Source of the DNA: a virus
Length of the DNA: 44,698 nucleotides
IMG/VR virus record: IMGVR_UViG_3300037424_000686
Coordinates: 1 to 44,698 of that record
Direction: 5' to 3' (one strand)
Part shown: positions 1 to 44,698 of the stretch, one piece after another
Layout of the letters: every line of letters starts with the position of its first letter
Position numbering within the stretch: position 1 is the first letter of the stretch
The notes under the pieces: model-generated
Databases searched by the model: none
What the model saw: the letters and a program-made list of their open reading frames with translations, nothing else
Told to the model about the DNA's origin: nothing
Made by a program: the position numbers and the translations under genes

Positions 1-145
1 CCTGCGCGGCGCGGACCTGTACGGCGCGGACCTGTACGGCGCGGACCTGTACGGCGCGAACCTGCGCGGCGCGAACCTGGGCGGCGCGAACCTGGGCGGC
101 GCGAACCTGCGCGGCGCGGACCTGTACGGCGCGGACCTGCGCGGC
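1..145. repeat. 15-bp in-frame tandem repeat GCG(G/A)ACCTG(TAC/CGC/GGC)GGC, 9 full units plus a partial unit
   Basis: Units lie at 11-25, 26-40 and 41-55 (identical), then 56-70, 71-85, 86-100, 101-115, 116-130 and 131-145. Bases 11..135 are identical to 44574..44698, and bases 1..30 are identical to 44669..44698. Confidence 0.95.
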
Positions 146-442
146 GCGAAGTACAGCGCGCGCACGTGGTGGCCCGCGCCTACGATGTTGTTGCTAGCGA
201 ATTGGGGCCTAGTGGACGACGACCTCACGACCGCACTGATGCGCCTCGACGCATCCTGCCACCCGGACCCGGCCGCGTTCGATCGGTGGGCCGCGGACGG
301 ACCGTGCCCCTACGATGGGGTGCCCTTCGAACGCGCCGCCAATTTCCAACAGCAGAAGGCCCTGTGGTCGCCTGGATCGGTCTCCCCGATGTGGTGCGTC
401 CAGGAGCTGCTGCGCCGGTACCTCGTGGTGGGTGGCGCGTGA
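1..442 (+). CDS. pentapeptide-repeat protein, distal part (gene begins at 44535 and continues across the window junction)
   Basis: Frame 2 is open from base 2 and reads LRG (ADLYG)x3 ANLRG (ANLGG)x2 [24 protein letters not shown]..., i.e. A(D/N)LxG pentapeptide units. A non-repeat C-terminal domain of about 95 aa follows, ending at TGA 440-442. It joins in frame to 44535..44698 (ga + c = GAC). Confidence 0.8.
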
Positions 443-1092
443 GCGCGCACATGGTGACCCAGAGCGGGCGACAGGTGTACCTGCTGAACCCGCTCCCCGA
501 GGACATCGTGCTCGAGGACATCGTGGTCGCGCTCGCGAACACGCGCCGCTTCGCGGGGCACGCGCCGATCACGGTCGCGCAGCACTCGCTCGACGTCCGG
601 GACGACCTGTTCGCGGCCCGCCATGGCCTGCCACAGTACAGCCCCGTCGCGCGCGCCCGGATTTCGTTGTACGCGCTGCTCCACGACGCGCACGAGGCGT
701 ACATCGGGGACATCACCCAGCCGTGCGCGCGCGTGATCGCGGCCCTCGCGGGCGTGGATGTGCTCCCCGACCTGAAGGAGCGCGTGCAGGGCGCGATCCA
801 TCGCGCGTTCGGGCTCGACGAGGGGTCCGCGTCCTCCAGCTGGATCAAGGTCGCGGATGAGCGCCGGTTGGTGCGGGAGGCGGTCCGGTACGGGATCACG
901 GTCGCGCCGCCCGCGTGGAACGAGCGCTACGTGCAGCTGGCGCGCGAGCTGGCCGCGGTGCCCGATCCGTGTGGCGCGGTGGGCCCGATGTCCGCGGATG
1001 AAGCCGCGCGCCGGTTGAGGGCAGAGATTGTGCTCGCGGTGCGGAATATCATGAACACGGGCGCCCCGAGCGCAGTGCAGGGGGCCCTGTGA
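439..1092 (+). CDS. HD-domain phosphohydrolase (YfbR-like 5'-nucleotidase / dNTPase-type motifs)
   Basis: Motifs [10 protein letters not shown]...VAQHS...[12 protein letters not shown] match the H...HD...D metal-binding pattern of the HD superfamily. GTG 439 overlaps the upstream stop (GTGA); ATG 451 is an alternative start. The 166-438 extension in the ORF track overlaps the pentapeptide gene and was dropped. Confidence 0.75.
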
Positions 1093-1409
1093 ACCCGTAC
1101 ACCAACACCACAGATGCGTGGGTGTTCTGGCTGGTGACGGTGCCCACGCTCCTGGTTCTCGCCCTGACGGTTGGGGTGTGGGCGGTGAGTGACCCCGAGG
1201 CACCAGAGGTACGCGAACCGGACACGCTCGGCCTGGTTGCGTGCACCGCGGACGGCTGCACGTACCTGGACCTCTCGGGACCCCCGCCCGACGCGGCGAT
1301 CCTGTACGTCCCGGACCTGTGGTACCGTGACCTCCAAGCCGAGCGGGACTCGCTCGAGACGGTGATCGCGAAACTGCGCCCCCCGAACCCGGCGAGGTAC
1401 CGACCATGA
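1089..1409 (+). CDS. small membrane protein, hypothetical
   Basis: GTG start overlaps the upstream stop (GTGA). There is one clear hydrophobic helix (WVFWLVTVPTLLVLALTVGVWAV), and third codon positions are GC-rich. Confidence 0.6.
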   Translation: MNPYTNTTDAWVFWLVTVPTLLVLALTVGVWAVSDPEAPEVREPDTLGLVACTADGCTYLDLSGPPPDAAILYVPDLWYRDLQAERDSLETVIAKLRPPNPARYRP

Positions 1410-1434
1410 TTCGACTCTATCGGTTCCTGCGGCC

Positions 1435-1602
1435 ATGATCTACACCTTCGAGCGCGCGCCACGAATCGAGGAGGTCGTCGCCACCTCCGAGGATGCGGCC
1501 CGGAAGATTCTGGACGGGTACTACGGCGGCGACCCGGATTGGAAACTGATCGACACGCGCGGCGAGATCGTGTCGCGCCGTCTCCTGACCACGGAGGAAT
1601 GA
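1435..1602 (+). CDS. hypothetical protein (55 aa, below the ORF-track cutoff)
   Basis: Hand-translated from ATG 1435: MIYTFERAPRIEEVVATSEDAARKILDGYYGGDPDWKLIDTRGEIVSRRLLTTEE. Its TGA overlaps the next ATG (ATGA at 1599-1602), and it fills an otherwise empty gap. Confidence 0.45.
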   Translation: MIYTFERAPRIEEVVATSEDAARKILDGYYGGDPDWKLIDTRGEIVSRRLLTTEE

Positions 1603-2063
1603 TGGACCTCAAGAAACTGCTTCCCGGCGCGCTGCGCGCGATCGGGAAGATCACGGGGCTCGGTGGAGTCGCGGACACGCTCGCGAACGCCATCAGTGGG
1701 GAGAGCGAGATCGTCCTGACCCCCGAGCAGCGCGCCGCGCTCGAGGCCGAGCTGCACACGTTCGAAGTCCAGATGCGGCAGCAGGACACCGAGCAGATGA
1801 AGCTGTACCTGAGCGAGGCCCTCGCCGAGATTCAGAGCGCGGACAAGTACGTGTCGCGTGCGCGCCCGACCGGGTACTACGCGTTCGTCGCGGGCTCGCT
1901 GTTCTACATCGCACTCGTGGGGATCATCAGTCTCCGGACCGGGCAGCTCGACGCAGCCCTGATCCTCGCGACGCTCGCCCCGCTCGGCGGCGCCGGCGCG
2001 CAATGGCAGTACAACCGCACGCAAGAGAAGAAGGCCAAAACCTCTAACGGGAATGGTGCCTGA
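1599..2063 (+). CDS. membrane protein resembling the GTA-type 3-TM holin family
   Basis: Starts at the internal ATG 1599 of ORF 1539..2063. The layout is an N-terminal Gly-rich segment, a coiled stretch (TPEQRAALEAELHTFEVQMRQQDTEQMK), then hydrophobic helices (GYYAFVAGSLFYIALVGIISL, LDAALILATLAPLGGAGA). I recall this layout from the 'holin of 3TMs for gene-transfer release' family; the call is from memory only. Confidence 0.5.
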   Translation: MMDLKKLLPGALRAIGKITGLGGVADTLANAISGESEIVLTPEQRAALEAELHTFEVQMRQQDTEQMKLYLSEALAEIQSADKYVSRARPTGYYAFVAGSLFYIALVGIISLRTGQLDAALILATLAPLGGAGAQWQYNRTQEKKAKTSNGNGA

Positions 2064-2386
2064 TGCAGAACGAACCTGCGGTGAAGCGCTTGCTGGTGTG
2101 GGCCCGGGTGTGGCGGGGTTGGAACTTGACGCCGTCGGGGATGGTGCGCGTTGCCTTTTCTCGGGAGGACGCGGAATCGTCCGCCCGGGCTACAGGTGCG
2201 TACGTGCCGCGCACAATGTTCGCGCGCAACATCCGTCTGCCCGAGGAACGTGCGCGGGCGGTGTGGATGGAGATCGGGGGGACGCGCGGACTGGCCCTGA
2301 GGCACCTGTCCAGTCTGCATCACCACGAGCGGTTGGGGATCACGATCCGTACCAGGGTCCGCTTCCTGGCGCGGGGGTCCCGATGA
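2063..2386 (+). CDS. hypothetical protein
   Basis: ATG overlaps the upstream stop (TGATG). Third codon positions are GC-rich throughout. No motif recognised. Confidence 0.5.
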   Translation: MQNEPAVKRLLVWARVWRGWNLTPSGMVRVAFSREDAESSARATGAYVPRTMFARNIRLPEERARAVWMEIGGTRGLALRHLSSLHHHERLGITIRTRVRFLARGSR

Positions 2387-2730
2387 CCGACTACACGAAC
2401 GCCAAGGACCTGCCCACCGTGACCGGCACCCAGCCCGCAGTACCGCGCGAGTCGTTTACGCAGCGCTGGACGCGCTACCTCCGGCAGTGGCGGTACAGTC
2501 GCCGGGTCGCGTTCTGCAAGCAGCACGGGCACCGCGCGGGCCCGGTGCTGATCGGGCCCCGCTACGCCGCGAAGCACCGGCACTACTTCGATGTACTCAT
2601 GCTCTGCCCGCACTGTGGGACCCGGGGCACGATCCTGACCGGGGTCCCGTACCGCTGGAAGGCGCACCGCGATCTGCACAACCTGGCACAGTCGGTGTGG
2701 GGAAAGATCAATGCCGGAGCGAGACGCTGA
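2383..2730 (+). CDS. hypothetical Cys/His-containing protein
   Basis: Internal ATG 2383 of ORF 2053..2730 overlaps the upstream stop (ATGA). CKQHGH...CPHCG suggests a small metal-binding knuckle. Confidence 0.5.
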   Translation: MTDYTNAKDLPTVTGTQPAVPRESFTQRWTRYLRQWRYSRRVAFCKQHGHRAGPVLIGPRYAAKHRHYFDVLMLCPHCGTRGTILTGVPYRWKAHRDLHNLAQSVWGKINAGARR

Positions 2731-2920
2731 TCCGGCCGAGTGCCCGACCTGCGGCACCGAGCTCGAGGGTGGGCGCTGCCCGCAATGCGCCGACCTTACC
2801 GAGTGCCCGTACTGCGGCACCGAGCTCGACGGGGACCGCTGCCCCCTGTGCGGGGGTCGTGTGGTGCGGGCCGAGCGGCGTCCACGTCCCGATGCCATCG
2901 ACGCACGCGAACCTGATTGA
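2711..2920 (+). CDS. double zinc-ribbon protein
   Basis: Two tandem CPxCG...CPxC units (CPTCGTELEGGRCPQC and CPYCGTELDGDRCPLC). Overlaps the upstream gene by 20 nt. Confidence 0.6.
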   Translation: MPERDADPAECPTCGTELEGGRCPQCADLTECPYCGTELDGDRCPLCGGRVVRAERRPRPDAIDAREPD

Positions 2921-2937
2921 CCCCCGAAGGGAGTGAC

Positions 2938-3156
2938 GTGCTGCACATCGAGGTGGACCTCACGAACGACGAGATGCTCGCGATCGAGCCGAAGCTGGCC
3001 GAGGTCGACGGGCAGCTCGCTCGGAAGCTTCAGGCCGCCGAGCACCAGCCGCACAGTAAGTTCGCGCTCGCGTACGCCGCGTGGAGGCACCTGGTGGCGC
3101 CGATCCTCGCGCACGTCGCGGCCATCCGGCAACCCACACCACGGAGGAAACCATGA
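2938..3156 (+). CDS. hypothetical protein
   Basis: GTG 2938 is preceded by GAAGGGAG (SD-like); TTG 2917 is the alternative start. Predicted helical, no motif. Confidence 0.45.
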   Translation: MLHIEVDLTNDEMLAIEPKLAEVDGQLARKLQAAEHQPHSKFALAYAAWRHLVAPILAHVAAIRQPTPRRKP

Positions 3157-3320
3157 CATTCCCGAAGCAGCTGCTCATCGTGGAAGGCGTTGATGGTGCG
3201 TACTATGCCTATCCGACCGTCGCGGATATTCCTGATGACGAGGACGGCACGGAAGTCGCGACGTACGCGTTCGTCGAGTCCCCCGGGCACCTGACGGTCA
3301 CGAAACAGGTGGAACGATGA
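3153..3320 (+). CDS. hypothetical acidic protein
   Basis: Internal ATG 3153 overlaps the upstream stop (ATGA). Sequence MTFPKQLLIVEGVDGAYYAYPTVADIPDDEDG... Confidence 0.45.
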   Translation: MTFPKQLLIVEGVDGAYYAYPTVADIPDDEDGTEVATYAFVESPGHLTVTKQVER

Positions 3321-3457
3321 AGCTCACGAACGCCGTGATCCGGGAATTTGAGCGCGACCAGCGCGAGGGTGGGACCCGCATTGCCCTGCACAACCCGCTC
3401 TGGCAGGTCGCGGCGGGCATCCTGCGCGACCTGGGCGCGAAGCGGAGGAAACCGTGA
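3317..3457 (+). CDS. hypothetical protein (46 aa)
   Basis: Hand-translated: MKLTNAVIREFERDQREGGTRIALHNPLWQVAAGILRDLGAKRRKP. It has an ATGA overlap upstream and a GTGA overlap downstream. Confidence 0.4.
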   Translation: MKLTNAVIREFERDQREGGTRIALHNPLWQVAAGILRDLGAKRRKP

Positions 3458-3870
3458 GTGTCAACTCCCGCCGCAAGGGGAAGGCCGGCGAGCTGGGGGC
3501 GTCCCGCGTGCTCACGACCGTGTTCGACCTCGCCGTGCGCCCCGGGCGCCAGCTCGCGCAGTCCCGGGACGGGGGGATCGACCTCGCGCCCGAGGATACC
3601 CCGATCGCGGTCGAGGTCAAGCGCCGGAAGCTGCTCCCCGTGATTCTGAACCGCTGGCATCAGCAGGTCACCTCGCAAGCCGGGGACCGCCCGGTGCGGC
3701 TCGTGATGTGCCGTGAGGATCACGGGCCCTGGCTGTTCGTGCTCGACGCGGCGAGCATGATAGCGCTCGTGGGCTGGCTCCGGAAGCGGTTCGAGCCGGC
3801 CGCATTCGGGACCGGGGAGCCGGAGCCCACCCCCGGAGACCTCGCATTCATGGACGCGCTCGATGCCTGA
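3454..3870 (+). CDS. PD-(D/E)XK nuclease, Holliday-junction-resolvase-like
   Basis: N-terminal RRKGKAGE, then GGIDL ... AVEVKRRK gives the D...E-x-K catalytic signature typical of archaeal-Hjc-like phage resolvases. It sits directly upstream of the helicase. Confidence 0.65.
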   Translation: MSVNSRRKGKAGELGASRVLTTVFDLAVRPGRQLAQSRDGGIDLAPEDTPIAVEVKRRKLLPVILNRWHQQVTSQAGDRPVRLVMCREDHGPWLFVLDAASMIALVGWLRKRFEPAAFGTGEPEPTPGDLAFMDALDA

Positions 3871-5152
3871 GCTCCGTCCGTACCAGGCCGAGGCCGTCGA
3901 GCGGATGGTGTCCGCGCGCCGCCAGTACCTCGCGTTCGCGCCCCGGATGGGCAAGACCCCGGTCACGGTCATGGTCGCGAACCGACTCGGCGCGGAGCGC
4001 CCCCTCGTGATCTGTCCGGCCGTCGCGCGGGACGTGTGGCGCGCGCACTGGCGCACGTGGGGTGTGCCCGGCGCCCGCCCACGGGTGCTCTCGTACGACG
4101 AGCTGGTGCGCCGCCCCGAGCTCGAAGTGGAGCTGACCACGTGGCTCGACTTCCTCGTGATCGACGAGGTGCATTACGCGGCGCACGTGACCGCGAAGCG
4201 CGCGCACGTCGCGATGCGGATCGCGAACCACGCCCCGAACGCGCAAGGGCTGTACGTGCTGTCCGGGTCCCCGGTGCGGAACCGCCCGTTCGACCTGTAC
4301 CCACCGCTGCGCGCGATCTGGCCCGACCTGCTCAAGCGGTACGGGGTGCTGCACGCCGCGAACTTCCGGGCCGCGTTCGAGCGGGAGATCGAGTACTACA
4401 CGCCCGGAAGCGCGTTCGCGAAAACACGGATTGAGGCCCGGAACGTACCCGCGCTGCGCGCGCTGCTCGACAAGTTGATGATCCGCACCACGCGTGAGCA
4501 GGTCGCGGAGCAGCTGCCCCCGCTCTCGTGGGAGACGGTCCCGCTCGAGCTGCCACGCGAGGTGTTCGCGGACATGGAGCGCGCGCTCGAGCGGGTCGAG
4601 GGCTACCGGGATATCCTCGCCGCGCTCCAGCGCGGGGAGATTCCGGGCGACGATCGCGCGCACGTCGCGACCGCGCGCCGCATCCTCGGGACCGCGAAGG
4701 CGTATCCCGCCGCGAAGCTCGTGAGCGACGAGCTCGACGCGGGGCTCCTGCGGCACGTGGTGATCGGCGCGTACCACCTGGACGTGCTCGACGTCCTGGA
4801 GGCCGCGCTCGCGGCGCACGGAACGGTACGGATCGACGGGAGCGCGACACCACACCAGCGCGCGCACGCGATCCACGCGTTCCAGGCCGGCGAGGTGCCT
4901 GTGATGCTCGCGCAGCTGACCGCCGCGGGCGTCTCGATCGACCTCTCGCGCGCGGACGACGTGCTGCTCGTCGAGCAGGATTGGGTCCCGGACGTGAACG
5001 TGCAGTTCGTGGACCGGATTCGGAGCCCGAACAAGGACCGCCCGTGCGCCGCGCGCGTGCTCGCGGTCCCGGACAGTATCGACAGCGCCGTGGCCGCGAT
5101 CTGCCGCCGCAAGTGGCGGACCGCGGGACGGATCGTGTACGGAGGCGACTAA
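3863..5152 (+). CDS. SNF2-family DNA helicase/translocase
   Basis: LRPYQ...(Q motif), MGKTP (Walker A-like), LVIDEVH (DExH box), SGSPVRNRP, and a C-terminal helicase domain (VMLAQLTAAGVSIDL, VEQDWVP). Confidence 0.85.
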   Translation: MPELRPYQAEAVERMVSARRQYLAFAPRMGKTPVTVMVANRLGAERPLVICPAVARDVWRAHWRTWGVPGARPRVLSYDELVRRPELEVELTTWLDFLVIDEVHYAAHVTAKRAHVAMRIANHAPNAQGLYVLSGSPVRNRPFDLYPPLRAIWPDLLKRYGVLHAANFRAAFEREIEYYTPGSAFAKTRIEARNVPALRALLDKLMIRTTREQVAEQLPPLSWETVPLELPREVFADMERALERVEGYRDILAALQRGEIPGDDRAHVATARRILGTAKAYPAAKLVSDELDAGLLRHVVIGAYHLDVLDVLEAALAAHGTVRIDGSATPHQRAHAIHAFQAGEVPVMLAQLTAAGVSIDLSRADDVLLVEQDWVPDVNVQFVDRIRSPNKDRPCAARVLAVPDSIDSAVAAICRRKWRTAGRIVYGGD

Positions 5153-5178
5153 CCGTTTTCCCCAGGAGGGTACGCACC

Positions 5179-5634
5179 ATGCACTGCGAAATGAAGTTCT
5201 TCTTCGAGAGCCCCGAGGAGGCCGCGCGCTTCCGGTGGGGTATGGTTGGTAGTATCGTGCGCCCCGACGTCGTCGCGGAGCAGCCCCCGATCGATGCCGA
5301 CCCAATCGAGCGGAAGGAGGCACAGATCGAGGACGCCGCGATGCTGATCGAGGAGATCATGCCAACACAGCCGAGCGCGCCCGCGACGATCGGGACCGAC
5401 CCCACGAGCGGCGCAGTCATCCCCTCGCCCGCGCTCGTCGCGGAGGGCGCGCCGCTCACGTTCACCGAGCTGGTGACGAAGTACGCGGAGCGGTTCGGCA
5501 CCATCGCGCTCCACCAGGCGCTCAAGCGCTCGGGCGCACGCCGCGTCCGTGACCTCGATGCCGGCGGGCAGGCCGGTCTCATGGCGTTCATCACCGGCGA
5601 GCTCCAGAAGCCCGCGAAGCCGGTGACCCCGTGA
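5179..5634 (+). CDS. hypothetical protein
   Basis: ATG 5179 lies 8 nt after AGGAGGG. It is the internal part of ORF 4528..5634, whose upstream part overlaps the helicase in another frame. Confidence 0.55.
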   Translation: MHCEMKFFFESPEEAARFRWGMVGSIVRPDVVAEQPPIDADPIERKEAQIEDAAMLIEEIMPTQPSAPATIGTDPTSGAVIPSPALVAEGAPLTFTELVTKYAERFGTIALHQALKRSGARRVRDLDAGGQAGLMAFITGELQKPAKPVTP

Positions 5635-6935
5635 CCTCGCTCGGCCACGCGGAGCTCGGCGCGAGCAAGTCCGAGCGCTGGATCAACTGCGCCGGCTCCG
5701 TGAACCTCTCGCGCGGGATGCGGGGCGAGGAGAGCCCGTACGCGCGTGAGGGGACCGCGGCGCACAAGGTCGGGAACCTCGCGCTCGAGCGGAAGCTCGA
5801 CCCGAGCGACCTCGCCGAGACCACCGTCGAGGGAGTCGAGGTCACGGACGAGATGGCGGACGCGGTCTCGGTGTTCGTGAACGAGGTGCGGATCGAGCTC
5901 GCGAAGGACCCCGCGAGCCAGGTCTGGTACGAGCAGGAGATTTCCCTCGCGCCGTTCGATCCGCCGGGCCCGATGCACGGCACGAGCGACTGCTTCGTGT
6001 TCAGCCCCACGCGCCGGCGCCTGGTCGTGTTCGACTACAAGCACGGCGCGGGGGTCGTGGTCGAGGTCGCCGAGAACGCACAGGGCCGCTACTACGCGCT
6101 CGGAGCGCTCCTGAAGTTGGAGCACGAGCTCGGGATCGTGGGCCAGGTCGACGCGGTCGAGATCGTGATCGTGCAGCCACGCGCGTACCACGTGGACGGG
6201 ATCGTGCGCCGAGAGGTGGTCCCGTACCTCGAGCTGGTCGAGTTCGCGGGCTTCCTGCTGGAGCGGGCCGTCGCCACGCTCGACCCGCGCGCGCCCCTGA
6301 CCCCGGGGCGCTGGTGCAAGTTCTGCCCCGCGGCCGGCGTCTGCCCCGCGCTCAAAACGCACGCGATGGAGCTGGCGATGGTCGAGTTCGGGGACGTGCC
6401 GCTCGCGCTGCCCCCACCTCCGTCCCAGCTCTCGAACACGGTGCTCGGCACGCTCCTCAATAACCTGGACATCGTCGAGGACTTCGCGCGCGCCGCGCGG
6501 AGTACGGCCCAAGCGAAGCTCGAAGCGGGCGAGGAGGTGCCCGGTTGGAAGCTGGTCCCGAAGCGCGCGAACCGGAAGTGGATCGGTGAGGCGCAGCTCG
6601 CGGTGTTCGTCGCGAGCGCCGTACCTCGGCGCGAGGACGTTGACCGGATCATGTACGAGCAGAAGTTGCGCTCGCCCGCGCAGGTCGAAAAGCTGCTCAA
6701 GCCCCTGCAGGTGAAGCTCCCGACCGATCTCTACTCGCAGGAATCGTCGGGGAACACGCTCGCCCCGACCGGCGACCGACGCCAGGAGGTGACCCCCGTA
6801 GCGATCGCGGACGTGTTCGACGCGGAACCGCTCGCGTTGCTCCCGCCCGCGCCGGAGCCACCGGCTCCGGTGCTCTCGTTAGCTGAAGGTGTCCGGAACA
6901 TTCCATCCCGCACGAGGAGAAAGAGGAAGAAATGA
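5631..6935 (+). CDS. DUF2800-type PD-(D/E)XK nuclease with Cas4-like Cys cluster
   Basis: GTSDCFVF...VVFDYKHG gives the D...D-x-K motif. An N-terminal Cys (WINCAGS) plus C-terminal WCKFCPAAGVCP resembles the 4-Cys arrangement of Cas4/AddB-type nucleases. The gene order nuclease-SSB-PolA-primase is the familiar DUF2800/DUF2815 module. Confidence 0.8.
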   Translation: MTSLGHAELGASKSERWINCAGSVNLSRGMRGEESPYAREGTAAHKVGNLALERKLDPSDLAETTVEGVEVTDEMADAVSVFVNEVRIELAKDPASQVWYEQEISLAPFDPPGPMHGTSDCFVFSPTRRRLVVFDYKHGAGVVVEVAENAQGRYYALGALLKLEHELGIVGQVDAVEIVIVQPRAYHVDGIVRREVVPYLELVEFAGFLLERAVATLDPRAPLTPGRWCKFCPAAGVCPALKTHAMELAMVEFGDVPLALPPPPSQLSNTVLGTLLNNLDIVEDFARAARSTAQAKLEAGEEVPGWKLVPKRANRKWIGEAQLAVFVASAVPRREDVDRIMYEQKLRSPAQVEKLLKPLQVKLPTDLYSQESSGNTLAPTGDRRQEVTPVAIADVFDAEPLALLPPAPEPPAPVLSLAEGVRNIPSRTRRKRKK

Positions 6936-7564
6936 CCGCACCGACCACGACACCCCCCGCCGCGCCGCCCGCGAAGAAGTCCGAGCTGCGCTGGATCACG
7001 CCCGTCGCGATCCTGTCCTTCCCGCACCTGTTCGAGCCCTGGCGCGGCACGGACGACACGCAGAAGCCGAAGTTTTCGGCGACGTTCATCTTCGCCGCCG
7101 GCACGGACCTGAAGGACGCGAAGGCCGCCGTACGCGCCGCGGCGAACAAAAAGTGGGGCGGCAAGGCCGACGACATGATTCGCTCCGGCAAGCTGCACCT
7201 GCCGTTCCGCACGGACGGTGAGCAGTTTGGGTACCCCGAGGGGTCGGTGTTCGTCGGCGCCCGCTCCGACGCGCCCCCGGGCGTCGTGTCCCGCTACAAG
7301 GACCCCGCGACGGGCAAGCCCACGGTCGTGACGAAGGAGCAGCAGACACCCGGCAACCCGAACGAGCTGTACGCCGGGAGCCAGGTGCGCGGGCTGCTGT
7401 CCGCGTTCGCGTACGACACGCAGGGCAACAAGGGTGTCTCGTTCGGTCTGAATGGCATCCAGAAGGTTGGCGAGGGGCAGCGGCTCGACAACCGGGTCGC
7501 GGCCGAGGACGCGTTCGAAGCGGACCTCTCGGAGGCGCCAGCGAGTCTCGACGACCTGATGTGA
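6932..7564 (+). CDS. DUF2815-type (T7 gp2.5-like) ssDNA-binding protein
   Basis: It sits between the DUF2800 nuclease and the polymerase. The sequence is OB-like (LSFPHLFEP..., VSFGLNGIQKV) with an acidic C-terminal tail DAFEADLSEAPASLDDLM. Confidence 0.75.
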   Translation: MTAPTTTPPAAPPAKKSELRWITPVAILSFPHLFEPWRGTDDTQKPKFSATFIFAAGTDLKDAKAAVRAAANKKWGGKADDMIRSGKLHLPFRTDGEQFGYPEGSVFVGARSDAPPGVVSRYKDPATGKPTVVTKEQQTPGNPNELYAGSQVRGLLSAFAYDTQGNKGVSFGLNGIQKVGEGQRLDNRVAAEDAFEADLSEAPASLDDLM

Positions 7565-7741
7565 GTACGCTCGTGATGCTCGCCGTCGCGCTGCTAACGT
7601 GCTGGGCGATCTGGCAGCATCGCGAAGAAAACTGAGGTAGGCGCGGGCCGAGGAGGAAATGCCTCGGTAGGACGAACAGGTTCGAATCCTGTCGATCCCG
7701 GGTTGGGGTTACAGCGCCGTTCGATTCGGCGCCCGCGCCAT

Positions 7742-9703
7742 ATGACGACACTCAGCATCGACTTCGAAACGCGCTCGGCGCTCGACCTGAAGAAGGTCGG
7801 CGCGTACCGGTACGCGGAGCACGCGTCCACGGACGTGTGGTGCATGGCGTGGGCGCTTGACGACGTGGAGCCCGCGATCTGGGCGCGCGGCGCGCCGTGC
7901 CCGCCCGAGATCGTGGCCGCGATCGCGGCCGGGGGCGAGATGCGCGCGTTCAACGCGCAGTTCGAGCGCCTGATCTGGAACGCGATCATGGCCCCGCGGT
8001 ACGGGTTCCCGGCGCTCCCGCTCGCCGCGTGGCACGACACCGCCGCGGACGCCGCCGCGATGTCCCTGCCCCGCTCGCTCGGTGAGTGCGCCGCGGTTCT
8101 CGGCGTGGTGCAACAGAAGGACGAGGCCGGGAGCGCGCTCGCGATCCGTATGAGTAAGCCTCGCTCCACGAAGGGCGGCGAAGTGATCTGGTGGGACGTG
8201 CCGGAGCGGCTCGCGCTGCTGTACGAGTACTGCAAGCAGGACGTCCGCACCGAGCGCGCGATCTACAAAGCGACGCGACGCCTCTCCCCGAGCGAGCGGT
8301 GCATCTACCTGCTCGACCAGCGGATCAACGATCGCGGTGTCGCGCTCGATCTGGGCCTGATCCGCTCCGCGCGCAAGATCGTCGATGTCGGGCTCGAGCG
8401 CGTGAACGCGGACGTGCACGCGTTGACCGATGGCGCGGTCCCGAACGTGGTCACGAAGCCCGCGGACCTGAAGATGTGGCTCGCGACCCATCAGATCGAG
8501 ATCGACAGTGTCCGGAAGTCGGTCGTACGGGACCTGCTCGCTGGCGAGCACCCCGCTCCGGTACGGCTCGTGCTGGAGTCCCGTGCCGAGGCCGGCCGAT
8601 CGAGCGTCGCTAAATTGAAGAAGATGCAGGAAATGGTGTGCGCCGACGGCCGCGTGCGTGGGACACTGTTCTACCACGCCGCGGGCACGGGCCGGTGGGG
8701 TGGGAAGGGCATCCAACCTCAGAACTTCACGCGTCCGATCGTCAAGAACCCCGAGCGGTACGTCGAGATCGTCCGCACCGGGGACCACGAGCTGCTCGAC
8801 GCGTTCGAGGCCCCCCTGCCCCTGATCGCGTCCCTGCTCCGGGGGATGCTGATCGCGGCGCCCGAGCATCGGCTCCTGGTCGGGGACTTCGCGCAGATCG
8901 AGGCCCGCGTGCTCGCGTGGCTCGCGGGCGAGGAGTGGCTCGTGCGCGCGTTCCGGAACAAGGAGCCGATCTACGAGCGGATGGCGGCCCTGATTCACCA
9001 GGTCCCGGTCGAAACGATCGCGAAGGACAGCGACGAGCGGCAGCTCGGGAAGAACACCGAGCTGGGGTGTGGGTACGGGATGGGCGCCGAGACGTTCGCG
9101 CGCCAGGCCTGGGAGCGGGACGGCGTCAAGGTTCCGATCGAGCTCGCGAAGCGCGCGGTGAAGGCCTACCGTGAAAGTCACCGGCAGATCGTCGCATTCT
9201 GGAGGGAGCTCGACGACGCATGCCTGCTCGCGGTCAAATACCCGGGGCGCGTGAGCGAGGTCTCAACCCCGACCATCTCGGTACGGTTCGTGGTGCGCGG
9301 CGCATACCTGTACCTGGTCCTGCCCTCCGGTCGTCCGCTTACGTTCGCGAAGCCGCGCATCCGACCGCGCGAGACGCCGTGGGGCCTGGTCCGGAACGCG
9401 GTGGTCGTGGAGGGCGTGGACAGTCAGACCCATCGCTGGCACGCGTATGCGCTGTACGGTGGCATCTTGACCGAGAATGTGGTGCAGGCCTTCGCACGCG
9501 ATCTGCTCGCGCACGCGATGCTGCGCCTCGACACGTCCGGGTACCCGGTCGTACTGACCGTGCACGACGAGATCGTGAGCGAAGTTCCTCACGGGGTACA
9601 CCTGCGGCACTTTACGCAGATCATGCGCGAGCAGCCAACGTGGGCCGATGGGTGCCCGATCGACGTCGACTCCTGGGAGGGAGATCGCTATGGGAAGAAG
9701 TAG
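7742..9703 (+). CDS. family-A DNA polymerase with 3'-5' exonuclease domain
   Basis: Exo I is LSIDFETRS. Motif A is VGDFAQIEARVLAWLAG, motif B is RQLGKNTELGCGYGMG and motif C is LTVHDEIVSEV. ATG 7742 is chosen over the 7703 start in the ORF track. Confidence 0.9.
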   Translation: MTTLSIDFETRSALDLKKVGAYRYAEHASTDVWCMAWALDDVEPAIWARGAPCPPEIVAAIAAGGEMRAFNAQFERLIWNAIMAPRYGFPALPLAAWHDTAADAAAMSLPRSLGECAAVLGVVQQKDEAGSALAIRMSKPRSTKGGEVIWWDVPERLALLYEYCKQDVRTERAIYKATRRLSPSERCIYLLDQRINDRGVALDLGLIRSARKIVDVGLERVNADVHALTDGAVPNVVTKPADLKMWLATHQIEIDSVRKSVVRDLLAGEHPAPVRLVLESRAEAGRSSVAKLKKMQEMVCADGRVRGTLFYHAAGTGRWGGKGIQPQNFTRPIVKNPERYVEIVRTGDHELLDAFEAPLPLIASLLRGMLIAAPEHRLLVGDFAQIEARVLAWLAGEEWLVRAFRNKEPIYERMAALIHQVPVETIAKDSDERQLGKNTELGCGYGMGAETFARQAWERDGVKVPIELAKRAVKAYRESHRQIVAFWRELDDACLLAVKYPGRVSEVSTPTISVRFVVRGAYLYLVLPSGRPLTFAKPRIRPRETPWGLVRNAVVVEGVDSQTHRWHAYALYGGILTENVVQAFARDLLAHAMLRLDTSGYPVVLTVHDEIVSEVPHGVHLRHFTQIMREQPTWADGCPIDVDSWEGDRYGKK

Positions 9704-12100
9704 ATGACCAACCAACCGCAGATCGTGCGCCTGTTCGAGGCCGGGTTCCGGCCGCTCGTGTGCGTGATCCCGCCCCGCGCGCCGCTCGCGCCCACGAGCC
9801 GTATTCCGCCCGGCAAGCTCGGCAAGACACCGGGCGTGCCCCTCGGGAATGGCACCTGGGTCGGGTACCACTGGCTCAAGTACGTCCCGAACGACGCGGA
9901 CATCCGCCGCTGGGCGCAGGCCGGCGCGAGCGTCGGTATCCTCGCCGCCGGCTACCCGGCGCTCGACATCGACTCGATGGACCCCGTGCTCGCGAGCGAG
10001 ATCGAGCAGCTCGCGCTCGACATCCTGGGCCCCGCGCCGGTCCGGTTCGGGCAGCGCCCGAAGCGGCTCCTGATGTACCGGACCGGAGAACCGTTCGCGC
10101 GCATTACGTTGTTCATCACGCGCGACGGCGTCGAGCGCCGGATCGAGTTCCTGGGCGCCGGCAACCAGTACCTGGTCGACGGCGAGCACCCGAGCGGCGC
10201 GCGGTACGAGTGGTTTACGGCGAGCGACGCGCCGACGGACCTCACCAGTTACGGCGAGAAGGACTTTACGTGGATCACGCGCGCCAACGTCGAGGCCTTC
10301 TTCGAGCAGCTGATTGACCTGTACGGGGAAGCGAACTGCCGGCTGGTCGGGGATGGGAAGGTGCGCGAGCGGGACGCGACCCCGCAGGCCGATCTGCTCG
10401 CACCCTCCCTGGACGCGCTCCGCGCGGTCGTGGACACAATCCCGAACACGGACGAGGTCGTGCCCACCCGCGACGAGTACGTGCGGGTCGGGCTCGCGAT
10501 CCGGGCCGCCGGCGGCGAGGATGCGTACGAGCTGTTCGCGTCCTGGTGCGCGCGGCACCCGAAGGATCAGCGCGTGTCCGGGAACCCCGAGACCTGGCGC
10601 GAGGATTGGGGCCGCTTCCACCCCCCGTACACGCTCGGGTGGGGCTGGCTGTGTGACTTCGCGGCCCCGTTCGGGTTCGCTCGCGCGACCTGGGAGTTCG
10701 CGGCCGAGGACGCGCCCGCCGCGCCGGCCGCGGTTGAGGACGAGCGCGCGCCCGAGTTCTCGGAGCTGTGGCTCGCGGACTACGTGATCTCGCAGGTCGG
10801 GGACCTGCTCCGGTACGCGCCCGAGCAGGGTGCGTGGTACGTGTGGTCCCGGGGCCGGTGGGCGCGGGACGCGATGCTGCTCGCCGATTACCACGTGGGC
10901 GAGGTCCTGAAGCGGCTCGCGGTCGCGTGCCTGCGGCGTGGGGCCACGGACGCGGAGCGGAAGCGCCTCACGGGCCTCGCGGAGAAGCTGTGCTCGATCG
11001 ACAAGCTCCGGAACGTGCGTCAGCTGCTGCGACATGATCCGCGGATCGCGGTCCCGATCACCGCGTTCGACGCGAACCCGTGGCTGCTCTCGACCCCGGC
11101 CGGGATCGTCGACCTCCGCACCGGCGAGCTGCGGCCCCCGGACCCGAACGCGATGTGCTCGCGGATCACGACCGTCGCGCCCGAGTTTGCGACGCCGAGC
11201 CCGATCTGGGATAAGTTTCTGAACGACAGCACCGCGGGCGATATTGAGCTGCAGCTGTACCTGCAGCGCCTGCTCGGGTACGGGCTGACCGGGCTCACGG
11301 ACGAGGACGCGCTCGCGTTCGTGTGGGGCGAGGGCCAGAACGGGAAGTCCACGTTCCTCGAGGTCGTGACGCGCATCTTCGGGGACTACCACGAGCGGGC
11401 CGCGATGGAAACGTTCCTCGCGACGACGTACGACCGGCACCCGACCGAGCTGGCGAAGCTCGCCGGCGCGCGGCTCGTCACCGCCGCGGAGACCCAGGAG
11501 GGGCGCCGCTGGGACGAGCAGCGCGTCAAGGAGTTGACCGGCGGTGATGAAGTGACGGCGCGCTTCATGCGCGAGAACTTCTTCAACTTCTGGCCCAAGT
11601 TCCTGCTCCTATTTTACGGAAACCACCGGCCCGAAATCCGGAACCTGGACGAGGCGATGCGGCGCCGCTTCCACCTTGTGCCGTTCGTGCATCGCGTCCC
11701 GGACGAACTGAAGGACCTCCATCTCGCCGGGAAGCTCAAGGCCGAGTACCCCGCGATCCTCGCGTGGATGATCCGCGGCTGTATCGAGTGGCAGCGGCGC
11801 GAGCTCGCGCCCCCGAGCTCGGTGCAGCTCGCGACCGCGGAGTACTTCGCGGACGAGGACCCCGTGGGGCGCTGGATCGAGGAACGGTGCGAGACGCGGA
11901 GCGAGATGGCGGCCACGATGGTGGACCTGTTCCGCTCCTGGGAGCAGTGGACGAACGCGAACGGAGAGTACACCGGCTCCGCGAAGCGGCTCTCGCTCGT
12001 GCTCGCCGCGAAACGCTTTGGGCGCTGGCGCGAGCCGGGCACAGGCCGGCGCGGGTTCACGGGACTAAAACCGCGGAACGAACTGGAGGAAGTGATATGA
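9704..12100 (+). CDS. bifunctional primase-polymerase / D5-P4-type helicase
   Basis: The N-terminal prim-pol has LDIDSMDP (DxD) and GEHPSGARYEW. This is followed by a PriCT-like segment, a D5_N-like segment (LRYAPEQGAWYVWSRGRW), and a P-loop GEGQNGKSTFLEV. Confidence 0.85.
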   Translation: MTNQPQIVRLFEAGFRPLVCVIPPRAPLAPTSRIPPGKLGKTPGVPLGNGTWVGYHWLKYVPNDADIRRWAQAGASVGILAAGYPALDIDSMDPVLASEIEQLALDILGPAPVRFGQRPKRLLMYRTGEPFARITLFITRDGVERRIEFLGAGNQYLVDGEHPSGARYEWFTASDAPTDLTSYGEKDFTWITRANVEAFFEQLIDLYGEANCRLVGDGKVRERDATPQADLLAPSLDALRAVVDTIPNTDEVVPTRDEYVRVGLAIRAAGGEDAYELFASWCARHPKDQRVSGNPETWREDWGRFHPPYTLGWGWLCDFAAPFGFARATWEFAAEDAPAAPAAVEDERAPEFSELWLADYVISQVGDLLRYAPEQGAWYVWSRGRWARDAMLLADYHVGEVLKRLAVACLRRGATDAERKRLTGLAEKLCSIDKLRNVRQLLRHDPRIAVPITAFDANPWLLSTPAGIVDLRTGELRPPDPNAMCSRITTVAPEFATPSPIWDKFLNDSTAGDIELQLYLQRLLGYGLTGLTDEDALAFVWGEGQNGKSTFLEVVTRIFGDYHERAAMETFLATTYDRHPTELAKLAGARLVTAAETQEGRRWDEQRVKELTGGDEVTARFMRENFFNFWPKFLLLFYGNHRPEIRNLDEAMRRRFHLVPFVHRVPDELKDLHLAGKLKAEYPAILAWMIRGCIEWQRRELAPPSSVQLATAEYFADEDPVGRWIEERCETRSEMAATMVDLFRSWEQWTNANGEYTGSAKRLSLVLAAKRFGRWREPGTGRRGFTGLKPRNELEEVI

Positions 12101-12522
12101 CTTGCCTACGCGGTGGCGGTGAGGGCACCCATGTATGCAGTATGTTCCCGGATCATCTGGGGGCGCCCCCCGCCGGCCGCAATGGTTTGCCGGTGGACGC
12201 CGTAGCCCGGAAGGCGCTCCCGCTCTGCACCGGGGTCCTGGACTACTTTCCGGACGCGCTGCTCGCGGTCGCGCACTGCTCGAAGGTCGGGAACGACCAG
12301 CACAACCCCGGCGAGCCGCTCCATTGGGCAAAGGAGAAGTCCACGGACGAGGCGGACGCGCTCGTGCGGCACCTCCTCGAGCGCGGGACGCTCGACACGG
12401 ACGGGGTCAGGCACTCCGCAAAGGTGGCGTGGCGGGCCCTGGCCCTTCTCCAGCGCGAGATTGACGCGGAGCGGGCCCGGGAGGGCGGGCCCGGGAAGAT
12501 CGGGGCTCCCGGGGGCCCGTAG
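12097..12522 (+). CDS. DUF5664-like protein (resembles the N-terminal domain family of MazZ-type dATP/dGTP diphosphohydrolases)
   Basis: ATG 12097 overlaps the primase stop (ATGA). LPLCTGVLDYFPDALLAVAHCSKVGNDQHN...ADALVRHLLERG...HSAKVAWRALALLQ matches my memory of the DUF5664 pattern (L..lA.v...G..KY...NW ... RHl ... H.a...n.l.L). No database check was possible. Confidence 0.5.
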   Translation: MTCLRGGGEGTHVCSMFPDHLGAPPAGRNGLPVDAVARKALPLCTGVLDYFPDALLAVAHCSKVGNDQHNPGEPLHWAKEKSTDEADALVRHLLERGTLDTDGVRHSAKVAWRALALLQREIDAERAREGGPGKIGAPGGP

Positions 12523-12745
12523 CTCGGTACGTCCTAAAAAGAGGACAGTTTGTAACAGGAACGTAATGGGGCCCACAGCTTCACGGCTCCCCTCCCTGTT
12601 GGGGCCTGCTAGAATCCTAGCACTGGTGCCGCAATTTGCAATAGCTGGGACTTGCAGAAAGTCAGACTGGACAGGCCGGGACGTATGCCCTAACGTAGTC
12701 TCCGCGCCAGGGTGATCCCGCCCGGCTAGCCAAAGGAGCCCCAAC

Positions 12746-13012
12746 ATGACAGCCCAACCGACGAACTGCCCCTATTGTGGAATCGAGCCCGGCGAAGCCC
12801 ATCAAGTTGAGTGCAATCGTCCCGAGCGACCGACCCGTACTGTCGAGTGGTCGGCGACAGCCTTGACCTTTTTGAGGAACGGGCAGATAGCCGCGCTCTA
12901 TTTCGTTCCCTCGCCCGTCAGCGATGGCGACCGCGTGAGCCCGATCTATCAGCGGTACATTGCTGACTGGATTGAGCGAGGCGTCTGGCCGTTGGCGGCG
13001 TGCGGCGTTTGA
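12746..13012 (+). CDS. hypothetical protein with N-terminal CxxC...C knuckle (lower-GC cassette)
   Basis: AAAGGAG lies 8 nt upstream of the ATG. Motif NCPYCGIEPGEAHQVEC. Codon third positions are visibly less GC-rich than in flanking genes. Confidence 0.6.
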   Translation: MTAQPTNCPYCGIEPGEAHQVECNRPERPTRTVEWSATALTFLRNGQIAALYFVPSPVSDGDRVSPIYQRYIADWIERGVWPLAACGV

Positions 13013-13248
13013 TGCCTGACTCCCCCGCCACCCGTGCCGAAGCGATGGCCCTGTTGCGGGCTGCGATTGACCGCACCGGGCTCTCTGCGTCTAAGTACGC
13101 CCGTGTCGTGCTGATCCGCGACCCCCGGACGCTTCGGCGCTGGTTGTCGGGGGAGTCGCCCATCCCGCAGGCCGTCTTGGACCTCATCACCCGACAGGCT
13201 GGCGACGGGCACCCGATGCCCACGGGCTCGGAGCGGGAGCGCTCGTGA
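13012..13248 (+). CDS. helix-turn-helix DNA-binding protein (Cro/XRE/YdaS-like)
   Basis: ATG 13012 overlaps the upstream stop (TGATG). LSASKYARVVLIRDPRTLRRWLSGESPIPQAVLDLI is a typical HTH followed by the RRWL.G...iP tail. Confidence 0.6.
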   Translation: MPDSPATRAEAMALLRAAIDRTGLSASKYARVVLIRDPRTLRRWLSGESPIPQAVLDLITRQAGDGHPMPTGSERERS

Positions 13249-13709
13249 TGACTCGGGCGCAGGTCGGGCGTATCCGGGCGCTCGCCGAAGAGGCGGTCGC
13301 CTACCACAAACAGACGGCGATGTGCGAAATGCCGGCCACCTGTGGTGGCTGCCACTGGTGGGGCGGGTACCTCGCGGCTATCCAGGACATCACCAACGGC
13401 GTCGATCCCAACACCAGATCGCTTGTGGCCCCGTCGTTTCCAATTAGGTTTGGGGCACCACTCAATCCCCGGAGCAACCAAATGCAGATCACGATCAACG
13501 TTTCGCGGCGGGTTCCGATCACCGATCCTGGCGTGTACCATTGGGTCCCCGATGGTACACTCACCGGAGAGATCATTCTCCAAATCGACGAGCAGAAGCT
13601 CGCCCGGCTGCTCGGTCCCCGCGCTCTGCGTAGTAAGTCCCACAAGTCCACGCTCGCGGGCGGTGCCATCGTCGCGCGGGCCATTCATCTCACCCGTTCG
13701 GAGGTTTGA
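13245..13709 (+). CDS. hypothetical protein (lower-GC cassette)
   Basis: ATGA overlap with the upstream gene. CEMPATCGGCHWWGG Cys/His cluster. No family recognised. Confidence 0.55.
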   Translation: MMTRAQVGRIRALAEEAVAYHKQTAMCEMPATCGGCHWWGGYLAAIQDITNGVDPNTRSLVAPSFPIRFGAPLNPRSNQMQITINVSRRVPITDPGVYHWVPDGTLTGEIILQIDEQKLARLLGPRALRSKSHKSTLAGGAIVARAIHLTRSEV

Positions 13710-13711
13710 AC

Positions 13712-14503
13712 ATGCAAGGCCTGATGCTGCACAGCGGTTCCGCGGCCGCGGACGAGTCCCAGGTCCGCGCTGTCCCCACGCCCGAGGCGACCGAGAGCTG
13801 GCGCCCGGTCCCCCACCACCGCGTCCTGGACCTCGCGCGGAGCGAGATCGAGTCGCTCGGCTTCCGGATCACGGACGCCGCGCACGGGCTCTGGAACAAC
13901 GGGCTCCGGTACTTCGGTCTGCTCGAGCTCGCGAACGGCGCGGGCGCGGCCGACTACTCCCTCGTCGCCGGCATCCGCAACTCGCACGACAAGAGCTTCC
14001 CCGCGGCGCTCTCGATCGGCTCCCGGGTGTTCGTGTGCGACAACCTCGCCTTCTCGGGCGAGATTGTGATCTCGCGCCGGCACACCACGTACATCGAGCG
14101 CGACCTGCCCGGGCTCGTGGGCCGCGCGGTCGCGCGCCTGGTCGAGCAGCGCGAGCTGCAGGGAAAGCGGATCGACGCGTACAAGGCGTTCCAATTCGTG
14201 GAGGAGCGGGACGTGCACGACTTCGTGATCCGCGCGGTGGACGAGCGCGTGATCCCGAACGCCCGCATCCAGGACATCCTCGGGCAGTGGCGGAAGCCGG
14301 CGCACGAGGAATTTCGCGTCGCGCCCCGGACCGCGTGGTCGCTGTTCAACGCGTTCACGGAGTCCCTGAAGGGGATCGCGGAGTACGAGCTCGCGCGCCG
14401 CACCATGAAGCTACACGGCATGATGGACGCGCGCGCTGGCCTGCTGACGGCCGGCAACCTGGTGGGCGACGCGGTCGACGCGGACGTCCGCGTGGCGGCC
14501 TAA
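13712..14503 (+). CDS. DUF932/DUF945 family protein
   Basis: GGAGG lies 7 nt upstream of ATG 13712. IRNSHDKSFPAALSIGSRVFVCDNLAFSGEI...RRHT is the conserved core of the DUF932 (phage/plasmid-like) family. Confidence 0.75.
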   Translation: MQGLMLHSGSAAADESQVRAVPTPEATESWRPVPHHRVLDLARSEIESLGFRITDAAHGLWNNGLRYFGLLELANGAGAADYSLVAGIRNSHDKSFPAALSIGSRVFVCDNLAFSGEIVISRRHTTYIERDLPGLVGRAVARLVEQRELQGKRIDAYKAFQFVEERDVHDFVIRAVDERVIPNARIQDILGQWRKPAHEEFRVAPRTAWSLFNAFTESLKGIAEYELARRTMKLHGMMDARAGLLTAGNLVGDAVDADVRVAA

Positions 14504-14520
14504 CCCTCAACGACGAAAGG

Positions 14521-14542
14521 GCGGGCCCCTCCGGGGGCCCGC
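14521..14542 (+). terminator. GC-rich hairpin after the DUF932 gene (possible terminator/RNA stabiliser)
   Basis: GCGGGCCCC-tccg-GGGGCCCGC forms a perfect 9-bp stem 18 nt after the stop. A T-run (GATTTTT) follows only after about 10 nt, so intrinsic termination is uncertain. Confidence 0.4.
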
Positions 14543-14550
14543 AACCCACG

Positions 14551-14778
14551 ATGATTTTTCGACAACTTTCCTCCACGCTGGTCGCGGTGATTGGCACAAC
14601 GCCCGCGGAGAAAACCTGGGTCGAGCAGCAGCTTGATGTCCGGCCCTCGGAGCGGTTCCACGGCGCCGGTACGGTGTCCGTCGACGATGATCCCGGTGAC
14701 CTGATGAACTCGGCGCGCGCGTGCGGTTTCCCTGTCACGTACGAGGAGGGCGCTCCGGTCCCCGAGGGGGCGCCATGA
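14551..14778 (+). CDS. hypothetical protein
   Basis: Internal ATG 14551 of ORF 13342..14778, whose upstream part is out of frame over real genes. Sequence MIFRQLSSTLVAVIGTTPAEK... The stop overlaps the next ATG. Confidence 0.45.
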   Translation: MIFRQLSSTLVAVIGTTPAEKTWVEQQLDVRPSERFHGAGTVSVDDDPGDLMNSARACGFPVTYEEGAPVPEGAP

Positions 14779-14987
14779 ACTTCCGCACCTGGCAACCGGG
14801 CGTTCCAAATTCGGAGCGCGTCACGCCCGTGCCCGCGGACCCGCCCTACCAGCACGCGATCGAGGTAGAGCCCTCGTACGACCTGACCGACATCGCCGCG
14901 AACCCGGGCTTCTTCCTGCTCGGGTGGGGTGGACGGAACCGTTACCTCTATAGTCGCGCGGGGATGACCGGATCGAGGTCCCTGTGA
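14775..14987 (+). CDS. hypothetical protein
   Basis: ATG 14775 overlaps the upstream stop (ATGA). GC-rich third positions. Confidence 0.45.
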   Translation: MNFRTWQPGVPNSERVTPVPADPPYQHAIEVEPSYDLTDIAANPGFFLLGWGGRNRYLYSRAGMTGSRSL

Positions 14988-15274
14988 GCTCCCCGATCCC
15001 GGTCCCGGACGACGCGACCGTGCCGCGCATCAGCTCCACGAAGGGCTGGACCGTACGCCGCGCGTTGCGGATCGAGGTGTTCGTCGCCCCGGACGGCGTC
15101 GAGTACGTGCTCGCGCACCGGCTGGAGCCCGCGGACCTGATCCGGGACTTCGGTCCCGGGACGCGCCCGTGGCGCCTGGTGCTCCGCGAGGGGTCGAGCG
15201 CGGAGCGCGGGGAGGAGAGGCTTCGGAACCTGGCCGCCGGCCGTACGCGCCGGCAGAGAGCGAGGCGGAAATGA
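14984..15274 (+). CDS. hypothetical protein with basic C-terminus
   Basis: GTG 14984 overlaps the upstream stop (GTGA). This is the last gene of the plus-strand arm, followed by the terminator. Confidence 0.5.
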   Translation: MSSPIPVPDDATVPRISSTKGWTVRRALRIEVFVAPDGVEYVLAHRLEPADLIRDFGPGTRPWRLVLREGSSAERGEERLRNLAAGRTRRQRARRK

Positions 15275-15300
15275 TGAACGAGTAATCTCGACGGGTTGAT

Positions 15301-15340
15301 AGAAAAGCGGCCCCGCGATTGCGGGGCCGCTTTTGTTTTT
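15301..15340. terminator. bidirectional rho-independent terminator at the convergence of the two arms
   Basis: AGAAAA-GCGGCCCCGC-gatt-GCGGGGCCGC-TTTTGTTTTT: a perfect 10-bp stem with an A-tract and a T-tract on either side. It lies between the plus gene ending at 15274 and the minus gene ending at 15339. Confidence 0.85.
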
Positions 15341-18300
15341 AGAGCTGCTGGCGTTGCTGCTCGCGCGCCATCTGCCGCGCGAGGAGCCCACCGCCCGCGC
15401 CGGCCGCGAGCGGCGCGATCCCGAACGCGTACCGACCGAGCCGTGACCGTTCCACATTCCGCGCGATCTGCTGGAGCGCATCTGGATCGATGAGTGACGT
15501 CCACGCGGCCGGCGGTGCAGTGTACGGCGCGGGCGTCGGCGTGGGCAGGTCCATGCGCCCCACGAGATCGGCGAACCGGCCCCGGTTCAGTAGTGACGAG
15601 AAATCGGGTACCTGACGGATCACGTCTGGCGGCACGTCGAGCGCGGTCCACTGCATCCCGGCGCCGGGCAGCGTCAGCTGCGACGGGTGCGCGCCCGCGC
15701 TCGCGGGGTCGTGGAGCTCGGACATCGCTTTCGTCCAGCTCCACGCCGTCTCCTGCACCTCGTCCGGGGTCCAGGTGCGACCGGTCCGTTTCGTGAGGTA
15801 GTCCGCGGCCTCGCGCGCCCGGGCCGAGTATGCGACGTACGCACCTGGGGCTTCCCGCACCCCACGTGACACGGTTTCAATCCCCGCCAAGCGTGTCGGA
15901 TCGATGTTCGCAAGCTGCGCCATCCAGGTGTCGAGTGTGACGCGCTCCGTGTCGCCGATCAGGTTCCGGTAGAAGCTCTGCACCTTCGGACCGGACAATA
16001 CGAGCTCGGTCGGGTCGTCCGCGGACAAGGCGCGGAATGCGTTCTGCGCGCGCGATTGCGTCCGGGCGTCCGGTATCGCATGGATGACCCGTCGTAGCGC
16101 CAGGGCGTCCGCGGGGCGCCCCGCGCGTTGCCACGCGTCCCACACCTCAAGCGCTGTTTCGAGGTTGCGTTCGACCGGAATCTGCGGACTGAGCGACGCG
16201 AGCAGCGCCGCGAACCGGGGCGCGTCCGGGCCGAACGTCTCGACCAGCGCGCGCGCCGAGTTCGCGTACCACCCGAGCTTCGGGGCGCCCGCGAGCGACG
16301 CGGACGCGAGCGTTTCGGCGGGGGGCAGCTTCTTCGCGGCCGTGCCGAAGATGTCGCGCGACGCGCGCGACGCGAGGCGCGCGACCTCGTCGCCGCGCAG
16401 GAAGCCCGCGAGCCGCTTCGCGACCGGGTTCCGGAACGCGGGCACGCCCGTCAGCACGGTCGCCGCGGACAGCATCCCGCTCCCCTCCGGATCGCGCTCC
16501 GCGGCCGCGGCCGCGCTGCCACCGACCGCGATCCCGATCCCGTACCGGAACCGGGGATCATCGAGCTTGAAGCCGCCGACGTTCCGCGTGCTCTTGATTT
16601 GGGTCGGATCGAGCACGATGTACGAGTCGGCAAACTCTCCGTGTACCCCCGTCGGTTCTCCGGTATTGTGGTACACGATCGAGTCGTAGCCCGCGTCCTT
16701 CAGCACCTGCCGGAGCGCGTCCCAGCGCATCGCCTGGCGGCGCTTGATCCAATCCATCGTTGCCTTCGAGGATGCTTCGGTGTACGCGGATTGACCCATC
16801 ACGGACGTGTACCCGCCCGGCATCCCCTCGCGCCACGATACTAGCTCCGGCATCGGCCCGATCTTTGCGTCGATCTCGTCGTTCAGCGCGCGCTGCAGCT
16901 CAGTATAGTGCCCTGCGAGTGGTGGACCCGAGGGCTGCTCCCCGGGACGCAGGCGCGCGCGCAGCCGCTTGTCGAGGACCTCGCCGATCTTCGGGTCGTC
17001 GACGATCGCGCCCGCAAACACGTCCTGACCCCAGGCTCCGAGGTCCTCGAGCCGGAGCGGGTTCTCGGCGCGGATCATGTACTCGCCGATATGCTTTCCA
17101 CGTGCGACGGGTGACGCCATTGTTCGTCGTAGCCGCGACGCGGCCTGCCCTTGGGTCCCGAAGTGGAATCCGATGTCACCCGTCTTGCCGAACTGCTGGA
17201 ATTTCGCGGTCGTGCCGTGGTACACGGGCTCCGTGACCTGCGATTTCCCGAGCCAGCGGTTGTACCGTTCGTACGCCTTGTCGAGATACTCGGGAGACTT
17301 CTCCGCGCGGCGCGCGACAGTCGGGAACCGCTCCGCGAACGCGGACATCTCTTCGGCGCCTGGGACCTTGACTTCCTCGAACGTTCCGAGGTCGAAGATC
17401 GCGTCCTGTTTCCCCTCGCGCCCGATCCGAAGCGCCCGGTACCGGTTCTTCTCGGTGATGACGACGTCGAGCACGTGCCGGTTGTTCGCCTCATCGAACC
17501 AGGTCCCGATCGTGTGCCCGGGCTTGTCGAGCAGGTCCCGGTTCCGGTCCGCGAACACGCGCAGATCGTTCATCGTCGGGGGCGCGAGCGAGAGGAACTC
17601 TCGATCCTTGTACGGCGAGACCGCGTATCCCTTCGTGATCGGCTTCCCGGTCTTGAGGTCCACGGTCGAGCCGCCGCTCTTGTGCCGCTCCAGGATTTCC
17701 GCGAAGGCCTTTCGGCGCTCGGGCGTGAAGCGGCGCTCGTACGTCGGCGCCTCGTACGGCGTAGTTCCGGTGCGCGCGATCGGTTGCCCGACCGCGCTCG
17801 GCGTGACCGGGTAAAAGGAACTCACGACGCCGCGGCTCGGGGACTCGAGCCCCGTGTAGCCCGCGGCTTTCGCGGCGCGCTCGAGCTCGCTCCCCTTGAG
17901 GTCCGCGAACTCGGGCGGCAGCTCGTCCGCGTTCAGCCACGCGCCCGTCACGTCCGCGCGGTGCAGGACCTGCCCGACCCCGAGCTCGGGCGGCTTCGAG
18001 ATGTCGGTGTAGAAGAACGCGGACGGCACCCGATCGGCGCGCGCGCGCTCCGCGCCCTTCATCAGCACGTTCGTGCCGGTCTTGGAGGGGTCGATCACGT
18101 CCCGCGCGGCCTGGCTGTAGTGGTAGACGGTGCGCGTGCTTGTGGGGAGGTTTGCGGCGCGGGCCGCGGCGCCCGGATCAACGGGCTCCGCGGGTAGCTG
18201 CAGCGCCGCGGCCTCGAGCGGGCCCTCGCCCGCTCTGATCGCGCGCGACGCGGCCTCGCGGTCGAGGAACGCGCCGCCCGGGGTCACGAACCCGTCCTCG

Positions 18301-18971
18301 GACTGTTCGATCAGTTCTTTCGCGACGCCCGCGTCCTTCGCCGCGTCACGTGCGTCGCTGTGGAGCACACCGCGGAAGATGCGGCCATCGTCGAGCCGGA
18401 TCGCGGCCGATTCGAGTGCGCGCGCCGCACGGGCACCCTCACCCGCGGCCTTCACCCCGGAGCGAATCGCGCCGAGCGAGCCGACCCCGAGCGCGGCGAG
18501 CGCGGTCTGCCACGCGGGCACATCCTCCCCCTCCAGTCGGGCCCGGACGTCGCGCGCGACATCTCGGATCGACTGAATACCGCCCGCCATTTTGAAGGGG
18601 GCCGCGAGGAGCTCGATCCCGAGCCCCCCGGCTGCGATTCCCCTCGCGCTCGTCTTGGGGTCCGTGCTCACCGCGCCGCTCGCGATCGCGAGCACGTCCC
18701 CCGCGGAGCGCGGGTACAGGGCGCGGTCGATCGCGCGGAACGTCTCCTCGCGCTTGAGCACCCGGAGCCGCGCGAGCGCGGTGACCTGCTCGTCCGCGGG
18801 CTCTGGGGGCGCGGAGAAGCCCTCCCGCTCGCGGCGCGCGGCGTACCGCTCCCACTCGCGGCGAATCTTCGCGACCTGCCCACGGATCGCGGTCTGGTAC
18901 CGGGCCCGGGAACGGGAGCGGGACAGATTCCCGATGGCGTCCCGGATCGTGGGATCGAGGGGCGCGGTCAT
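15339..18971 (-). CDS. large multidomain virion (internal/ejected) protein, polyvalent-protein-like
   Basis: A 1210-aa ORF, the last gene of the late operon after three Gly-rich internal proteins. It contains two related modules: VYHYSQ...AAGYTGLESPSRGVVSSFYPV (aa 280-392) and VYHGTTAKFQQFGKTGDIGFHFGT...DAGYDSIVYHNTGE...SYIVLDP (aa 581-795). Confidence 0.8.
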   Translation of the reverse strand: MTAPLDPTIRDAIGNLSRSRSRARYQTAIRGQVAKIRREWERYAARREREGFSAPPEPADEQVTALARLRVLKREETFRAIDRALYPRSAGDVLAIASGAVSTDPKTSARGIAAGGLGIELLAAPFKMAGGIQSIRDVARDVRARLEGEDVPAWQTALAALGVGSLGAIRSGVKAAGEGARAARALESAAIRLDDGRIFRGVLHSDARDAAKDAGVAKELIEQSEDGFVTPGGAFLDREAASRAIRAGEGPLEAAALQLPAEPVDPGAAARAANLPTSTRTVYHYSQAARDVIDPSKTGTNVLMKGAERARADRVPSAFFYTDISKPPELGVGQVLHRADVTGAWLNADELPPEFADLKGSELERAAKAAGYTGLESPSRGVVSSFYPVTPSAVGQPIARTGTTPYEAPTYERRFTPERRKAFAEILERHKSGGSTVDLKTGKPITKGYAVSPYKDREFLSLAPPTMNDLRVFADRNRDLLDKPGHTIGTWFDEANNRHVLDVVITEKNRYRALRIGREGKQDAIFDLGTFEEVKVPGAEEMSAFAERFPTVARRAEKSPEYLDKAYERYNRWLGKSQVTEPVYHGTTAKFQQFGKTGDIGFHFGTQGQAASRLRRTMASPVARGKHIGEYMIRAENPLRLEDLGAWGQDVFAGAIVDDPKIGEVLDKRLRARLRPGEQPSGPPLAGHYTELQRALNDEIDAKIGPMPELVSWREGMPGGYTSVMGQSAYTEASSKATMDWIKRRQAMRWDALRQVLKDAGYDSIVYHNTGEPTGVHGEFADSYIVLDPTQIKSTRNVGGFKLDDPRFRYGIGIAVGGSAAAAAERDPEGSGMLSAATVLTGVPAFRNPVAKRLAGFLRGDEVARLASRASRDIFGTAAKKLPPAETLASASLAGAPKLGWYANSARALVETFGPDAPRFAALLASLSPQIPVERNLETALEVWDAWQRAGRPADALALRRVIHAIPDARTQSRAQNAFRALSADDPTELVLSGPKVQSFYRNLIGDTERVTLDTWMAQLANIDPTRLAGIETVSRGVREAPGAYVAYSARAREAADYLTKRTGRTWTPDEVQETAWSWTKAMSELHDPASAGAHPSQLTLPGAGMQWTALDVPPDVIRQVPDFSSLLNRGRFADLVGRMDLPTPTPAPYTAPPAAWTSLIDPDALQQIARNVERSRLGRYAFGIAPLAAGAGGGLLARQMAREQQRQQL

Positions 18972-19035
18972 GGGTCGCGGTCCACGCCATTCGGATTGTA
19001 TGGGCCTTTGGGCGCTCGCCGTACGTATTTGACGC

Positions 19036-20979
19036 TCATGGGTTCAAGTACGGTGCGAGCAGTCCCTGGAGCCGCGGCGCCTGCTGCGCCGCGCCGGTCT
19101 CCGCACCACCCACCGCGCCGCGCACGACCGCGTCCCAGATCGAGGGCTGTGCGAGTCCAGCGACCTCGCCCGCGGTCTCGGCGGCGGGGGTGAGTGTGAG
19201 CCGGAGGATTTCGTTCGCCCGGGCGCGCGCGAGCGCGCTGTTCGGGTTCGCAAGCAAGTTGAGGAGCGCGGCCTTCGGGCCCCAGAAGCCGCTCGTGCGC
19301 GCGGAGCGAAGCAGGTCCACCCCTTTCTCCGCGGTCTGAGATTGCTGCAGCATCAGGTTCTTGAGCGCGCTGAACTTTCCTTCCACGGCCGCGCGCTCCA
19401 TGAATTGCTCGAACGCGTCCGGGGTCCCGAACGCGGCACGGAGCGCGGTCCGCTGCGAGGGGCCGAGTGAGAGCATCTGCCCACCGACGTCCCGTCCACG
19501 GGGCGCCTTGAGGAGCCGGTTCACCAGCTCGTCCACCATCCCGTGCCGGTACGCTTCGAGCGCACGTGGCGATTCCTCGGCGGCGTCCTTCGCAAGTTGT
19601 GTCAGCTCGCGCTCGACCGCGTCCCCGGGCAGCGAGCGCGTGAAGGCCTTCGCGCCCATCCCGAACGCTTTGACGGTCGTCGCAGTTCGCGCGTAGCCCT
19701 GATTGGCGGCCCGGAACTCGGGGATGATCTCGTCGAGCACGTCGTCCAGGTACCGGCGACTGTCCTTGTACAGCTGCGCGAGCGCTGGGTCCCCGGACTT
19801 TAGCGCGGCCCCACGGGCCCCCACGAGCCGCTGCCGCAGCGCCTGCACGTGCGCGAACGAGATCGGCAGGTCCTTCTTCGTGCGCGGTCGGACCCGGCCC
19901 CAGATCGCGGCGACGTCCGGGTTCTTCAGGAAGTCCGCGATCCGTGGATCGTCCGGGAGTCGCGGGTACGCCTCCTCGATCGGACGGAACAGCTCCCGCC
20001 CGCGGGACGCGAGCCGCGCCTCCGCGGTCTCCCGAGCCACGGGCGCTGGCGCCCGGAATCCGGTCAGCTGCCGCACGTCCTCCGCGAGCCGCTCGCCGGC
20101 GCCCATCACGCGCCCACGCACCTGCTGGACCGCGCCCTCGATCGGTCCCGAGGCCTCGGTCACCGCGGAGCGGGTGAGCCGCCGCATCGTCTCGTCGAGG
20201 TCCGCGATGGTCCCCATCCCGGGCCGCACACTCTCGAGCTGCCGCACCCCACTCGTGATATCCTCGGGGCGCATTCCGGCCCGCTCCAGCGCCTCACTGA
20301 CCGCGGCGCGGCCCGCGACCGTCCCGGCGACCTTCGGCGCAACACGGCCCCAGATCGCGCGCGTGAACGCGGGGATCAGCTCGGTGAGGCCCGCGGCGAC
20401 GGTCCCGATCGTGCCGCCGGCCGCGGCCCCCACGCCCGCGCCCGCGAACATGCGCTCCGGGACCTCGGCGAGGCCCCGGGCCTCGCCGGCGCCCGCCAGG
20501 GCACCGTACGCGGCGCCCGTTGTGATCCCGCTCCCGATCTTCGGGAGTATCCCGCGACCGGCTGCCACCGGGCCGGCCATCGCGCCCGGTAGCGAGGCCC
20601 CCGTGATCTCGGAGGCCATCGCGGCGGCGGGGTGCGCGCTCCGGAACTCCTGCACCCGCTCGAGCATCGGCCCGCGTGCCCCGGGAGCGCCCGGGACGTT
20701 GACGGGTCCGCTGATGCCACTCTCGGCGAGCCAGGAGGCGAGCCCCGCGGTCGCGCCCATCGCGCCACCGCGGAGGAGGTCCGTGGTGGTCACGGGCGTG
20801 GTGGGCGGCTCGTTGAGGGCGCCCGAGCGGGCGAGCTGGAACAGCTGGTCCCAGCCGAGCTCCTGCCCACGGGCGCGCGTGACCTCGCGCACCCACTGAT
20901 CGAGTTTCGCGAGCGAGACGCCCTTGCGACGTTGCGCGTTCACGGCGCGCATCAGGTCCTGCAGGTACTTGGGGTCCAT
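19036..20979 (-). CDS. internal virion/ejection protein (Gly/Ala-rich membrane-like segments)
   Basis: 647 aa with long G/A-rich hydrophobic stretches (GAMGATAGLASWL, GSGITTGAAYGALAGAG, GAGVGAAAGGTIGTVAAGL). The start follows the upstream stop after 1 nt. Confidence 0.65.
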   Translation of the reverse strand: MDPKYLQDLMRAVNAQRRKGVSLAKLDQWVREVTRARGQELGWDQLFQLARSGALNEPPTTPVTTTDLLRGGAMGATAGLASWLAESGISGPVNVPGAPGARGPMLERVQEFRSAHPAAAMASEITGASLPGAMAGPVAAGRGILPKIGSGITTGAAYGALAGAGEARGLAEVPERMFAGAGVGAAAGGTIGTVAAGLTELIPAFTRAIWGRVAPKVAGTVAGRAAVSEALERAGMRPEDITSGVRQLESVRPGMGTIADLDETMRRLTRSAVTEASGPIEGAVQQVRGRVMGAGERLAEDVRQLTGFRAPAPVARETAEARLASRGRELFRPIEEAYPRLPDDPRIADFLKNPDVAAIWGRVRPRTKKDLPISFAHVQALRQRLVGARGAALKSGDPALAQLYKDSRRYLDDVLDEIIPEFRAANQGYARTATTVKAFGMGAKAFTRSLPGDAVERELTQLAKDAAEESPRALEAYRHGMVDELVNRLLKAPRGRDVGGQMLSLGPSQRTALRAAFGTPDAFEQFMERAAVEGKFSALKNLMLQQSQTAEKGVDLLRSARTSGFWGPKAALLNLLANPNSALARARANEILRLTLTPAAETAGEVAGLAQPSIWDAVVRGAVGGAETGAAQQAPRLQGLLAPYLNP

Positions 20980-20980
20980 G

Positions 20981-22051
20981 TTACCTCGGGAGCGGGTTCT
21001 CTTTCGAGACCGCTCCAGGTCGTCCAGGAATCACCATCCCCGAGAAGAAGTCGTAGCTCACGTCGTCCGGGTTTAGGCCCCACCTGGACGCGCGCTTCCC
21101 GTAGTCGTCGCGAACCCGATCGAGCTCGGCCTTCGAGCTGCGCGCGCGCGCGTGCGCCTGGTTCAGGAAGTCCTGCCGTTGCCCGGGCGTTAGCTTCGTG
21201 CCGTCCACGACGTTGTTGTACAGTTGCCGCATCCGGGTCGGCACCGAGCCCGTGTTCTGCGCGGTCGCGTACTCACCCTCGCGCACCGTCGAGCCGGGGT
21301 CGAGGATTTTCATGAAGTTGAAGATCATCGCCATGTCGCCCGCGGGTGAGGGGTCCTCGGCGGCGGACAGCACCCCACGGTACGAGAGCGCGATCTTCGC
21401 GAAGTCGGGCGTCTGCTGCAGGAACTGCCCGTACAGCTGGGTCGCGCGGCCCTCGCTCTGTTGCTGCGCCTGCCCCGGGGGCTGCACCTTCGGCACGCGC
21501 CGCACCGGGAGCCCACTCTGCGGATCGACGAGCTCGATCTCGTTCCCACGGTCGACCTGCATCAGGCGCGAGCCCTCGGCCTGGAGTGCCTTGAGTTGCT
21601 CCCCGATCAGCTTCGCGCCCTCGTAGTCCCCGATCCGGAACAGGTCCCCGTACATCCCGAGCAGCGATGGCAGGTCCATCTTGCCGCCGTACTTCTGCGC
21701 GATCTGCTGCCGCGCCTGCTGCATTTGCATCGCGCGCGACGTTTCGATGGAGCCCATCGCGGCGCCCTGTGCCGCGGGCACCGCGTGCCCGAGCGCCTCG
21801 AGGAGCGGCATTCCGCGCGACGCGAGCAGGCTCGATCCGGCCGCGAGGAGCCCCTGCCGGCGCGCGTACGCGCGCTCCGGGTCACTGAGCGGTAGCTCGC
21901 TCGGGGCCCCGAAGAACCGATCAAGCCCGGTCTCGATCCGGTCCCAGATCGAGCGCGGACCTTGCGGGCGTTGCTCGGGGATCGGACCGAACGGGCGCGG
22001 ACGTACCTGCCCCGGCAAGCCCGGTACCATGAACCCCGCGGGATTGGTCAT
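20981..22051 (-). CDS. internal virion protein, hypothetical
   Basis: 356 aa, tightly packed (stop-N-ATG) between two other internal-protein genes. Confidence 0.6.
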   Translation of the reverse strand: MTNPAGFMVPGLPGQVRPRPFGPIPEQRPQGPRSIWDRIETGLDRFFGAPSELPLSDPERAYARRQGLLAAGSSLLASRGMPLLEALGHAVPAAQGAAMGSIETSRAMQMQQARQQIAQKYGGKMDLPSLLGMYGDLFRIGDYEGAKLIGEQLKALQAEGSRLMQVDRGNEIELVDPQSGLPVRRVPKVQPPGQAQQQSEGRATQLYGQFLQQTPDFAKIALSYRGVLSAAEDPSPAGDMAMIFNFMKILDPGSTVREGEYATAQNTGSVPTRMRQLYNNVVDGTKLTPGQRQDFLNQAHARARSSKAELDRVRDDYGKRASRWGLNPDDVSYDFFSGMVIPGRPGAVSKENPLPR

Positions 22052-22052
22052 A

Positions 22053-22892
22053 TCAGAACCCCCACACGCCGGGCGTCATGTTCTGCATCGGGTTGTTCCA
22101 GAACCCGCCCGGCTCGAAGCCAGGCATGAACGGCGAGCGACCCCCGCCGGCGGACGGGCCCGCGCTGCCCCACGGGTTCGGCATCCCGCTCGGCCCGCCC
22201 ATCATGGCCATCCCGGGCGCGAGCGTCGCGCCCCCGGTGAACGGCGCGGCGGCCAGGAGCCCGACCCCGAGCGCGTCCTTCCAGAAGTTACCGGGCGTTT
22301 TCGTGGTCATCGTGTCCGTGTACCCGCCCTGCCCGAGGCTCTGGAGCCAGGGCTGCATCCGCGCGAGCTGCTCGGCGCTGATCGCCTGCCCAACGCCCGC
22401 CATCCCCCCGAGGCCCGCGAGCCCGGACTGTGTCATCCGCTCCCGCTCGCCCATCAGGCGCCCGGCCGCATTCTCGAAGCCGAGGTTCCGGAAGTTCGCG
22501 AGCGTGATCCCCTCATTCCGGTTCACGTCGCCCATCAGATTCGCGCGCAGCACCGCCTCCCGGGAGCCACCGAAGGCGCCGGCGCGGGTCGCCTGGTCCG
22601 AGGCGCTCATGCCCGCGAGATCGCGCTGTCGGCCGAAGTCCGACTGGATGCCGCCGATGACCGACTGCTCGAACGGGTTGAAGTAGTCCCCGATGTTCCC
22701 GAGCCCGGTCTGCGATCCGAAGCCCAGATTGCCGGCCGCGCCGCGGTAGCCCTCGCCCGCGCCCGTCAGGTACGGCGAGGGACCCCCGCCCGCCACGGTG
22801 CGCGCGCGCGCCCGATACGCGTTCAGGTACGCCTGCGTCGACGGGTCGAGCGTGTGCTGCTGGGTCTGAGTGGTCTCGGAACCTTTGCCCAT
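22053..22892 (-). CDS. Gly-rich internal virion protein, hypothetical
   Basis: 279 aa. AAGGAG upstream of the ATG. Gly/Met/Pro-rich C-terminus (GMAMMGGPSGMPNPWGSAGPSAGGG). Confidence 0.6.
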   Translation of the reverse strand: MGKGSETTQTQQHTLDPSTQAYLNAYRARARTVAGGGPSPYLTGAGEGYRGAAGNLGFGSQTGLGNIGDYFNPFEQSVIGGIQSDFGRQRDLAGMSASDQATRAGAFGGSREAVLRANLMGDVNRNEGITLANFRNLGFENAAGRLMGERERMTQSGLAGLGGMAGVGQAISAEQLARMQPWLQSLGQGGYTDTMTTKTPGNFWKDALGVGLLAAAPFTGGATLAPGMAMMGGPSGMPNPWGSAGPSAGGGRSPFMPGFEPGGFWNNPMQNMTPGVWGF

Positions 22893-22896
22893 GATG

Positions 22897-23259
22897 TTAG
22901 AGCTCCTTCTCGAATAGCGCGAGCTTCGTGTGCCAGCCCTCTTCCTTCGTGAGGAAGCTCCGGGCCCACCCGTACCGGCCGACGAACGAGGCGCGCGTGC
23001 AGCCCCGCGCTTTGCCCCAGGCCAGGATCAGGTGGTACAACCGTTGCACTTCGTCCATCTCGCCCGCGGCGAGGAAGAAATAGAGCACCTTCGCCCTCGG
23101 GCGCTGCAGAATCTCGGTGACGACCGCGGACCGTTCCCCGGGCCAGAGCTGCATCGTGCCTTCAGTGATCTGCTCCGCGATCGCCTCGAGCGTCCACTCT
23201 GGGTCGTACCGGAGCGCACGTTCGATGACGGGCGCGAGCCGATCGAACTCAGTCGGCAT
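22897..23259 (-). CDS. hypothetical virion-module protein
   Basis: 120-aa ORF with GC-rich third positions. No motif recognised. Confidence 0.55.
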   Translation of the reverse strand: MPTEFDRLAPVIERALRYDPEWTLEAIAEQITEGTMQLWPGERSAVVTEILQRPRAKVLYFFLAAGEMDEVQRLYHLILAWGKARGCTRASFVGRYGWARSFLTKEEGWHTKLALFEKEL

Positions 23260-23689
23260 CTTCGGTCACACCGGACGCGGCCTCGGACGACTCAGCGGGG
23301 GGCGTGTACAGCCCGACGATTATCAGCGCCGCGACCTCGGTCGGGGTGTAGTCCTTCGTTTTCGTGAGCAGCTCCTCCCCGAACGGCGTGACCACCACGT
23401 CGGGCGCACCGTCCAGGAGCTGCCGCAGTTCCTCGTTGTAGCCGGCGACGTCGTCGATCAGCAGCGAGCGGTTCCCCTGCTCGTCCTCGGGCCCGTAGAT
23501 CAGCTTCTCGGCGTCGTCGGTGCGCGCGAACCGGCGCGCGAGCGACTGCAGTTCGTCGTTCAGCACGCGGTGCGCGTCGCGCAGCTTCAGCAACCGCTGC
23601 GCGAATTTGACGCGCAGCGTCGCGTCGATCTTCCGCGACGCGAACAGCTCGAGCGCGGGCATCTGCTCTCTGAGGTCTCTACACTTCAT
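23249..23689 (-). CDS. hypothetical protein
   Basis: AGGAGG upstream of ATG 23689. 146 aa. Confidence 0.55.
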   Translation of the reverse strand: MKCRDLREQMPALELFASRKIDATLRVKFAQRLLKLRDAHRVLNDELQSLARRFARTDDAEKLIYGPEDEQGNRSLLIDDVAGYNEELRQLLDGAPDVVVTPFGEELLTKTKDYTPTEVAALIIVGLYTPPAESSEAASGVTEDAD

Positions 23690-23714
23690 GGTGGTCTGGC
23701 CTCCTATGGGTCCG

Positions 23715-23984
23715 TCAGGTTTGTGGCGGGACCATCGTCACCGCCAACGTGCCGTACCGGGTCTTGAGCGCTGCGAGCACGTCGTCGCGCAGCGCGAGAA
23801 TGTCGTTCCGGATCGCGACCGGTAGCTGCGTCCAGGTGTACTCGGGCATATCGGCTGACTGCTGCTTCACGACGTTCCCGTCATCGTCGTACGTCGTGAC
23901 GAGCACGCTCGTGTTGATCCGCACCTCGGCGCCCTGCGCGTCGATGTGGAACTGTCGGATTTCGTACCTCAGCTGTAGTGCCAT
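23715..23984 (-). CDS. hypothetical protein (89 aa)
   Basis: Internal ATG 23984 of ORF 23715..24080 is preceded by AAGGAG. Sequence MALQLRYEIRQFHIDAQGAEVRINTSVLV... Confidence 0.5.
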   Translation of the reverse strand: MALQLRYEIRQFHIDAQGAEVRINTSVLVTTYDDDGNVVKQQSADMPEYTWTQLPVAIRNDILALRDDVLAALKTRYGTLAVTMVPPQT

Positions 23985-24012
23985 GGCTGCACGTCTCCTT
24001 TCGGTTCCATTT

Positions 24013-25896
24013 CTATACCCCCAACCGGAACGCTCGCCAACGGGACACTGTGGCGTCATAGATGAGCATCGCCGCCTCACCGGCTGTCCCCGTGACTTCG
24101 TGAATCAGCGTCATGTCCACGCCGTCAGGAGTGCGAATGCGGTTCGCTGCCGCCGAGCTGGCATCTTCATGGCGAATAAACATGTCCAATCCGCCGGCCG
24201 CGTTGATCAACACTAAAACGCGACCGTCGAAGCCGCCAGTGAGACCCGTTACGTCCGGGACGGCCAAACTCGACGGGTCGATGAGCAGCGCCCCGGTGTT
24301 ATCAGTCAATGCGTAGTCGTCCATCGGTGAACTTGGAGTGTCACCGACCGGACCCACGCCGAAACCGCCCTTGAGCCGGAAGATGCCCGCCGCCACGAGC
24401 CCGGCGTAGTTCCCGGCGCCGCTGGCGGTGGGGGCGCCCGCGATGTACAGCGTCGCCGCCTCCGTCACCGCCGCCGCACCACCCGTGACGGTGGGTACGG
24501 TCAGGTGCAGTCCTGCGAGCAGGGCGTGCGTTCCACTTCCCGCTTCCGTCAACGTACCGCCGATCTTGGCGAGAAACCCATCCGCACCGATTCCGGGACT
24601 GTGCGTCAGCGTTGAGGCGGTGAACTGCGCGGAGGACACGGTCACGCCACCCGCGAACGTCGCCAACAGCGAACCGAGCGTGAGTTGCGTCACGCTGTTC
24701 CGGTCGAACACGACATCCGTTGCGGTCGTGGTCCCGAGCAGCGGAGATGTAACTCGGGTAGTGGCAATCGCAGTGGGTACAGTGATTGACGTACCAAAGT
24801 ATCCGGTTCGCGGACGGTTCGTAACGCCACCGAGATCATACGTGTTATCCGCCAGCGCCGTGAGGTGCCCCGCTTGGAGAACTCTCCACCGGGTCGTCCC
24901 GCCCGAGTAGTCCGGGTGGGCCGCATTACGAGTCACGAACCGAATCTCGTTTACCGACGCACCGGAAGTCACCCCGCCACCGATGCTGACGGTGATCTCC
25001 CCGTTAAGCGCCTGACCCTGTAGAAGAATCCCATTGCGCTCGGCGATGGTGTATGGCACGATCCCGTAGAACACCGACTTGTTCGTAAGGTCAGTAAACG
25101 TGTTGGCGCCAGTGAAAATGCACGAGCCACCGTTGAAGCCTACCGCTTCAATACGTGCAGCCAGCGCGCCACCGCTACCAGAGCTGGTGGCCGCCATGAC
25201 GATTTTCCGCGTGGTACTCGGAAAGAATATGCCTGCACTTTCCAACTGGACAAGCGTGATGCTGTTCCACTGAAGAGCTAACGTCCCCGTGCTGACTCCA
25301 CCTACAATTGGTGTGATGACCGACGTACCGGCATACATCGTCCGCCATCTGTTCGTGGTCACGACGCCCAAGTCTCTCGTGTTGTCCGTCGCCGGGGAGA
25401 CGTTGCCCTGAAATAAGAAATCACCTACGGGGAACGTGCCGGCCGTGACGTCGGCCGCGGTGAGCGCCCGGAACAATGCCGTCGTCGCGCCGGTCGCCAC
25501 GAGCGCCCATCCGGCCGTCAACCCGGACACGATGTGATCGGGCCCGAGCGCCGTTTCGGTTGCCAGTACATGACTCTGCGCGTGATGCTGATCGGCCGTG
25601 ATCCCGCCCAGATCGGCGTGCGCGAGCTGCTGGAAGCGCGCGTCCGTCGCAGAGAACGCGCGAAGCACGAAGCCCGCGGTCAGCCCACTCACCGAATGCT
25701 GTGGCCCGATCCCGCCCGTCGTTGCGAGCACGTGCGTCGCGACGCTCAGTGGGTCCGCGTTCAGGGACTCATTGTACGTGACGATGTCGAGCAGCGCCTG
25801 CTCGAGCCGGCGCCGGAACTGGTTCTCGTTCTCCCGATCATATTCCCTTCCTGGCGTCGGGAAGTTCGGGATCGCGGGCGAGTACGTGGTCGGCAT
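24013..25896 (-). CDS. tail fibre protein
   Basis: The N-terminal third carries the repeated fibre motif H.L......GP.H.VSGLTAG.VLRA..AT.A.F..L...D, seen twice (GPQHSVSGLTAGFVLRAFSATDARF and GPDHIVSGLTAGWALVATGATTALF). Thr/Gly-rich beta-like sequence follows. Confidence 0.75.
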   Translation of the reverse strand: MPTTYSPAIPNFPTPGREYDRENENQFRRRLEQALLDIVTYNESLNADPLSVATHVLATTGGIGPQHSVSGLTAGFVLRAFSATDARFQQLAHADLGGITADQHHAQSHVLATETALGPDHIVSGLTAGWALVATGATTALFRALTAADVTAGTFPVGDFLFQGNVSPATDNTRDLGVVTTNRWRTMYAGTSVITPIVGGVSTGTLALQWNSITLVQLESAGIFFPSTTRKIVMAATSSGSGGALAARIEAVGFNGGSCIFTGANTFTDLTNKSVFYGIVPYTIAERNGILLQGQALNGEITVSIGGGVTSGASVNEIRFVTRNAAHPDYSGGTTRWRVLQAGHLTALADNTYDLGGVTNRPRTGYFGTSITVPTAIATTRVTSPLLGTTTATDVVFDRNSVTQLTLGSLLATFAGGVTVSSAQFTASTLTHSPGIGADGFLAKIGGTLTEAGSGTHALLAGLHLTVPTVTGGAAAVTEAATLYIAGAPTASGAGNYAGLVAAGIFRLKGGFGVGPVGDTPSSPMDDYALTDNTGALLIDPSSLAVPDVTGLTGGFDGRVLVLINAAGGLDMFIRHEDASSAAANRIRTPDGVDMTLIHEVTGTAGEAAMLIYDATVSRWRAFRLGV

Positions 25897-28067
25897 CAGC
25901 GACGCTCCGCGGGCTGCGCGTCCACGCGCAGCGTCCCGAACCGCCAGTCGCCGGCGGCGACCTCCTCGAGCTTAATCCGCACCTGGCGCGCGGTGATCCG
26001 CACGTCGGTGGGGTTCGCGAGCGTGAATGGGCCGTGCGTGGTCTCGGCCCCGGTCGGGTACAGGGACGAGAACAGGTACGCGCGCAGCGAACCGAGCTGC
26101 TGCCCCGCGAGCGTCGCCTCGTCCGGGATCAACCGACTCAGGGACGCGAACTGATCGCCCTCCCCGACCTCGGACGGTCCGCTCTCCAGGTACGGCGCGT
26201 CCTCACCCGAGCGCGTGCTCCCGCGCTCGTGGTCGTACACATCGGGGGTCGCCACAAACCCCATCATGGGGTACAGGAACGCACCGCGGTCGATGCCGGC
26301 GCTACGCGTCAGCTTCCCGGGCGTCCAGTGGTTCTCTACGTAGTTCCAGATCACGTACCGGTTGCACTCCTGCGAGTTCGCGGACGGATAGAAGAACCAC
26401 ACCTCCCTGAGAAACGTGAGCGGCATCGCGAAGCACTTGTGCCGCTGCGAGCGGTTGAAATCGCTGAACACGTAATCGTTCAGTTCGGACTCAATGGGGC
26501 GCGGGTACCCGTCGTACAGGAAGAAGCTCCGCTGCCCCATCCAGACCGCCTTCCCGTCCACGAACGTTGCCCCGTGGCGCGAGATCACGCCGCACCCCGA
26601 GCCGACCTGCTTGAAGCTGTACACGAGCGTGCCACCGATGTACTGCGCCGCGAACAGGTCCTTGTCCGTGAAGATCAACGTCTCGTTCCGGCCGCGCAGC
26701 CCGCACATGATGACACCCTCACCCGAGAGCCCGAACGAGCCGGCGGTGCTCGTCGCGCTCTCTGCCCACTCGTCCACGGTCTCCTGGGACGGCCATTGAA
26801 TCAGGCGCGGATCGCTGCCCGCGCCGAGCGCGAACAGAAAACGTTCGGGAGTCACCACGAGCGCCTTATTCCCGGTCGGAACCACGCCCGTAACCGCAGT
26901 GATCGGCGCGGCCACGCCCCCGGCAGAGATGTCGTGGTACATCAACCGACCGTCAGCGGTCAGCACGCCCACCAGGTCCTCGCCCCACGTGTCAAACGAC
27001 CAGACCGCGGCCTCGACCTCGGAACCCTGCGCGGGGTCGCCCTCCCCGTAGTTGAATGCCCCGTACACGCCGTTTCCATACGGCCCAATCGCGTACGCGG
27101 AGTCGACCGCGCCGGTCGTAAGACCAGCGGGGGTGATATCGAGCGTCTCCCCCTGTGAGAACTTATACAGGTTTGTGTTCGTCCCGATCGCGAGCTGGGC
27201 CGCGTTCCCGGCGTTGTTCTTCCATCCAAGCAGCGCGCGGATCGCGCCAGCGAGCGTGCCGGTCTGCACGCCCCGGACCTCATTGATGTCGTAGGTCGCG
27301 GTTGAGGAGCCCCCGAACCCGTACCGGAGGTGGTTCGCGTCCACATAGCTCGCCCCGAACGTGTGCATCCCGAGTGTGGTGCGCGTCCCGCCCCCGAAGG
27401 GCTCAGTCCAGAAGGTCACGCCCGCGCCCGTGGTCAACGTCATGCCGATTCGGATCGTCGAGCCGTCCGCGAACGCGATCCCACCAGCGCTCCCGATCAG
27501 CGTCGACTCCTGCTGGGTGCCGTTCAGGTACCGCACCGCGCGACACTCGGCGGTGGTGGTGCTCGTTTGGATCAGTCGAAACGCGAGGAAGTCGACCTGC
27601 GCTCCGGCACCGCCAACGATGTTCTTCGCGCGCACGCACAGCATCACGCCCGAGCTCGCCCCGACATCCGTTCCGGTCACATCCGCCCACCACTCCCCGG
27701 CACCGTCCACCCCGGCCAGATCGGTGTTCGTCCACGCGAAAACGCCCGCGGACCCGCTCGGGGTCACCCGCACCTGGTTCGAGACAATGTTGAAGAACGT
27801 GCTCGGGGTACCCGCACTCGCTACGTAGGTCGCCGGATCGGGGGGAAGTTCTGGGTTATGCCCGATGAGCTGGCCGTCCCCGTCCGTCATGGTGTCCTGC
27901 GCGAAGGTCGTCTCCAGCGAGAGCCCGAGCGCGTTCCAGCCGCCCACGGGGCGCACCGAGCCCTCGAGGAAGCGCACCAGGTGCGCGTCGTACCAGCGGT
28001 TCTTCGCCTGGTAGCGCGTCCCCTGGCGATACACACCGGGCCGGAACTTGAGCGGTACCAGTGTCAC
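25896..28067 (-). CDS. large tail/baseplate-like structural protein
   Basis: 723 aa. GTG start overlaps the upstream stop. The N-terminus LKFRPGVYRQGTRYQAKNRWYDAHLVRFLEGSVRPVGGW resembles a conserved podovirus tail-protein N-terminus that I recall but cannot name. Confidence 0.6.
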   Translation of the reverse strand: MTLVPLKFRPGVYRQGTRYQAKNRWYDAHLVRFLEGSVRPVGGWNALGLSLETTFAQDTMTDGDGQLIGHNPELPPDPATYVASAGTPSTFFNIVSNQVRVTPSGSAGVFAWTNTDLAGVDGAGEWWADVTGTDVGASSGVMLCVRAKNIVGGAGAQVDFLAFRLIQTSTTTAECRAVRYLNGTQQESTLIGSAGGIAFADGSTIRIGMTLTTGAGVTFWTEPFGGGTRTTLGMHTFGASYVDANHLRYGFGGSSTATYDINEVRGVQTGTLAGAIRALLGWKNNAGNAAQLAIGTNTNLYKFSQGETLDITPAGLTTGAVDSAYAIGPYGNGVYGAFNYGEGDPAQGSEVEAAVWSFDTWGEDLVGVLTADGRLMYHDISAGGVAAPITAVTGVVPTGNKALVVTPERFLFALGAGSDPRLIQWPSQETVDEWAESATSTAGSFGLSGEGVIMCGLRGRNETLIFTDKDLFAAQYIGGTLVYSFKQVGSGCGVISRHGATFVDGKAVWMGQRSFFLYDGYPRPIESELNDYVFSDFNRSQRHKCFAMPLTFLREVWFFYPSANSQECNRYVIWNYVENHWTPGKLTRSAGIDRGAFLYPMMGFVATPDVYDHERGSTRSGEDAPYLESGPSEVGEGDQFASLSRLIPDEATLAGQQLGSLRAYLFSSLYPTGAETTHGPFTLANPTDVRITARQVRIKLEEVAAGDWRFGTLRVDAQPAERR

Positions 28068-28477
28068 GCGGTCGCTTGCTCCGTCACGATCAGCTCCGCT
28101 TCCGACGCCCCGTTCATCGCGGCCATGAACCGCTCGAACGCGATCTTTGATTGCATCACTGCGAGCTTTTTCGCTGCCTGCCCGGTGTCCTCGTCCTTCA
28201 CGACGGGCACGATCCCAAGCGAGAGCCCGAGCAGCACGCAGCCCTCAGTGTCCTCCTCCACGTTGCCCCAATGCACGAGGATACGCGAGTGCCCGGGCAC
28301 GCCCACAATCTCGTACGTCTCGACGCCAGTCTTGTGCCACACCGTGCGCCGTAGCACGTACGTGCCGGCGGGGATCAGCCCCTCGTCGAGCGTGAACGGC
28401 ACGAACCCGTTCGGAAGGTGCAGGAGCCCGAACCGACCGTGGTCGGTCCGCAAAATGTTTTGGAGCAGAACTCTCAT
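28064..28477 (-). CDS. DUF5675-like protein (His...Gly-Cys motif reminiscent of YkuD-type catalytic cores)
   Basis: Internal ATG 28477 (MRVLLQNIL...). Contains GTYVLRR...YEIVGVPGHSRILVHWGNVEEDTEGCVLLG. The upstream 99 codons of ORF 28064..28774 overlap the next gene and were dropped. Confidence 0.55.
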   Translation of the reverse strand: MRVLLQNILRTDHGRFGLLHLPNGFVPFTLDEGLIPAGTYVLRRTVWHKTGVETYEIVGVPGHSRILVHWGNVEEDTEGCVLLGLSLGIVPVVKDEDTGQAAKKLAVMQSKIAFERFMAAMNGASEAELIVTEQATA

Positions 28478-28668
28478 AGCACCTTCCATCCTATCAGGGC
28501 GCCGAGCAGTGTGAGCCCACCCGCGAGCCCGCCGCGCCAGATTTCGAGTAGCCGGATACGCCCGGCGTGATCGCTCAACCGCACGTCGCCCACCTTGAGG
28601 CGGTCGTCGATCGCTTTCACGTGCTCGTCGACCCGGATCAGAAGCTCGTCTCGCTCGGCGTCGTTCAT
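28474..28668 (-). CDS. small C-terminally membrane-anchored protein
   Basis: 64 aa with a helical N-terminus and a single C-terminal TM segment (GGLAGGLTLLGALIGWKVL). ATGA overlaps on both sides. Confidence 0.55.
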   Translation of the reverse strand: MNDAERDELLIRVDEHVKAIDDRLKVGDVRLSDHAGRIRLLEIWRGGLAGGLTLLGALIGWKVL

Positions 28669-29012
28669 ACCGGTATCTGCGTGACGTCGATCGTCGTGAC
28701 GCCAGGGTTCGCCGTTTTGAGGAGCACGTTATCGCTTGCCCGATAGAGCCGCGTGTACGCGGTCGGGTCGCCATTCGTCCACGTGCACCGAAGCTTGATG
28801 TTCGCCGCGGTGTAATCCGCGTTCACGGTGCCACTCGCCGCGGACCCCTGTCCATCCTTGTAGTGCTTCGCGTACATGTCCATCGCTGTGTCACTCACCC
28901 CGCCGAGGTTCGCGACCGACAGACCCGACGGCGCGCCGGCGGGACCACCGCCCGGTGTTCCGGGCACCTGGCCCACCAGCACGAGCGCGAGCGCGATCAG
29001 GTCTGGGGTCAT
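28665..29012 (-). CDS. small protein with N-terminal signal/anchor and beta-rich domain
   Basis: Internal ATG 29012 (MTPDLIALALVLVGQVPG...). ATGA overlap with the upstream fibre-like gene. Confidence 0.5.
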   Translation of the reverse strand: MTPDLIALALVLVGQVPGTPGGGPAGAPSGLSVANLGGVSDTAMDMYAKHYKDGQGSAASGTVNADYTAANIKLRCTWTNGDPTAYTRLYRASDNVLLKTANPGVTTIDVTQIPV

Positions 29013-29539
29013 GCGACGTTCAACGCCGCGGCGGCGTACCAGGTCGTGCCATTGTCGAAGGACACGGCCGCGATCAGGTCCACCCCGCTCACCGTAAGAT
29101 CGGGCTGCGCCCCGGCCGGCCACCGAAACGACGCGGGCCAGATCACCCCGGACGAGCCCCCGTTCGTGAGCAGCAGCACGAGCCCCACGAAGAACGTGCC
29201 CGCGGGCACGTTCGAGACCGAGAACGTGGTCACCCCACCAATCGTCGCGGTGAAGCCGTTCCCGAGCGCCAGGTTCAACGCCTGGGCACCAGATATCGAA
29301 CCGAGCGCGGTCCGCACCGCCTGCGAGGAGAACAGATCGACGCGACCGGTCATCACGCCCCCGACCTTCGGGAGCGCCGCGTCCGCGGTCGCCTGCGCGG
29401 CAGCGGCGGCGTCCTCGTTCGCCTGCATCTGGGTGTCGATGTCGTCGAGGTCGTCGTTGAGCTTCGTGCCCCACGTGCCCTGCGACGCACCGACCTCGGG
29501 CTTCGTCAGTGAGTAGTTGGTGGTTAAGGTGTCCGCCAT
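29009..29539 (-). CDS. short tail fibre / fibre-adaptor-like protein
   Basis: N-terminus TTNYSLTKPEVGASQGTWGTKLNDDLDDIDTQ is the common phage-fibre opening motif (NY.L.KP..G...W...LN.NLD.ID). Confidence 0.65.
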   Translation of the reverse strand: MADTLTTNYSLTKPEVGASQGTWGTKLNDDLDDIDTQMQANEDAAAAAQATADAALPKVGGVMTGRVDLFSSQAVRTALGSISGAQALNLALGNGFTATIGGVTTFSVSNVPAGTFFVGLVLLLTNGGSSGVIWPASFRWPAGAQPDLTVSGVDLIAAVSFDNGTTWYAAAALNVA

Positions 29540-29540
29540 G

Positions 29541-30227
29541 TTACCTCACGATCGAGCTCCGGGATCGCCCGATCGGGCGCCTCGGACGCTGCACCAGCGT
29601 GTTCGCGCCCCACTTCCGGCGCTCGATGAAGCGCTCCAGCTCGCGGAGCGCGCCCCCGACAAGGTTCCCAAGCTGATCGTACTGCGCGTACCGACTCTGC
29701 CAGAGCGCGAGCCGTTCGTCGAACTTGAGGTACGGCGCGGAGTGCACCAGGGACCCGTACAGGTACACGTCCGGATGACCGTCGAGGACCCAATTCGTGG
29801 CGACCGTCGCGCTCAACTCCTCGAGCTTCGTCAGGTACGTCGCGAGTACTTCGTACGCCTGGTCGGGAACGGGCGCGAGCAACAGCTCGGTCCCGTTGTT
29901 CACGATCGCCGCGGCGCGCGGGAACCCGGTCAGCGCGACGTGCGCGCGGTACCGCGGCAGGTAACCCTCGGGCACGATGTCGATCTCCCCGAACCGCACC
30001 CCGTCATCGTAGTACAGCGAGCGCAGCTCGCGGCAGTCGGTCGGTAGCGTGTGCGGCGACGCAGAGAGCGTGAGTGTGACGTTGCTCCGCTCCTCCTGGA
30101 TCGCGGGGTTCCGATCGAGCTCGGCCTCGAGTAGGGAGATGAAGTCCGGGATCGCGGCCGTCAGATCAGCGCGGTTCAGCCAGTCCGCGATCGCGGCCCG
30201 GAGCGCGGTGTAGTTCGTGAACGCCAT
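29541..30227 (-). CDS. head-tail adaptor-like protein
   Basis: The opening YTALRAAIADWLNRADLTAAIPDFISLLEAEL is typical of a phage adaptor/connector family that I recognise by pattern only. It sits between the head and fibre genes. Confidence 0.5.
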   Translation of the reverse strand: MAFTNYTALRAAIADWLNRADLTAAIPDFISLLEAELDRNPAIQEERSNVTLTLSASPHTLPTDCRELRSLYYDDGVRFGEIDIVPEGYLPRYRAHVALTGFPRAAAIVNNGTELLLAPVPDQAYEVLATYLTKLEELSATVATNWVLDGHPDVYLYGSLVHSAPYLKFDERLALWQSRYAQYDQLGNLVGGALRELERFIERRKWGANTLVQRPRRPIGRSRSSIVR

Positions 30228-30926
30228 TTACCCCTTCCCTCCGAACTCCTCGGCGTACGCTTTCGCGTGCTCGAGCGTGTACTCGAACTCCCCGATATGT
30301 CCGACGCGGCGCGACAGCTCGCGATCGACGAACGGCGGGAAGCCCGCCTTACGCGCCTTCTCACAGAAGTCGACATCCTCCCCGACCCGACCACGCCGGC
30401 CCTTGTCGTAGTAGCACTCGAACCAGGGGTACGGGACGCTCTTGAATACGTCGATGTGGATCAGCGTCACCCCGAACCCGAGCGCCTCGACCTCGACCAA
30501 CCCGTCCTGGTCGTCGGGCATCAACCGCTCGCCCACCACCTCGGCAGTACCGATCTTCGTGAGCGAGGTCGGCACGCACTCCAGCGTCCGCGTCGGGTAG
30601 TTCACGCCCACGAACGGCTTCCGGCGTTTCATCAGCCGCAGCAATGCGTCGCGCGGGAAGCGCATATCGTCATCGAGCCAGAGCGTCGCGGCGACGTCCG
30701 TTTTCAGTGCCGCGGCAACCAGGTCGTTCCGCTGCGAGTCGATGTACGTCCCCTTGCAGAACGTGAACAAGAGCTCCGCGTTCGGCAGCTGGTCGAGGGC
30801 CCGCGTGCTGTGCGTCACGAGCATAGTAAAGTCGTGCACGAAGCCAGTCGGCATCGTGCCTCGGCTCGGGACACAGATCATGATCCGCGACACGGCCTTC
30901 CCGCGTCCAAGGATCGGGATGTTCAT
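30228..30926 (-). CDS. GT-A fold (family-2-like) glycosyltransferase
   Basis: ATG 30926 follows GGAGAAG. Contains ICVPSRG..., LWLDDDMRFP (DxD), GEDVDFCEKARKAGF and VGHIG. Confidence 0.7.
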   Translation of the reverse strand: MNIPILGRGKAVSRIMICVPSRGTMPTGFVHDFTMLVTHSTRALDQLPNAELLFTFCKGTYIDSQRNDLVAAALKTDVAATLWLDDDMRFPRDALLRLMKRRKPFVGVNYPTRTLECVPTSLTKIGTAEVVGERLMPDDQDGLVEVEALGFGVTLIHIDVFKSVPYPWFECYYDKGRRGRVGEDVDFCEKARKAGFPPFVDRELSRRVGHIGEFEYTLEHAKAYAEEFGGKG

Positions 30927-31165
30927 CAGTACTTCTCCGGCCGCGCGCCGATCAGGCCGCACGGTCCCTCGTGCATCTCGTGTGTCGACCAGGGCATCTT
31001 GTGCTTCGCGGGCCGACGGCCCGCGGCGCGCTTCGCGGCGCCGCCCATGCTCCCGTGCCGCGCCATCCCGTACGCCTTCCCGGCGGCTTGATTTGCCGAG
31101 AGTCCCTCCTCGTGCATCAGGAACCCGATCTTCTTGCTAATGCGCTTCTTCCCCATGCCTCGCAT
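30926..31165 (-). CDS. small basic protein, hypothetical
   Basis: Internal ATG 31165 is preceded by GGAGGG. Sequence MRGMGKKRISKKIGFLMHEEGLSANQAAGKAYGMARHG... Confidence 0.5.
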   Translation of the reverse strand: MRGMGKKRISKKIGFLMHEEGLSANQAAGKAYGMARHGSMGGAAKRAAGRRPAKHKMPWSTHEMHEGPCGLIGARPEKY

Positions 31166-31167
31166 CG

Positions 31168-31476
31168 TCACACCCTCCCCGGGCGCACCCGAAACTTCTG
31201 GTTGTCCGGATCGTTCAACCACTTTCGATACGCCTTGTCGTCCTGCGCGATCCCGAGCCGCACGAGCTCCATCAGCTTCGGCATCGGGATGCGCGCGTAC
31301 ATCGCGAACTCCCCGTGCGGGGAGCGCTTCTCGCGCGTGTTGAAGTCGATCGCGTTCGCGTCGAGGATTGCCTCGTCGTCGCGCGTGGTCGCGATCGTGA
31401 TGTCCCCGGTGACCGGGTCCTCGTGCCACTCGACACGAGTCCCGATCAACGGGTCAGAGCGCAGCAGCTCGCTCAT
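31168..31476 (-). CDS. hypothetical head-module protein
   Basis: 102-aa ORF that starts 3 nt after the upstream stop. Confidence 0.55.
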   Translation of the reverse strand: MSELLRSDPLIGTRVEWHEDPVTGDITIATTRDDEAILDANAIDFNTREKRSPHGEFAMYARIPMPKLMELVRLGIAQDDKAYRKWLNDPDNQKFRVRPGRV

Positions 31477-31479
31477 GGG

Positions 31480-31968
31480 TTAGACCTCGACACCCGCTTC
31501 GGCGTCGATCGCATCCAGCGCGGTCAGAATCTCCGCGTTGACCTGGCACTGCTGGCGAATCTCCCGGATCGCGGTGTAGATGTGCCCCGCGCCCGAGGCC
31601 ATCACCGCGCCGCCCCACGCACTGTTCGTGAGGGACTCGGTCGTGGTGATGAAGTTGCCCACAACGCCCGGCACCTTCGAGGTCACCGTGACCACGCCAG
31701 CAGCGGACGTCGCGTACACGTGCTGGTTTTCCGTCATCAGAGCGGCGTACGTGGTACCCGCGCCGGCGCCCAGATTGATCGCGGCCACGAGGTTCGCGGC
31801 CATCGCGGTCACGTTCGCGCCGATCAGCACGTTCCCGTCCACGTTCGTGAGCGTGGTCTGGAACGTGTACACCTTGCCACCGATCGTGCAGGTCTGCGTG
31901 TCAGCGCCGGTTATGGCGCTGATGGTGAGGGTCCCTACGGCCCGCACCAGGGAAGAAAGAATAGGCAT
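31480..31968 (-). CDS. putative head decoration protein
   Basis: Internal ATG 31968 is preceded by GGAGGAG. It lies immediately downstream of the major capsid gene. The sequence is Gly/Ala/Thr-rich and beta-type. Confidence 0.5.
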   Translation of the reverse strand: MPILSSLVRAVGTLTISAITGADTQTCTIGGKVYTFQTTLTNVDGNVLIGANVTAMAANLVAAINLGAGAGTTYAALMTENQHVYATSAAGVVTVTSKVPGVVGNFITTTESLTNSAWGGAVMASGAGHIYTAIREIRQQCQVNAEILTALDAIDAEAGVEV

Positions 31969-32065
31969 CGTTGTGCTCCTCCGGACGATCGGAGGGACGG
32001 AAACCGTCACGTCTGCGAACCGTGACGGAATCCGTCCTCCGCGACCACCCGATCAGTCCATCAGG

Positions 32066-33043
32066 TTAGGTGGTCGTCAGGTCCGCGGCCAGGCCGAGGG
32101 CCTTCTCGTTCTTCACCCGGAGGCCCCACTCGACGCGGAGCGCAAAGTTCCGGGCGTCACCCGTCTTGGCCATCTCCTCGCGGTGATAGGGTCGCAGGTG
32201 ATCGAGCTGCAGGAATTCGGGGTCGATGAACCAGGCGTCCCGCTCCCGCTGGTTGCGGGTCGGAATCACGGTCACGGTGCCGAAGTCGGACACGTACACG
32301 TCCGCGGCCCCGATGATCGCCACGCTCTGCCCGGAACGGGTCGACTGCGAGATGTCGTACGTTGCGGTCGCGATCCCCGCGAACGCGGACACCTTCCCCT
32401 TGTTGACCGGGCCGACCATCGCCCACTTGAAGTTGGCGCCCTCGTCCCAGCCCAGCTGCATCACGTTCTTGAAGATGGTCTCGGTCAGCGCGCGCTGGGT
32501 CCCGTCGGTCCGAGCCGCTGCCGGTACGCCCGACGTGTAGACCGGGTTCCCGCCATCCGTCGCCATGTCGACGTTGGTCTTGACCCAGCTGTTCAGCGGC
32601 GCAGTCTGCCGCGCCGTGGTCGCGTTCCCGCTGTTCGCCACCGCGGCCGAGAACAGGTACGCCTCGGTGTCCAACTTCATCTCGGCGCCCTTCTTCGCGG
32701 TCTGGTAGCTGATCTCCGAGCCGCGCCCGGCCTTCACGACACGCTCCTCAGTGCCGGAAACCGAGAACAGCTTGTGCGAGATCATCTGGTAATTGCCGAA
32801 CCGCGCGGTCGCGGTCAACGCCGGATAGGCGGTGTAGTTGTCGCCCTCGAGCTGCGCGTTCGTGGTCACCGCGGCGGCAAGCGAGTCGTTCTGCCACTCG
32901 TTCAGCACCGCGTCGACCTTGTCCTTCGCGATCATGGAGACCAGGGGGGTCTCCTCCGGGGACACGTTGTAGATCACGTCGCTGAGTTGTTCGCGGATAC
33001 CTTTCGCGTCGAACGTCAGGAACGTGGTGTCGAGAATAGCCAT
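32066..33043 (-). CDS. major capsid protein (HK97 fold, SU10/DUF5309-like)
   Basis: The opening LSDVIYNVSPEETPLVSMIAKDKVDAVLNEWQNDSLA is characteristic of this capsid family. The 325-aa size and the position after the scaffold fit. Confidence 0.85.
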   Translation of the reverse strand: MAILDTTFLTFDAKGIREQLSDVIYNVSPEETPLVSMIAKDKVDAVLNEWQNDSLAAAVTTNAQLEGDNYTAYPALTATARFGNYQMISHKLFSVSGTEERVVKAGRGSEISYQTAKKGAEMKLDTEAYLFSAAVANSGNATTARQTAPLNSWVKTNVDMATDGGNPVYTSGVPAAARTDGTQRALTETIFKNVMQLGWDEGANFKWAMVGPVNKGKVSAFAGIATATYDISQSTRSGQSVAIIGAADVYVSDFGTVTVIPTRNQRERDAWFIDPEFLQLDHLRPYHREEMAKTGDARNFALRVEWGLRVKNEKALGLAADLTTT

Positions 33044-33085
33044 ACAGCCTCTCGCGCGGGTGCGCTCGCGCGCCTCCCGCCGGTG

Positions 33086-34138
33086 TTACAGTCCTAGTAC
33101 GTCGATCACCGCCGCCGCGTCCCTTGGGGACCGCGTCGCGTGGAACTTGCCGACCACCTCTTTGGCTCGTGCCCGTTTGACGTCGGCCCGGGACTTTGGC
33201 GTACCCGGTGTGAGCGTTTTCTTGCCTTTCGCTGTGTTCGACCGTAGGGCCTGCCGGCGGGCGAGGATGTGTCGGAAGCGCGCGGCGTCACGCAGAATCA
33301 GCAGCGCGCGGTGGTCGACGACCTGCATCAGCTCGTTCCGAGTAAACCCGTACGCCTCTTGCGCGACCTTGAACATCTGATCGCGGAGCATCGGCCCCTT
33401 CTCGGGGTCCGCCAGCTCGGGGATCGCGGCGCGCAGCTTGCGCTGCTCGTCCGCGACGAGCGCGGTGTACGCTTTCTCGGCATCCTGCTGCTTCTCGGCG
33501 TCGACCGAACGTATCCGGTCACGGACCTTGACGAGCGCGTCCTGTTGGGTACGCCACTCGTCCTTCCGCACCAGATAGTTGTCCGGGTCCTCGACCTTCA
33601 CCTTCTCCCAATCGGGTTCTTGTGGGCCGGCGAGCGCTCCCTCGAGGACCTTCAACCCATCGAGGTATTGCTCCCGGGCCTTGGCCAGCGTGTCCCGCTC
33701 CGCGGCGGCCTCGCCCTCGAGCTTTTTCCGATCGTCGGCGAGCTGCTGCGTCTTGCGGGTGTAGTCGGCGTGCCGGAGCCGGTCCTGCTTGAGCTCCGCG
33801 AGGGGCACCTGCTCCCCGTCGATCTCGATCACGTCCGGAGAGGGCGAATCGTCCTCGCTCTCGACGTCCGCGTCGGGCTCCACATCCGACGGTTCCCCAT
33901 CCTTGGACTTCGGCTTTTCGAGTCCCAAGAGATCGTCGAGCTCCTCCTCGAACGATGGCTCGGGTGGTTCGTCAGCCTCGCCCTTCGGCGGGGGGTCCTT
34001 CTTGGGCGGCGTCGATACCTTGGGGTCAGGCTCCGCTGGCGGGGCCGTCAGGGCGTCGAGCAGCCGGCTCGCTCCCGCTACGGTGGCTTGTCCCGGGATG
34101 TCGCTCCCGGGGGCCGTGTCGTCGGTGCGCTGTGCCAT
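33086..34138 (-). CDS. scaffolding protein
   Basis: 350 aa, highly acidic with coiled-coil character (PPPKGEADEPPEPSFEEELDDLLG..., KLEGEAAAERDTLAKAREQYLDGLK). It sits between the portal and capsid genes. Confidence 0.7.
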   Translation of the reverse strand: MAQRTDDTAPGSDIPGQATVAGASRLLDALTAPPAEPDPKVSTPPKKDPPPKGEADEPPEPSFEEELDDLLGLEKPKSKDGEPSDVEPDADVESEDDSPSPDVIEIDGEQVPLAELKQDRLRHADYTRKTQQLADDRKKLEGEAAAERDTLAKAREQYLDGLKVLEGALAGPQEPDWEKVKVEDPDNYLVRKDEWRTQQDALVKVRDRIRSVDAEKQQDAEKAYTALVADEQRKLRAAIPELADPEKGPMLRDQMFKVAQEAYGFTRNELMQVVDHRALLILRDAARFRHILARRQALRSNTAKGKKTLTPGTPKSRADVKRARAKEVVGKFHATRSPRDAAAVIDVLGL

Positions 34139-34145
34139 AGAGATA

Positions 34146-34451
34146 CTACTGTCCTTTCCGTTTGGGAGTCTCGGCGCGCTTGGAGGCCAGGTCCGCCTCG
34201 AGTGCTCCCGCTTCCATCAGGCTCCGGAGGTCGACGAGGACCGCTTGGAGGCCCTTCCAGCGCGCGTGCGCCTCCTCGCGCGCGCTCGTCGATTTCCCTC
34301 TCTTCCACGTCTCGGTGATCGACCCCTCGAGGCGCGTCACCGCGCCCTTGAAGATGGGGTCGTCCAGTATCCGCTTCGCACCGCGCCCCGCGTCCACCAG
34401 CTGTTGGGACTTCGCGGGATCAACGGTCAACCGCTCCACGTTTTCAGCCAC
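34146..34451 (-). CDS. hypothetical protein
   Basis: GTG start 3 nt after the portal stop. 101 aa. Confidence 0.5.
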   Translation of the reverse strand: MAENVERLTVDPAKSQQLVDAGRGAKRILDDPIFKGAVTRLEGSITETWKRGKSTSAREEAHARWKGLQAVLVDLRSLMEAGALEADLASKRAETPKRKGQ

Positions 34452-34454
34452 GGG

Positions 34455-36635
34455 TCACTCCCGTTCCGGCGTCGCGGGTTCGGCCTCGGCCGCGACCTCC
34501 GCGGCGTCTACCTTGGCGTTCGCGTCGAGCAGCGCGCGCTCGCGCTTCACCTCGGCGTCGAGCTGTGCGCGGTCGAGCGAATTCTTGTACTTCATCTCGA
34601 GCTCGTGCTTCTTGAGCACAACGTCCGCGGCCTGCTTGTCGCGCTCGCGATCGTCCGCGAGCATCATCTTCTCGCGCTCGAGCGCGAGCTTCGCCTTCTC
34701 GTTCTCGATCGTCGCCTGCACGCGCTGGGCCTCGATCTGGACCTTTGCCATCTCGGCCTGCGCGAGCGCCTGGGTCGCGGGGTCCTGCGGGGGAGGCTGC
34801 TGCGCGGCCTGCTGCGCGAGCTTCTTCTCCTCATCCTCCGAGAGCGGCTTGAAGAACTCGTCCGCGTTCGGATAGCCGAGCAGCTCGACCGCGCGCGCGA
34901 GCGCGTTCCGATACTGCGTCAACGACACGAGCGGGTTCTGGGGGCCGAGCTGCTGCAGCACCGCCTCCTGCTTCTCGATGATCGCGGCGAGCAGCCGTGC
35001 CTTCTCGTCCGCGAGGCCGGCGCCGAGCGCGATGTTGACGATCACGTCCGCGTCCGCCTCCCAGCCGCTCGGATCAATTTCGACGTACTGCCCGCGGAGC
35101 CGCACGGTGCGCGAGCGGTCCTGGTGCTCGACCACGGTCCGCAGCAGCCCCTTGTACATTTCCCGGACCCCGGTCTCCGCGAAGATGCGGGCCAGCAGCT
35201 CGGTCCGCTCCTGCGCTTTCGAGAGGGTCGCGGCGACCGCGGCCTTCGTCGAGCTCTGGAGCGCGTCCGCGTCGAGCCCGGCCGCGGCCTTCGACTGCCC
35301 GAGCCGGTTCTCCTTCATCTCGGCGAGGATTTCGTACGCGGGCAGAATGTCGCCGCCCACGAACCGGTGCGCGATCTCCCGGATCATGCCCGGCGCGCGG
35401 GTCCGGATCACGGCCCCGATCTCGGTGTTCATGAGGTCCTGGAGATTCACCATCCCGTCCACCGCTTCGGTGCGGGGGATCAGCGCGAGCGAGAGAGAGT
35501 CTAACATCCCGCGCGAAATCGCGCTGTTCATCTCCTGGAAGTCCATCGTGTCGTCCGCGTACGAGAGCCCCCCGATCGCGTGCGCCTCGGGGTCACAGAT
35601 CAGGTACGCGATGGGTCGGTGCGAGACGACCTTCTTCGCGAGCATCTTATGCTGGTCGCCGGCGGTGCAGACCTTGAACAGCTTCACCTTGCCGTCGCTC
35701 GGGTCCTCGAGGTACACGAACGCTTCATCGTACCGGACCGGCTCAGTCAGGTCGTCCTGGACCTCGTCCCCGATCTTGTTCGCGCCCTCATCGATCCGTC
35801 GCGCATCGTCCTCGCGCGCGCCCTGGTGGTAGCTCGAGGCACCGATGCACTCCTCGAAGTCCTCGTACTCGTAGCCCATCGCGAGCAGCTCGTCGACCCG
35901 CGCCTCCCGGGTGTGCACCACGATCCGGGCACTCTTCCCGAAGTTGCGCGCGTTCCGGTCCCAGAGGATTTCCTCGGACGGGACACACTCGATCCGGAGC
36001 CGCCCCTTCGTGGTGGTCCTGGTCACGGTCGCGTCGAACGTCTCGGGGACGTGCTTCGCGGGATCGGGCGGGACCGTGTCCGTGATCTCAAGCTCGACGT
36101 CGTCCTCGGCGAGGAGCTCCATGATGTTCTCCTCGGTGAGACCGGTGTACTCGGTGCTCTCGGTCTCCTCGGACTCGTCCCACCACCACTTCACGAAGCC
36201 GATCTTCTGCACGAGCGCGTCCTTGAACCACCCGTGGAAGATACGGAACCCTGAGTTGTCCTCGATGATGCAGTAGTTGATGTAGTCGGTTTTTTGGCGG
36301 GCGATGGCCTCGTCCTCTTTGCCGCGCGGGCCGAACTCGACGTACCGCTCGGGCCCGGTGAAGATGCGGAGCAGGGACGGCATCACCGAGCGTACCGCGT
36401 CCCGGACGTCGGTCGTCACGATCTGCGAGCGGCCCTCCTCCTCGTTCCCGAAGGGGCGGGCGTAGTAGTAATCGATCGCCTTCTCGCGCTCGGGCGCGAC
36501 CTCGCTCTCGATGTAGCTCTGTGCGTCGTCGATCATGGTGCGAACGAGCGCCTCGACCTGTTCATCGGAGCGCTTCTCGCTCCGGCGGGCGGCGCGGTTC
36601 GGCTTCTCGGCGGGGGTAGCGGTATCGTACGCCAT
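34455..36635 (-). CDS. portal protein (P22-like)
   Basis: 726 aa. KAIDYYYARPFGNEEEGRSQIVTTDVRDAVRSVMPSLLRIF and a long helical Ala/Glu/Gln-rich C-terminal barrel-like tail. Confidence 0.85.
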   Translation of the reverse strand: MAYDTATPAEKPNRAARRSEKRSDEQVEALVRTMIDDAQSYIESEVAPEREKAIDYYYARPFGNEEEGRSQIVTTDVRDAVRSVMPSLLRIFTGPERYVEFGPRGKEDEAIARQKTDYINYCIIEDNSGFRIFHGWFKDALVQKIGFVKWWWDESEETESTEYTGLTEENIMELLAEDDVELEITDTVPPDPAKHVPETFDATVTRTTTKGRLRIECVPSEEILWDRNARNFGKSARIVVHTREARVDELLAMGYEYEDFEECIGASSYHQGAREDDARRIDEGANKIGDEVQDDLTEPVRYDEAFVYLEDPSDGKVKLFKVCTAGDQHKMLAKKVVSHRPIAYLICDPEAHAIGGLSYADDTMDFQEMNSAISRGMLDSLSLALIPRTEAVDGMVNLQDLMNTEIGAVIRTRAPGMIREIAHRFVGGDILPAYEILAEMKENRLGQSKAAAGLDADALQSSTKAAVAATLSKAQERTELLARIFAETGVREMYKGLLRTVVEHQDRSRTVRLRGQYVEIDPSGWEADADVIVNIALGAGLADEKARLLAAIIEKQEAVLQQLGPQNPLVSLTQYRNALARAVELLGYPNADEFFKPLSEDEEKKLAQQAAQQPPPQDPATQALAQAEMAKVQIEAQRVQATIENEKAKLALEREKMMLADDRERDKQAADVVLKKHELEMKYKNSLDRAQLDAEVKRERALLDANAKVDAAEVAAEAEPATPERE

Positions 36636-36716
36636 TAGCGCATGGGCACCTCGATGCGACGGGTTTTCCTTAATGACACAGAAAGTTACCTACGCGGGTA
36701 CCGTTTACGCAAGGGG

Positions 36717-37112
36717 TCACGTGGGCGGCTCCTCACCATACCGGGTGCGCCACAGGGCGCTCGCGAACTTCTTCGTGACGATCTCGTTCGCGTCCCCGAC
36801 CCGGTCACTCGCCTGGCGCTGCTCGGCGAGCCGCGAGAGCTGCGCGATGTGGAGGTGGCACAGCTCGTGCAGCACGTCGTACTCGATCCCGCGCGTGCTG
36901 CGGTTGCCCGCGAGAATGAGCTCCCGGTTCACGTACAGCGTCGCGGCCTCGTACTGCGGCTGCACCGAGACCCCCATGAGGCTCCCATCCGCAGAATCGG
37001 GGCCCTCCCGCCACACGACCTCGATCTCCCACCGGTCGGTATCGGTGAGGGGTCGCCAGCGCACCAGCGCGCGACGCACGTGCCGCTGGACGTCGGATAC
37101 GGTCACGATCAT
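36717..37112 (-). CDS. small HExxH metallopeptidase-like protein
   Basis: Internal ATG 37112 overlaps the upstream stop (ATGA). Motif YDVLHELCHLHI. About 131 aa. Confidence 0.55.
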   Translation of the reverse strand: MIVTVSDVQRHVRRALVRWRPLTDTDRWEIEVVWREGPDSADGSLMGVSVQPQYEAATLYVNRELILAGNRSTRGIEYDVLHELCHLHIAQLSRLAEQRQASDRVGDANEIVTKKFASALWRTRYGEEPPT

Positions 37113-37447
37113 AGCCAGAGCACCGGCAGCGCGGACACCATCCCGATAAACTCGCGCCACCCGATTTCGCGCCACACCTGTAGCGTCTGCGTGATAGGGT
37201 CTCCGTACTTATCGTTCTCCCACTGCAGTGCCTGCCACGCCCCATGTACACCTGCGATTAGCCACCAGAGCACGAAACCCCGAAACCCAGCCACGTACAG
37301 ATAGGTGCCGGCAATCAGCGAACCGGCCGCGTGCGCGGGCAGCGGCGCCTCGGAGAGGATCGTCCAGAGCGACCAGGGCGTTGGGTACGGTCCCCCGGAT
37401 GGCTCCAACCACCAGGACCAGGGCTGGAACAGCTCGCGCAGCGTCAT
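37109..37447 (-). CDS. Trp-rich integral membrane protein
   Basis: 112 aa with hydrophobic helices (SLIAGTYLYVAGFRGFVLWWLIAGV, FIGMVSALPVLWL). ATGA overlaps at both ends. Confidence 0.55.
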   Translation of the reverse strand: MTLRELFQPWSWWLEPSGGPYPTPWSLWTILSEAPLPAHAAGSLIAGTYLYVAGFRGFVLWWLIAGVHGAWQALQWENDKYGDPITQTLQVWREIGWREFIGMVSALPVLWL

Positions 37448-37635
37448 CGGTCCTCGCTGCGTTTGAAGGACACGTACATCCAGACCTTAAACGGTCCGAT
37501 GTGCACGCGAATCGAGGGGGCCATCAGACACGGCCAATACCGCAGGCTGCATCCGAAGGCAATCTGATAGGGATACCAGGTCAACCCCCCACCCGCCCAT
37601 CGCGTATGCCAGTCCCAATCCCGTGCTCGGCTCAT
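37444..37635 (-). CDS. small Trp-rich protein (63 aa)
   Basis: ATG 37635 lies 1 nt after the TerL stop. Sequence MSRARDWDWHTRWAGGGLTWYPYQIAF... Confidence 0.45.
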   Translation of the reverse strand: MSRARDWDWHTRWAGGGLTWYPYQIAFGCSLRYWPCLMAPSIRVHIGPFKVWMYVSFKRSEDR

Positions 37636-37636
37636 G

Positions 37637-39145
37637 TTACACAACCCCTTTCACCCCGCGCTTGAGTGGTGTGCTCCACGCGACGTGCGCGAAGCCCATC
37701 GCGATCGTGGCGCCACCCGCGAACGTCAGCAGGAACGCGTCGAGCCGATCCGGCGATCGGCGCGGGTGGATGTACTTCATCATGTCCGCCTTCGGGAGCG
37801 CGAGCACGAGCCCGCTCGAGAGGAGCGCTTTGTACTTCTGCGCCGCGGCCTCCTGCTCGAACTTCGGATCGTGCGGGATCGCGCAGTCCCGCGCGTAGAA
37901 CCAGTCGCGGGCCGCGAAGCAGAGCTCGGTGCGAACGTTCTTGTACCGCTCGCTGTTCAGCGCGGGCGTCTCGGACACGTTGATCGCGATCGCGGGGAGC
38001 CCAAGCTCGATCAGCCGATCGGCGGTCCCCTTCCCGATCCCGATCGCGTCCACGTAGATCGCGACCGGACGATCGAGCGGCGGGCACAGGTCCCACTCGG
38101 CCTTGATGACCCCCACGAGCAGCATCGAGTCCCGGAGCCCGGCCCAGGTCTTGATCGGCTCGGTGAGCACGTTCGCTTTCCGCTTCGCGAGCGTCGCGAG
38201 GTCGTGCGAGAGCCCCGGGTCGACGCCCCACACGACGGGCGCGGTCGGGGACGGTTGCACGTTCCGCCCGCGCGCGGCCTCGATCAGCTCGAGCGGGATG
38301 ATGACATCCGCCTCGCTCCGGGGCGGGCGGCCCAGGACGCGGACCCGGTACACGTTGCTGTCCTCGCCGTACTCCTCCGCGATCATGATCCCGAGCTTCG
38401 GGTCGACCCGCTCCGAGATGTAGGTCCCCTGCCCATCGGGCTCGATCGTCCCGCAATGCTCGCCGGCGTGCGCGGTCACGTGCACTCGATACCAGCTGCT
38501 CGCGCCCTCGCCGTGATTCGCGTTGTAGAAGAAGCCGCTCGTGCGGTACGGGTTCCCGGCGAGGATCGTGCACGCGTTGTGCTGCGACATCGAACCGAGC
38601 CCGGCCTCGAAGATGGTGCCCGGCACGCCGTCCGCCTCGTCCGCGATCAGGAGCACGAAGCCCGGGTCGCAGTGAATGCCCTGCAGCGCCTCCGGGGTCT
38701 CGGGGCGCGCGGTCCGGAACGTTGCGAAGCTCTCGATCGGGGACGCGAGCAGCTCGATCCGGTCGCTCTTGACGTTGTACAGCACACGGATCGCGGGCGG
38801 CAGGCGCTGCATCCACTTCTTGACCTCGGCGAGGAGCGCGTCCTCCATCTGCCCCGAGGTCGGGGCGGTCGCGGCCACCTTCTGCGGGTAGCGGGTCGTG
38901 AGCTGGATCACCACGAGCCACGCGATCCCGCACGTTTTCCCGGGCCCGTGACAGCTCTCGATGGCGATCTGCCGTACCCCACGCCCGTATGCGCGCAGCA
39001 TCGCGAGCTGGAATGGGTCCGGGGTCGCCCCGAGCACCTCGCGCACGAACCGCTCCGGTCCGTACTCGCCGGCCTGAGGGCCGTACGCCTCGAGCCAAGC
39101 CTCGAACACGGCCCGAGGGCCCGCGATCGGTATGGCGCTCACCAC
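37637..39145 (-). CDS. terL: terminase large subunit
   Basis: Walker A is ESCHGPGKT and Walker B is FVLLIADEADGV, with a C-terminal nuclease-type domain. 502 aa. GTG start overlaps the upstream stop. Confidence 0.9.
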   Translation of the reverse strand: MVSAIPIAGPRAVFEAWLEAYGPQAGEYGPERFVREVLGATPDPFQLAMLRAYGRGVRQIAIESCHGPGKTCGIAWLVVIQLTTRYPQKVAATAPTSGQMEDALLAEVKKWMQRLPPAIRVLYNVKSDRIELLASPIESFATFRTARPETPEALQGIHCDPGFVLLIADEADGVPGTIFEAGLGSMSQHNACTILAGNPYRTSGFFYNANHGEGASSWYRVHVTAHAGEHCGTIEPDGQGTYISERVDPKLGIMIAEEYGEDSNVYRVRVLGRPPRSEADVIIPLELIEAARGRNVQPSPTAPVVWGVDPGLSHDLATLAKRKANVLTEPIKTWAGLRDSMLLVGVIKAEWDLCPPLDRPVAIYVDAIGIGKGTADRLIELGLPAIAINVSETPALNSERYKNVRTELCFAARDWFYARDCAIPHDPKFEQEAAAQKYKALLSSGLVLALPKADMMKYIHPRRSPDRLDAFLLTFAGGATIAMGFAHVAWSTPLKRGVKGVV

Positions 39146-40212
39146 GACCTCCGCTGTACGTACACGACCCGGCGCGCGCGGCCGAGACCGACGTATAATG
39201 CCGGCACCTCGAGCTCGAAGGCGCTGATCCGGACCCGGCGCGGTTCGGGCACGTCCGGGGTCTCGATCTCGATCGCGCTCACGCGCACCCGCCGCGGCGA
39301 GCCTGGGACCTCCATCTCGACCGCGCTGATCCGGACCCGACGCGGCGCGTTCGGCACCTCGATCTCGACCGCGGACACCCTCGCCCGGCGCGGGGCGTTC
39401 GGGACCTCGAACTCGAACGCACTGATCCGGACACGCTTGTCTGCCACGGCGTCCGGGACCTCGAACTCGACTGCGCTCACGCGCACGCGGCGCGGGGAAG
39501 TTGGGACCTCGATCTCCACCGCGCTCACGCGCACGCGGCGCGGGGCGTTCGGCACCTCAAGCTCGAACGCGCTGATCCGGCCCTGGCGATCGGTCGGGGT
39601 CGAGCTGATCTCGAACCATGGGTTCAGCGTGGTGCCGGTCTGGGTATCGTTCTCGGCCAGATCACCGCCCGCGCCGTCGGACCCCCAGCGCATCGACGCA
39701 TTGTGGCCCTGCGTGCCGCCGCCGCCGCCGGGCGTTCCCTGGCAGCTGAACTCCACCACCAGTCGATCTCCTGAGACCGTGGTGTACGCGCTCGCGACCG
39801 TGGTGCTGAGGAACACGCTCCGAAGCGCGGTGTTGAACTCCGCGGCGATGACCTTCGCCCTAAGCGTCTGCCGGAGCGTCGCGCCGTCGTTGCTGTAGAC
39901 ACCAACCCAAATTTGCAGTGTCTGGTTGTTGGCCGCGCTCGGCTCCAGGCCCTGCACGCAGCACTTGATGACATTGCCCACGTCGAACACCGTGCCCGTC
40001 GTGAGCGCGTCGGAGACGAACTGCACGTGGAACGAGTCGCCCGCGGCGGCGTGATCGGCGGCGTCGGGCGTGACCGCCTGGGTCGCGAGCGCAGTTGCGT
40101 CCGAGGTTGGGAGCGGCCGGCGTGTGGACGCCAGGGTGTGCGTGTACGACTGCAGCGCAGGGCTAACAGCTGCGCTACCGCTCGCCGGCAACCGGAACCA
40201 CAGGTCCGCCAT
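39139..40212 (-). CDS. beta-rich protein with eight C-terminal 16-18-aa tandem repeats
   Basis: 357-aa ORF whose ATG directly follows the upstream TAA. Residues ~210-338 are repeats of RVRVSAVEIEVPxxPR. Confidence 0.7.
   Translation of the reverse strand: MADLWFRLPASGSAAVSPALQSYTHTLASTRRPLPTSDATALATQAVTPDAADHAAAGDSFHVQFVSDALTTGTVFDVGNVIKCCVQGLEPSAANNQTLQIWVGVYSNDGATLRQTLRAKVIAAEFNTALRSVFLSTTVASAYTTVSGDRLVVEFSCQGTPGGGGGTQGHNASMRWGSDGAGGDLAENDTQTGTTLNPWFEISSTPTDRQGRISAFELEVPNAPRRVRVSAVEIEVPTSPRRVRVSAVEFEVPDAVADKRVRISAFEFEVPNAPRRARVSAVEIEVPNAPRRVRISAVEMEVPGSPRRVRVSAIEIETPDVPEPRRVRISAFELEVPALYVGLGRARRVVYVQRRSW
39199..39585 (-). repeat. coding tandem repeat, 8 units of 48-54 bp
   Basis: The peptide units are: GRISAFELEVPNAPR; RVRVSAVEIEVPTSPR; RVRVSAVEFEVPDAVADK; RVRISAFEFEVPNAPR; RARVSAVEIEVPNAPR; RVRISAVEMEVPGSPR; RVRVSAIEIETPDVPEPR; RVRISAFELEVP. 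The DNA units are diverged rather than identical. Confidence 0.9.
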
Positions 40213-40671
40213 TTAGGGCTGGTTCGCGACGAACCTCACCTGCAGGTCGGCGTAGTCCGTGATCGCGTCCGCCTCCGCGCCCGACAACGTATCGGTCGTG
40301 GTCGTGAACGCGTCCGGAATGGTCGTGTCCGAGAAGCTGTTAATCAGCGACCCGGGCGTCCCCTCATTGATGTACCCCTGTCGGAGCTGGACCGTGAGGT
40401 CGATCGTGGCCCCGCCCGCGCTGTTCTTGCCGCGCCGCCAGCGCATCACGTGCCCGCTCGAGGAGACCGGGTCCTCGACGTTCGACAGTCCGAACGCGCA
40501 CGCCTCGTTCACCGGGGCGAGCGGGGACTCGGCGTAGTCGGTGTCGTCCCCGGCGCCGATCGATCCGGGCATGTCGGGCGCGATCGAACTGAAGATGTTG
40601 ACGCCCGAGCCGGCCTGGTTCAGCCAGCTGCCGTCGACGATGTCGGCGTCAGGAACTGCGTACTGTGCCAT
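40213..40671 (-). CDS. hypothetical beta-rich protein
   Basis: 152-aa ORF with GC-rich third positions. The ending TLSGAEADAITDYADLQVRFVA recalls a recurrent small phage protein family that I cannot name. Confidence 0.6.
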   Translation of the reverse strand: MAQYAVPDADIVDGSWLNQAGSGVNIFSSIAPDMPGSIGAGDDTDYAESPLAPVNEACAFGLSNVEDPVSSSGHVMRWRRGKNSAGGATIDLTVQLRQGYINEGTPGSLINSFSDTTIPDAFTTTTDTLSGAEADAITDYADLQVRFVANQP

Positions 40672-40948
40672 CGCGGTACCGCTCCCCTCTCACCCTGGAC
40701 CTGCCCAGGACCTGCTTTTCCACGAACCAGCGACCGAACGGTGTCCCGGTCCCATCGAGGCCCCCGTACCAGCGCACGATCTGCACCCCGTGATGCCACG
40801 CGATCCGGAGCCGGCGGCCCCCGAGCCAGGGAATTGCGGCCCCGAGGTTGGGGGTGATCCGTACGTACCACTCGAGCCCGGTCGTGTGCATCCCGGGCCC
40901 GAATCCTCGGACCCCGCTGCGCCGCCAGGCGCGCCACCGCTTCAGCAT
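40649..40948 (-). CDS. small Trp/Arg-rich protein
   Basis: GGAGG lies 8 nt upstream of ATG 40948. Third positions are GC-rich over most of the ORF. It overlaps the downstream gene by 23 nt. Confidence 0.45.
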   Translation of the reverse strand: MLKRWRAWRRSGVRGFGPGMHTTGLEWYVRITPNLGAAIPWLGGRRLRIAWHHGVQIVRWYGGLDGTGTPFGRWFVEKQVLGRSRVRGERYRDGTVRSS

Positions 40949-41110
40949 TTTCCGTTACCTCCCCGGGGCCGTGGGGCCCCTAAAACCGGGACTCCGGTTC
41001 AGGCACACCAACGTCAGCCACAGCCGAGGCCGGCCGCCGGGGGCCCCTTCGGGGGGCCTTCGGGTTCCGGGGTCGGGGCGGCCGGGGCTGGCAGCTTAAC
41101 ATAATGTCCA

Positions 41111-41767
41111 TTATACGCACCGCACGACGCTAAGTCGTTGCGACGCAACGAGTTGCACGCACTGTGCGCCCGTTACAATCGGGGTCTGCGTGGTCGGCAG
41201 CTCGGAAGCCGAGGCAGGAGCATGCCAAAGTGGCAGATCAGCCTGCCATTCTGGCTTGCGCGCACGGGTTCGATCACTCGGTCGCACGCTCTCACGCTCC
41301 ACATCGGCCGGATGCCAGGGCAATTGACGCATCTGCCGGTCGGCACCTACCAGCATGAACGCACAGCTCACACCTGATCCCACCGACACGAACAGCACCG
41401 GCGGGAAGGTCGGGTTCAGCATCTTCTCCTCATCGAGGCGTGAGGCATAACAGTGCTCCTGCTTGGTGTGCTGTGCATCGAGATAGATGTGGTTGTGCCA
41501 GATCGCGCGCGTCGCACCAGGACAGAGCCCCCAATTCACCGCGACCGCGTCCGCGCTCGCGTCGCTCTCGATCCACGGCGCTTCGGCGATGCCGTCGAAG
41601 CGCAGCGTATCCCCGTACCAGGTCGCGAGCACGCAGCGCGCGTGCTCCACCGTCGCGGTGTCCGCGATCTGCTCGAGGTACGCGCGCACGCGCACATCAA
41701 ACTCGAGCTGGGACTGCGCCGACGCGGCGCTCGCCCACATCAACAGCGCGATCCACGCGTACCTCAT
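41111..41767 (-). CDS. secreted protein, unknown function (atypical codon usage)
   Basis: The ATG overlaps the TerS stop (ATGA). It has a signal-peptide-like N-terminus MRYAWIALLMWASAASAQ. Third-position GC is lower than in its neighbours. Contains WHNH...ASRLD. Confidence 0.65.
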   Translation of the reverse strand: MRYAWIALLMWASAASAQSQLEFDVRVRAYLEQIADTATVEHARCVLATWYGDTLRFDGIAEAPWIESDASADAVAVNWGLCPGATRAIWHNHIYLDAQHTKQEHCYASRLDEEKMLNPTFPPVLFVSVGSGVSCAFMLVGADRQMRQLPWHPADVERESVRPSDRTRARKPEWQADLPLWHAPASASELPTTQTPIVTGAQCVQLVASQRLSVVRCV

Positions 41768-42288
41768 AGCAAATCCTCCAGCTTTGGGGGTGAGAGCAGC
41801 TCAGGCTGCGCGGGTAGGGATTCGACGACTGTCTCGGCGGGGAGCGCGGCCGCGCCACCCTTCGCCTTGAGGGCGTCGAGGTGCAACGTTCCAATGTTGA
41901 TCTGCACGCCACCGGTCTTCGGCGGGGCGTACTCCTCGCTCAACGTGCCGGCCAGCCAGCGCCGCGTATCGGCGCGCAGCTTCGCGCCAGCCACGATCGC
42001 GCTCTCGGTCTCACCCTCGGTCTCGTCCACGATGTCGACCGCCTCGTCCACGAGCGCGTGCGGCGTCTCCTCGCGGCGGACCCGGTAGAAGGCCTCGAGC
42101 CACTCGGGCTTCAGCTTCAGGTACTTGCGGATCAGCTGGCGGGACACACCCTCGGGCTTGACGTCCGTGAACTGCTTCCCGACCCAACTGAGGGTCTTAC
42201 CCTCGGCGACCCAATCGAGGATGACCTCGACCCCGCCGCGGGCCGCGACGCGCTCCTGGAGTAGGGCGAAGATGGGCATACCAGGCAT
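41764..42288 (-). CDS. terS: terminase small subunit
   Basis: An N-terminal HTH-like segment (KTLSWVGKQFTDVKPEGVSRQLIRKYL) is followed by AGAKLRADTRRWLAGTLSEEYAPPK, the ARLR.DTRKW...K..P..Y signature I associate with TerS proteins. It is the first gene of the late arm. Confidence 0.65.
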   Translation of the reverse strand: MPGMPIFALLQERVAARGGVEVILDWVAEGKTLSWVGKQFTDVKPEGVSRQLIRKYLKLKPEWLEAFYRVRREETPHALVDEAVDIVDETEGETESAIVAGAKLRADTRRWLAGTLSEEYAPPKTGGVQINIGTLHLDALKAKGGAAALPAETVVESLPAQPELLSPPKLEDLL

Positions 42289-42333
42289 TCGGCTTCCGAG
42301 CTCCAGGGCTGGGCGTGTGGGTTGTGGGCACGA

Positions 42334-42382
42334 AAAAGCCGCCCACTACCGAATATATGCCACATTCCTGCCAAAATGTCAA
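42334..42382 (-). promoter_or_regulatory. promoter-like element facing terS (left arm of a 49-bp inverted pair)
   Basis: The minus strand reads TTGACA-N19-TATATT inside TTGACAttttggcaggaaTGTGGCATATATTCGGTAGTGGGCGGCTTTT. The 31-nt core is 28/31 identical to the right arm. Confidence 0.45.
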
Positions 42383-42406
42383 GTGGTGAGTAAGTACTCA
42401 CTATCT

Positions 42407-42687
42407 GTGACAGATGTGACAGATCGGTGACAGATTTTTAAAAATCTGTCACACCCCTAGCCCCCGGCGTGGCAACGAGTTACGAGATACCGTGACAGAT
42501 GTGACAGATTTTGGTCCGCATGACGGCGTATAGTGTATATAGCGTGTAGTGTCTTACGTACGTATGCCTGTCATAGAGCAAATAATCTGTCACATCTGAC
42601 AAGACAGGGCCTAACCACTATGCGCGATAAGCGGTTAGCGTTGTAATGTTTCCGCCAAGCATCTGTCACATCTGTCACATCTGTCAC
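42407..42687. repeat. ten copies of 9-mer ATCTGTCAC / GTGACAGAT in dyad-symmetric tandem arrays (iteron/operator-like)
   Basis: GTGACAGAT occurs at 42407, 42416, 42427, 42492 and 42501. ATCTGTCAC occurs at 42444, 42585, 42661, 42670 and 42679, plus a degenerate ATCTGACAA at 42594. Bases 42427-42452 form a perfect 26-bp palindrome, GTGACAGATTTTTAAAAATCTGTCAC. An AT-rich core lies around 42520-42570. Confidence 0.9.
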
Positions 42688-42705
42688 ACCCTCGAGCTCT
42701 CCGAC

Positions 42706-42754
42706 TTGACTCCGGGCCCCGATTGTGGCATGTATTCGGTAGTAGGCAGCTTTT
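42706..42754 (+). promoter_or_regulatory. promoter-like element facing the early arm (right arm of the inverted pair)
   Basis: TTGACT-N19-TGTATT inside TTGACTccgggccccgatTGTGGCATGTATTCGGTAGTAGGCAGCTTTT, followed by CCCTGGAGG and ATG 42779. Confidence 0.45.
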
Positions 42755-42778
42755 CACCGAAACCCTGGAGGTCACCCT

Positions 42779-43261
42779 ATGCTGTTCCCCCTCACGTTCA
42801 TGCTGCTCGCCGGCGTCGCCCTCGGCGCTACGGTCCTGTTCCTGGTCCGTCCCCCGGAGGTCGTGACGCGCGAGGTCGAGCTGCCCGTGTTCGTCCCCAC
42901 GCCCGTGTACCCGGACACCGCGGCCGGCGTCCTGGACGTGATCGACCGGCTGCTCGCGTCCGGGTTCCGCCCCAACGCTGGTCATGCCCCCGGGAGCCCG
43001 GCGTTCGAGTCGCGCGCGCTCTGGGACGTCCTGAGCGCGCTCCGCGGCCCCGACAGCAACGATGTGGCCGTGAAGGCCCGCACCACCGAGGTGATCCGCA
43101 CCCGCGCGTTCCCGTGCACCGCGCTCACCAGGTGCGGCCCCGCGGACTTCGCCCCGCCGGGCAACCCGCTCCTGGTAGACACGAGCGGTCTCTCGTACTT
43201 CGATCACTTCCGGATGCACGCCGTTTTTGCGGATGCCGCGCTGCGGGCGATGGGGCGCTGA
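42779..43261 (+). CDS. N-terminally membrane-anchored protein, hypothetical
   Basis: GGAGG lies 7 nt upstream of the ATG. TM helix LTFMLLAGVALGATVLFLV. This is the first gene of the early arm. Confidence 0.6.
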   Translation: MLFPLTFMLLAGVALGATVLFLVRPPEVVTREVELPVFVPTPVYPDTAAGVLDVIDRLLASGFRPNAGHAPGSPAFESRALWDVLSALRGPDSNDVAVKARTTEVIRTRAFPCTALTRCGPADFAPPGNPLLVDTSGLSYFDHFRMHAVFADAALRAMGR

Positions 43262-43593
43262 TGCCGCGCGCCACGAAGCGGGCACGACGTCGCACCCTGC
43301 GGCATGGGACGGCTATGAGCCGCGGCCCCGAGGTCCCGATCGGGCTCGAGGGCGTGCCGCCCGCGCTCCTGGCCGCGTGGCGCCGCGAGCATGTCGCCCG
43401 CGCCGAGTCCGGTCCCGAGTTCCTGACCACCGCGCAGCTGCAGGCGCTGTGGGGCGTGGGCCGGAGCGCGACCGGCCTGCGCCTGCGCCGGATGGCGCGC
43501 GCGGGTCGCATCGAGCGCGGCCTCCGTCGCGCCGGCACGATCCTGGTCCCCGCATACCGACTGAGACACCCTGCAAGGAGTCCCGATGAATGA
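43261..43593 (+). CDS. winged-helix DNA-binding protein
   Basis: ATG 43261 overlaps the upstream stop (TGATG). FLTTAQLQALWGVGRSATGLRLRRMARAGRIER followed by ILVPAYRL looks like an HTH plus wing. Confidence 0.55.
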   Translation: MPRATKRARRRTLRHGTAMSRGPEVPIGLEGVPPALLAAWRREHVARAESGPEFLTTAQLQALWGVGRSATGLRLRRMARAGRIERGLRRAGTILVPAYRLRHPARSPDE

Positions 43594-43687
43594 CCAACTG
43601 CAGAAGCTGTGGTATCGCGCCCAGGATACCTTCTCCCAGTTCGGCCGTCGAGCGCGCGACCACGGCCGTAGGAGCACCGACCGATGA
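43586..43687 (+). CDS. hypothetical micro-protein (33 aa)
   Basis: Hand-translated: MNDQLQKLWYRAQDTFSQFGRRARDHGRRSTDR. It overlaps both neighbours (ATGA at 43684-43687). Existence is uncertain. Confidence 0.3.
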   Translation: MNDQLQKLWYRAQDTFSQFGRRARDHGRRSTDR

Positions 43688-44538
43688 GCGCTGCGCCGCA
43701 CCGCTTCCTCGACAACCTGCACGCGCAGTTCCGGCGCCGCGAGGTCACGCTCCGGTACCCCGATTCCGCGTTCCCGGAGCTGCACGTGCATGTGCCCGAT
43801 CGCTGGCCGACCATCCAGCTCGCGCCGCTGTACGACGTGCACCTCGGGCACCGGCAGCACGACGCCGCGCTCTTTCGCGAGCACGTGGCATGGATCGCGG
43901 ACACCGCGAACGTGCTCACCTTCAACGGCGGGGACCTGATCGACAACAGCTCGAAGCTGTCCGTGGGCGGTGGCGTGTACGAGCAGGACATGATGCCCGA
44001 CGCGCAAATCACGGCCTCCCTCGAGGAGCTGGCCGGCATCCGGCACAAGATGCTGTTCGCGCTTCCCGGGAACCACGAGCAGCGCTCCGGGATGATGGGG
44101 CTCGATGTCGCGAAGTGGATCGCGACGGCGCTCAAGGTCCCGTACTACCCGGACTACTGCCTCTGTACCATCCACTGGCGCAAGAACCGCTTCCGGCTCC
44201 TCGCGCACCACGGGAGCGGCAGCGCGGTCACCGCGGGCGCGCAGCGGATGGCGGCCCGGAAGGACCTGACCTGGGCGAAGCCGGTCGACCTCTACTGGAC
44301 CGGGCACCTGCACAACCCGCTCGTGGACATGCTCTATCAGACGGACGCCGATCAGCGGACCGGCACATACCACGAGCGGAACGCGCTCGCGATCATCAGC
44401 CCGAGCTACCTCGGCTTCTTCGGCACGTACGCCGCGCAGAAGCGGTACCACCCCGGAACGCGGGGCCTGGCGGTCGTGATTTTGAATCCGAACGGACGCA
44501 TCGACGTGTCCATTCACGCACGCGGGAGGCGGCTATGA
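43684..44538 (+). CDS. calcineurin-like metallophosphoesterase
   Basis: All five MPE blocks are present in order: YDVHLGH (DxH), NGGDLID (GDxxD), PGNHE (GNHE), LAHHGSG (H) and TGHLH (GHxH). Confidence 0.85.
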   Translation: MSAAPHRFLDNLHAQFRRREVTLRYPDSAFPELHVHVPDRWPTIQLAPLYDVHLGHRQHDAALFREHVAWIADTANVLTFNGGDLIDNSSKLSVGGGVYEQDMMPDAQITASLEELAGIRHKMLFALPGNHEQRSGMMGLDVAKWIATALKVPYYPDYCLCTIHWRKNRFRLLAHHGSGSAVTAGAQRMAARKDLTWAKPVDLYWTGHLHNPLVDMLYQTDADQRTGTYHERNALAIISPSYLGFFGTYAAQKRYHPGTRGLAVVILNPNGRIDVSIHARGRRL

Positions 44539-44698
44539 AGATCAACGGTGTAGAGGTATCCATCAGGCCGTACGCGGACCTGTACGGCGCGGACCTGTAC
44601 GGCGCGGACCTGTACGGCGCGAACCTGCGCGGCGCGAACCTGGGCGGCGCGAACCTGGGCGGCGCGAACCTGCGCGGCGCGGACCTGTACGGCGCGGA
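44535..44698 (+). CDS. pentapeptide-repeat protein, proximal part (continues at base 1)
   Basis: The ATG overlaps the upstream stop (ATGA). Reads MKINGVEVSIRPY (ADLYG)x3 ANLRG (ANLGG)x2 [11 protein letters not shown]..., open to the end of the window. Confidence 0.8.
   Translation, partial: MKINGVEVSIRPYADLYGADLYGADLYGANLRGANLGGANLGGANLRGADLYGA
44574..44698. repeat. 15-bp in-frame tandem repeat, second copy of the block at 11..135
   Basis: Base-for-base identical to 11..135. Confidence 0.95.

Follow-up and report, generated by a model that had tools for sequence, protein, structure and literature searches.

A modular two-gene cassette between the terminase genes of an uncultured podophage, a candidate virion fibre or decoration adhesin

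Introduction

Tail fibres may come with a cognate chaperone or adhesin, as in the pairs gp37/gp38 of phage T4 and Stf/Tfa of phage lambda. Fibres whose shaft length follows the number of repeats are known as well, for example the adenovirus fibre (PMC7248032). Two further groups serve as comparators in this study: the trimeric beta-spiral fibres, namely the adenovirus fibre (van Raaij 1999, cited in PMC7248032), reovirus sigma1 and PRD1 P5, and the capsid decoration adhesins of the Hoc and pb10 type (PMC5292684).

The window analysed here, a stretch of 44,698 nucleotides, is the complete 44.7-kb genome of a podophage with kinship to phiM5 and LUZ24. Between its terminase genes it carries gene A and a second gene of 357 codons that encodes an N-terminal head (B), a repeat array and a C-terminal tail. 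We propose, at about even chances, that both genes together encode an adhesin of modular build, either a virion fibre or a decoration, in which exchangeable heads sit on a shaft of beta-repeats and A is the cognate partner.

Results

A first-pass annotation, made from the letters of the window, had delimited both ORFs and these were confirmed (Table 1). It had also placed about 2.6 kb and four ORFs between terS and terL; we measured 2,618 nt and found ORFs of 218, 99, 152 and 357 aa, among which the one of 99 aa is unsupported. The 218-aa protein is a secreted one and looks foreign by its GC3 of 0.77. The codon usage of A and the 357-aa gene is core-like (GC3 of 0.92 and 0.88; terL, portal and MCP 0.92). 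A plus-strand ORF of 754 aa (37634-39898) was dismissed as an artefact of high GC content; homology was found in minus-strand frames only. The ATG of the 357-aa gene directly follows the TAA of A in frame, and its own stop overlaps the GTG start of terL (GTGGTGA), with a Shine-Dalgarno sequence, GGAGG, just 5'. The hairpin-dense spacer further upstream may represent a boundary between transcription units.

Table 1. Features of the terminase-portal region of the window
Feature	Coordinates	Strand	Basis and remarks
terS	41764-42288	-	Pfam Sf6_terminase 1.9e-8, phrog_1482; upstream boundary of the inter-terminase region
GC-rich, hairpin-dense spacer	40949-41110	-	sequence read; upstream of the 99-aa ORF, A, the 357-aa gene and terL
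Gene A (152 aa)	40213-40671	-	ORF
Head-repeat-tail gene (357 aa)	39139-40212	-	ORF
B domain, aa 1-205	39598-40212	-	AF2 jelly-roll beta-sandwich, pLDDT ~90
Repeat array, eight tandem 16-18-aa units, aa 210-341	39190-39585	-	TRF, unit parsing, codon analysis
C-terminal tail GLGRARRVVYVQRRSW, aa 342-357	39142-39189	-	sequence; hydrophobic-Gly-hydrophobic-Gly, then Arg-rich
terL	37637-39145	-	phrog_2 2.4e-32; downstream neighbour of the 357-aa gene, translationally coupled
Portal	34455-36635		

Neither A nor the 357-aa protein gave a match above noise in Pfam-A, PHROGs v4, PADLOC or the PDB sequences, and tblastn of both proteins against 50,697 GenBank phage records gave no match, so that neither gene is found in a cultured phage of this set. 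Profile searches of the PDB found nothing, 25 distant members of the A family yielded only single noise matches in PHROGs, and a Pfam search of the two proteins detected neither Ig nor fn3 domains. Employing PADLOC at E <= 0.1, which covers the defence systems known in 2023, delivered no match to a component of such a system. A full-text literature search with the repeat strings found no paper, and the structure paper on SU10 describes no comparable protein. The first impression that the repeat is not a recognised one was thus borne out by the databases and papers searched, and A and the repeat appear to constitute an undescribed module common to hundreds of uncultured phages. Neither a signal sequence nor a TM segment is evident if both translations are read by eye, and both proteins would therefore have to leave the cell either with the particle or through lysis.

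The units of the array follow the pattern R-V-R-[VI]-S-A-[VFI]-E-[IFLM]-E-[VT]-P-x-x-P-R and are spaced by 16, 16, 18, 16, 16, 16 and 18 aa according to manual parsing, and Tandem Repeats Finder reported 7.7 copies with a period of 48 nt at 39201-39580. Among the units, the 12-aa cores comprise 75% protein identity and 76% DNA identity, and identical residues are encoded by the identical codon in only 62% of cases. Consequently, the array is old and selection acts on its peptide sequence, in agreement with the first-pass annotation. In contrast, the strict alternation of polar and hydrophobic residues claimed there has to be given up, since the hydrophobic residues of RVRVSAVEIEV occupy positions 2, 4 and 6 and then 7, 9 and 11, with a register shift at S-A-V. 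Beyond the window, 309 clusters (50% identity) among 1.84 billion representatives carry the repeat. The consensus of this family is RRARVSWAELEVPNAP, in which E9 (98%), P13 (97%), E11 (94%) and S6 (83%) are conserved, and its arrays comprise 3-32 units at a fixed spacing of 16 aa, the interval found in 284 of 351 cases. An AHNAK-like eukaryotic protein of 7,526 aa (P0279) was rejected as a relative, because its match (8.8e-26) reflects periodic composition and not homology. Unit 8 ends with ALYV, directly before the C-terminal tail. Other family members end in comparable tails (LLGVG, LLGAGR, GIGIGMRS, RRNRRS, RLAKRFR), and the tail is a candidate anchoring peptide.

AF2 placed long strands in every unit of the 357-aa protein, with a pLDDT of only 45-54 over the repeats, and being a monomer model it cannot show a fibre. 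The repeat may represent a new fibrous beta fold. As the first-pass annotation had suggested, the array might also form a beta-solenoid surface or a cross-beta one that propagates itself (functional amyloid-like); A would then be its nucleator or cap. The short units in which one or two strands dominate, the conserved polar ladders (S, E, E, R), the modelled strands and the open-ended number of units would all fit to this scenario. However, known functional amyloids are built from Q/N/G-rich units, and the Pro-x-x-Pro turns and charged ladders of our array, rich in R, E, V and P, are unlike them. Furthermore, the features of curli CsgA and Fap are missing: no signal peptide is evident by eye, and no export partners or nucleators of the curli or Fap type are found in the neighbourhood. 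Since 16 residues are too few for a full solenoid coil and the AF2 confidence is low, we consider this scenario very improbable.

Both genes had been called beta-rich from their translations, and the AF2 models agree, with beta-sandwiches for aa 1-205 of the 357-aa protein and for A (all-beta, pLDDT 91). Employing Foldseek against BFVD, B matched domains of uncultured-phage proteins that carry collagen repeats, an S74 chaperone or C1q (E 1e-11 to 1e-5), and against the PDB it gave weak TNF/C1q-like, viral jelly-roll and CocE C-domain matches (best E 6.6e-4). We found 78 homologues that have the N-terminal domain or the repeat in common with the 357-aa protein. Across homologues B is 55-83% identical, and what follows differs: nothing at all, this repeat, one of at least four different periodic repeats, or a lectin domain (Laminin_G_3). 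The break point lies immediately after NPWFE, as illustrated by a homologue (P0002) that is 83% identical before it and unrelated beyond, and the repeat array in turn is found behind many unrelated N-terminal domains. To judge from these comparisons, B is one of many swappable head domains. Fn3, Pentaxin, Gly_rich_2 and Laminin_G_3 domains occur beside the module or fused to it; the fn3 protein in L004 is a neighbour only.

Protein A is strongly acidic (pI 4.05) and has at least 590 homologous clusters (90% identity) of 146-156 aa that are 50-80% identical, some of them on contigs binned with archaeal (MAGs) and candidate-phyla genomes. An A-domain protein (L094) is also encoded in a prophage-like region of the isolate Ferruginivarius sediminum WD2A32. 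Compared against PDB folds, it weakly resembles CBM and other sugar-binding jelly rolls at no E below 1e-3, the closest being the sugar-binding domain of Fbs1, CBM15 and a gingipain adhesin domain (TM ~0.46). A BLAST hint of homology between A and B (E 0.004) found no support in profile-profile comparison (hhalign probability 0.16) and was discarded. The array of the window has a pI of 9.9 and thus opposes the acidic A. Family-wide, A is acidic in every member (median net charge -13); arrays, however, range from -37 to +12, and electrostatic pairing was rejected as a general rule.

In 43 of 54 loci, the repeat followed A on the same strand at a distance of no more than 3 kb; it was never found upstream (0/42) or near distant A members (0/9), and in all 43 linked loci A is the upstream gene. 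B proteins devoid of this repeat (L002, L114, L115) have no A nearby, and those with both B and repeat (the window, L001, L037, L116) do. In addition, fusions occur, A'-repeat in P0064, P0069, P0201 and P0221 and B-X-A in P0032. The picture of two parallel beta-rich genes therefore has to be redrawn: by this linkage, the conserved unit is A plus the repeat array, and the 205-aa N-terminal domain is exchangeable.

In relatives the cassette always lies within the terS/terL/portal/MCP block and on its strand. Besides the terS-terL slot of the window, it uses the terL-portal slot, the portal-MCP slot or a position behind MCP, with terL>portal>A>repeat>MCP as the commonest order, and the backbones concerned differ in their terminase, portal and coat families (at least three unrelated types). 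The genes thus recur with conserved placement in many relatives, which argues against a one-off moron. Two expectations of the first-pass annotation fared less well. The adjacency of terS and terL is a poor baseline for this lineage, in which up to about 12 genes lie between them in relatives such as L005, whose terL is 46% identical to that of the window. Likewise, the coupling of the cassette to terL is positional, not functional; because four different slots are used in relatives, the overlap is a local trait. A third shared component of 93-110 aa was looked for beside the cassette in other lineages; the candidates c7, c12, c22, c41 and c44 are dissimilar in sequence when compared by eye.

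Such placement would also suit an accessory of head assembly or packaging at the portal, the terminase or the capsid interior, with the repeats as scaffold or cement and the Arg-rich tail touching DNA or the acidic inner capsid. The consistent position within the terS-terL-portal-MCP block, the commonest gene order, the translational coupling to terL in the window and the Arg-rich C-terminal tails of many family members are in line with this idea. Nevertheless, a module that pairs with at least three unrelated types of terminase, portal and coat cannot be bound to lineage-specific contacts with these proteins, and a tenfold range of repeat numbers does not suit a cement or scaffold that has to match a lattice. 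An outward orientation is indicated by the hypervariable heads and by the fused domains of lectin type (Laminin_G_3, Pentaxin), and other scaffold candidates exist. Consequently, we regard this role as distinctly improbable.

The closest cultured relative, phiM5, is viable without the cassette, which is thus accessory. This counts against the virion fibre or adhesin that we favour, although it is compatible with the dispensability of a Hoc-like decoration, and it speaks for an accessory cassette expressed late, a moron in the wider sense, whose products stay outside the virion and act in the infected cell or after lysis. Such proteins might for example bind glycans or debris of the host envelope against unproductive re-adsorption, or act from inside the cell on the host surface. 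The change of slot between backbones that are otherwise alike is reminiscent of mobile accessory genes, HNH endonuclease genes are inserted within the cassette in L001 and L041, and the 218-aa gene provides a second foreign-looking gene in the region. Against this stand a GC3 equal to that of core genes, the lack of a visible signal peptide or TM segment, the absence of PADLOC matches and a placement confined to the structural late operon, with no case among early genes. Modularity of head, shaft and tail together with a varying number of repeats is a hallmark of structural fibres as well, so that we rate a non-virion cassette as unlikely, yet worth keeping in mind.

Discussion

Among the roles initially raised for this locus, namely packaging accessory, capsid or tail decoration, or host-directed factor, decoration is the option that the evidence favours. 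In the proposed two-component appendage, the 357-aa protein would act as the fibre: B would be its head, a likely glycan- or surface-binding domain, the eight 16-residue units would fold into a beta-structured shaft that is longer or shorter depending on how many repeats there are, and the Gly/Arg-rich tail would likely serve as anchor. A would be the cognate partner of the array, either as an attached lectin-like subunit or adaptor, or as a repeat-specific assembly chaperone. The fibre reading is based on the B/repeat modularity, which is typical of phage fibres, and the shaft reading on a repeat number that varies from 3 to 32 at fixed spacing, as in the adenovirus fibre. What we infer is that the proteins become part of the virion, that the shaft is trimeric or fibrous and anchored through its C-terminus, that a ligand is bound and that A physically touches the repeats. 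The folds, the linkage of A to the repeat, the late-operon placement in the head/packaging block and the core-like GC3 speak for the fibre reading as well. A position beside terminase and portal is unusual for an adhesin and could point to a role in packaging or head assembly. Further points against the fibre reading are the low AF2 confidence over the repeats, the weak fold matches to solved structures and a polarity opposite to that of most tail fibres.

One might further speculate that the 16-residue unit is a new fibrous or docking motif with A as its dedicated reader: one acidic A would bind, through strand augmentation, to each RxRVSxAExEVP unit or else to the array's N-terminal end. In that case the array would be a length-programmable ladder of 3-32 lectin-like A subunits with an exchangeable head, a polyvalent scaffold used by tailed viruses of bacteria and archaea. 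We consider this extension rather improbable; if true, it would be a display scaffold without a solved or annotated counterpart.

Two protein families, both widespread in uncultured tailed phages, are thus without annotation in Pfam, PHROGs and the PDB. If partner, shaft and heads are viewed as one module, hundreds of 'hypothetical' genes in head/packaging regions could be annotated. The module is likely an appendage that binds the host or the environment; with its reversed polarity and its place outside the tail module, it escapes the present predictors of receptor-binding proteins. The simple 16-residue unit with its natural range of 3-32 copies makes it attractive for structural work and for the engineering of display scaffolds.

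Compared to known systems, the cassette shares with the pairs gp37/gp38 and Stf/Tfa a fibrous repeat protein strictly tied to a small partner gene and a receptor-binding end that is exchanged modularly. However, the partner A is encoded upstream instead of downstream, the cassette belongs to the head/packaging and not the tail module, and there is no sequence similarity. In contrast to most tail fibres, the polarity is reversed, with the globular part N-terminal and the conserved part C-terminal. Carbohydrate-binding and TNF/C1q-like jelly rolls share the beta-sandwich topology with our proteins, while fold matches are weak and sequence similarity is lacking.

The trimeric beta-spiral fibres come close in architecture: a globular beta-sandwich head, repeats of about 15-16 hydrophobic and polar residues with Pro-containing turns, a shaft length altered by the repeat number, and a short terminal tail for anchoring (a candidate in our case). 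The 16-aa units and the conserved Pro (97%) fit the adenovirus type, whereas the residue pattern differs, with hydrophobic positions 2, 4, 6 and 7, 9, 11 and an invariant S..E.E.P, and the AF2 confidence is low. Moreover, the adenovirus fibre has an N-terminal tail that anchors it in the virion and a globular C-terminal knob, while our protein starts with the head (aa 1-205) and ends with repeats and tail. Neither sequence nor profile similarity to any solved chain was found, and an obligate separate partner such as A has no counterpart among beta-spiral fibres.

Decoration adhesins of the Hoc and pb10 type differ from the cassette in that ours comprises two genes and a long tandem-repeat shaft, and Hoc consists of tandem Ig-like domains where we find jelly rolls. 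Nevertheless, as in Hoc, variable and outward-facing N-terminal beta domains are combined with a presumed C-terminal anchor, and weak carbohydrate binding is a proposed role for our module that Hoc and pb10 share. Like these adhesins, the cassette is accessory, looks dispensable and is encoded together with head genes.

Gene layout and repeat array

Both ORFs of the first-pass annotation were recovered as described: the 357-aa gene overlaps terL, its stop lying within the terL start (GTGGTGA, with GGAGG just upstream), and the terS-terL gap of 2,618 nt holds four ORFs. The TAA of the gene for A, the 152-aa partner protein, leads directly into the ATG of the 357-aa gene, in frame. Read-through would yield a 510-aa A-B-repeat protein resembling the natural A'-repeat fusions, in which an A-like domain precedes the array. 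Among relatives, 8 of 12 adjacent pairs are likewise in frame against an expected one third, a count biased by the ORF caller.

Positions of the features discussed, in the window and in loci of relatives (L numbers)
Feature	Record	Position	Strand	Remarks
terS	window		minus	Sf6-like
218-aa gene	window	41111-41767	minus	between terS and the A/repeat cassette
Spacer	window	40949-41110		just upstream of 99-aa ORF, A, 357-aa gene and terL
Gene for A	window	40213-40671	minus	152 aa
Last strand of A	window	40213-40250	minus	DLQVRFVANQP
Junction of A and 357-aa genes	window	40210-40215	minus	CCC TAA ATG GCG
357-aa gene	window	39139-40212	minus	B domain, aa 1-205
Eight repeat units	window	39190-39585	minus	aa 210-341
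portal	window		minus	SU10-type, Pfam 1.3e-175
DNA polymerase, primase, exonuclease	window		plus	
HNH-type endonuclease gene	L001	7574-7990		between A and repeat genes
HNH-type endonuclease gene	L041	1978-2382		between A and repeat genes
Gly_rich_2-domain protein	L038	8499-9344		ends ...SLLLLGIG
Repeat-only protein	L038	9348-10112		12 units, starts MSLLLLLRNAG

At the DNA level the array has a 48-nt period in 7.7 copies (TRF), and the eight units reported earlier are evident in the protein. Their core reads [RQ]-x-R-[VI]-S-A-[VFI]-E-[IFLM]-E-[VT]-P, with 75% protein and 76% DNA identity. Since identical residues share an identical codon in only 62% of comparisons between units, the earlier view of an old array kept by selection on the peptide holds. 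However, the polar and hydrophobic residues do not alternate strictly, as had been stated: hydrophobic residues occupy positions 2, 4 and 6 and then 7, 9 and 11, the register shifting at S-A-V. If the unit were one straight strand, each of its two faces would be half hydrophobic and half charged; with a bulge or kink it would form two short strands.

The beta-rich character was borne out by AF2 models of the monomers (20-sequence alignment for the 357-aa protein), in which the B domain is a confident beta-sandwich (pLDDT ~90) and A a compact one (pLDDT 91). Over the repeats one long strand per unit was modelled, but with a pLDDT of only 45-54, too low to rely on. That the array forms an amyloid- or solenoid-like self-assembling surface appears very improbable to us.

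Repeat family and exchangeable heads

The repeat, unrecognised at first reading, stayed so: neither protein matches Pfam, PHROGs or PADLOC, PDB sequences (profile search) or the six-frame translation of 50,697 GenBank phage records, and a text search found no repeat strings in the papers searched. In metagenomes it is widespread. Residues 206-342, searched against 1.84 billion representative proteins, matched 309 clusters at E <= 1e-3 (213 at E <= 1e-10), with arrays of 3-32 units; of 351 intervals between units, 284 measure exactly 16 aa. Across the family the units follow the consensus R-R-A-R-V-S-W-A-E-L-E-V-P-N-A-P; the invariant positions are polar (E9 98%, E11 94%, P13 97%, S6 83%), and the Arg and hydrophobic positions vary. 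Some long proteins (P0200, P0201, P0252) carry arrays on both sides of other domains. In P0252 (1,945 aa) the unit is related but different (V-[ST]-A-L-E-[AC]-D-[IV]-T-Y, period ~13-15 aa), and its arrays precede, interrupt and follow a large central non-repeat region. The strong match to a 7,526-aa AHNAK-like eukaryotic protein was rejected as a periodic-composition artefact.

Arrays usually end 17-25 residues from the C-terminus, and the tail is often hydrophobic-Gly-hydrophobic-Gly or Arg-rich. In one locus (L038), a Gly_rich_2-domain protein ends with a hydrophobic-Gly stretch and the adjoining repeat-only protein starts with a similar one. Many B-family proteins end in comparable tails (LLGVG, LLVQGFNF, ITLMGAGCK), as do several proteins whose genes lie between those for A and the repeat; such tails may represent a shared docking or strand-exchange peptide.

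Most of the 78 metagenomic homologues of the 357-aa protein resemble only its first ~200 residues (55-83% identity), up to an NPWFE motif, and then diverge completely. The B domain is followed by nothing (homologues of ~222-235 aa), by the window's repeat (P0003, P0005, P0010, P0011, P0019), by other periodic repeats (P0002, P0009, P0013, P0017, P0055) or by a Laminin_G_3 lectin domain (P0044). In turn, P0014, P0078 and many other proteins have the window's repeat after an N-terminal domain of quite another kind. Judged from these architectures, the B domain is a swappable head. In Foldseek searches its PDB matches were weak jelly rolls (best E 6.6e-4: cocaine esterase C-domain, TNF/C1q-like ligands, viral jelly rolls). 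Among predicted viral structures the best match was an uncharacterised uncultured-phage protein (E 1.6e-11), followed by domains in long, fibre-like proteins annotated with collagen triple-helix repeats, S74 intramolecular chaperone or C1q (E 1e-7 to 1e-5).

A as partner of the repeat

Homologues of A fall into at least 590 clusters (146-156 aa, 50-80% identity). IMG/VR has 167 relatives; 80 IMG/VR loci were fetched, and their genes were called with a simple ORF caller. Where A was at least 40% identical, the repeat followed within 3 kb downstream on the same strand in 43 of 54 loci (>= 4 kb downstream sequence) and lay upstream in 0 of 42 (>= 4 kb upstream sequence); below 40% identity, the window's repeat accompanied A in 0 of 9 loci with >= 4 kb downstream sequence. 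Only two co-occurrence loci contain the B domain alongside the repeat; in the others the head is a different one, or the array stands alone in a protein of 100-250 aa, its gene separated from that of A by one to three variable beta-rich genes. Conversely, A is nearby for B-plus-repeat proteins (window, L001, L037, L116), and none was found near B proteins lacking the window's repeat (L002, L114, L115), even by HMM at E <= 1. Furthermore, P0064, P0069, P0201 and P0221 are direct fusions of an A-like domain to the array, with a standalone A still upstream of the first two, and P0032 has a B-X-A architecture. Co-occurrence, its converse and the fusions combined make a strong comparative case for joint action of A and the array, probably through physical contact.

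The first half of the repeat unit (RVRVSAV) is similar to the last strand of A, which in A'-repeat fusions leads through a short Gly linker into the first unit. This likeness could be a hint of docking by strand exchange, or of how the repeat arose. In two unrelated phages an HNH-type endonuclease gene (CxxC...HNH...CxxC; ~135 aa; cluster c13) interrupts the pair, which suggests homing-endonuclease traffic inside the cassette.

By Foldseek, A gave only weak jelly-roll matches (TM ~0.46: Fbs1 sugar-binding domain, CBM15, CBM16, CBM4, gingipain adhesin domain) and no PDB fold match below E 1e-3. Homology between A and B could not be demonstrated (hhalign probability 0.16). Distant A members occur in the isolate Ferruginivarius sediminum and on contigs binned with Nitrosotenuis, Caldarchaeum, Thermoplasmatota, Halobacteria, Methanomassiliicoccales, Chloroflexota, Planctomycetota and Patescibacteria (L092-L113). 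A set of 25 distant A members matched no PHROG consistently. In some distant members (L076, L078, L083, L094), the A domain forms the N- or C-terminus of 400-1,400-aa proteins.

Genomic position

IMG/VR rates the window (44,698 bp) as 100% complete with direct terminal repeats; its ends overlap by 30 bp and its GC content is 67.9%. The minus strand carries a podovirus-type late operon of terS, terL, a small HExxH protein, portal, scaffold, MCP, adaptor and tail genes. By terL the nearest cultured relative is the LUZ24-like Sinorhizobium podovirus phiM5 (42% identity), which has the terL-peptidase-portal-scaffold-MCP order in common with the window. In GC3 the cassette is core-like, with 0.92 for A and 0.88 for the 357-aa gene against 0.92 for terL, portal and MCP. 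The 218-aa gene has a signal-peptide-like N-terminus and a GC3 of 0.77, clearly below the 0.87-0.92 of its neighbours and consistent with more recent acquisition. The GC-rich spacer contains several perfect short hairpins, e.g. GGCCCCCCGAAGGGGCCCCC, and may act within the late operon as terminator, as attenuator or in processing.

With a limited query set, landmarks (terS, terL, portal, MCP) could be assigned in 38 of these 80 loci, so that loci without a recognised one are uninformative, not negative. All 38 have the cassette inside the packaging/head block, and all but one have the landmarks on its strand. The most frequent order is terL-portal-A-repeat-MCP (10 loci); the window's order, A-repeat-terL-portal, recurs in L005 and L012-14, and further slots are terL-A-repeat-portal and portal-MCP-A-repeat. 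The backbones are unrelated, with Terminase_6N, gpA and Terminase_6C terminases, SU10-like, P22-like and DUF4055 portals, and SU10- and P22-type coats. The first-pass annotation had taken terS and terL to be normally adjacent and had asked what the coupling to terL might mean for function. However, in the SU10-type relative L005 (terL 46% identical), ~12 genes separate the two, A and an A'-repeat protein being the last two. Thus their separation is normal in this group and, with slots differing among relatives, the link to terL is positional. An accessory role in head assembly or packaging is, in our estimate, improbable.

Function

We propose that hypervariable globular heads would sit on a periodic beta shaft, its length set by the unit number, and that a short conserved-type tail would end the repeat protein. 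For A, two roles are conceivable: an attached lectin-like subunit or adaptor, or a repeat-specific folding chaperone. In relatives, lectin-type domains (Laminin_G_3, Pentaxin, fn3, Gly_rich_2) occur fused or as neighbours, and no secretion signal was evident in A or the 357-aa protein when translations were read by eye. Because of heads, shaft, tail, lectin-type domains, the lack of an evident signal, late-operon placement and core-like codon usage, we give an even chance to a phage fibre or decoration adhesin, predicted to be on the particle, with A as partner. A non-virion late accessory function is less likely, though it deserves some weight. For the adhesin, a capsid- or portal-proximal appendage would be slightly favoured over a tail fibre, since the cassette lies among head genes and in several lineages between portal and MCP.

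Two known systems are the closest parallels in design. In trimeric beta-spiral fibres the repeat is hydrophobic and 15 residues long, and its copy number differs between types (PMC7248032); the variable repeat number is alike, but polarity is reversed in the 357-aa protein. Hoc-type decoration proteins display domains at the N-terminus and bind the capsid C-terminally (PMC5292684); such N-terminal display would be shared, whereas the folds of the B domain and A are jelly rolls and Hoc is Ig-like. Neither system has anything that corresponds to the strict partnership with A.

Follow-up and report, generated by a model that had tools for sequence, protein, structure and literature searches.

A probable iteron-type replication origin between divergent promoter-like elements of a phage with its own PrimPol/D5-like primase-helicase

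Few phage and metagenomic genomes have an annotated replication origin. In the lambda origin, the target of the O protein, and in iteron plasmids, repeated initiator sites adjoin an easily melted region, and the lambda origin also depends on nearby transcription. P4 carries octamer iterons at two sites, ori and crr, one of them distant from the alpha gene. In the alpha protein, a primase and an SF3 helicase are joined to a winged helix at the C-terminus that binds the origin (PDB 1KA8; PMC2777425). The ORF904 protein of pRN1 consists of Prim-Pol, D5_N and SF3 helicase domains followed by a C-terminal Pox_D5/RFX-like winged helix, and pRN1 needs the DNA just downstream of this prim-pol/SF3/winged-helix gene (PMC2777425). 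In SaPI origins, the C-terminal winged helix of Rep binds iterons just downstream of rep, and Rep loads itself, with no loader; the 6-12 iterons form two sets around an AT-rich centre, at least two per side and running in opposite directions (PMC9371898). The phage locus described here is best read as an element of this ordinary, known kind, an iteron origin, in an unusual position between putative divergent promoters and next to terS. With a probability of roughly 0.7, judged from sequence comparison, we consider positions 42400-42690 to be the replication origin of this phage, of the iteron type and serving its own PrimPol/D5-like SF3 primase-helicase.

The window (the whole stretch of DNA analysed) comprises 44,698 bases with a GC content of 67.9%. 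Its first and last 30 bases are identical, and because of this 30-bp terminal direct repeat it is a circular assembly of ~44.7 kb, so that the plus-strand gene arm beginning at 42779 continues past the window end to ~15274. This arm encodes an Mre11-like exonuclease, RusA, an SNF2-like helicase, a Cas4-like exonuclease, a gp2.5-like SSB, PolA and the primase-helicase. The minus-strand arm, running from 42288 down to 15339, encodes an Sf6-like TerS, TerL and structural proteins; its first gene, and the neighbour of the putative origin, is the small terminase gene (41764-42288, minus strand; PF20901, phrog_1482). The two arms are separated by a 490-bp gap that contains all ten exact copies of the 9-mer ATCTGTCAC. 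As the first-pass annotation had noticed, the intergenic stretch is low in GC: positions 42401-42800 form the only GC trough of the genome (0.50, versus 0.61-0.78 in all other 400-bp segments), and 14 of the 15 least stable 40-bp segments of the genome fall in 42371-42590. GC skew tracks gene orientation and is for that reason uninformative as origin evidence. No tRNA genes were found in the genome, and an Rfam search of 42000-43000 returned no matches.

The exact copies of ATCTGTCAC start at 42407, 42416, 42427, 42492 and 42501 on the minus strand and at 42444, 42585, 42661, 42670 and 42679 on the plus strand. All lie within 42407-42687 and none elsewhere in the 44,698 bases, for which 0.23 copies are expected; none of 100 sequence shuffles reached ten copies and, with one mismatch allowed, extra copies outside the region appear at chance level only. 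The left triple (42407-42435, minus strand) reads as GTGACAGAT on the plus strand, with spacings of 9 and 11 bp, and its third copy opens a perfect 26-bp palindrome, GTGACAGAT-TTTTAAAA-ATCTGTCAC (42427-42452), that is, an inverted iteron pair. Further in come an inner left double of two exact abutting GTGACAGAT copies (42492-42509, minus strand) and, facing it, the inner right iterons (42585-42602, plus strand), where exact-copy and inverted-repeat searches found one ATCTGTCAC and after it ATCTGACAA, identical at 7 of 9 positions. Between these inner iterons of opposite orientation lie 75 bp of low-stability DNA (42510-42584; ~-50 kcal/mol per 40-bp duplex versus a genome mean of -63.7), a candidate DNA-unwinding element, with the outer triples on both sides. 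The right triple (42661-42687, plus strand) has three ATCTGTCAC at exact 9-bp spacing and ends 18 bp before the rightward -35 hexamer; both outer triples lie 18-20 bp upstream of a -35 hexamer, in the same orientation relative to each promoter-like element. The ten 9-mers, the perfect palindrome and the inner double mirrored by one perfect and one 7/9 copy had all been reported in the first-pass annotation and hold. Of the two triples to which it had attributed exact 9-bp spacing only the right one is so regular, and the centre it called AT-rich is low in GC for this genome but, at ~40-47% GC, not AT-rich in absolute terms.

Outside the iterons stand two promoter-like elements. The leftward one, facing terS and the late arm (42334-42384, minus strand), contains TTGACA (42382-42377) and, at 42364-42357, TGTGGCAT, which begins a 31-nt core (42364-42334). 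The rightward, early one (42704-42754, plus strand) has TTGACT (42706-42711), TGTGGCAT (42724-42731) and the corresponding core (42724-42754), and is followed by GGAGG (42766-42770) and the ATG at 42779. The inverted 51-nt arms 42334-42384 and 42704-42754 are 76% complementary and their cores match at 28 of 31 positions, in agreement with the earlier description of near-identical inverted elements, as is the presence of CCCTGGAG before the first ATG of each arm; nothing resembling the cores was found elsewhere in the genome. Promoter function of both elements is a reading of these motifs, and divergent promoters are plausible here. A promoter scanner called neither element, since the 19-nt spacer originally proposed exceeds its 16-18 limit; under that reading, one of the -10 boxes would be TGTATT. 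Alternatively, TTGACW could be followed by 17 nt of spacer whose last bases, TGTGG, form a TRTG-like extended -10, and then by CATNNN as a weak -10; this arrangement is kept in all four copies across two lineages. This conservation of spacing suggests a 17-nt spacer with an extended -10 rather than a 19-nt spacer.

The second lineage emerged from the protein collection, which contained a single relative of TerS (75% identity), on contigs L217-L224; the TerL, exonuclease and small wHTH-like protein of this lineage are 90%, 92% and 64-71% identical to those of the window. A megablast of the region against GenBank phages gave no match, and a viral-contig search via TerS and via TerL no confirmed relatives. 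The intergenic region of L217-L224 is far more diverged than the genes, and the iterons, centre blocks and promoter cores stand in it as conserved islands. The right triple is kept as ATCTGTCAC ATCTGTCAT ATCTGTCAC in L217-L222; L217 also conserves the ATCYGACAAG of the inner right iterons and the centre blocks ATGAC(G)GCGTATAG and TGTCTTAC..ACGTATGC, as well as the inverted pair GTGTGACAGAT ... ATCTGTCACACCCC, which is kept throughout the lineage and has a longer spacer in L217. On both sides, TTGACW-N12-TGTGGCAT-N3-TTCRGTA is conserved. The first-pass annotation had suggested asking in related phages whether the arrays and the 31-nt core covary; in the L217 lineage the iterons and the promoter cores are conserved, and of the left triple only the third copy remains. 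This pattern supports a function for the iterons and for the promoter cores.

One function to be weighed is that of a transcription switch only, in which the 9-mers would be operators for a phage regulator that oligomerises on the arrays and controls the divergent promoters, replication starting elsewhere. The obvious candidate is the wHTH-like protein just mentioned (43261-43593, plus strand; weak AbiEi_4 match below the Pfam cut-off), a possible regulator of the promoter cores. The conservation of its gene and of the cores in the related lineage agrees with such a switch, as does the placement of the outer triples relative to the two -35 hexamers. However, the distances between array and -35 differ by 5-8 bp in the related lineage, so that helical phasing is lost and a strictly phased activator geometry is disfavoured, and the reduction of the left triple to one copy likewise speaks against operators. 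No link between the wHTH protein and the 9-mers was found, and no wHTH homologue recurs beside the arrays of other loci, which gives no support to it as one of the binders proposed in the first-pass annotation. Moreover, the identical array layout occurs at the 3' ends of helicase genes that have no divergent promoters (see below). We therefore regard a switch without an origin as unlikely. The 9-bp spacing, which had been noted as odd for operators, fits an iteron origin, abutting 9-mers being the rule in helicase-adjacent arrays.

For an origin at 42400-42690, the proposed initiator binding the 9-mers is the primase-helicase encoded at 9704-12100 (plus strand), in which Pfam and PHROG matches delineate PrimPol, PriCT_2, D5_N and DUF5906 (SF3 helicase) domains, followed by a C-terminal winged helix. 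It was absent from the candidate binders of the first-pass annotation. The protein matches PriRep5 of SaPI5 (7OLA, E 6e-5; also 7OM0) and ASFV C962R (E 8.5e-6). A profile of 19 C-terminal domains, that of the window first, matches residues 672-765 of PriRep5 (E 7.7e-6), and also the C-terminal domain of C962R and the RFX1/RFX5 winged helices (E ~0.005); a single-sequence AlphaFold model of the C-terminal domain was too poor for use (pLDDT 47). The likeness to PriRep5 thus covers both the helicase core and the C-terminal domain, and the primase is fused in both proteins. With ORF904, the window protein shares its domain order, and the downstream cis region of pRN1 parallels the helicase-adjacent arrays of other loci. 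The P4 site distant from alpha would be a counterpart to an origin that is not linked to the gene of its initiator.

There are also differences from these systems. SaPI iterons are 5-6 nt long and lie immediately 3' of rep in a satellite, whereas the window represents an entire phage of lytic type that encodes its own PolA, and its abutting 9-mers stand ~11.7 kb from the helicase gene, between putative divergent promoters and next to terS. For ORF904 no specific binding site could be demonstrated, and the presumed origin of the window is unlinked from the gene. The P4 protein has a DnaG/Toprim-type primase domain and a different iteron. The initiators of lambda and of iteron plasmids are not helicases and recruit that of the host, whereas the initiator of this phage would itself be a helicase-primase. 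The window has the primase-fused SF3/D5_N helicase, the C-terminal winged helix and the opposed iteron sets, in short all the anatomical features of SF3-helicase origins except adjacency to the gene: the array lies upstream of the helicase gene, and no 9-mer is found near 12100.

From the repeat anatomy, its conservation and the helicase association seen elsewhere we infer the following course of events. The early rightward promoter would express the replication genes, including the PrimPol/D5-like helicase, and the C-terminal winged-helix domains of the latter would bind the ATCTGTCAC iterons. Helicase rings would assemble on the opposed iteron sets flanking 42510-42584, melt this centre and load themselves; the PrimPol domain would then prime, and the phage PolA (7703-9703) extend. 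Given the short distance from the outer triples to the -35 hexamers, helicase occupancy and promoter activity could affect each other.

The association with helicases becomes apparent when the 9-mer is followed into other genomes. An exact scan of IMG/VR for two abutting copies yielded 13 loci, in unrelated viral contigs of 30-69% GC. In several of them (L001, L002, L004, L007, L009, L010 and L011), 4-8 copies of both orientations surround an AT-rich centre. When one genome from each prokaryotic species was scanned likewise, at least 120 matches came up in many phyla. Clustering of all ORFs near the arrays showed that the dominant protein family is the SF3 primase-helicase, and no small neighbouring genes common to the arrays were found. 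The helicase is of the D5_N/DUF5906/Pox_D5 type in most phyla and of the BT4734_N/VapE/DUF3874 type in Prevotella and Bacteroidaceae; helicase-adjacent arrays occur in Bacteroidota, Melainabacteria, Planctomycetota, Acidobacteriota and Methylobacter. An SF3 helicase gene is present in 22 of the 134 listed loci with the tandem 18-mer and, among these listed matches, 18 of the 22 have their closest 9-mer at -11 to +68 bp relative to the helicase 3' end, a proximity expected by chance in ~2% of cases per 8-kb locus. Most of the 134 listed loci have no detectable helicase. Many of these helicase-less loci are two-copy sites of other or no function. The window helicase is 33-37% identical to the proteins of L001 and L009 through to the C-terminus.

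Its closer homologues carry a different version of the repeat. Within 10 kb of the best 80 IMG/VR helicase homologues (~46% identity), ATCTGTCAC is absent, and apart from the helicase these loci have no genes in common with the window. Directly after their stop codons, however, lie inverted sets of variant iterons at 9-bp pitch, for example GGTGTGACGGATGTGACGGAT, 59 nt and ATCCGTCACATCCGTCACACC in L086; the variant motifs include GTGACGGAT, CTGACGC and ATCTGGCAC. Of 75 usable loci in this independent sample of homologues, 58 have two or more variant iterons in the first 270 bp behind the stop codon. The density of variant motifs after the stop is 18-25 times that in the rest of the loci, a figure that is indicative only, as the motifs were defined post hoc from some of the loci tested. 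The succession of SF3 helicase gene and iteron array therefore holds generally, with an iteron that varies on the theme ATC-Y-G-K-C-A-S. The objection that the absence of the 9-mer from the homologues contradicts the helicase link was dropped once these variant iterons had been found. A recognition code relating iteron type to the single residue that follows 'GS' in the presumed recognition helix holds only in part.

Still closer is the agreement in layout. Counted from the first minus-strand copy, the array of the window has minus-strand copies at offsets 0, 9 and 20, a plus-strand copy at 37, minus-strand copies at 85 and 94, the centre, plus-strand copies at 178 and (7/9) 187, and the plus-strand triple at 254, 263 and 272. 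In L001 the corresponding order is 0, 11 and 21 (the last with one mismatch) on the minus strand, 40 on the plus strand, 86 and 95 on the minus strand, the centre, and 173 (one mismatch) and 180 on the plus strand; L119 and L176 have the same left half as L001. The inner left double thus sits at 85/94 in the window versus 86/95 in these three loci, and the inner right iteron at 178 versus 180 in L001. L097 and L117 show minus-strand copies at 4 and 34, a plus-strand copy at 54, minus-strand copies at 101 and 110, and plus-strand copies at 206, 271 and 284, and the distal plus-strand copies of L097 are comparable to the right triple of the window. The palindromic minus/plus pair, with a spacer of 8-21 nt, recurs in L001, L010, L097, L117, L119, L107 and L208. 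Simpler arrays (L145, L110, L130, L178 and L086) consist of two inverted doubles 60-75 bp apart, like the inner pair of the window. GC content in the layout-matched loci is between 31% and 64%, and each array starts within the final helicase codons or just behind them; in L001, L119 and L176 the counterpart of the left triple begins at the helicase stop codon. Because order, orientation and spacing are nearly equal, positions 42407-42602 of the window are the same element as the helicase-adjacent arrays, relocated. In MW202496, an annotated record distantly related through PolA and TerL, iterons are absent both behind the VapE-like gene and from the divergent junction, and a metagenome scan for the triple array, which returned mostly one-orientation tandem runs, gave no further relatives of the phage.

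The neighbourhood of terS raises the question of a packaging site. P1 pac and lambda cosB likewise use short repeats, and a pac or cosB-like site here would mean that oligomers of TerS recognise the repeats in front of terS and guide terminase to its first cut. The array does abut an Sf6-like terS in the lineage of the window and in L004 and L011, and in L001, L002 and L010 it stands at the head of the packaging module. Yet the terminases beside the arrays belong to different families, with a TerL_ATPase in L002 and an HTH_28-type TerS with Terminase_3/6N in L010, while the 9-mer remains identical, so that TerS and repeat do not co-vary. This argues against TerS as the binder, the other candidate put forward in the first-pass annotation. 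Many arrays, furthermore, belong to elements other than phages, where they adjoin a helicase gene and the neighbourhood lacks a terminase, and the helicase being the last early gene equally accounts for a position between the replication and late modules. We consider a packaging role very unlikely. Of the three roles between which the first-pass annotation had left the choice open (early/late switch, replication origin, cos/pac region), comparative evidence strongly supports the replication origin and leaves the cos/pac region with nothing in its favour beyond its proximity to terS.

A further alternative is host regulation. In an actinobacterial host, the GTCAC-N4 tandems could act as MtrA-like response-regulator boxes through which transcription or replication of the phage is tied to the cell cycle of its host. 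The published MtrA box is a direct repeat of GTCACAgcg, and its GTCACA core is present in the window. Chromosomes of Demequina, Cellulomonas and other actinomycetes carry intergenic (A)GTCAC-ATCTGTCAC-ATCTGTCAC, four such sites lie beside NlpC/P60 genes, and GTCAC-N4 triples stand upstream of NlpC/P60 genes in Demequina and Cellulomonas. Against this stand the same arrays beside helicases outside Actinobacteria and the same phage layout in L011 at 45% GC. OmpR-family sites, in addition, are 6-7 bp repeats with a 4-bp spacer (PMC10609481), giving a period of ~10-11 bp versus 9 bp in the window, and the phages nearest to this one in PolA and TerL are either phages of Proteobacteria or of unknown host. 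Such host sites are, in our judgement, the least probable explanation and a highly improbable one.

Reading the array as the cognate origin of the primase-helicase has consequences beyond this phage. We tentatively advance a broader proposal, which we hold to be possible but doubtful: ATCTGTCAC and its one-base variants, arranged as three minus-strand copies, a plus-strand copy, two minus-strand copies, the centre and two plus-strand copies, would be a cross-phylum origin code used by SF3 primase-helicases of the D5 and VapE types, whether these belong to phages, to satellites or to integrative elements. In this phage lineage the origin would have moved away from the helicase gene and fused with the divergent early/late promoters, and the loading of helicase on the outer triples would directly set the time of the early-to-late switch and perhaps also of the nearby start of packaging. 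No description of a shared 9-mer origin code was found in the literature searched, a full-text search for the 9-mer returning unrelated primer sequences only. If the layout marks the cognate origins of this very widespread primase-helicase family, it would provide a simple sequence signature for the origins of thousands of uncultured phages, satellites and integrative elements, and the pairs of helicase C-terminal domain and iteron variant would form a natural data set on DNA reading by winged-helix initiators. The phage would also be a case of an origin parted from the gene of its initiator and set into an early/late control region, which would open the coupling of replication and transcription to testing. 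In practical terms, the window gains an annotation: a probable origin, two candidate promoters and a likely initiator.

Two further observations concern the wider distribution of the repeat. Distant BLAST searches of GenBank phages with the array of the window and seven concatenated arrays gave weak, short and uninformative matches only, namely one 9-mer ahead of a gene in a Cutibacterium phage and matches in Vibrio and Lysinibacillus phages. Array-adjacent genes of some loci encode other replication-type domains, namely DUF3854 in L200 and DUF3631 in L115.

The window carries an identical 30-bp direct repeat at both of its termini (1-30 and 44669-44698) and therefore represents a complete genome of about 44,668 bp, assembled as a circle. 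A Logan contig of 44,482 bp from SRR12684511 is another record of this phage. On the early side of the control region, the first gene (42779-43261) begins with a hydrophobic segment (MLFPLTFMLLAGVALG...). Its counterpart in one variant of the related phage lineage L217 (3004-3177) stands alone as a 57-aa ORF, and a Band_7 gene comes after it. On the late side, relatives possess an additional ORF of 61 or 93 aa between the late promoter and terS.

Within the control region, three blocks that do not belong to the repeats are kept in the L217 lineage, namely CGGCG-GCAACGA (42466-42480), ATGACGGCGTATAG (42520-42533) and TGTCTTACGTACGTATGC (42553-42569), in the midst of DNA that has otherwise diverged. 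Priming, DNA unwinding and the binding of a host factor are possible functions of these blocks. The only one of the genome's 15 least stable 40-bp windows to lie outside the control region (12531-12570) is free of the 9-mer and sits ~430 bp past the stop codon of the helicase gene.

Elsewhere, the 9-mer forms arrays next to replication genes. Prevotella and Bacteroidaceae MAGs contain such an array in many copies per genome (L194 2683-2753 and 5156-5224; L110, L123, L127, L151, L180, and L192), each located directly at the 3' end of a gene encoding a BT4734_N-VapE-DUF3874 primase-helicase and with a mirrored layout, [0+,9+,21+][58-,67-]. These arrays probably act as origins for integrative or mobilisable elements that belong to one family. 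At another locus (L200 362-953), a 244-bp unit with one '-' and three '+' copies of the 9-mer occurs about three times, adjoining the 3' end of a gene for a DUF3854 (Toprim-like) protein, and looks like a duplicated origin.

Many low-GC metagenome contigs (L226-L259) contain runs of three to six abutting ATCTGTCAC copies in a single orientation, with neither an inverted partner nor a detectable helicase on these contigs; such runs might represent minisatellites, repeats within coding sequence or incomplete origins. The motif (A)GTCAC-ATCTGTCAC-ATCTGTCAC is found in intergenic positions of high-GC actinobacterial chromosomes, including those of three Demequina species and two Cellulomonas (L099 3060-3090; L109, L126, L139, L156, L158, L174, L207, and L211). 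These sites show no relation to helicase genes, four of them adjoin NlpC/P60 hydrolase genes, and they look like the operator of a host regulator, possibly an MtrA-like one.

Follow-up and report, generated by a model that had tools for sequence, protein, structure and literature searches.

Metallophosphoesterase, pentapeptide-repeat and HD phosphohydrolase genes at the probable head of the non-structural arm of a 44.7-kb phage genome

Three overlapping genes, encoding a metallophosphoesterase (MPE), a pentapeptide-repeat protein (PRP) and an HD phosphohydrolase (HD), raise the question of whether they form a dedicated phage system or are ordinary genes that happen to be adjacent. An earlier note on this DNA proposed them as a plausible counter-defense or signal-erasing unit. 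The window, by which we mean the whole analyzed stretch of 44,698 nucleotides (IMG/VR record IMGVR_UViG_3300037424_000686), is a circularly assembled phage genome of 44.7 kb. Its plus strand carries a chain of genes linked by stop/start overlaps, which begins at 42779, crosses the junction of the window ends and finishes at 1409. All open reading frames listed in the earlier note are present, and the tight head-to-tail packing through ATGA and GTGA overlaps is confirmed. The features are as follows.

42289..42778, no strand: divergent intergenic region between terS (minus strand) and the first plus-strand gene
42779..43261, plus strand: membrane protein of 160 aa, first gene of the plus arm, with an N-terminal hydrophobic/TM helix and a GC3 of 0.92
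43261..43593, plus strand: putative winged-helix (wHTH) DNA-binding protein of 110 aa, with a weak Pfam AbiEi_4 match
43586..43687, plus strand: putative micro-ORF of 33 aa, overlapping the wHTH stop and linked to MPE by ATGA
43684..44538, plus strand: MPE of 284 aa with five intact metal-binding motifs
44535..44698, plus strand: 5' part of the PRP gene (N-terminal 13 aa and first repeats), running off the window end
1..442, plus strand: 3' part of the PRP gene, with the remaining repeats at 1-148 and a C-terminal domain of ~85 aa at about 176-439
439..1092, plus strand: HD phosphohydrolase, YfbR/Atu1052-like, of 217 aa from GTG 439 or 213 aa from ATG 451
1089..1409, plus strand: membrane protein of 106 aa that continues the gene chain, its GTG 1089 overlapping the HD stop (GTGA)

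The plus arm encodes RusA, an SNF2 helicase, a PD-(D/E)XK exonuclease, a gp2.5-type SSB, PolA and a primase, and the minus arm TerS, TerL, portal, scaffold and MCP. In a dsDNA phage of roughly 44.7 kb, this region is probably where the non-structural (replication/early) arm begins, and the position given to the three genes in the earlier note holds. A blastn search of 42400-44698 against GenBank phages gave zero matches. The intergenic region harbors ten exact copies of ATCTGTCAC/GTGACAGAT and a perfect 26-bp palindrome at 42427-42452. Scanning 42200-43700 for sigma-70 promoters and terminators returned one weak promoter-like site, at 42416-42445, and zero terminators. The intergenic region might act as a promoter/operator or as a packaging site; in calling genes here "early" and this element a "promoter", we infer both labels.

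The small genes around the three offer little by way of family assignment. The 160-aa membrane protein weakly matches PHROG 11206 and has no match in Pfam; its stop codon and the start codon of the wHTH gene overlap in the sequence TGATG. The sole support for the wHTH assignment is the Pfam AbiEi_4 match (E 1.7e-4, under the cut-off), and a homologue with 38% identity occupies the equivalent place in the relative L030. The micro-ORF has no family match in Pfam or PHROGs and no counterpart in L030. Downstream of HD, the near-identical contig L002 carries a homologue of the 106-aa membrane protein, and a further relative, L018, has a TM protein in the same place. MPE, HD, the TM protein and the wHTH protein gave zero matches to NCBIfam.

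The PRP gene is interrupted by the window ends. These ends have an exact 30-nt direct repeat in common, located inside the PRP tandem repeat, and positions 10-135 recur as the final 126 nt of the window. A simple join accordingly yields two 100% identical 135-nt units. Since the contig ends share repeat sequence, the length of the open reading frame depends on the join: 201 aa for the simple join, 191 aa with the 30-nt overlap collapsed and ~156 aa with one unit. The contig broke inside the tandem repeat, and the number of repeats may be 5, 9, 16 or 18; in L002 the protein has only 5 repeats and 136 aa. It is, in our estimate, an even bet that a tandem repeat beyond the reach of the assembler produced the open reading frame, or its length, artificially. 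Against an artefact, the reading frame survives every join, which limits the uncertainty to the repeat count, the N-terminus and the C-terminal domain are conserved in L002 (the latter at 100% amino acid identity), and the C-terminal domain recurs in 534 cluster representatives. Moreover, L002, at 91% nucleotide identity, carries MPE-PRP-HD in one unbroken piece, which independently confirms contiguity across the window ends. The proposed continuity of PRP through the junction is therefore borne out: from its start at 44535, overlapping the MPE stop (ATGA), the gene stays in frame to its stop at 440-442, which in turn overlaps the HD start at GTG 439 (GTGA). The public gene call P0126 places the HD start at 451.

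The gene identities originally proposed for MPE, PRP and HD agree with Pfam, PHROG, motif and fold evidence. MPE displays every motif of the calcineurin-like metallophosphoesterase superfamily (PF00149; DxH, GD, GNH[DE], H, GHxH) as D51xH53, G83D84, G129N130H131E132, H175/H176 and G207H208xH210, all invariant across 27 homologues. It matches PHROG 7339, "DNA repair exonuclease", at E 3e-34, and reaches 21.3 bits with Pfam Metallophos, marginally under the cut-off of 21.5. Its AF2 model (pLDDT 85) adopts the αββα sandwich fold of the superfamily, matching many MPE structures at a probability of 1.00. Homologues at E <= 1e-5 number 315, the best 120 of which are 54-92% identical. The relatives in IMG/VR were found by an alignment-based scan; a single-sequence pattern scan of IMG/VR with MPE returned nothing. 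With identities of 47-92% over otherwise unrelated viral/metagenomic contigs, the sequence data argue, with reasonable likelihood, for a motif-intact member of a strongly conserved family on such contigs.

The closest PDB folds to MPE are the PolD DP1 exonuclease (E 2.5e-8, TMq 0.53) and Mre11 (E 1e-5, TMq 0.46-0.49), with LpxH, GpdQ and PP1 ranking behind them; the MPE profile against PDB sequences gave noise only. Structurally, MPE is of the Mre11/PolD-DP1 type and is thus most likely a nuclease that acts on DNA as a metal-dependent phosphodiesterase. With TM about 0.5, however, the nuclease matches are only moderate, and the remaining MPE subfamilies are close behind, so that the substrate class can be predicted only tentatively.

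Such a nuclease need not be directed at the host. MPE might process DNA ends in the manner of Mre11/SbcD together with RusA, the exonuclease and SSB, and HD might balance nucleotide pools, all in the service of phage replication and recombination and with no host takeover. Bxb1 gp47, an MPE, is required for phage DNA replication, and the appearance of Mre11 and PolD DP1 among the fold matches is in line with such a role. Replication and recombination genes lie downstream of the MPE gene in other loci as well; every long locus has a helicase, a PD-(D/E)XK exonuclease, SSB, PolA and a primase there. Neighbor clustering of 55 MPE loci revealed no universal partner gene, with an Endo VII/HNH-like gene as a frequent neighbor (17 of 55). 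Two top "neighbor" clusters were discarded, being alternative-frame ORFs within the MPE gene itself. However, no Rad50/SbcC-type ATPase, the expected partner of an Mre11/SbcD-like enzyme, was found among the annotated genes of the window, whose ORFs above 500 aa are all assigned to polymerase, primase, portal, TerL or virion proteins. MPE lies right where the arm begins, before the replication genes, a location that fits an early function, and the early phage MPEs with experimental data, T5 A1 and Gp48, degrade host DNA. We regard a purely replicative role as rather unlikely.

HD, in turn, belongs to PHROG 318 (E 3.5e-29), and its family profile matched 2GZ4 (E 2e-41), YfbR 2PAQ (E 1.9e-8) and OxsA. 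The invariant residues H49, H82-D83, E86, G90-D91 and D140 comprise the H...HD...D ligands and the glutamate after HD that typify the YfbR-like family (PF12917) and PHROG 318. Like E. coli YfbR and A. tumefaciens Atu1052 (2GZ4), the protein conserves H...HD..E..GD...D; unlike the YfbR-like family, the single sequence stays under the Pfam gathering score (13.3 versus 25.9 bits). Homologues occur in 152 GenBank phage records. From conserved residues and profile matches, we lean toward predicting a nucleoside-5'-monophosphate phosphohydrolase of the YfbR/Atu1052 type. The families of the two hydrolases are annotated as generic nuclease (MPE) and dNMP nucleotidase (HD).

Taken as a pair, the two enzymes can be placed beside known phage functions. 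In phage T5, the breakdown of host DNA requires the predicted metallophosphatase A1, which alone is enough to cause it, and the dNMP 5'-phosphatase Dmp, encoded in the same pre-early region, removes dNMPs (bioRxiv 10.64898/2026.04.02.716235). As in T5, a metallophosphoesterase and a dNMP-type phosphohydrolase would here lie in one first-expressed block, assuming early expression, accompanied by small ORFs and by genes for a small membrane protein and a DNA-binding protein. Gp48, the MPE of mycobacteriophage A10ZJ24, is an early protein with phosphodiesterase activity that disrupts the genomic DNA of the host (PMC12287305). With the cluster A mycobacteriophage enzymes (Gp48 and Bxb1 gp47, ~255 aa), MPE shares its stand-alone form, the five motifs and a location in the replication region. 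By analogy, the MPE nuclease would cut DNA, either the host chromosome or ends during phage recombination/replication, and HD would then dephosphorylate the dNMPs released. The pair is most likely a functional analog of T5 A1 and Dmp, and not a detectable sequence homologue.

The differences from these systems are considerable. MPE has 284 aa against the 556 of A1, and hhalign of its profile with A1 gives a probability of 0.2%; HD finds Dmp in BLASTP at E 27; and tblastn yielded no Demerecviridae match. Because homology to A1 and Dmp is undetectable, the T5 comparison is kept as an analogy only. The two-step injection context of T5 is absent. Genes for de novo dNTP synthesis (RNR, thymidylate synthase, dNMP kinase) were not seen in the plus arm; T5-style dNMP destruction thus lacks an obvious de novo compensation. 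Likewise, the cluster A phages represent another lineage with other gene neighbors, and MPE shows no significant profile match to Bxb1 gp47 (hhalign probability 0.7%). For MPE and HD, then, we infer substrates, expression timing and any host effect. Of the host-takeover module proposed in the earlier note, the role of MPE and HD has experimental precedents, and the three-gene unit is unsupported.

PRP is a pentapeptide-repeat protein: it matches Pfam Pentapeptide (PF00805) at E 7e-35, scoring 118.6 bits where the cut-off is 20.2. It has tandem A(D/N)LXX repeats and, in the AF2 model, a right-handed quadrilateral β-helix over residues about 10-105 (pLDDT 80-91). In structure it comes closest to generic cyanobacterial Rfr/NP275 proteins, with Rfr23 superposing at an rmsd of 0.8 Å over 94 residues. 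The β-helix is followed by the ~85-aa C-terminal domain, which is modeled at a pLDDT of only 60-75 from a 6-sequence alignment; all Foldseek matches were to the β-helix and none to this domain. The family of the C-terminal domain comprises 534 clusters, nearly all of which come from contigs of viral or metagenomic origin. Members of the family (40) gave no match to Pfam, nor did the domain match PHROGs or GenBank phages, and its profile against PDB sequences produced noise only. PRP is predicted, with fair probability, to join a β-helix whose length varies to a conserved, putatively helical domain of ~85 aa that lacks annotation.

The predicted β-helix upholds one part of the DNA-mimic idea in the earlier note, the part that likens PRP to MfpA and Qnr, and is shared with AlbG as well. 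A DNA-like surface fares worse, the repeat region being only mildly acidic with a net charge of just -4 (pI 4.3). In contrast to MfpA, Qnr and AlbG, the PRP family does not conserve its repeat number, would, judged by charge, have an only weakly acidic surface and bears the additional C-terminal domain. The repeat number ranges from 0 to 25, with 27 of 150 members free of repeats, and the net charge of whole proteins among the relatives from -4 to +2. Against the NCBIfam models, PRP scores 5- to 25-fold under the cut-offs, reaching 48.7 bits for MfpA (cut-off 360) and 29 for Qnr (240), which places it outside these families.

The three genes can be evaluated as a unit by their distribution. 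HD lies downstream of MPE on the same strand and within 3 kb in 12 of 40 distinct loci, and was recovered in 14 of 55 loci by neighbor clustering. We judge it more probable than the opposite that MPE and HD are syntenic core genes of the phage lineage whose linkage is loose, being present in roughly one quarter to one third of MPE loci (25-30% in these counts); part of this linkage may reflect shared ancestry. Of 44 MPE loci, only 2 include a gene with the PRP C-terminal domain, to which L002 can be added; among 15 PRP loci, 1-2 have MPE or HD in the vicinity. PRP sits between MPE and HD in the window and L002. In the syntenic relative L018, MPE and HD are adjacent and PRP is absent; L030, also syntenic, has the order PRP-MPE-TM-HD and a second PRP copy, both copies being upstream of MPE. 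Co-occurrence across phages had been set in advance as the test of the trio, and no conserved neighbor of the PRP gene emerged in 23 loci; the three do not recur in relatives as a conserved multi-gene set. As they do not travel together, they look like early genes of an ordinary kind, joined by a single accessory gene that is mobile.

This distribution bears directly on the proposal of a counter-defense unit, in which the PRP β-helix would mimic DNA and block a host DNA-binding defense protein, with MPE and HD erasing nucleotide messengers or danger signals. One described defense system responds to m6-dAMP arising when a phage causes the chromosome to break down, and DNA mimics antagonize it (PMC12871103), which makes the logic of a nuclease, a dNMP eraser and a mimic conceivable. 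The translational overlap of all three genes in the window and L002, their presence within 3 kb in L030 and the mildly acidic predicted β-helix agree with it. Nevertheless, PRP is missing from 42 of 44 MPE loci and has no conserved neighbor, syntenic relatives differ in where they carry it and in how many copies, and its repeat number, net charge and distance from MfpA/Qnr all speak against a conserved mimic. In addition, the HD family is YfbR-like, that is, of monophosphate phosphatases, and not a known ring nuclease or cyclic-nucleotide phosphodiesterase. The five proteins gave zero matches to PADLOC-DB, which holds models of defense and not of anti-defense. We consider the unit highly improbable, and a dedicated system of MPE, PRP and HD is not supported. 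The tight overlaps in the window and L002 are compatible with co-expression and a local functional link to PRP.

On balance we favor the reading of MPE and HD as lineage-conserved genes of DNA and nucleotide metabolism and of PRP as an independent accessory. That PRP itself is an independent, mobile gene seems likely to a similar degree, and it probably binds a host protein by itself. A bolder proposal would make PRP a member of a new class of host-targeting phage effectors, its C-terminal domain serving as the functional module and its β-helix as a fast-evolving decoy of variable length, recruited in this lineage between MPE and HD. If true, the three proteins would degrade host DNA, erase dNMP danger signals and block a DNA-binding defense protein; we give this very little chance.

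For phage biology, the trio as such matters little, its association being confined to one narrow lineage and both hydrolases coming from common phage families. By analogy with T5 A1 and Gp48, MPE may represent a widespread nuclease that degrades host DNA. The sole new element is the family of the PRP C-terminal domain, which is undescribed in databases and defines a testable family of phage accessory proteins.

The window (44,698 bp, 68% GC) has the look of a complete phage genome with two divergent arms, and no tRNA genes were detected in it. The arms and the gene chain at the head of the + arm are arranged as follows.

42779, across the window junction, to about 15274, + strand: + arm, with RusA, SNF2-type helicase, PD-(D/E)XK exonuclease, gp2.5-type SSB, family A DNA polymerase and primase
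42288 down to 15339, - strand: - arm, with small and large terminase subunits, portal, scaffold, major head protein and virion proteins
42779-43261, + strand: TM protein, opening the + arm
43261-43593, + strand: putative wHTH protein, joined to the TM protein by TGATG
43586-43687, + strand: 33-aa ORF (micro-ORF), overlapping the wHTH stop
43684-44538, + strand: metallophosphoesterase (MPE), ATGA link with the 33-aa ORF
44535 across the junction to 442, + strand: pentapeptide ORF, ATGA link with MPE
439-1092, + strand: HD-domain phosphohydrolase (HD), GTGA link with the pentapeptide ORF, or start at ATG 451
1089-1409, + strand: membrane protein, GTGA link with HD

All ORFs named in the earlier note were found at the head of the + arm, and its claim that every start overlaps the preceding stop is borne out along this chain, allowing for the alternative HD start. 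About 500 nt downstream of HD, in the non-structural arm and distant from the virion genes, lies a holin-like three-TM protein (1599-2063, + strand; Pfam GTA_holin_3TM, E 2.8e-6; PHROG 3427 holin, E 5.8e-7), and a DUF932 protein (13706-14503, + strand; Pfam E 1.2e-6) is encoded close to the + arm end. In the other arm, a 357-aa ORF without a PHROG match (39139-40212, - strand) adjoins the large terminase gene and contains a 48-nt tandem repeat at 39201-39580, with about 7.7 copies at 68% matches and a further period of 150 nt.

A cluster of short repeats lies in the gap that separates the terS start from the first gene of the + strand. The 9-mer ATCTGTCAC/GTGACAGAT occurs there in ten exact copies (42407-42687), including a threefold tandem at 42661-42687, and nowhere else in the genome; when one mismatch is allowed, the observed count is reached in 0 of 100 shuffles. 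Among these copies sits a perfect 26-bp palindrome, GTGACAGATTTTTAAAAATCTGTCAC (42427-42452). The repeats may be operator sites for the adjacent wHTH protein, or cosB/pac-like repeats to which terS binds. Neither L018 nor L030, both syntenic relatives, has the exact motif.

The MPE, pentapeptide and HD genes run uninterrupted on L002, a 2.4-kb metagenomic contig of about 91% nucleotide identity, which confirms that the window ends are truly adjacent. Both ends carry an exact 30-nt direct repeat inside a pentapeptide array of 15-nt period. The last 126 nt (44573-44698) equal positions 10-135, so that a simple join yields two 135-nt units that are 100% identical. Evidently, the assembler broke the contig within the pentapeptide tandem repeat. 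The ORF keeps its frame under every join, with 18 repeats on simple join (201 aa), 16 with the 30-nt overlap collapsed and 9 with one unit; the L002 protein (P0001, 136 aa) has only 5. The gene is real, and the window alone does not fix its length. The difference from L002 looks like either an assembly effect, in which repeats were collapsed or expanded, or genuine rapid variation.

The earlier note had proposed the three genes as a new counter-defence module, expected to co-occur in relatives. Loci around MPE homologues, 32 from IMG/VR and 80 from metagenomes, were HMM-searched for MPE, HD and the pentapeptide C-terminal domain. Forty distinct loci contain a close MPE and extend at least 3 kb beyond it on the downstream side; in 12 of them HD follows MPE in the same orientation at a distance of up to 3 kb, mostly one to three genes away. 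HD is found near MPE in 14 of 55 loci, as one among several frequent neighbours, and MPE has no universal partner across these 55 loci. Of the 44 MPE loci that extend 1 kb or more to both sides, 2 (L030 and L052) contain the C-terminal domain, as does L002 in addition. In the reverse search, a single viral locus of 15 found via this domain contained both MPE and HD (L003, on the same contig as L030), and the pentapeptide gene had no conserved neighbour in 23 loci. The syntenic arrangements compare as follows.

Window and L002: wHTH-(micro-ORF)-MPE-PRP-HD-TM, PRP being the pentapeptide-repeat protein
L030: terS / ... PRP#1 ... wHTH-PRP#2-MPE-TM-HD ... helicase
L018: terS / ... MPE-HD-TM-...-helicase, without a pentapeptide gene

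Taken together, gene orders and locus counts identify MPE and HD as lineage core genes. Judged by the same distribution, the pentapeptide gene appears to be a mobile accessory cassette. The trio thus does not co-occur in relatives, an outcome that the earlier note had itself named as refuting it, and the three-gene module is unsupported.

The pentapeptide protein itself (Pfam Pentapeptide, E 7e-35) has an AF2 model in which residues about 10-105 form a β-helix (pLDDT 80-91), followed by a helical C-terminal domain (pLDDT 60-75). Foldseek confirmed the β-helix as a generic pentapeptide one (Rfr23, rmsd 0.8 Å), with MfpA and Qnr further down the list, and the protein scores far under the MfpA/Qnr family cut-offs. 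Net charge is -4 for the repeat region and -4 to +2 for whole proteins of relatives. For the C-terminal domain, a word-index search retrieved only 5 proteins, while an exhaustive profile search retrieved 534 cluster representatives, in which it is nearly always C-terminal in proteins of 80-290 aa. At least three tandem pentapeptides accompany it in 123 of the best 150 proteins, with 0 to 25 repeats overall. Its invariant residues are mostly aromatic, together with one His, one Arg and a CPY motif. It occurs 15 times in IMG/VR and only five times among 185,579 species genomes, always on MAG contigs, and has no match in Pfam (40 members scanned), PHROGs, PDB or GenBank phages. The gene is present twice in some phages, in tandem in L005 (7386-9253) or about 1.4 kb apart in L030/L003 (IMGVR_UViG_3300037722_000485, 1605-4492). 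The sole undescribed element here is this conserved domain, which belongs to a sizeable family of phage pentapeptide proteins.

MPE matches PHROG 7339 'DNA repair exonuclease' (E 3e-34) and scores 21.3 bits against Pfam Metallophos, slightly under the 21.5 cut-off; its profile found no match among PDB sequences. All five metallophosphoesterase motifs are invariant in 27 homologues. In total, 315 homologues were found at E <= 1e-5, and the 120 best listed are 54-92% identical and nearly all metagenomic. The confident AF2 model (pLDDT 85) is closest among solved structures to the PolD DP1 proofreading exonuclease (E 2.5e-8, TM about 0.53) and then Mre11 (E 1e-5), with LpxH, GpdQ, purple acid phosphatase and PP1 ranked lower. 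Predicted viral structures yielded uncharacterised phage 'calcineurin-like' proteins (TM about 0.7). The fold moderately suggests a nuclease. A close homologue, P0038 (62% identity), belongs to a locus (9000-20846) on a 1.25-Mb contig (ena:ERZ25039554 contig_1265), directly after RHS-repeat genes and upstream of a replication module as in the window (SNF2 helicase, DUF2800 exonuclease, Enc34-type SSB, PolA, Prim-Pol); relatives of the window phage may therefore exist as prophages. HD, in turn, matches PHROG 318 (E 3.5e-29), and its family profile matches Atu1052 (2GZ4, E 2e-41), YfbR (E 2e-8) and OxsA. H49, H82-D83, E86, G90-D91 and D140 are invariant, and 152 phage records in GenBank contain homologues.

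The best-supported reading is a sequential scheme. MPE would be a stand-alone metal-dependent phosphodiesterase of nuclease structural type at the head of the non-structural arm, and HD a nucleoside-monophosphate phosphohydrolase; where both are present, MPE would act on DNA first and HD on the resulting dNMPs next. In T5, breakdown of the host chromosome requires A1, a predicted metallophosphatase, and A1 alone suffices for it, while Dmp, from the same pre-early block, dephosphorylates the dNMPs (bioRxiv 10.64898/2026.04.02.716235). That block likewise encodes a DNA-binding protein and a small membrane protein beside A1 and Dmp. Mycobacteriophage A10ZJ24 expresses its MPE, Gp48, early, and this protein disrupts the genomic DNA of the host (PMC12287305). 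Since the MPE profile matched neither T5 A1 nor Bxb1 gp47 and HD showed no similarity to Dmp, the likeness to these precedents is functional and architectural only. Two points run counter to a T5-like strategy: no genes for de novo dNTP synthesis were seen in the window phage (the + arm showed no RNR, thymidylate synthase or dNMP kinase), and fold support for a nuclease is moderate. The main rival, housekeeping in recombination-dependent replication, appears rather unlikely. A cyclic-nucleotide eraser role may also be considered, but nothing specific speaks in its favour. The new three-gene counter-defence module proposed earlier is not supported. A host-takeover flavour of MPE and HD is plausible and has precedents in T5 A1/Dmp and Gp48.
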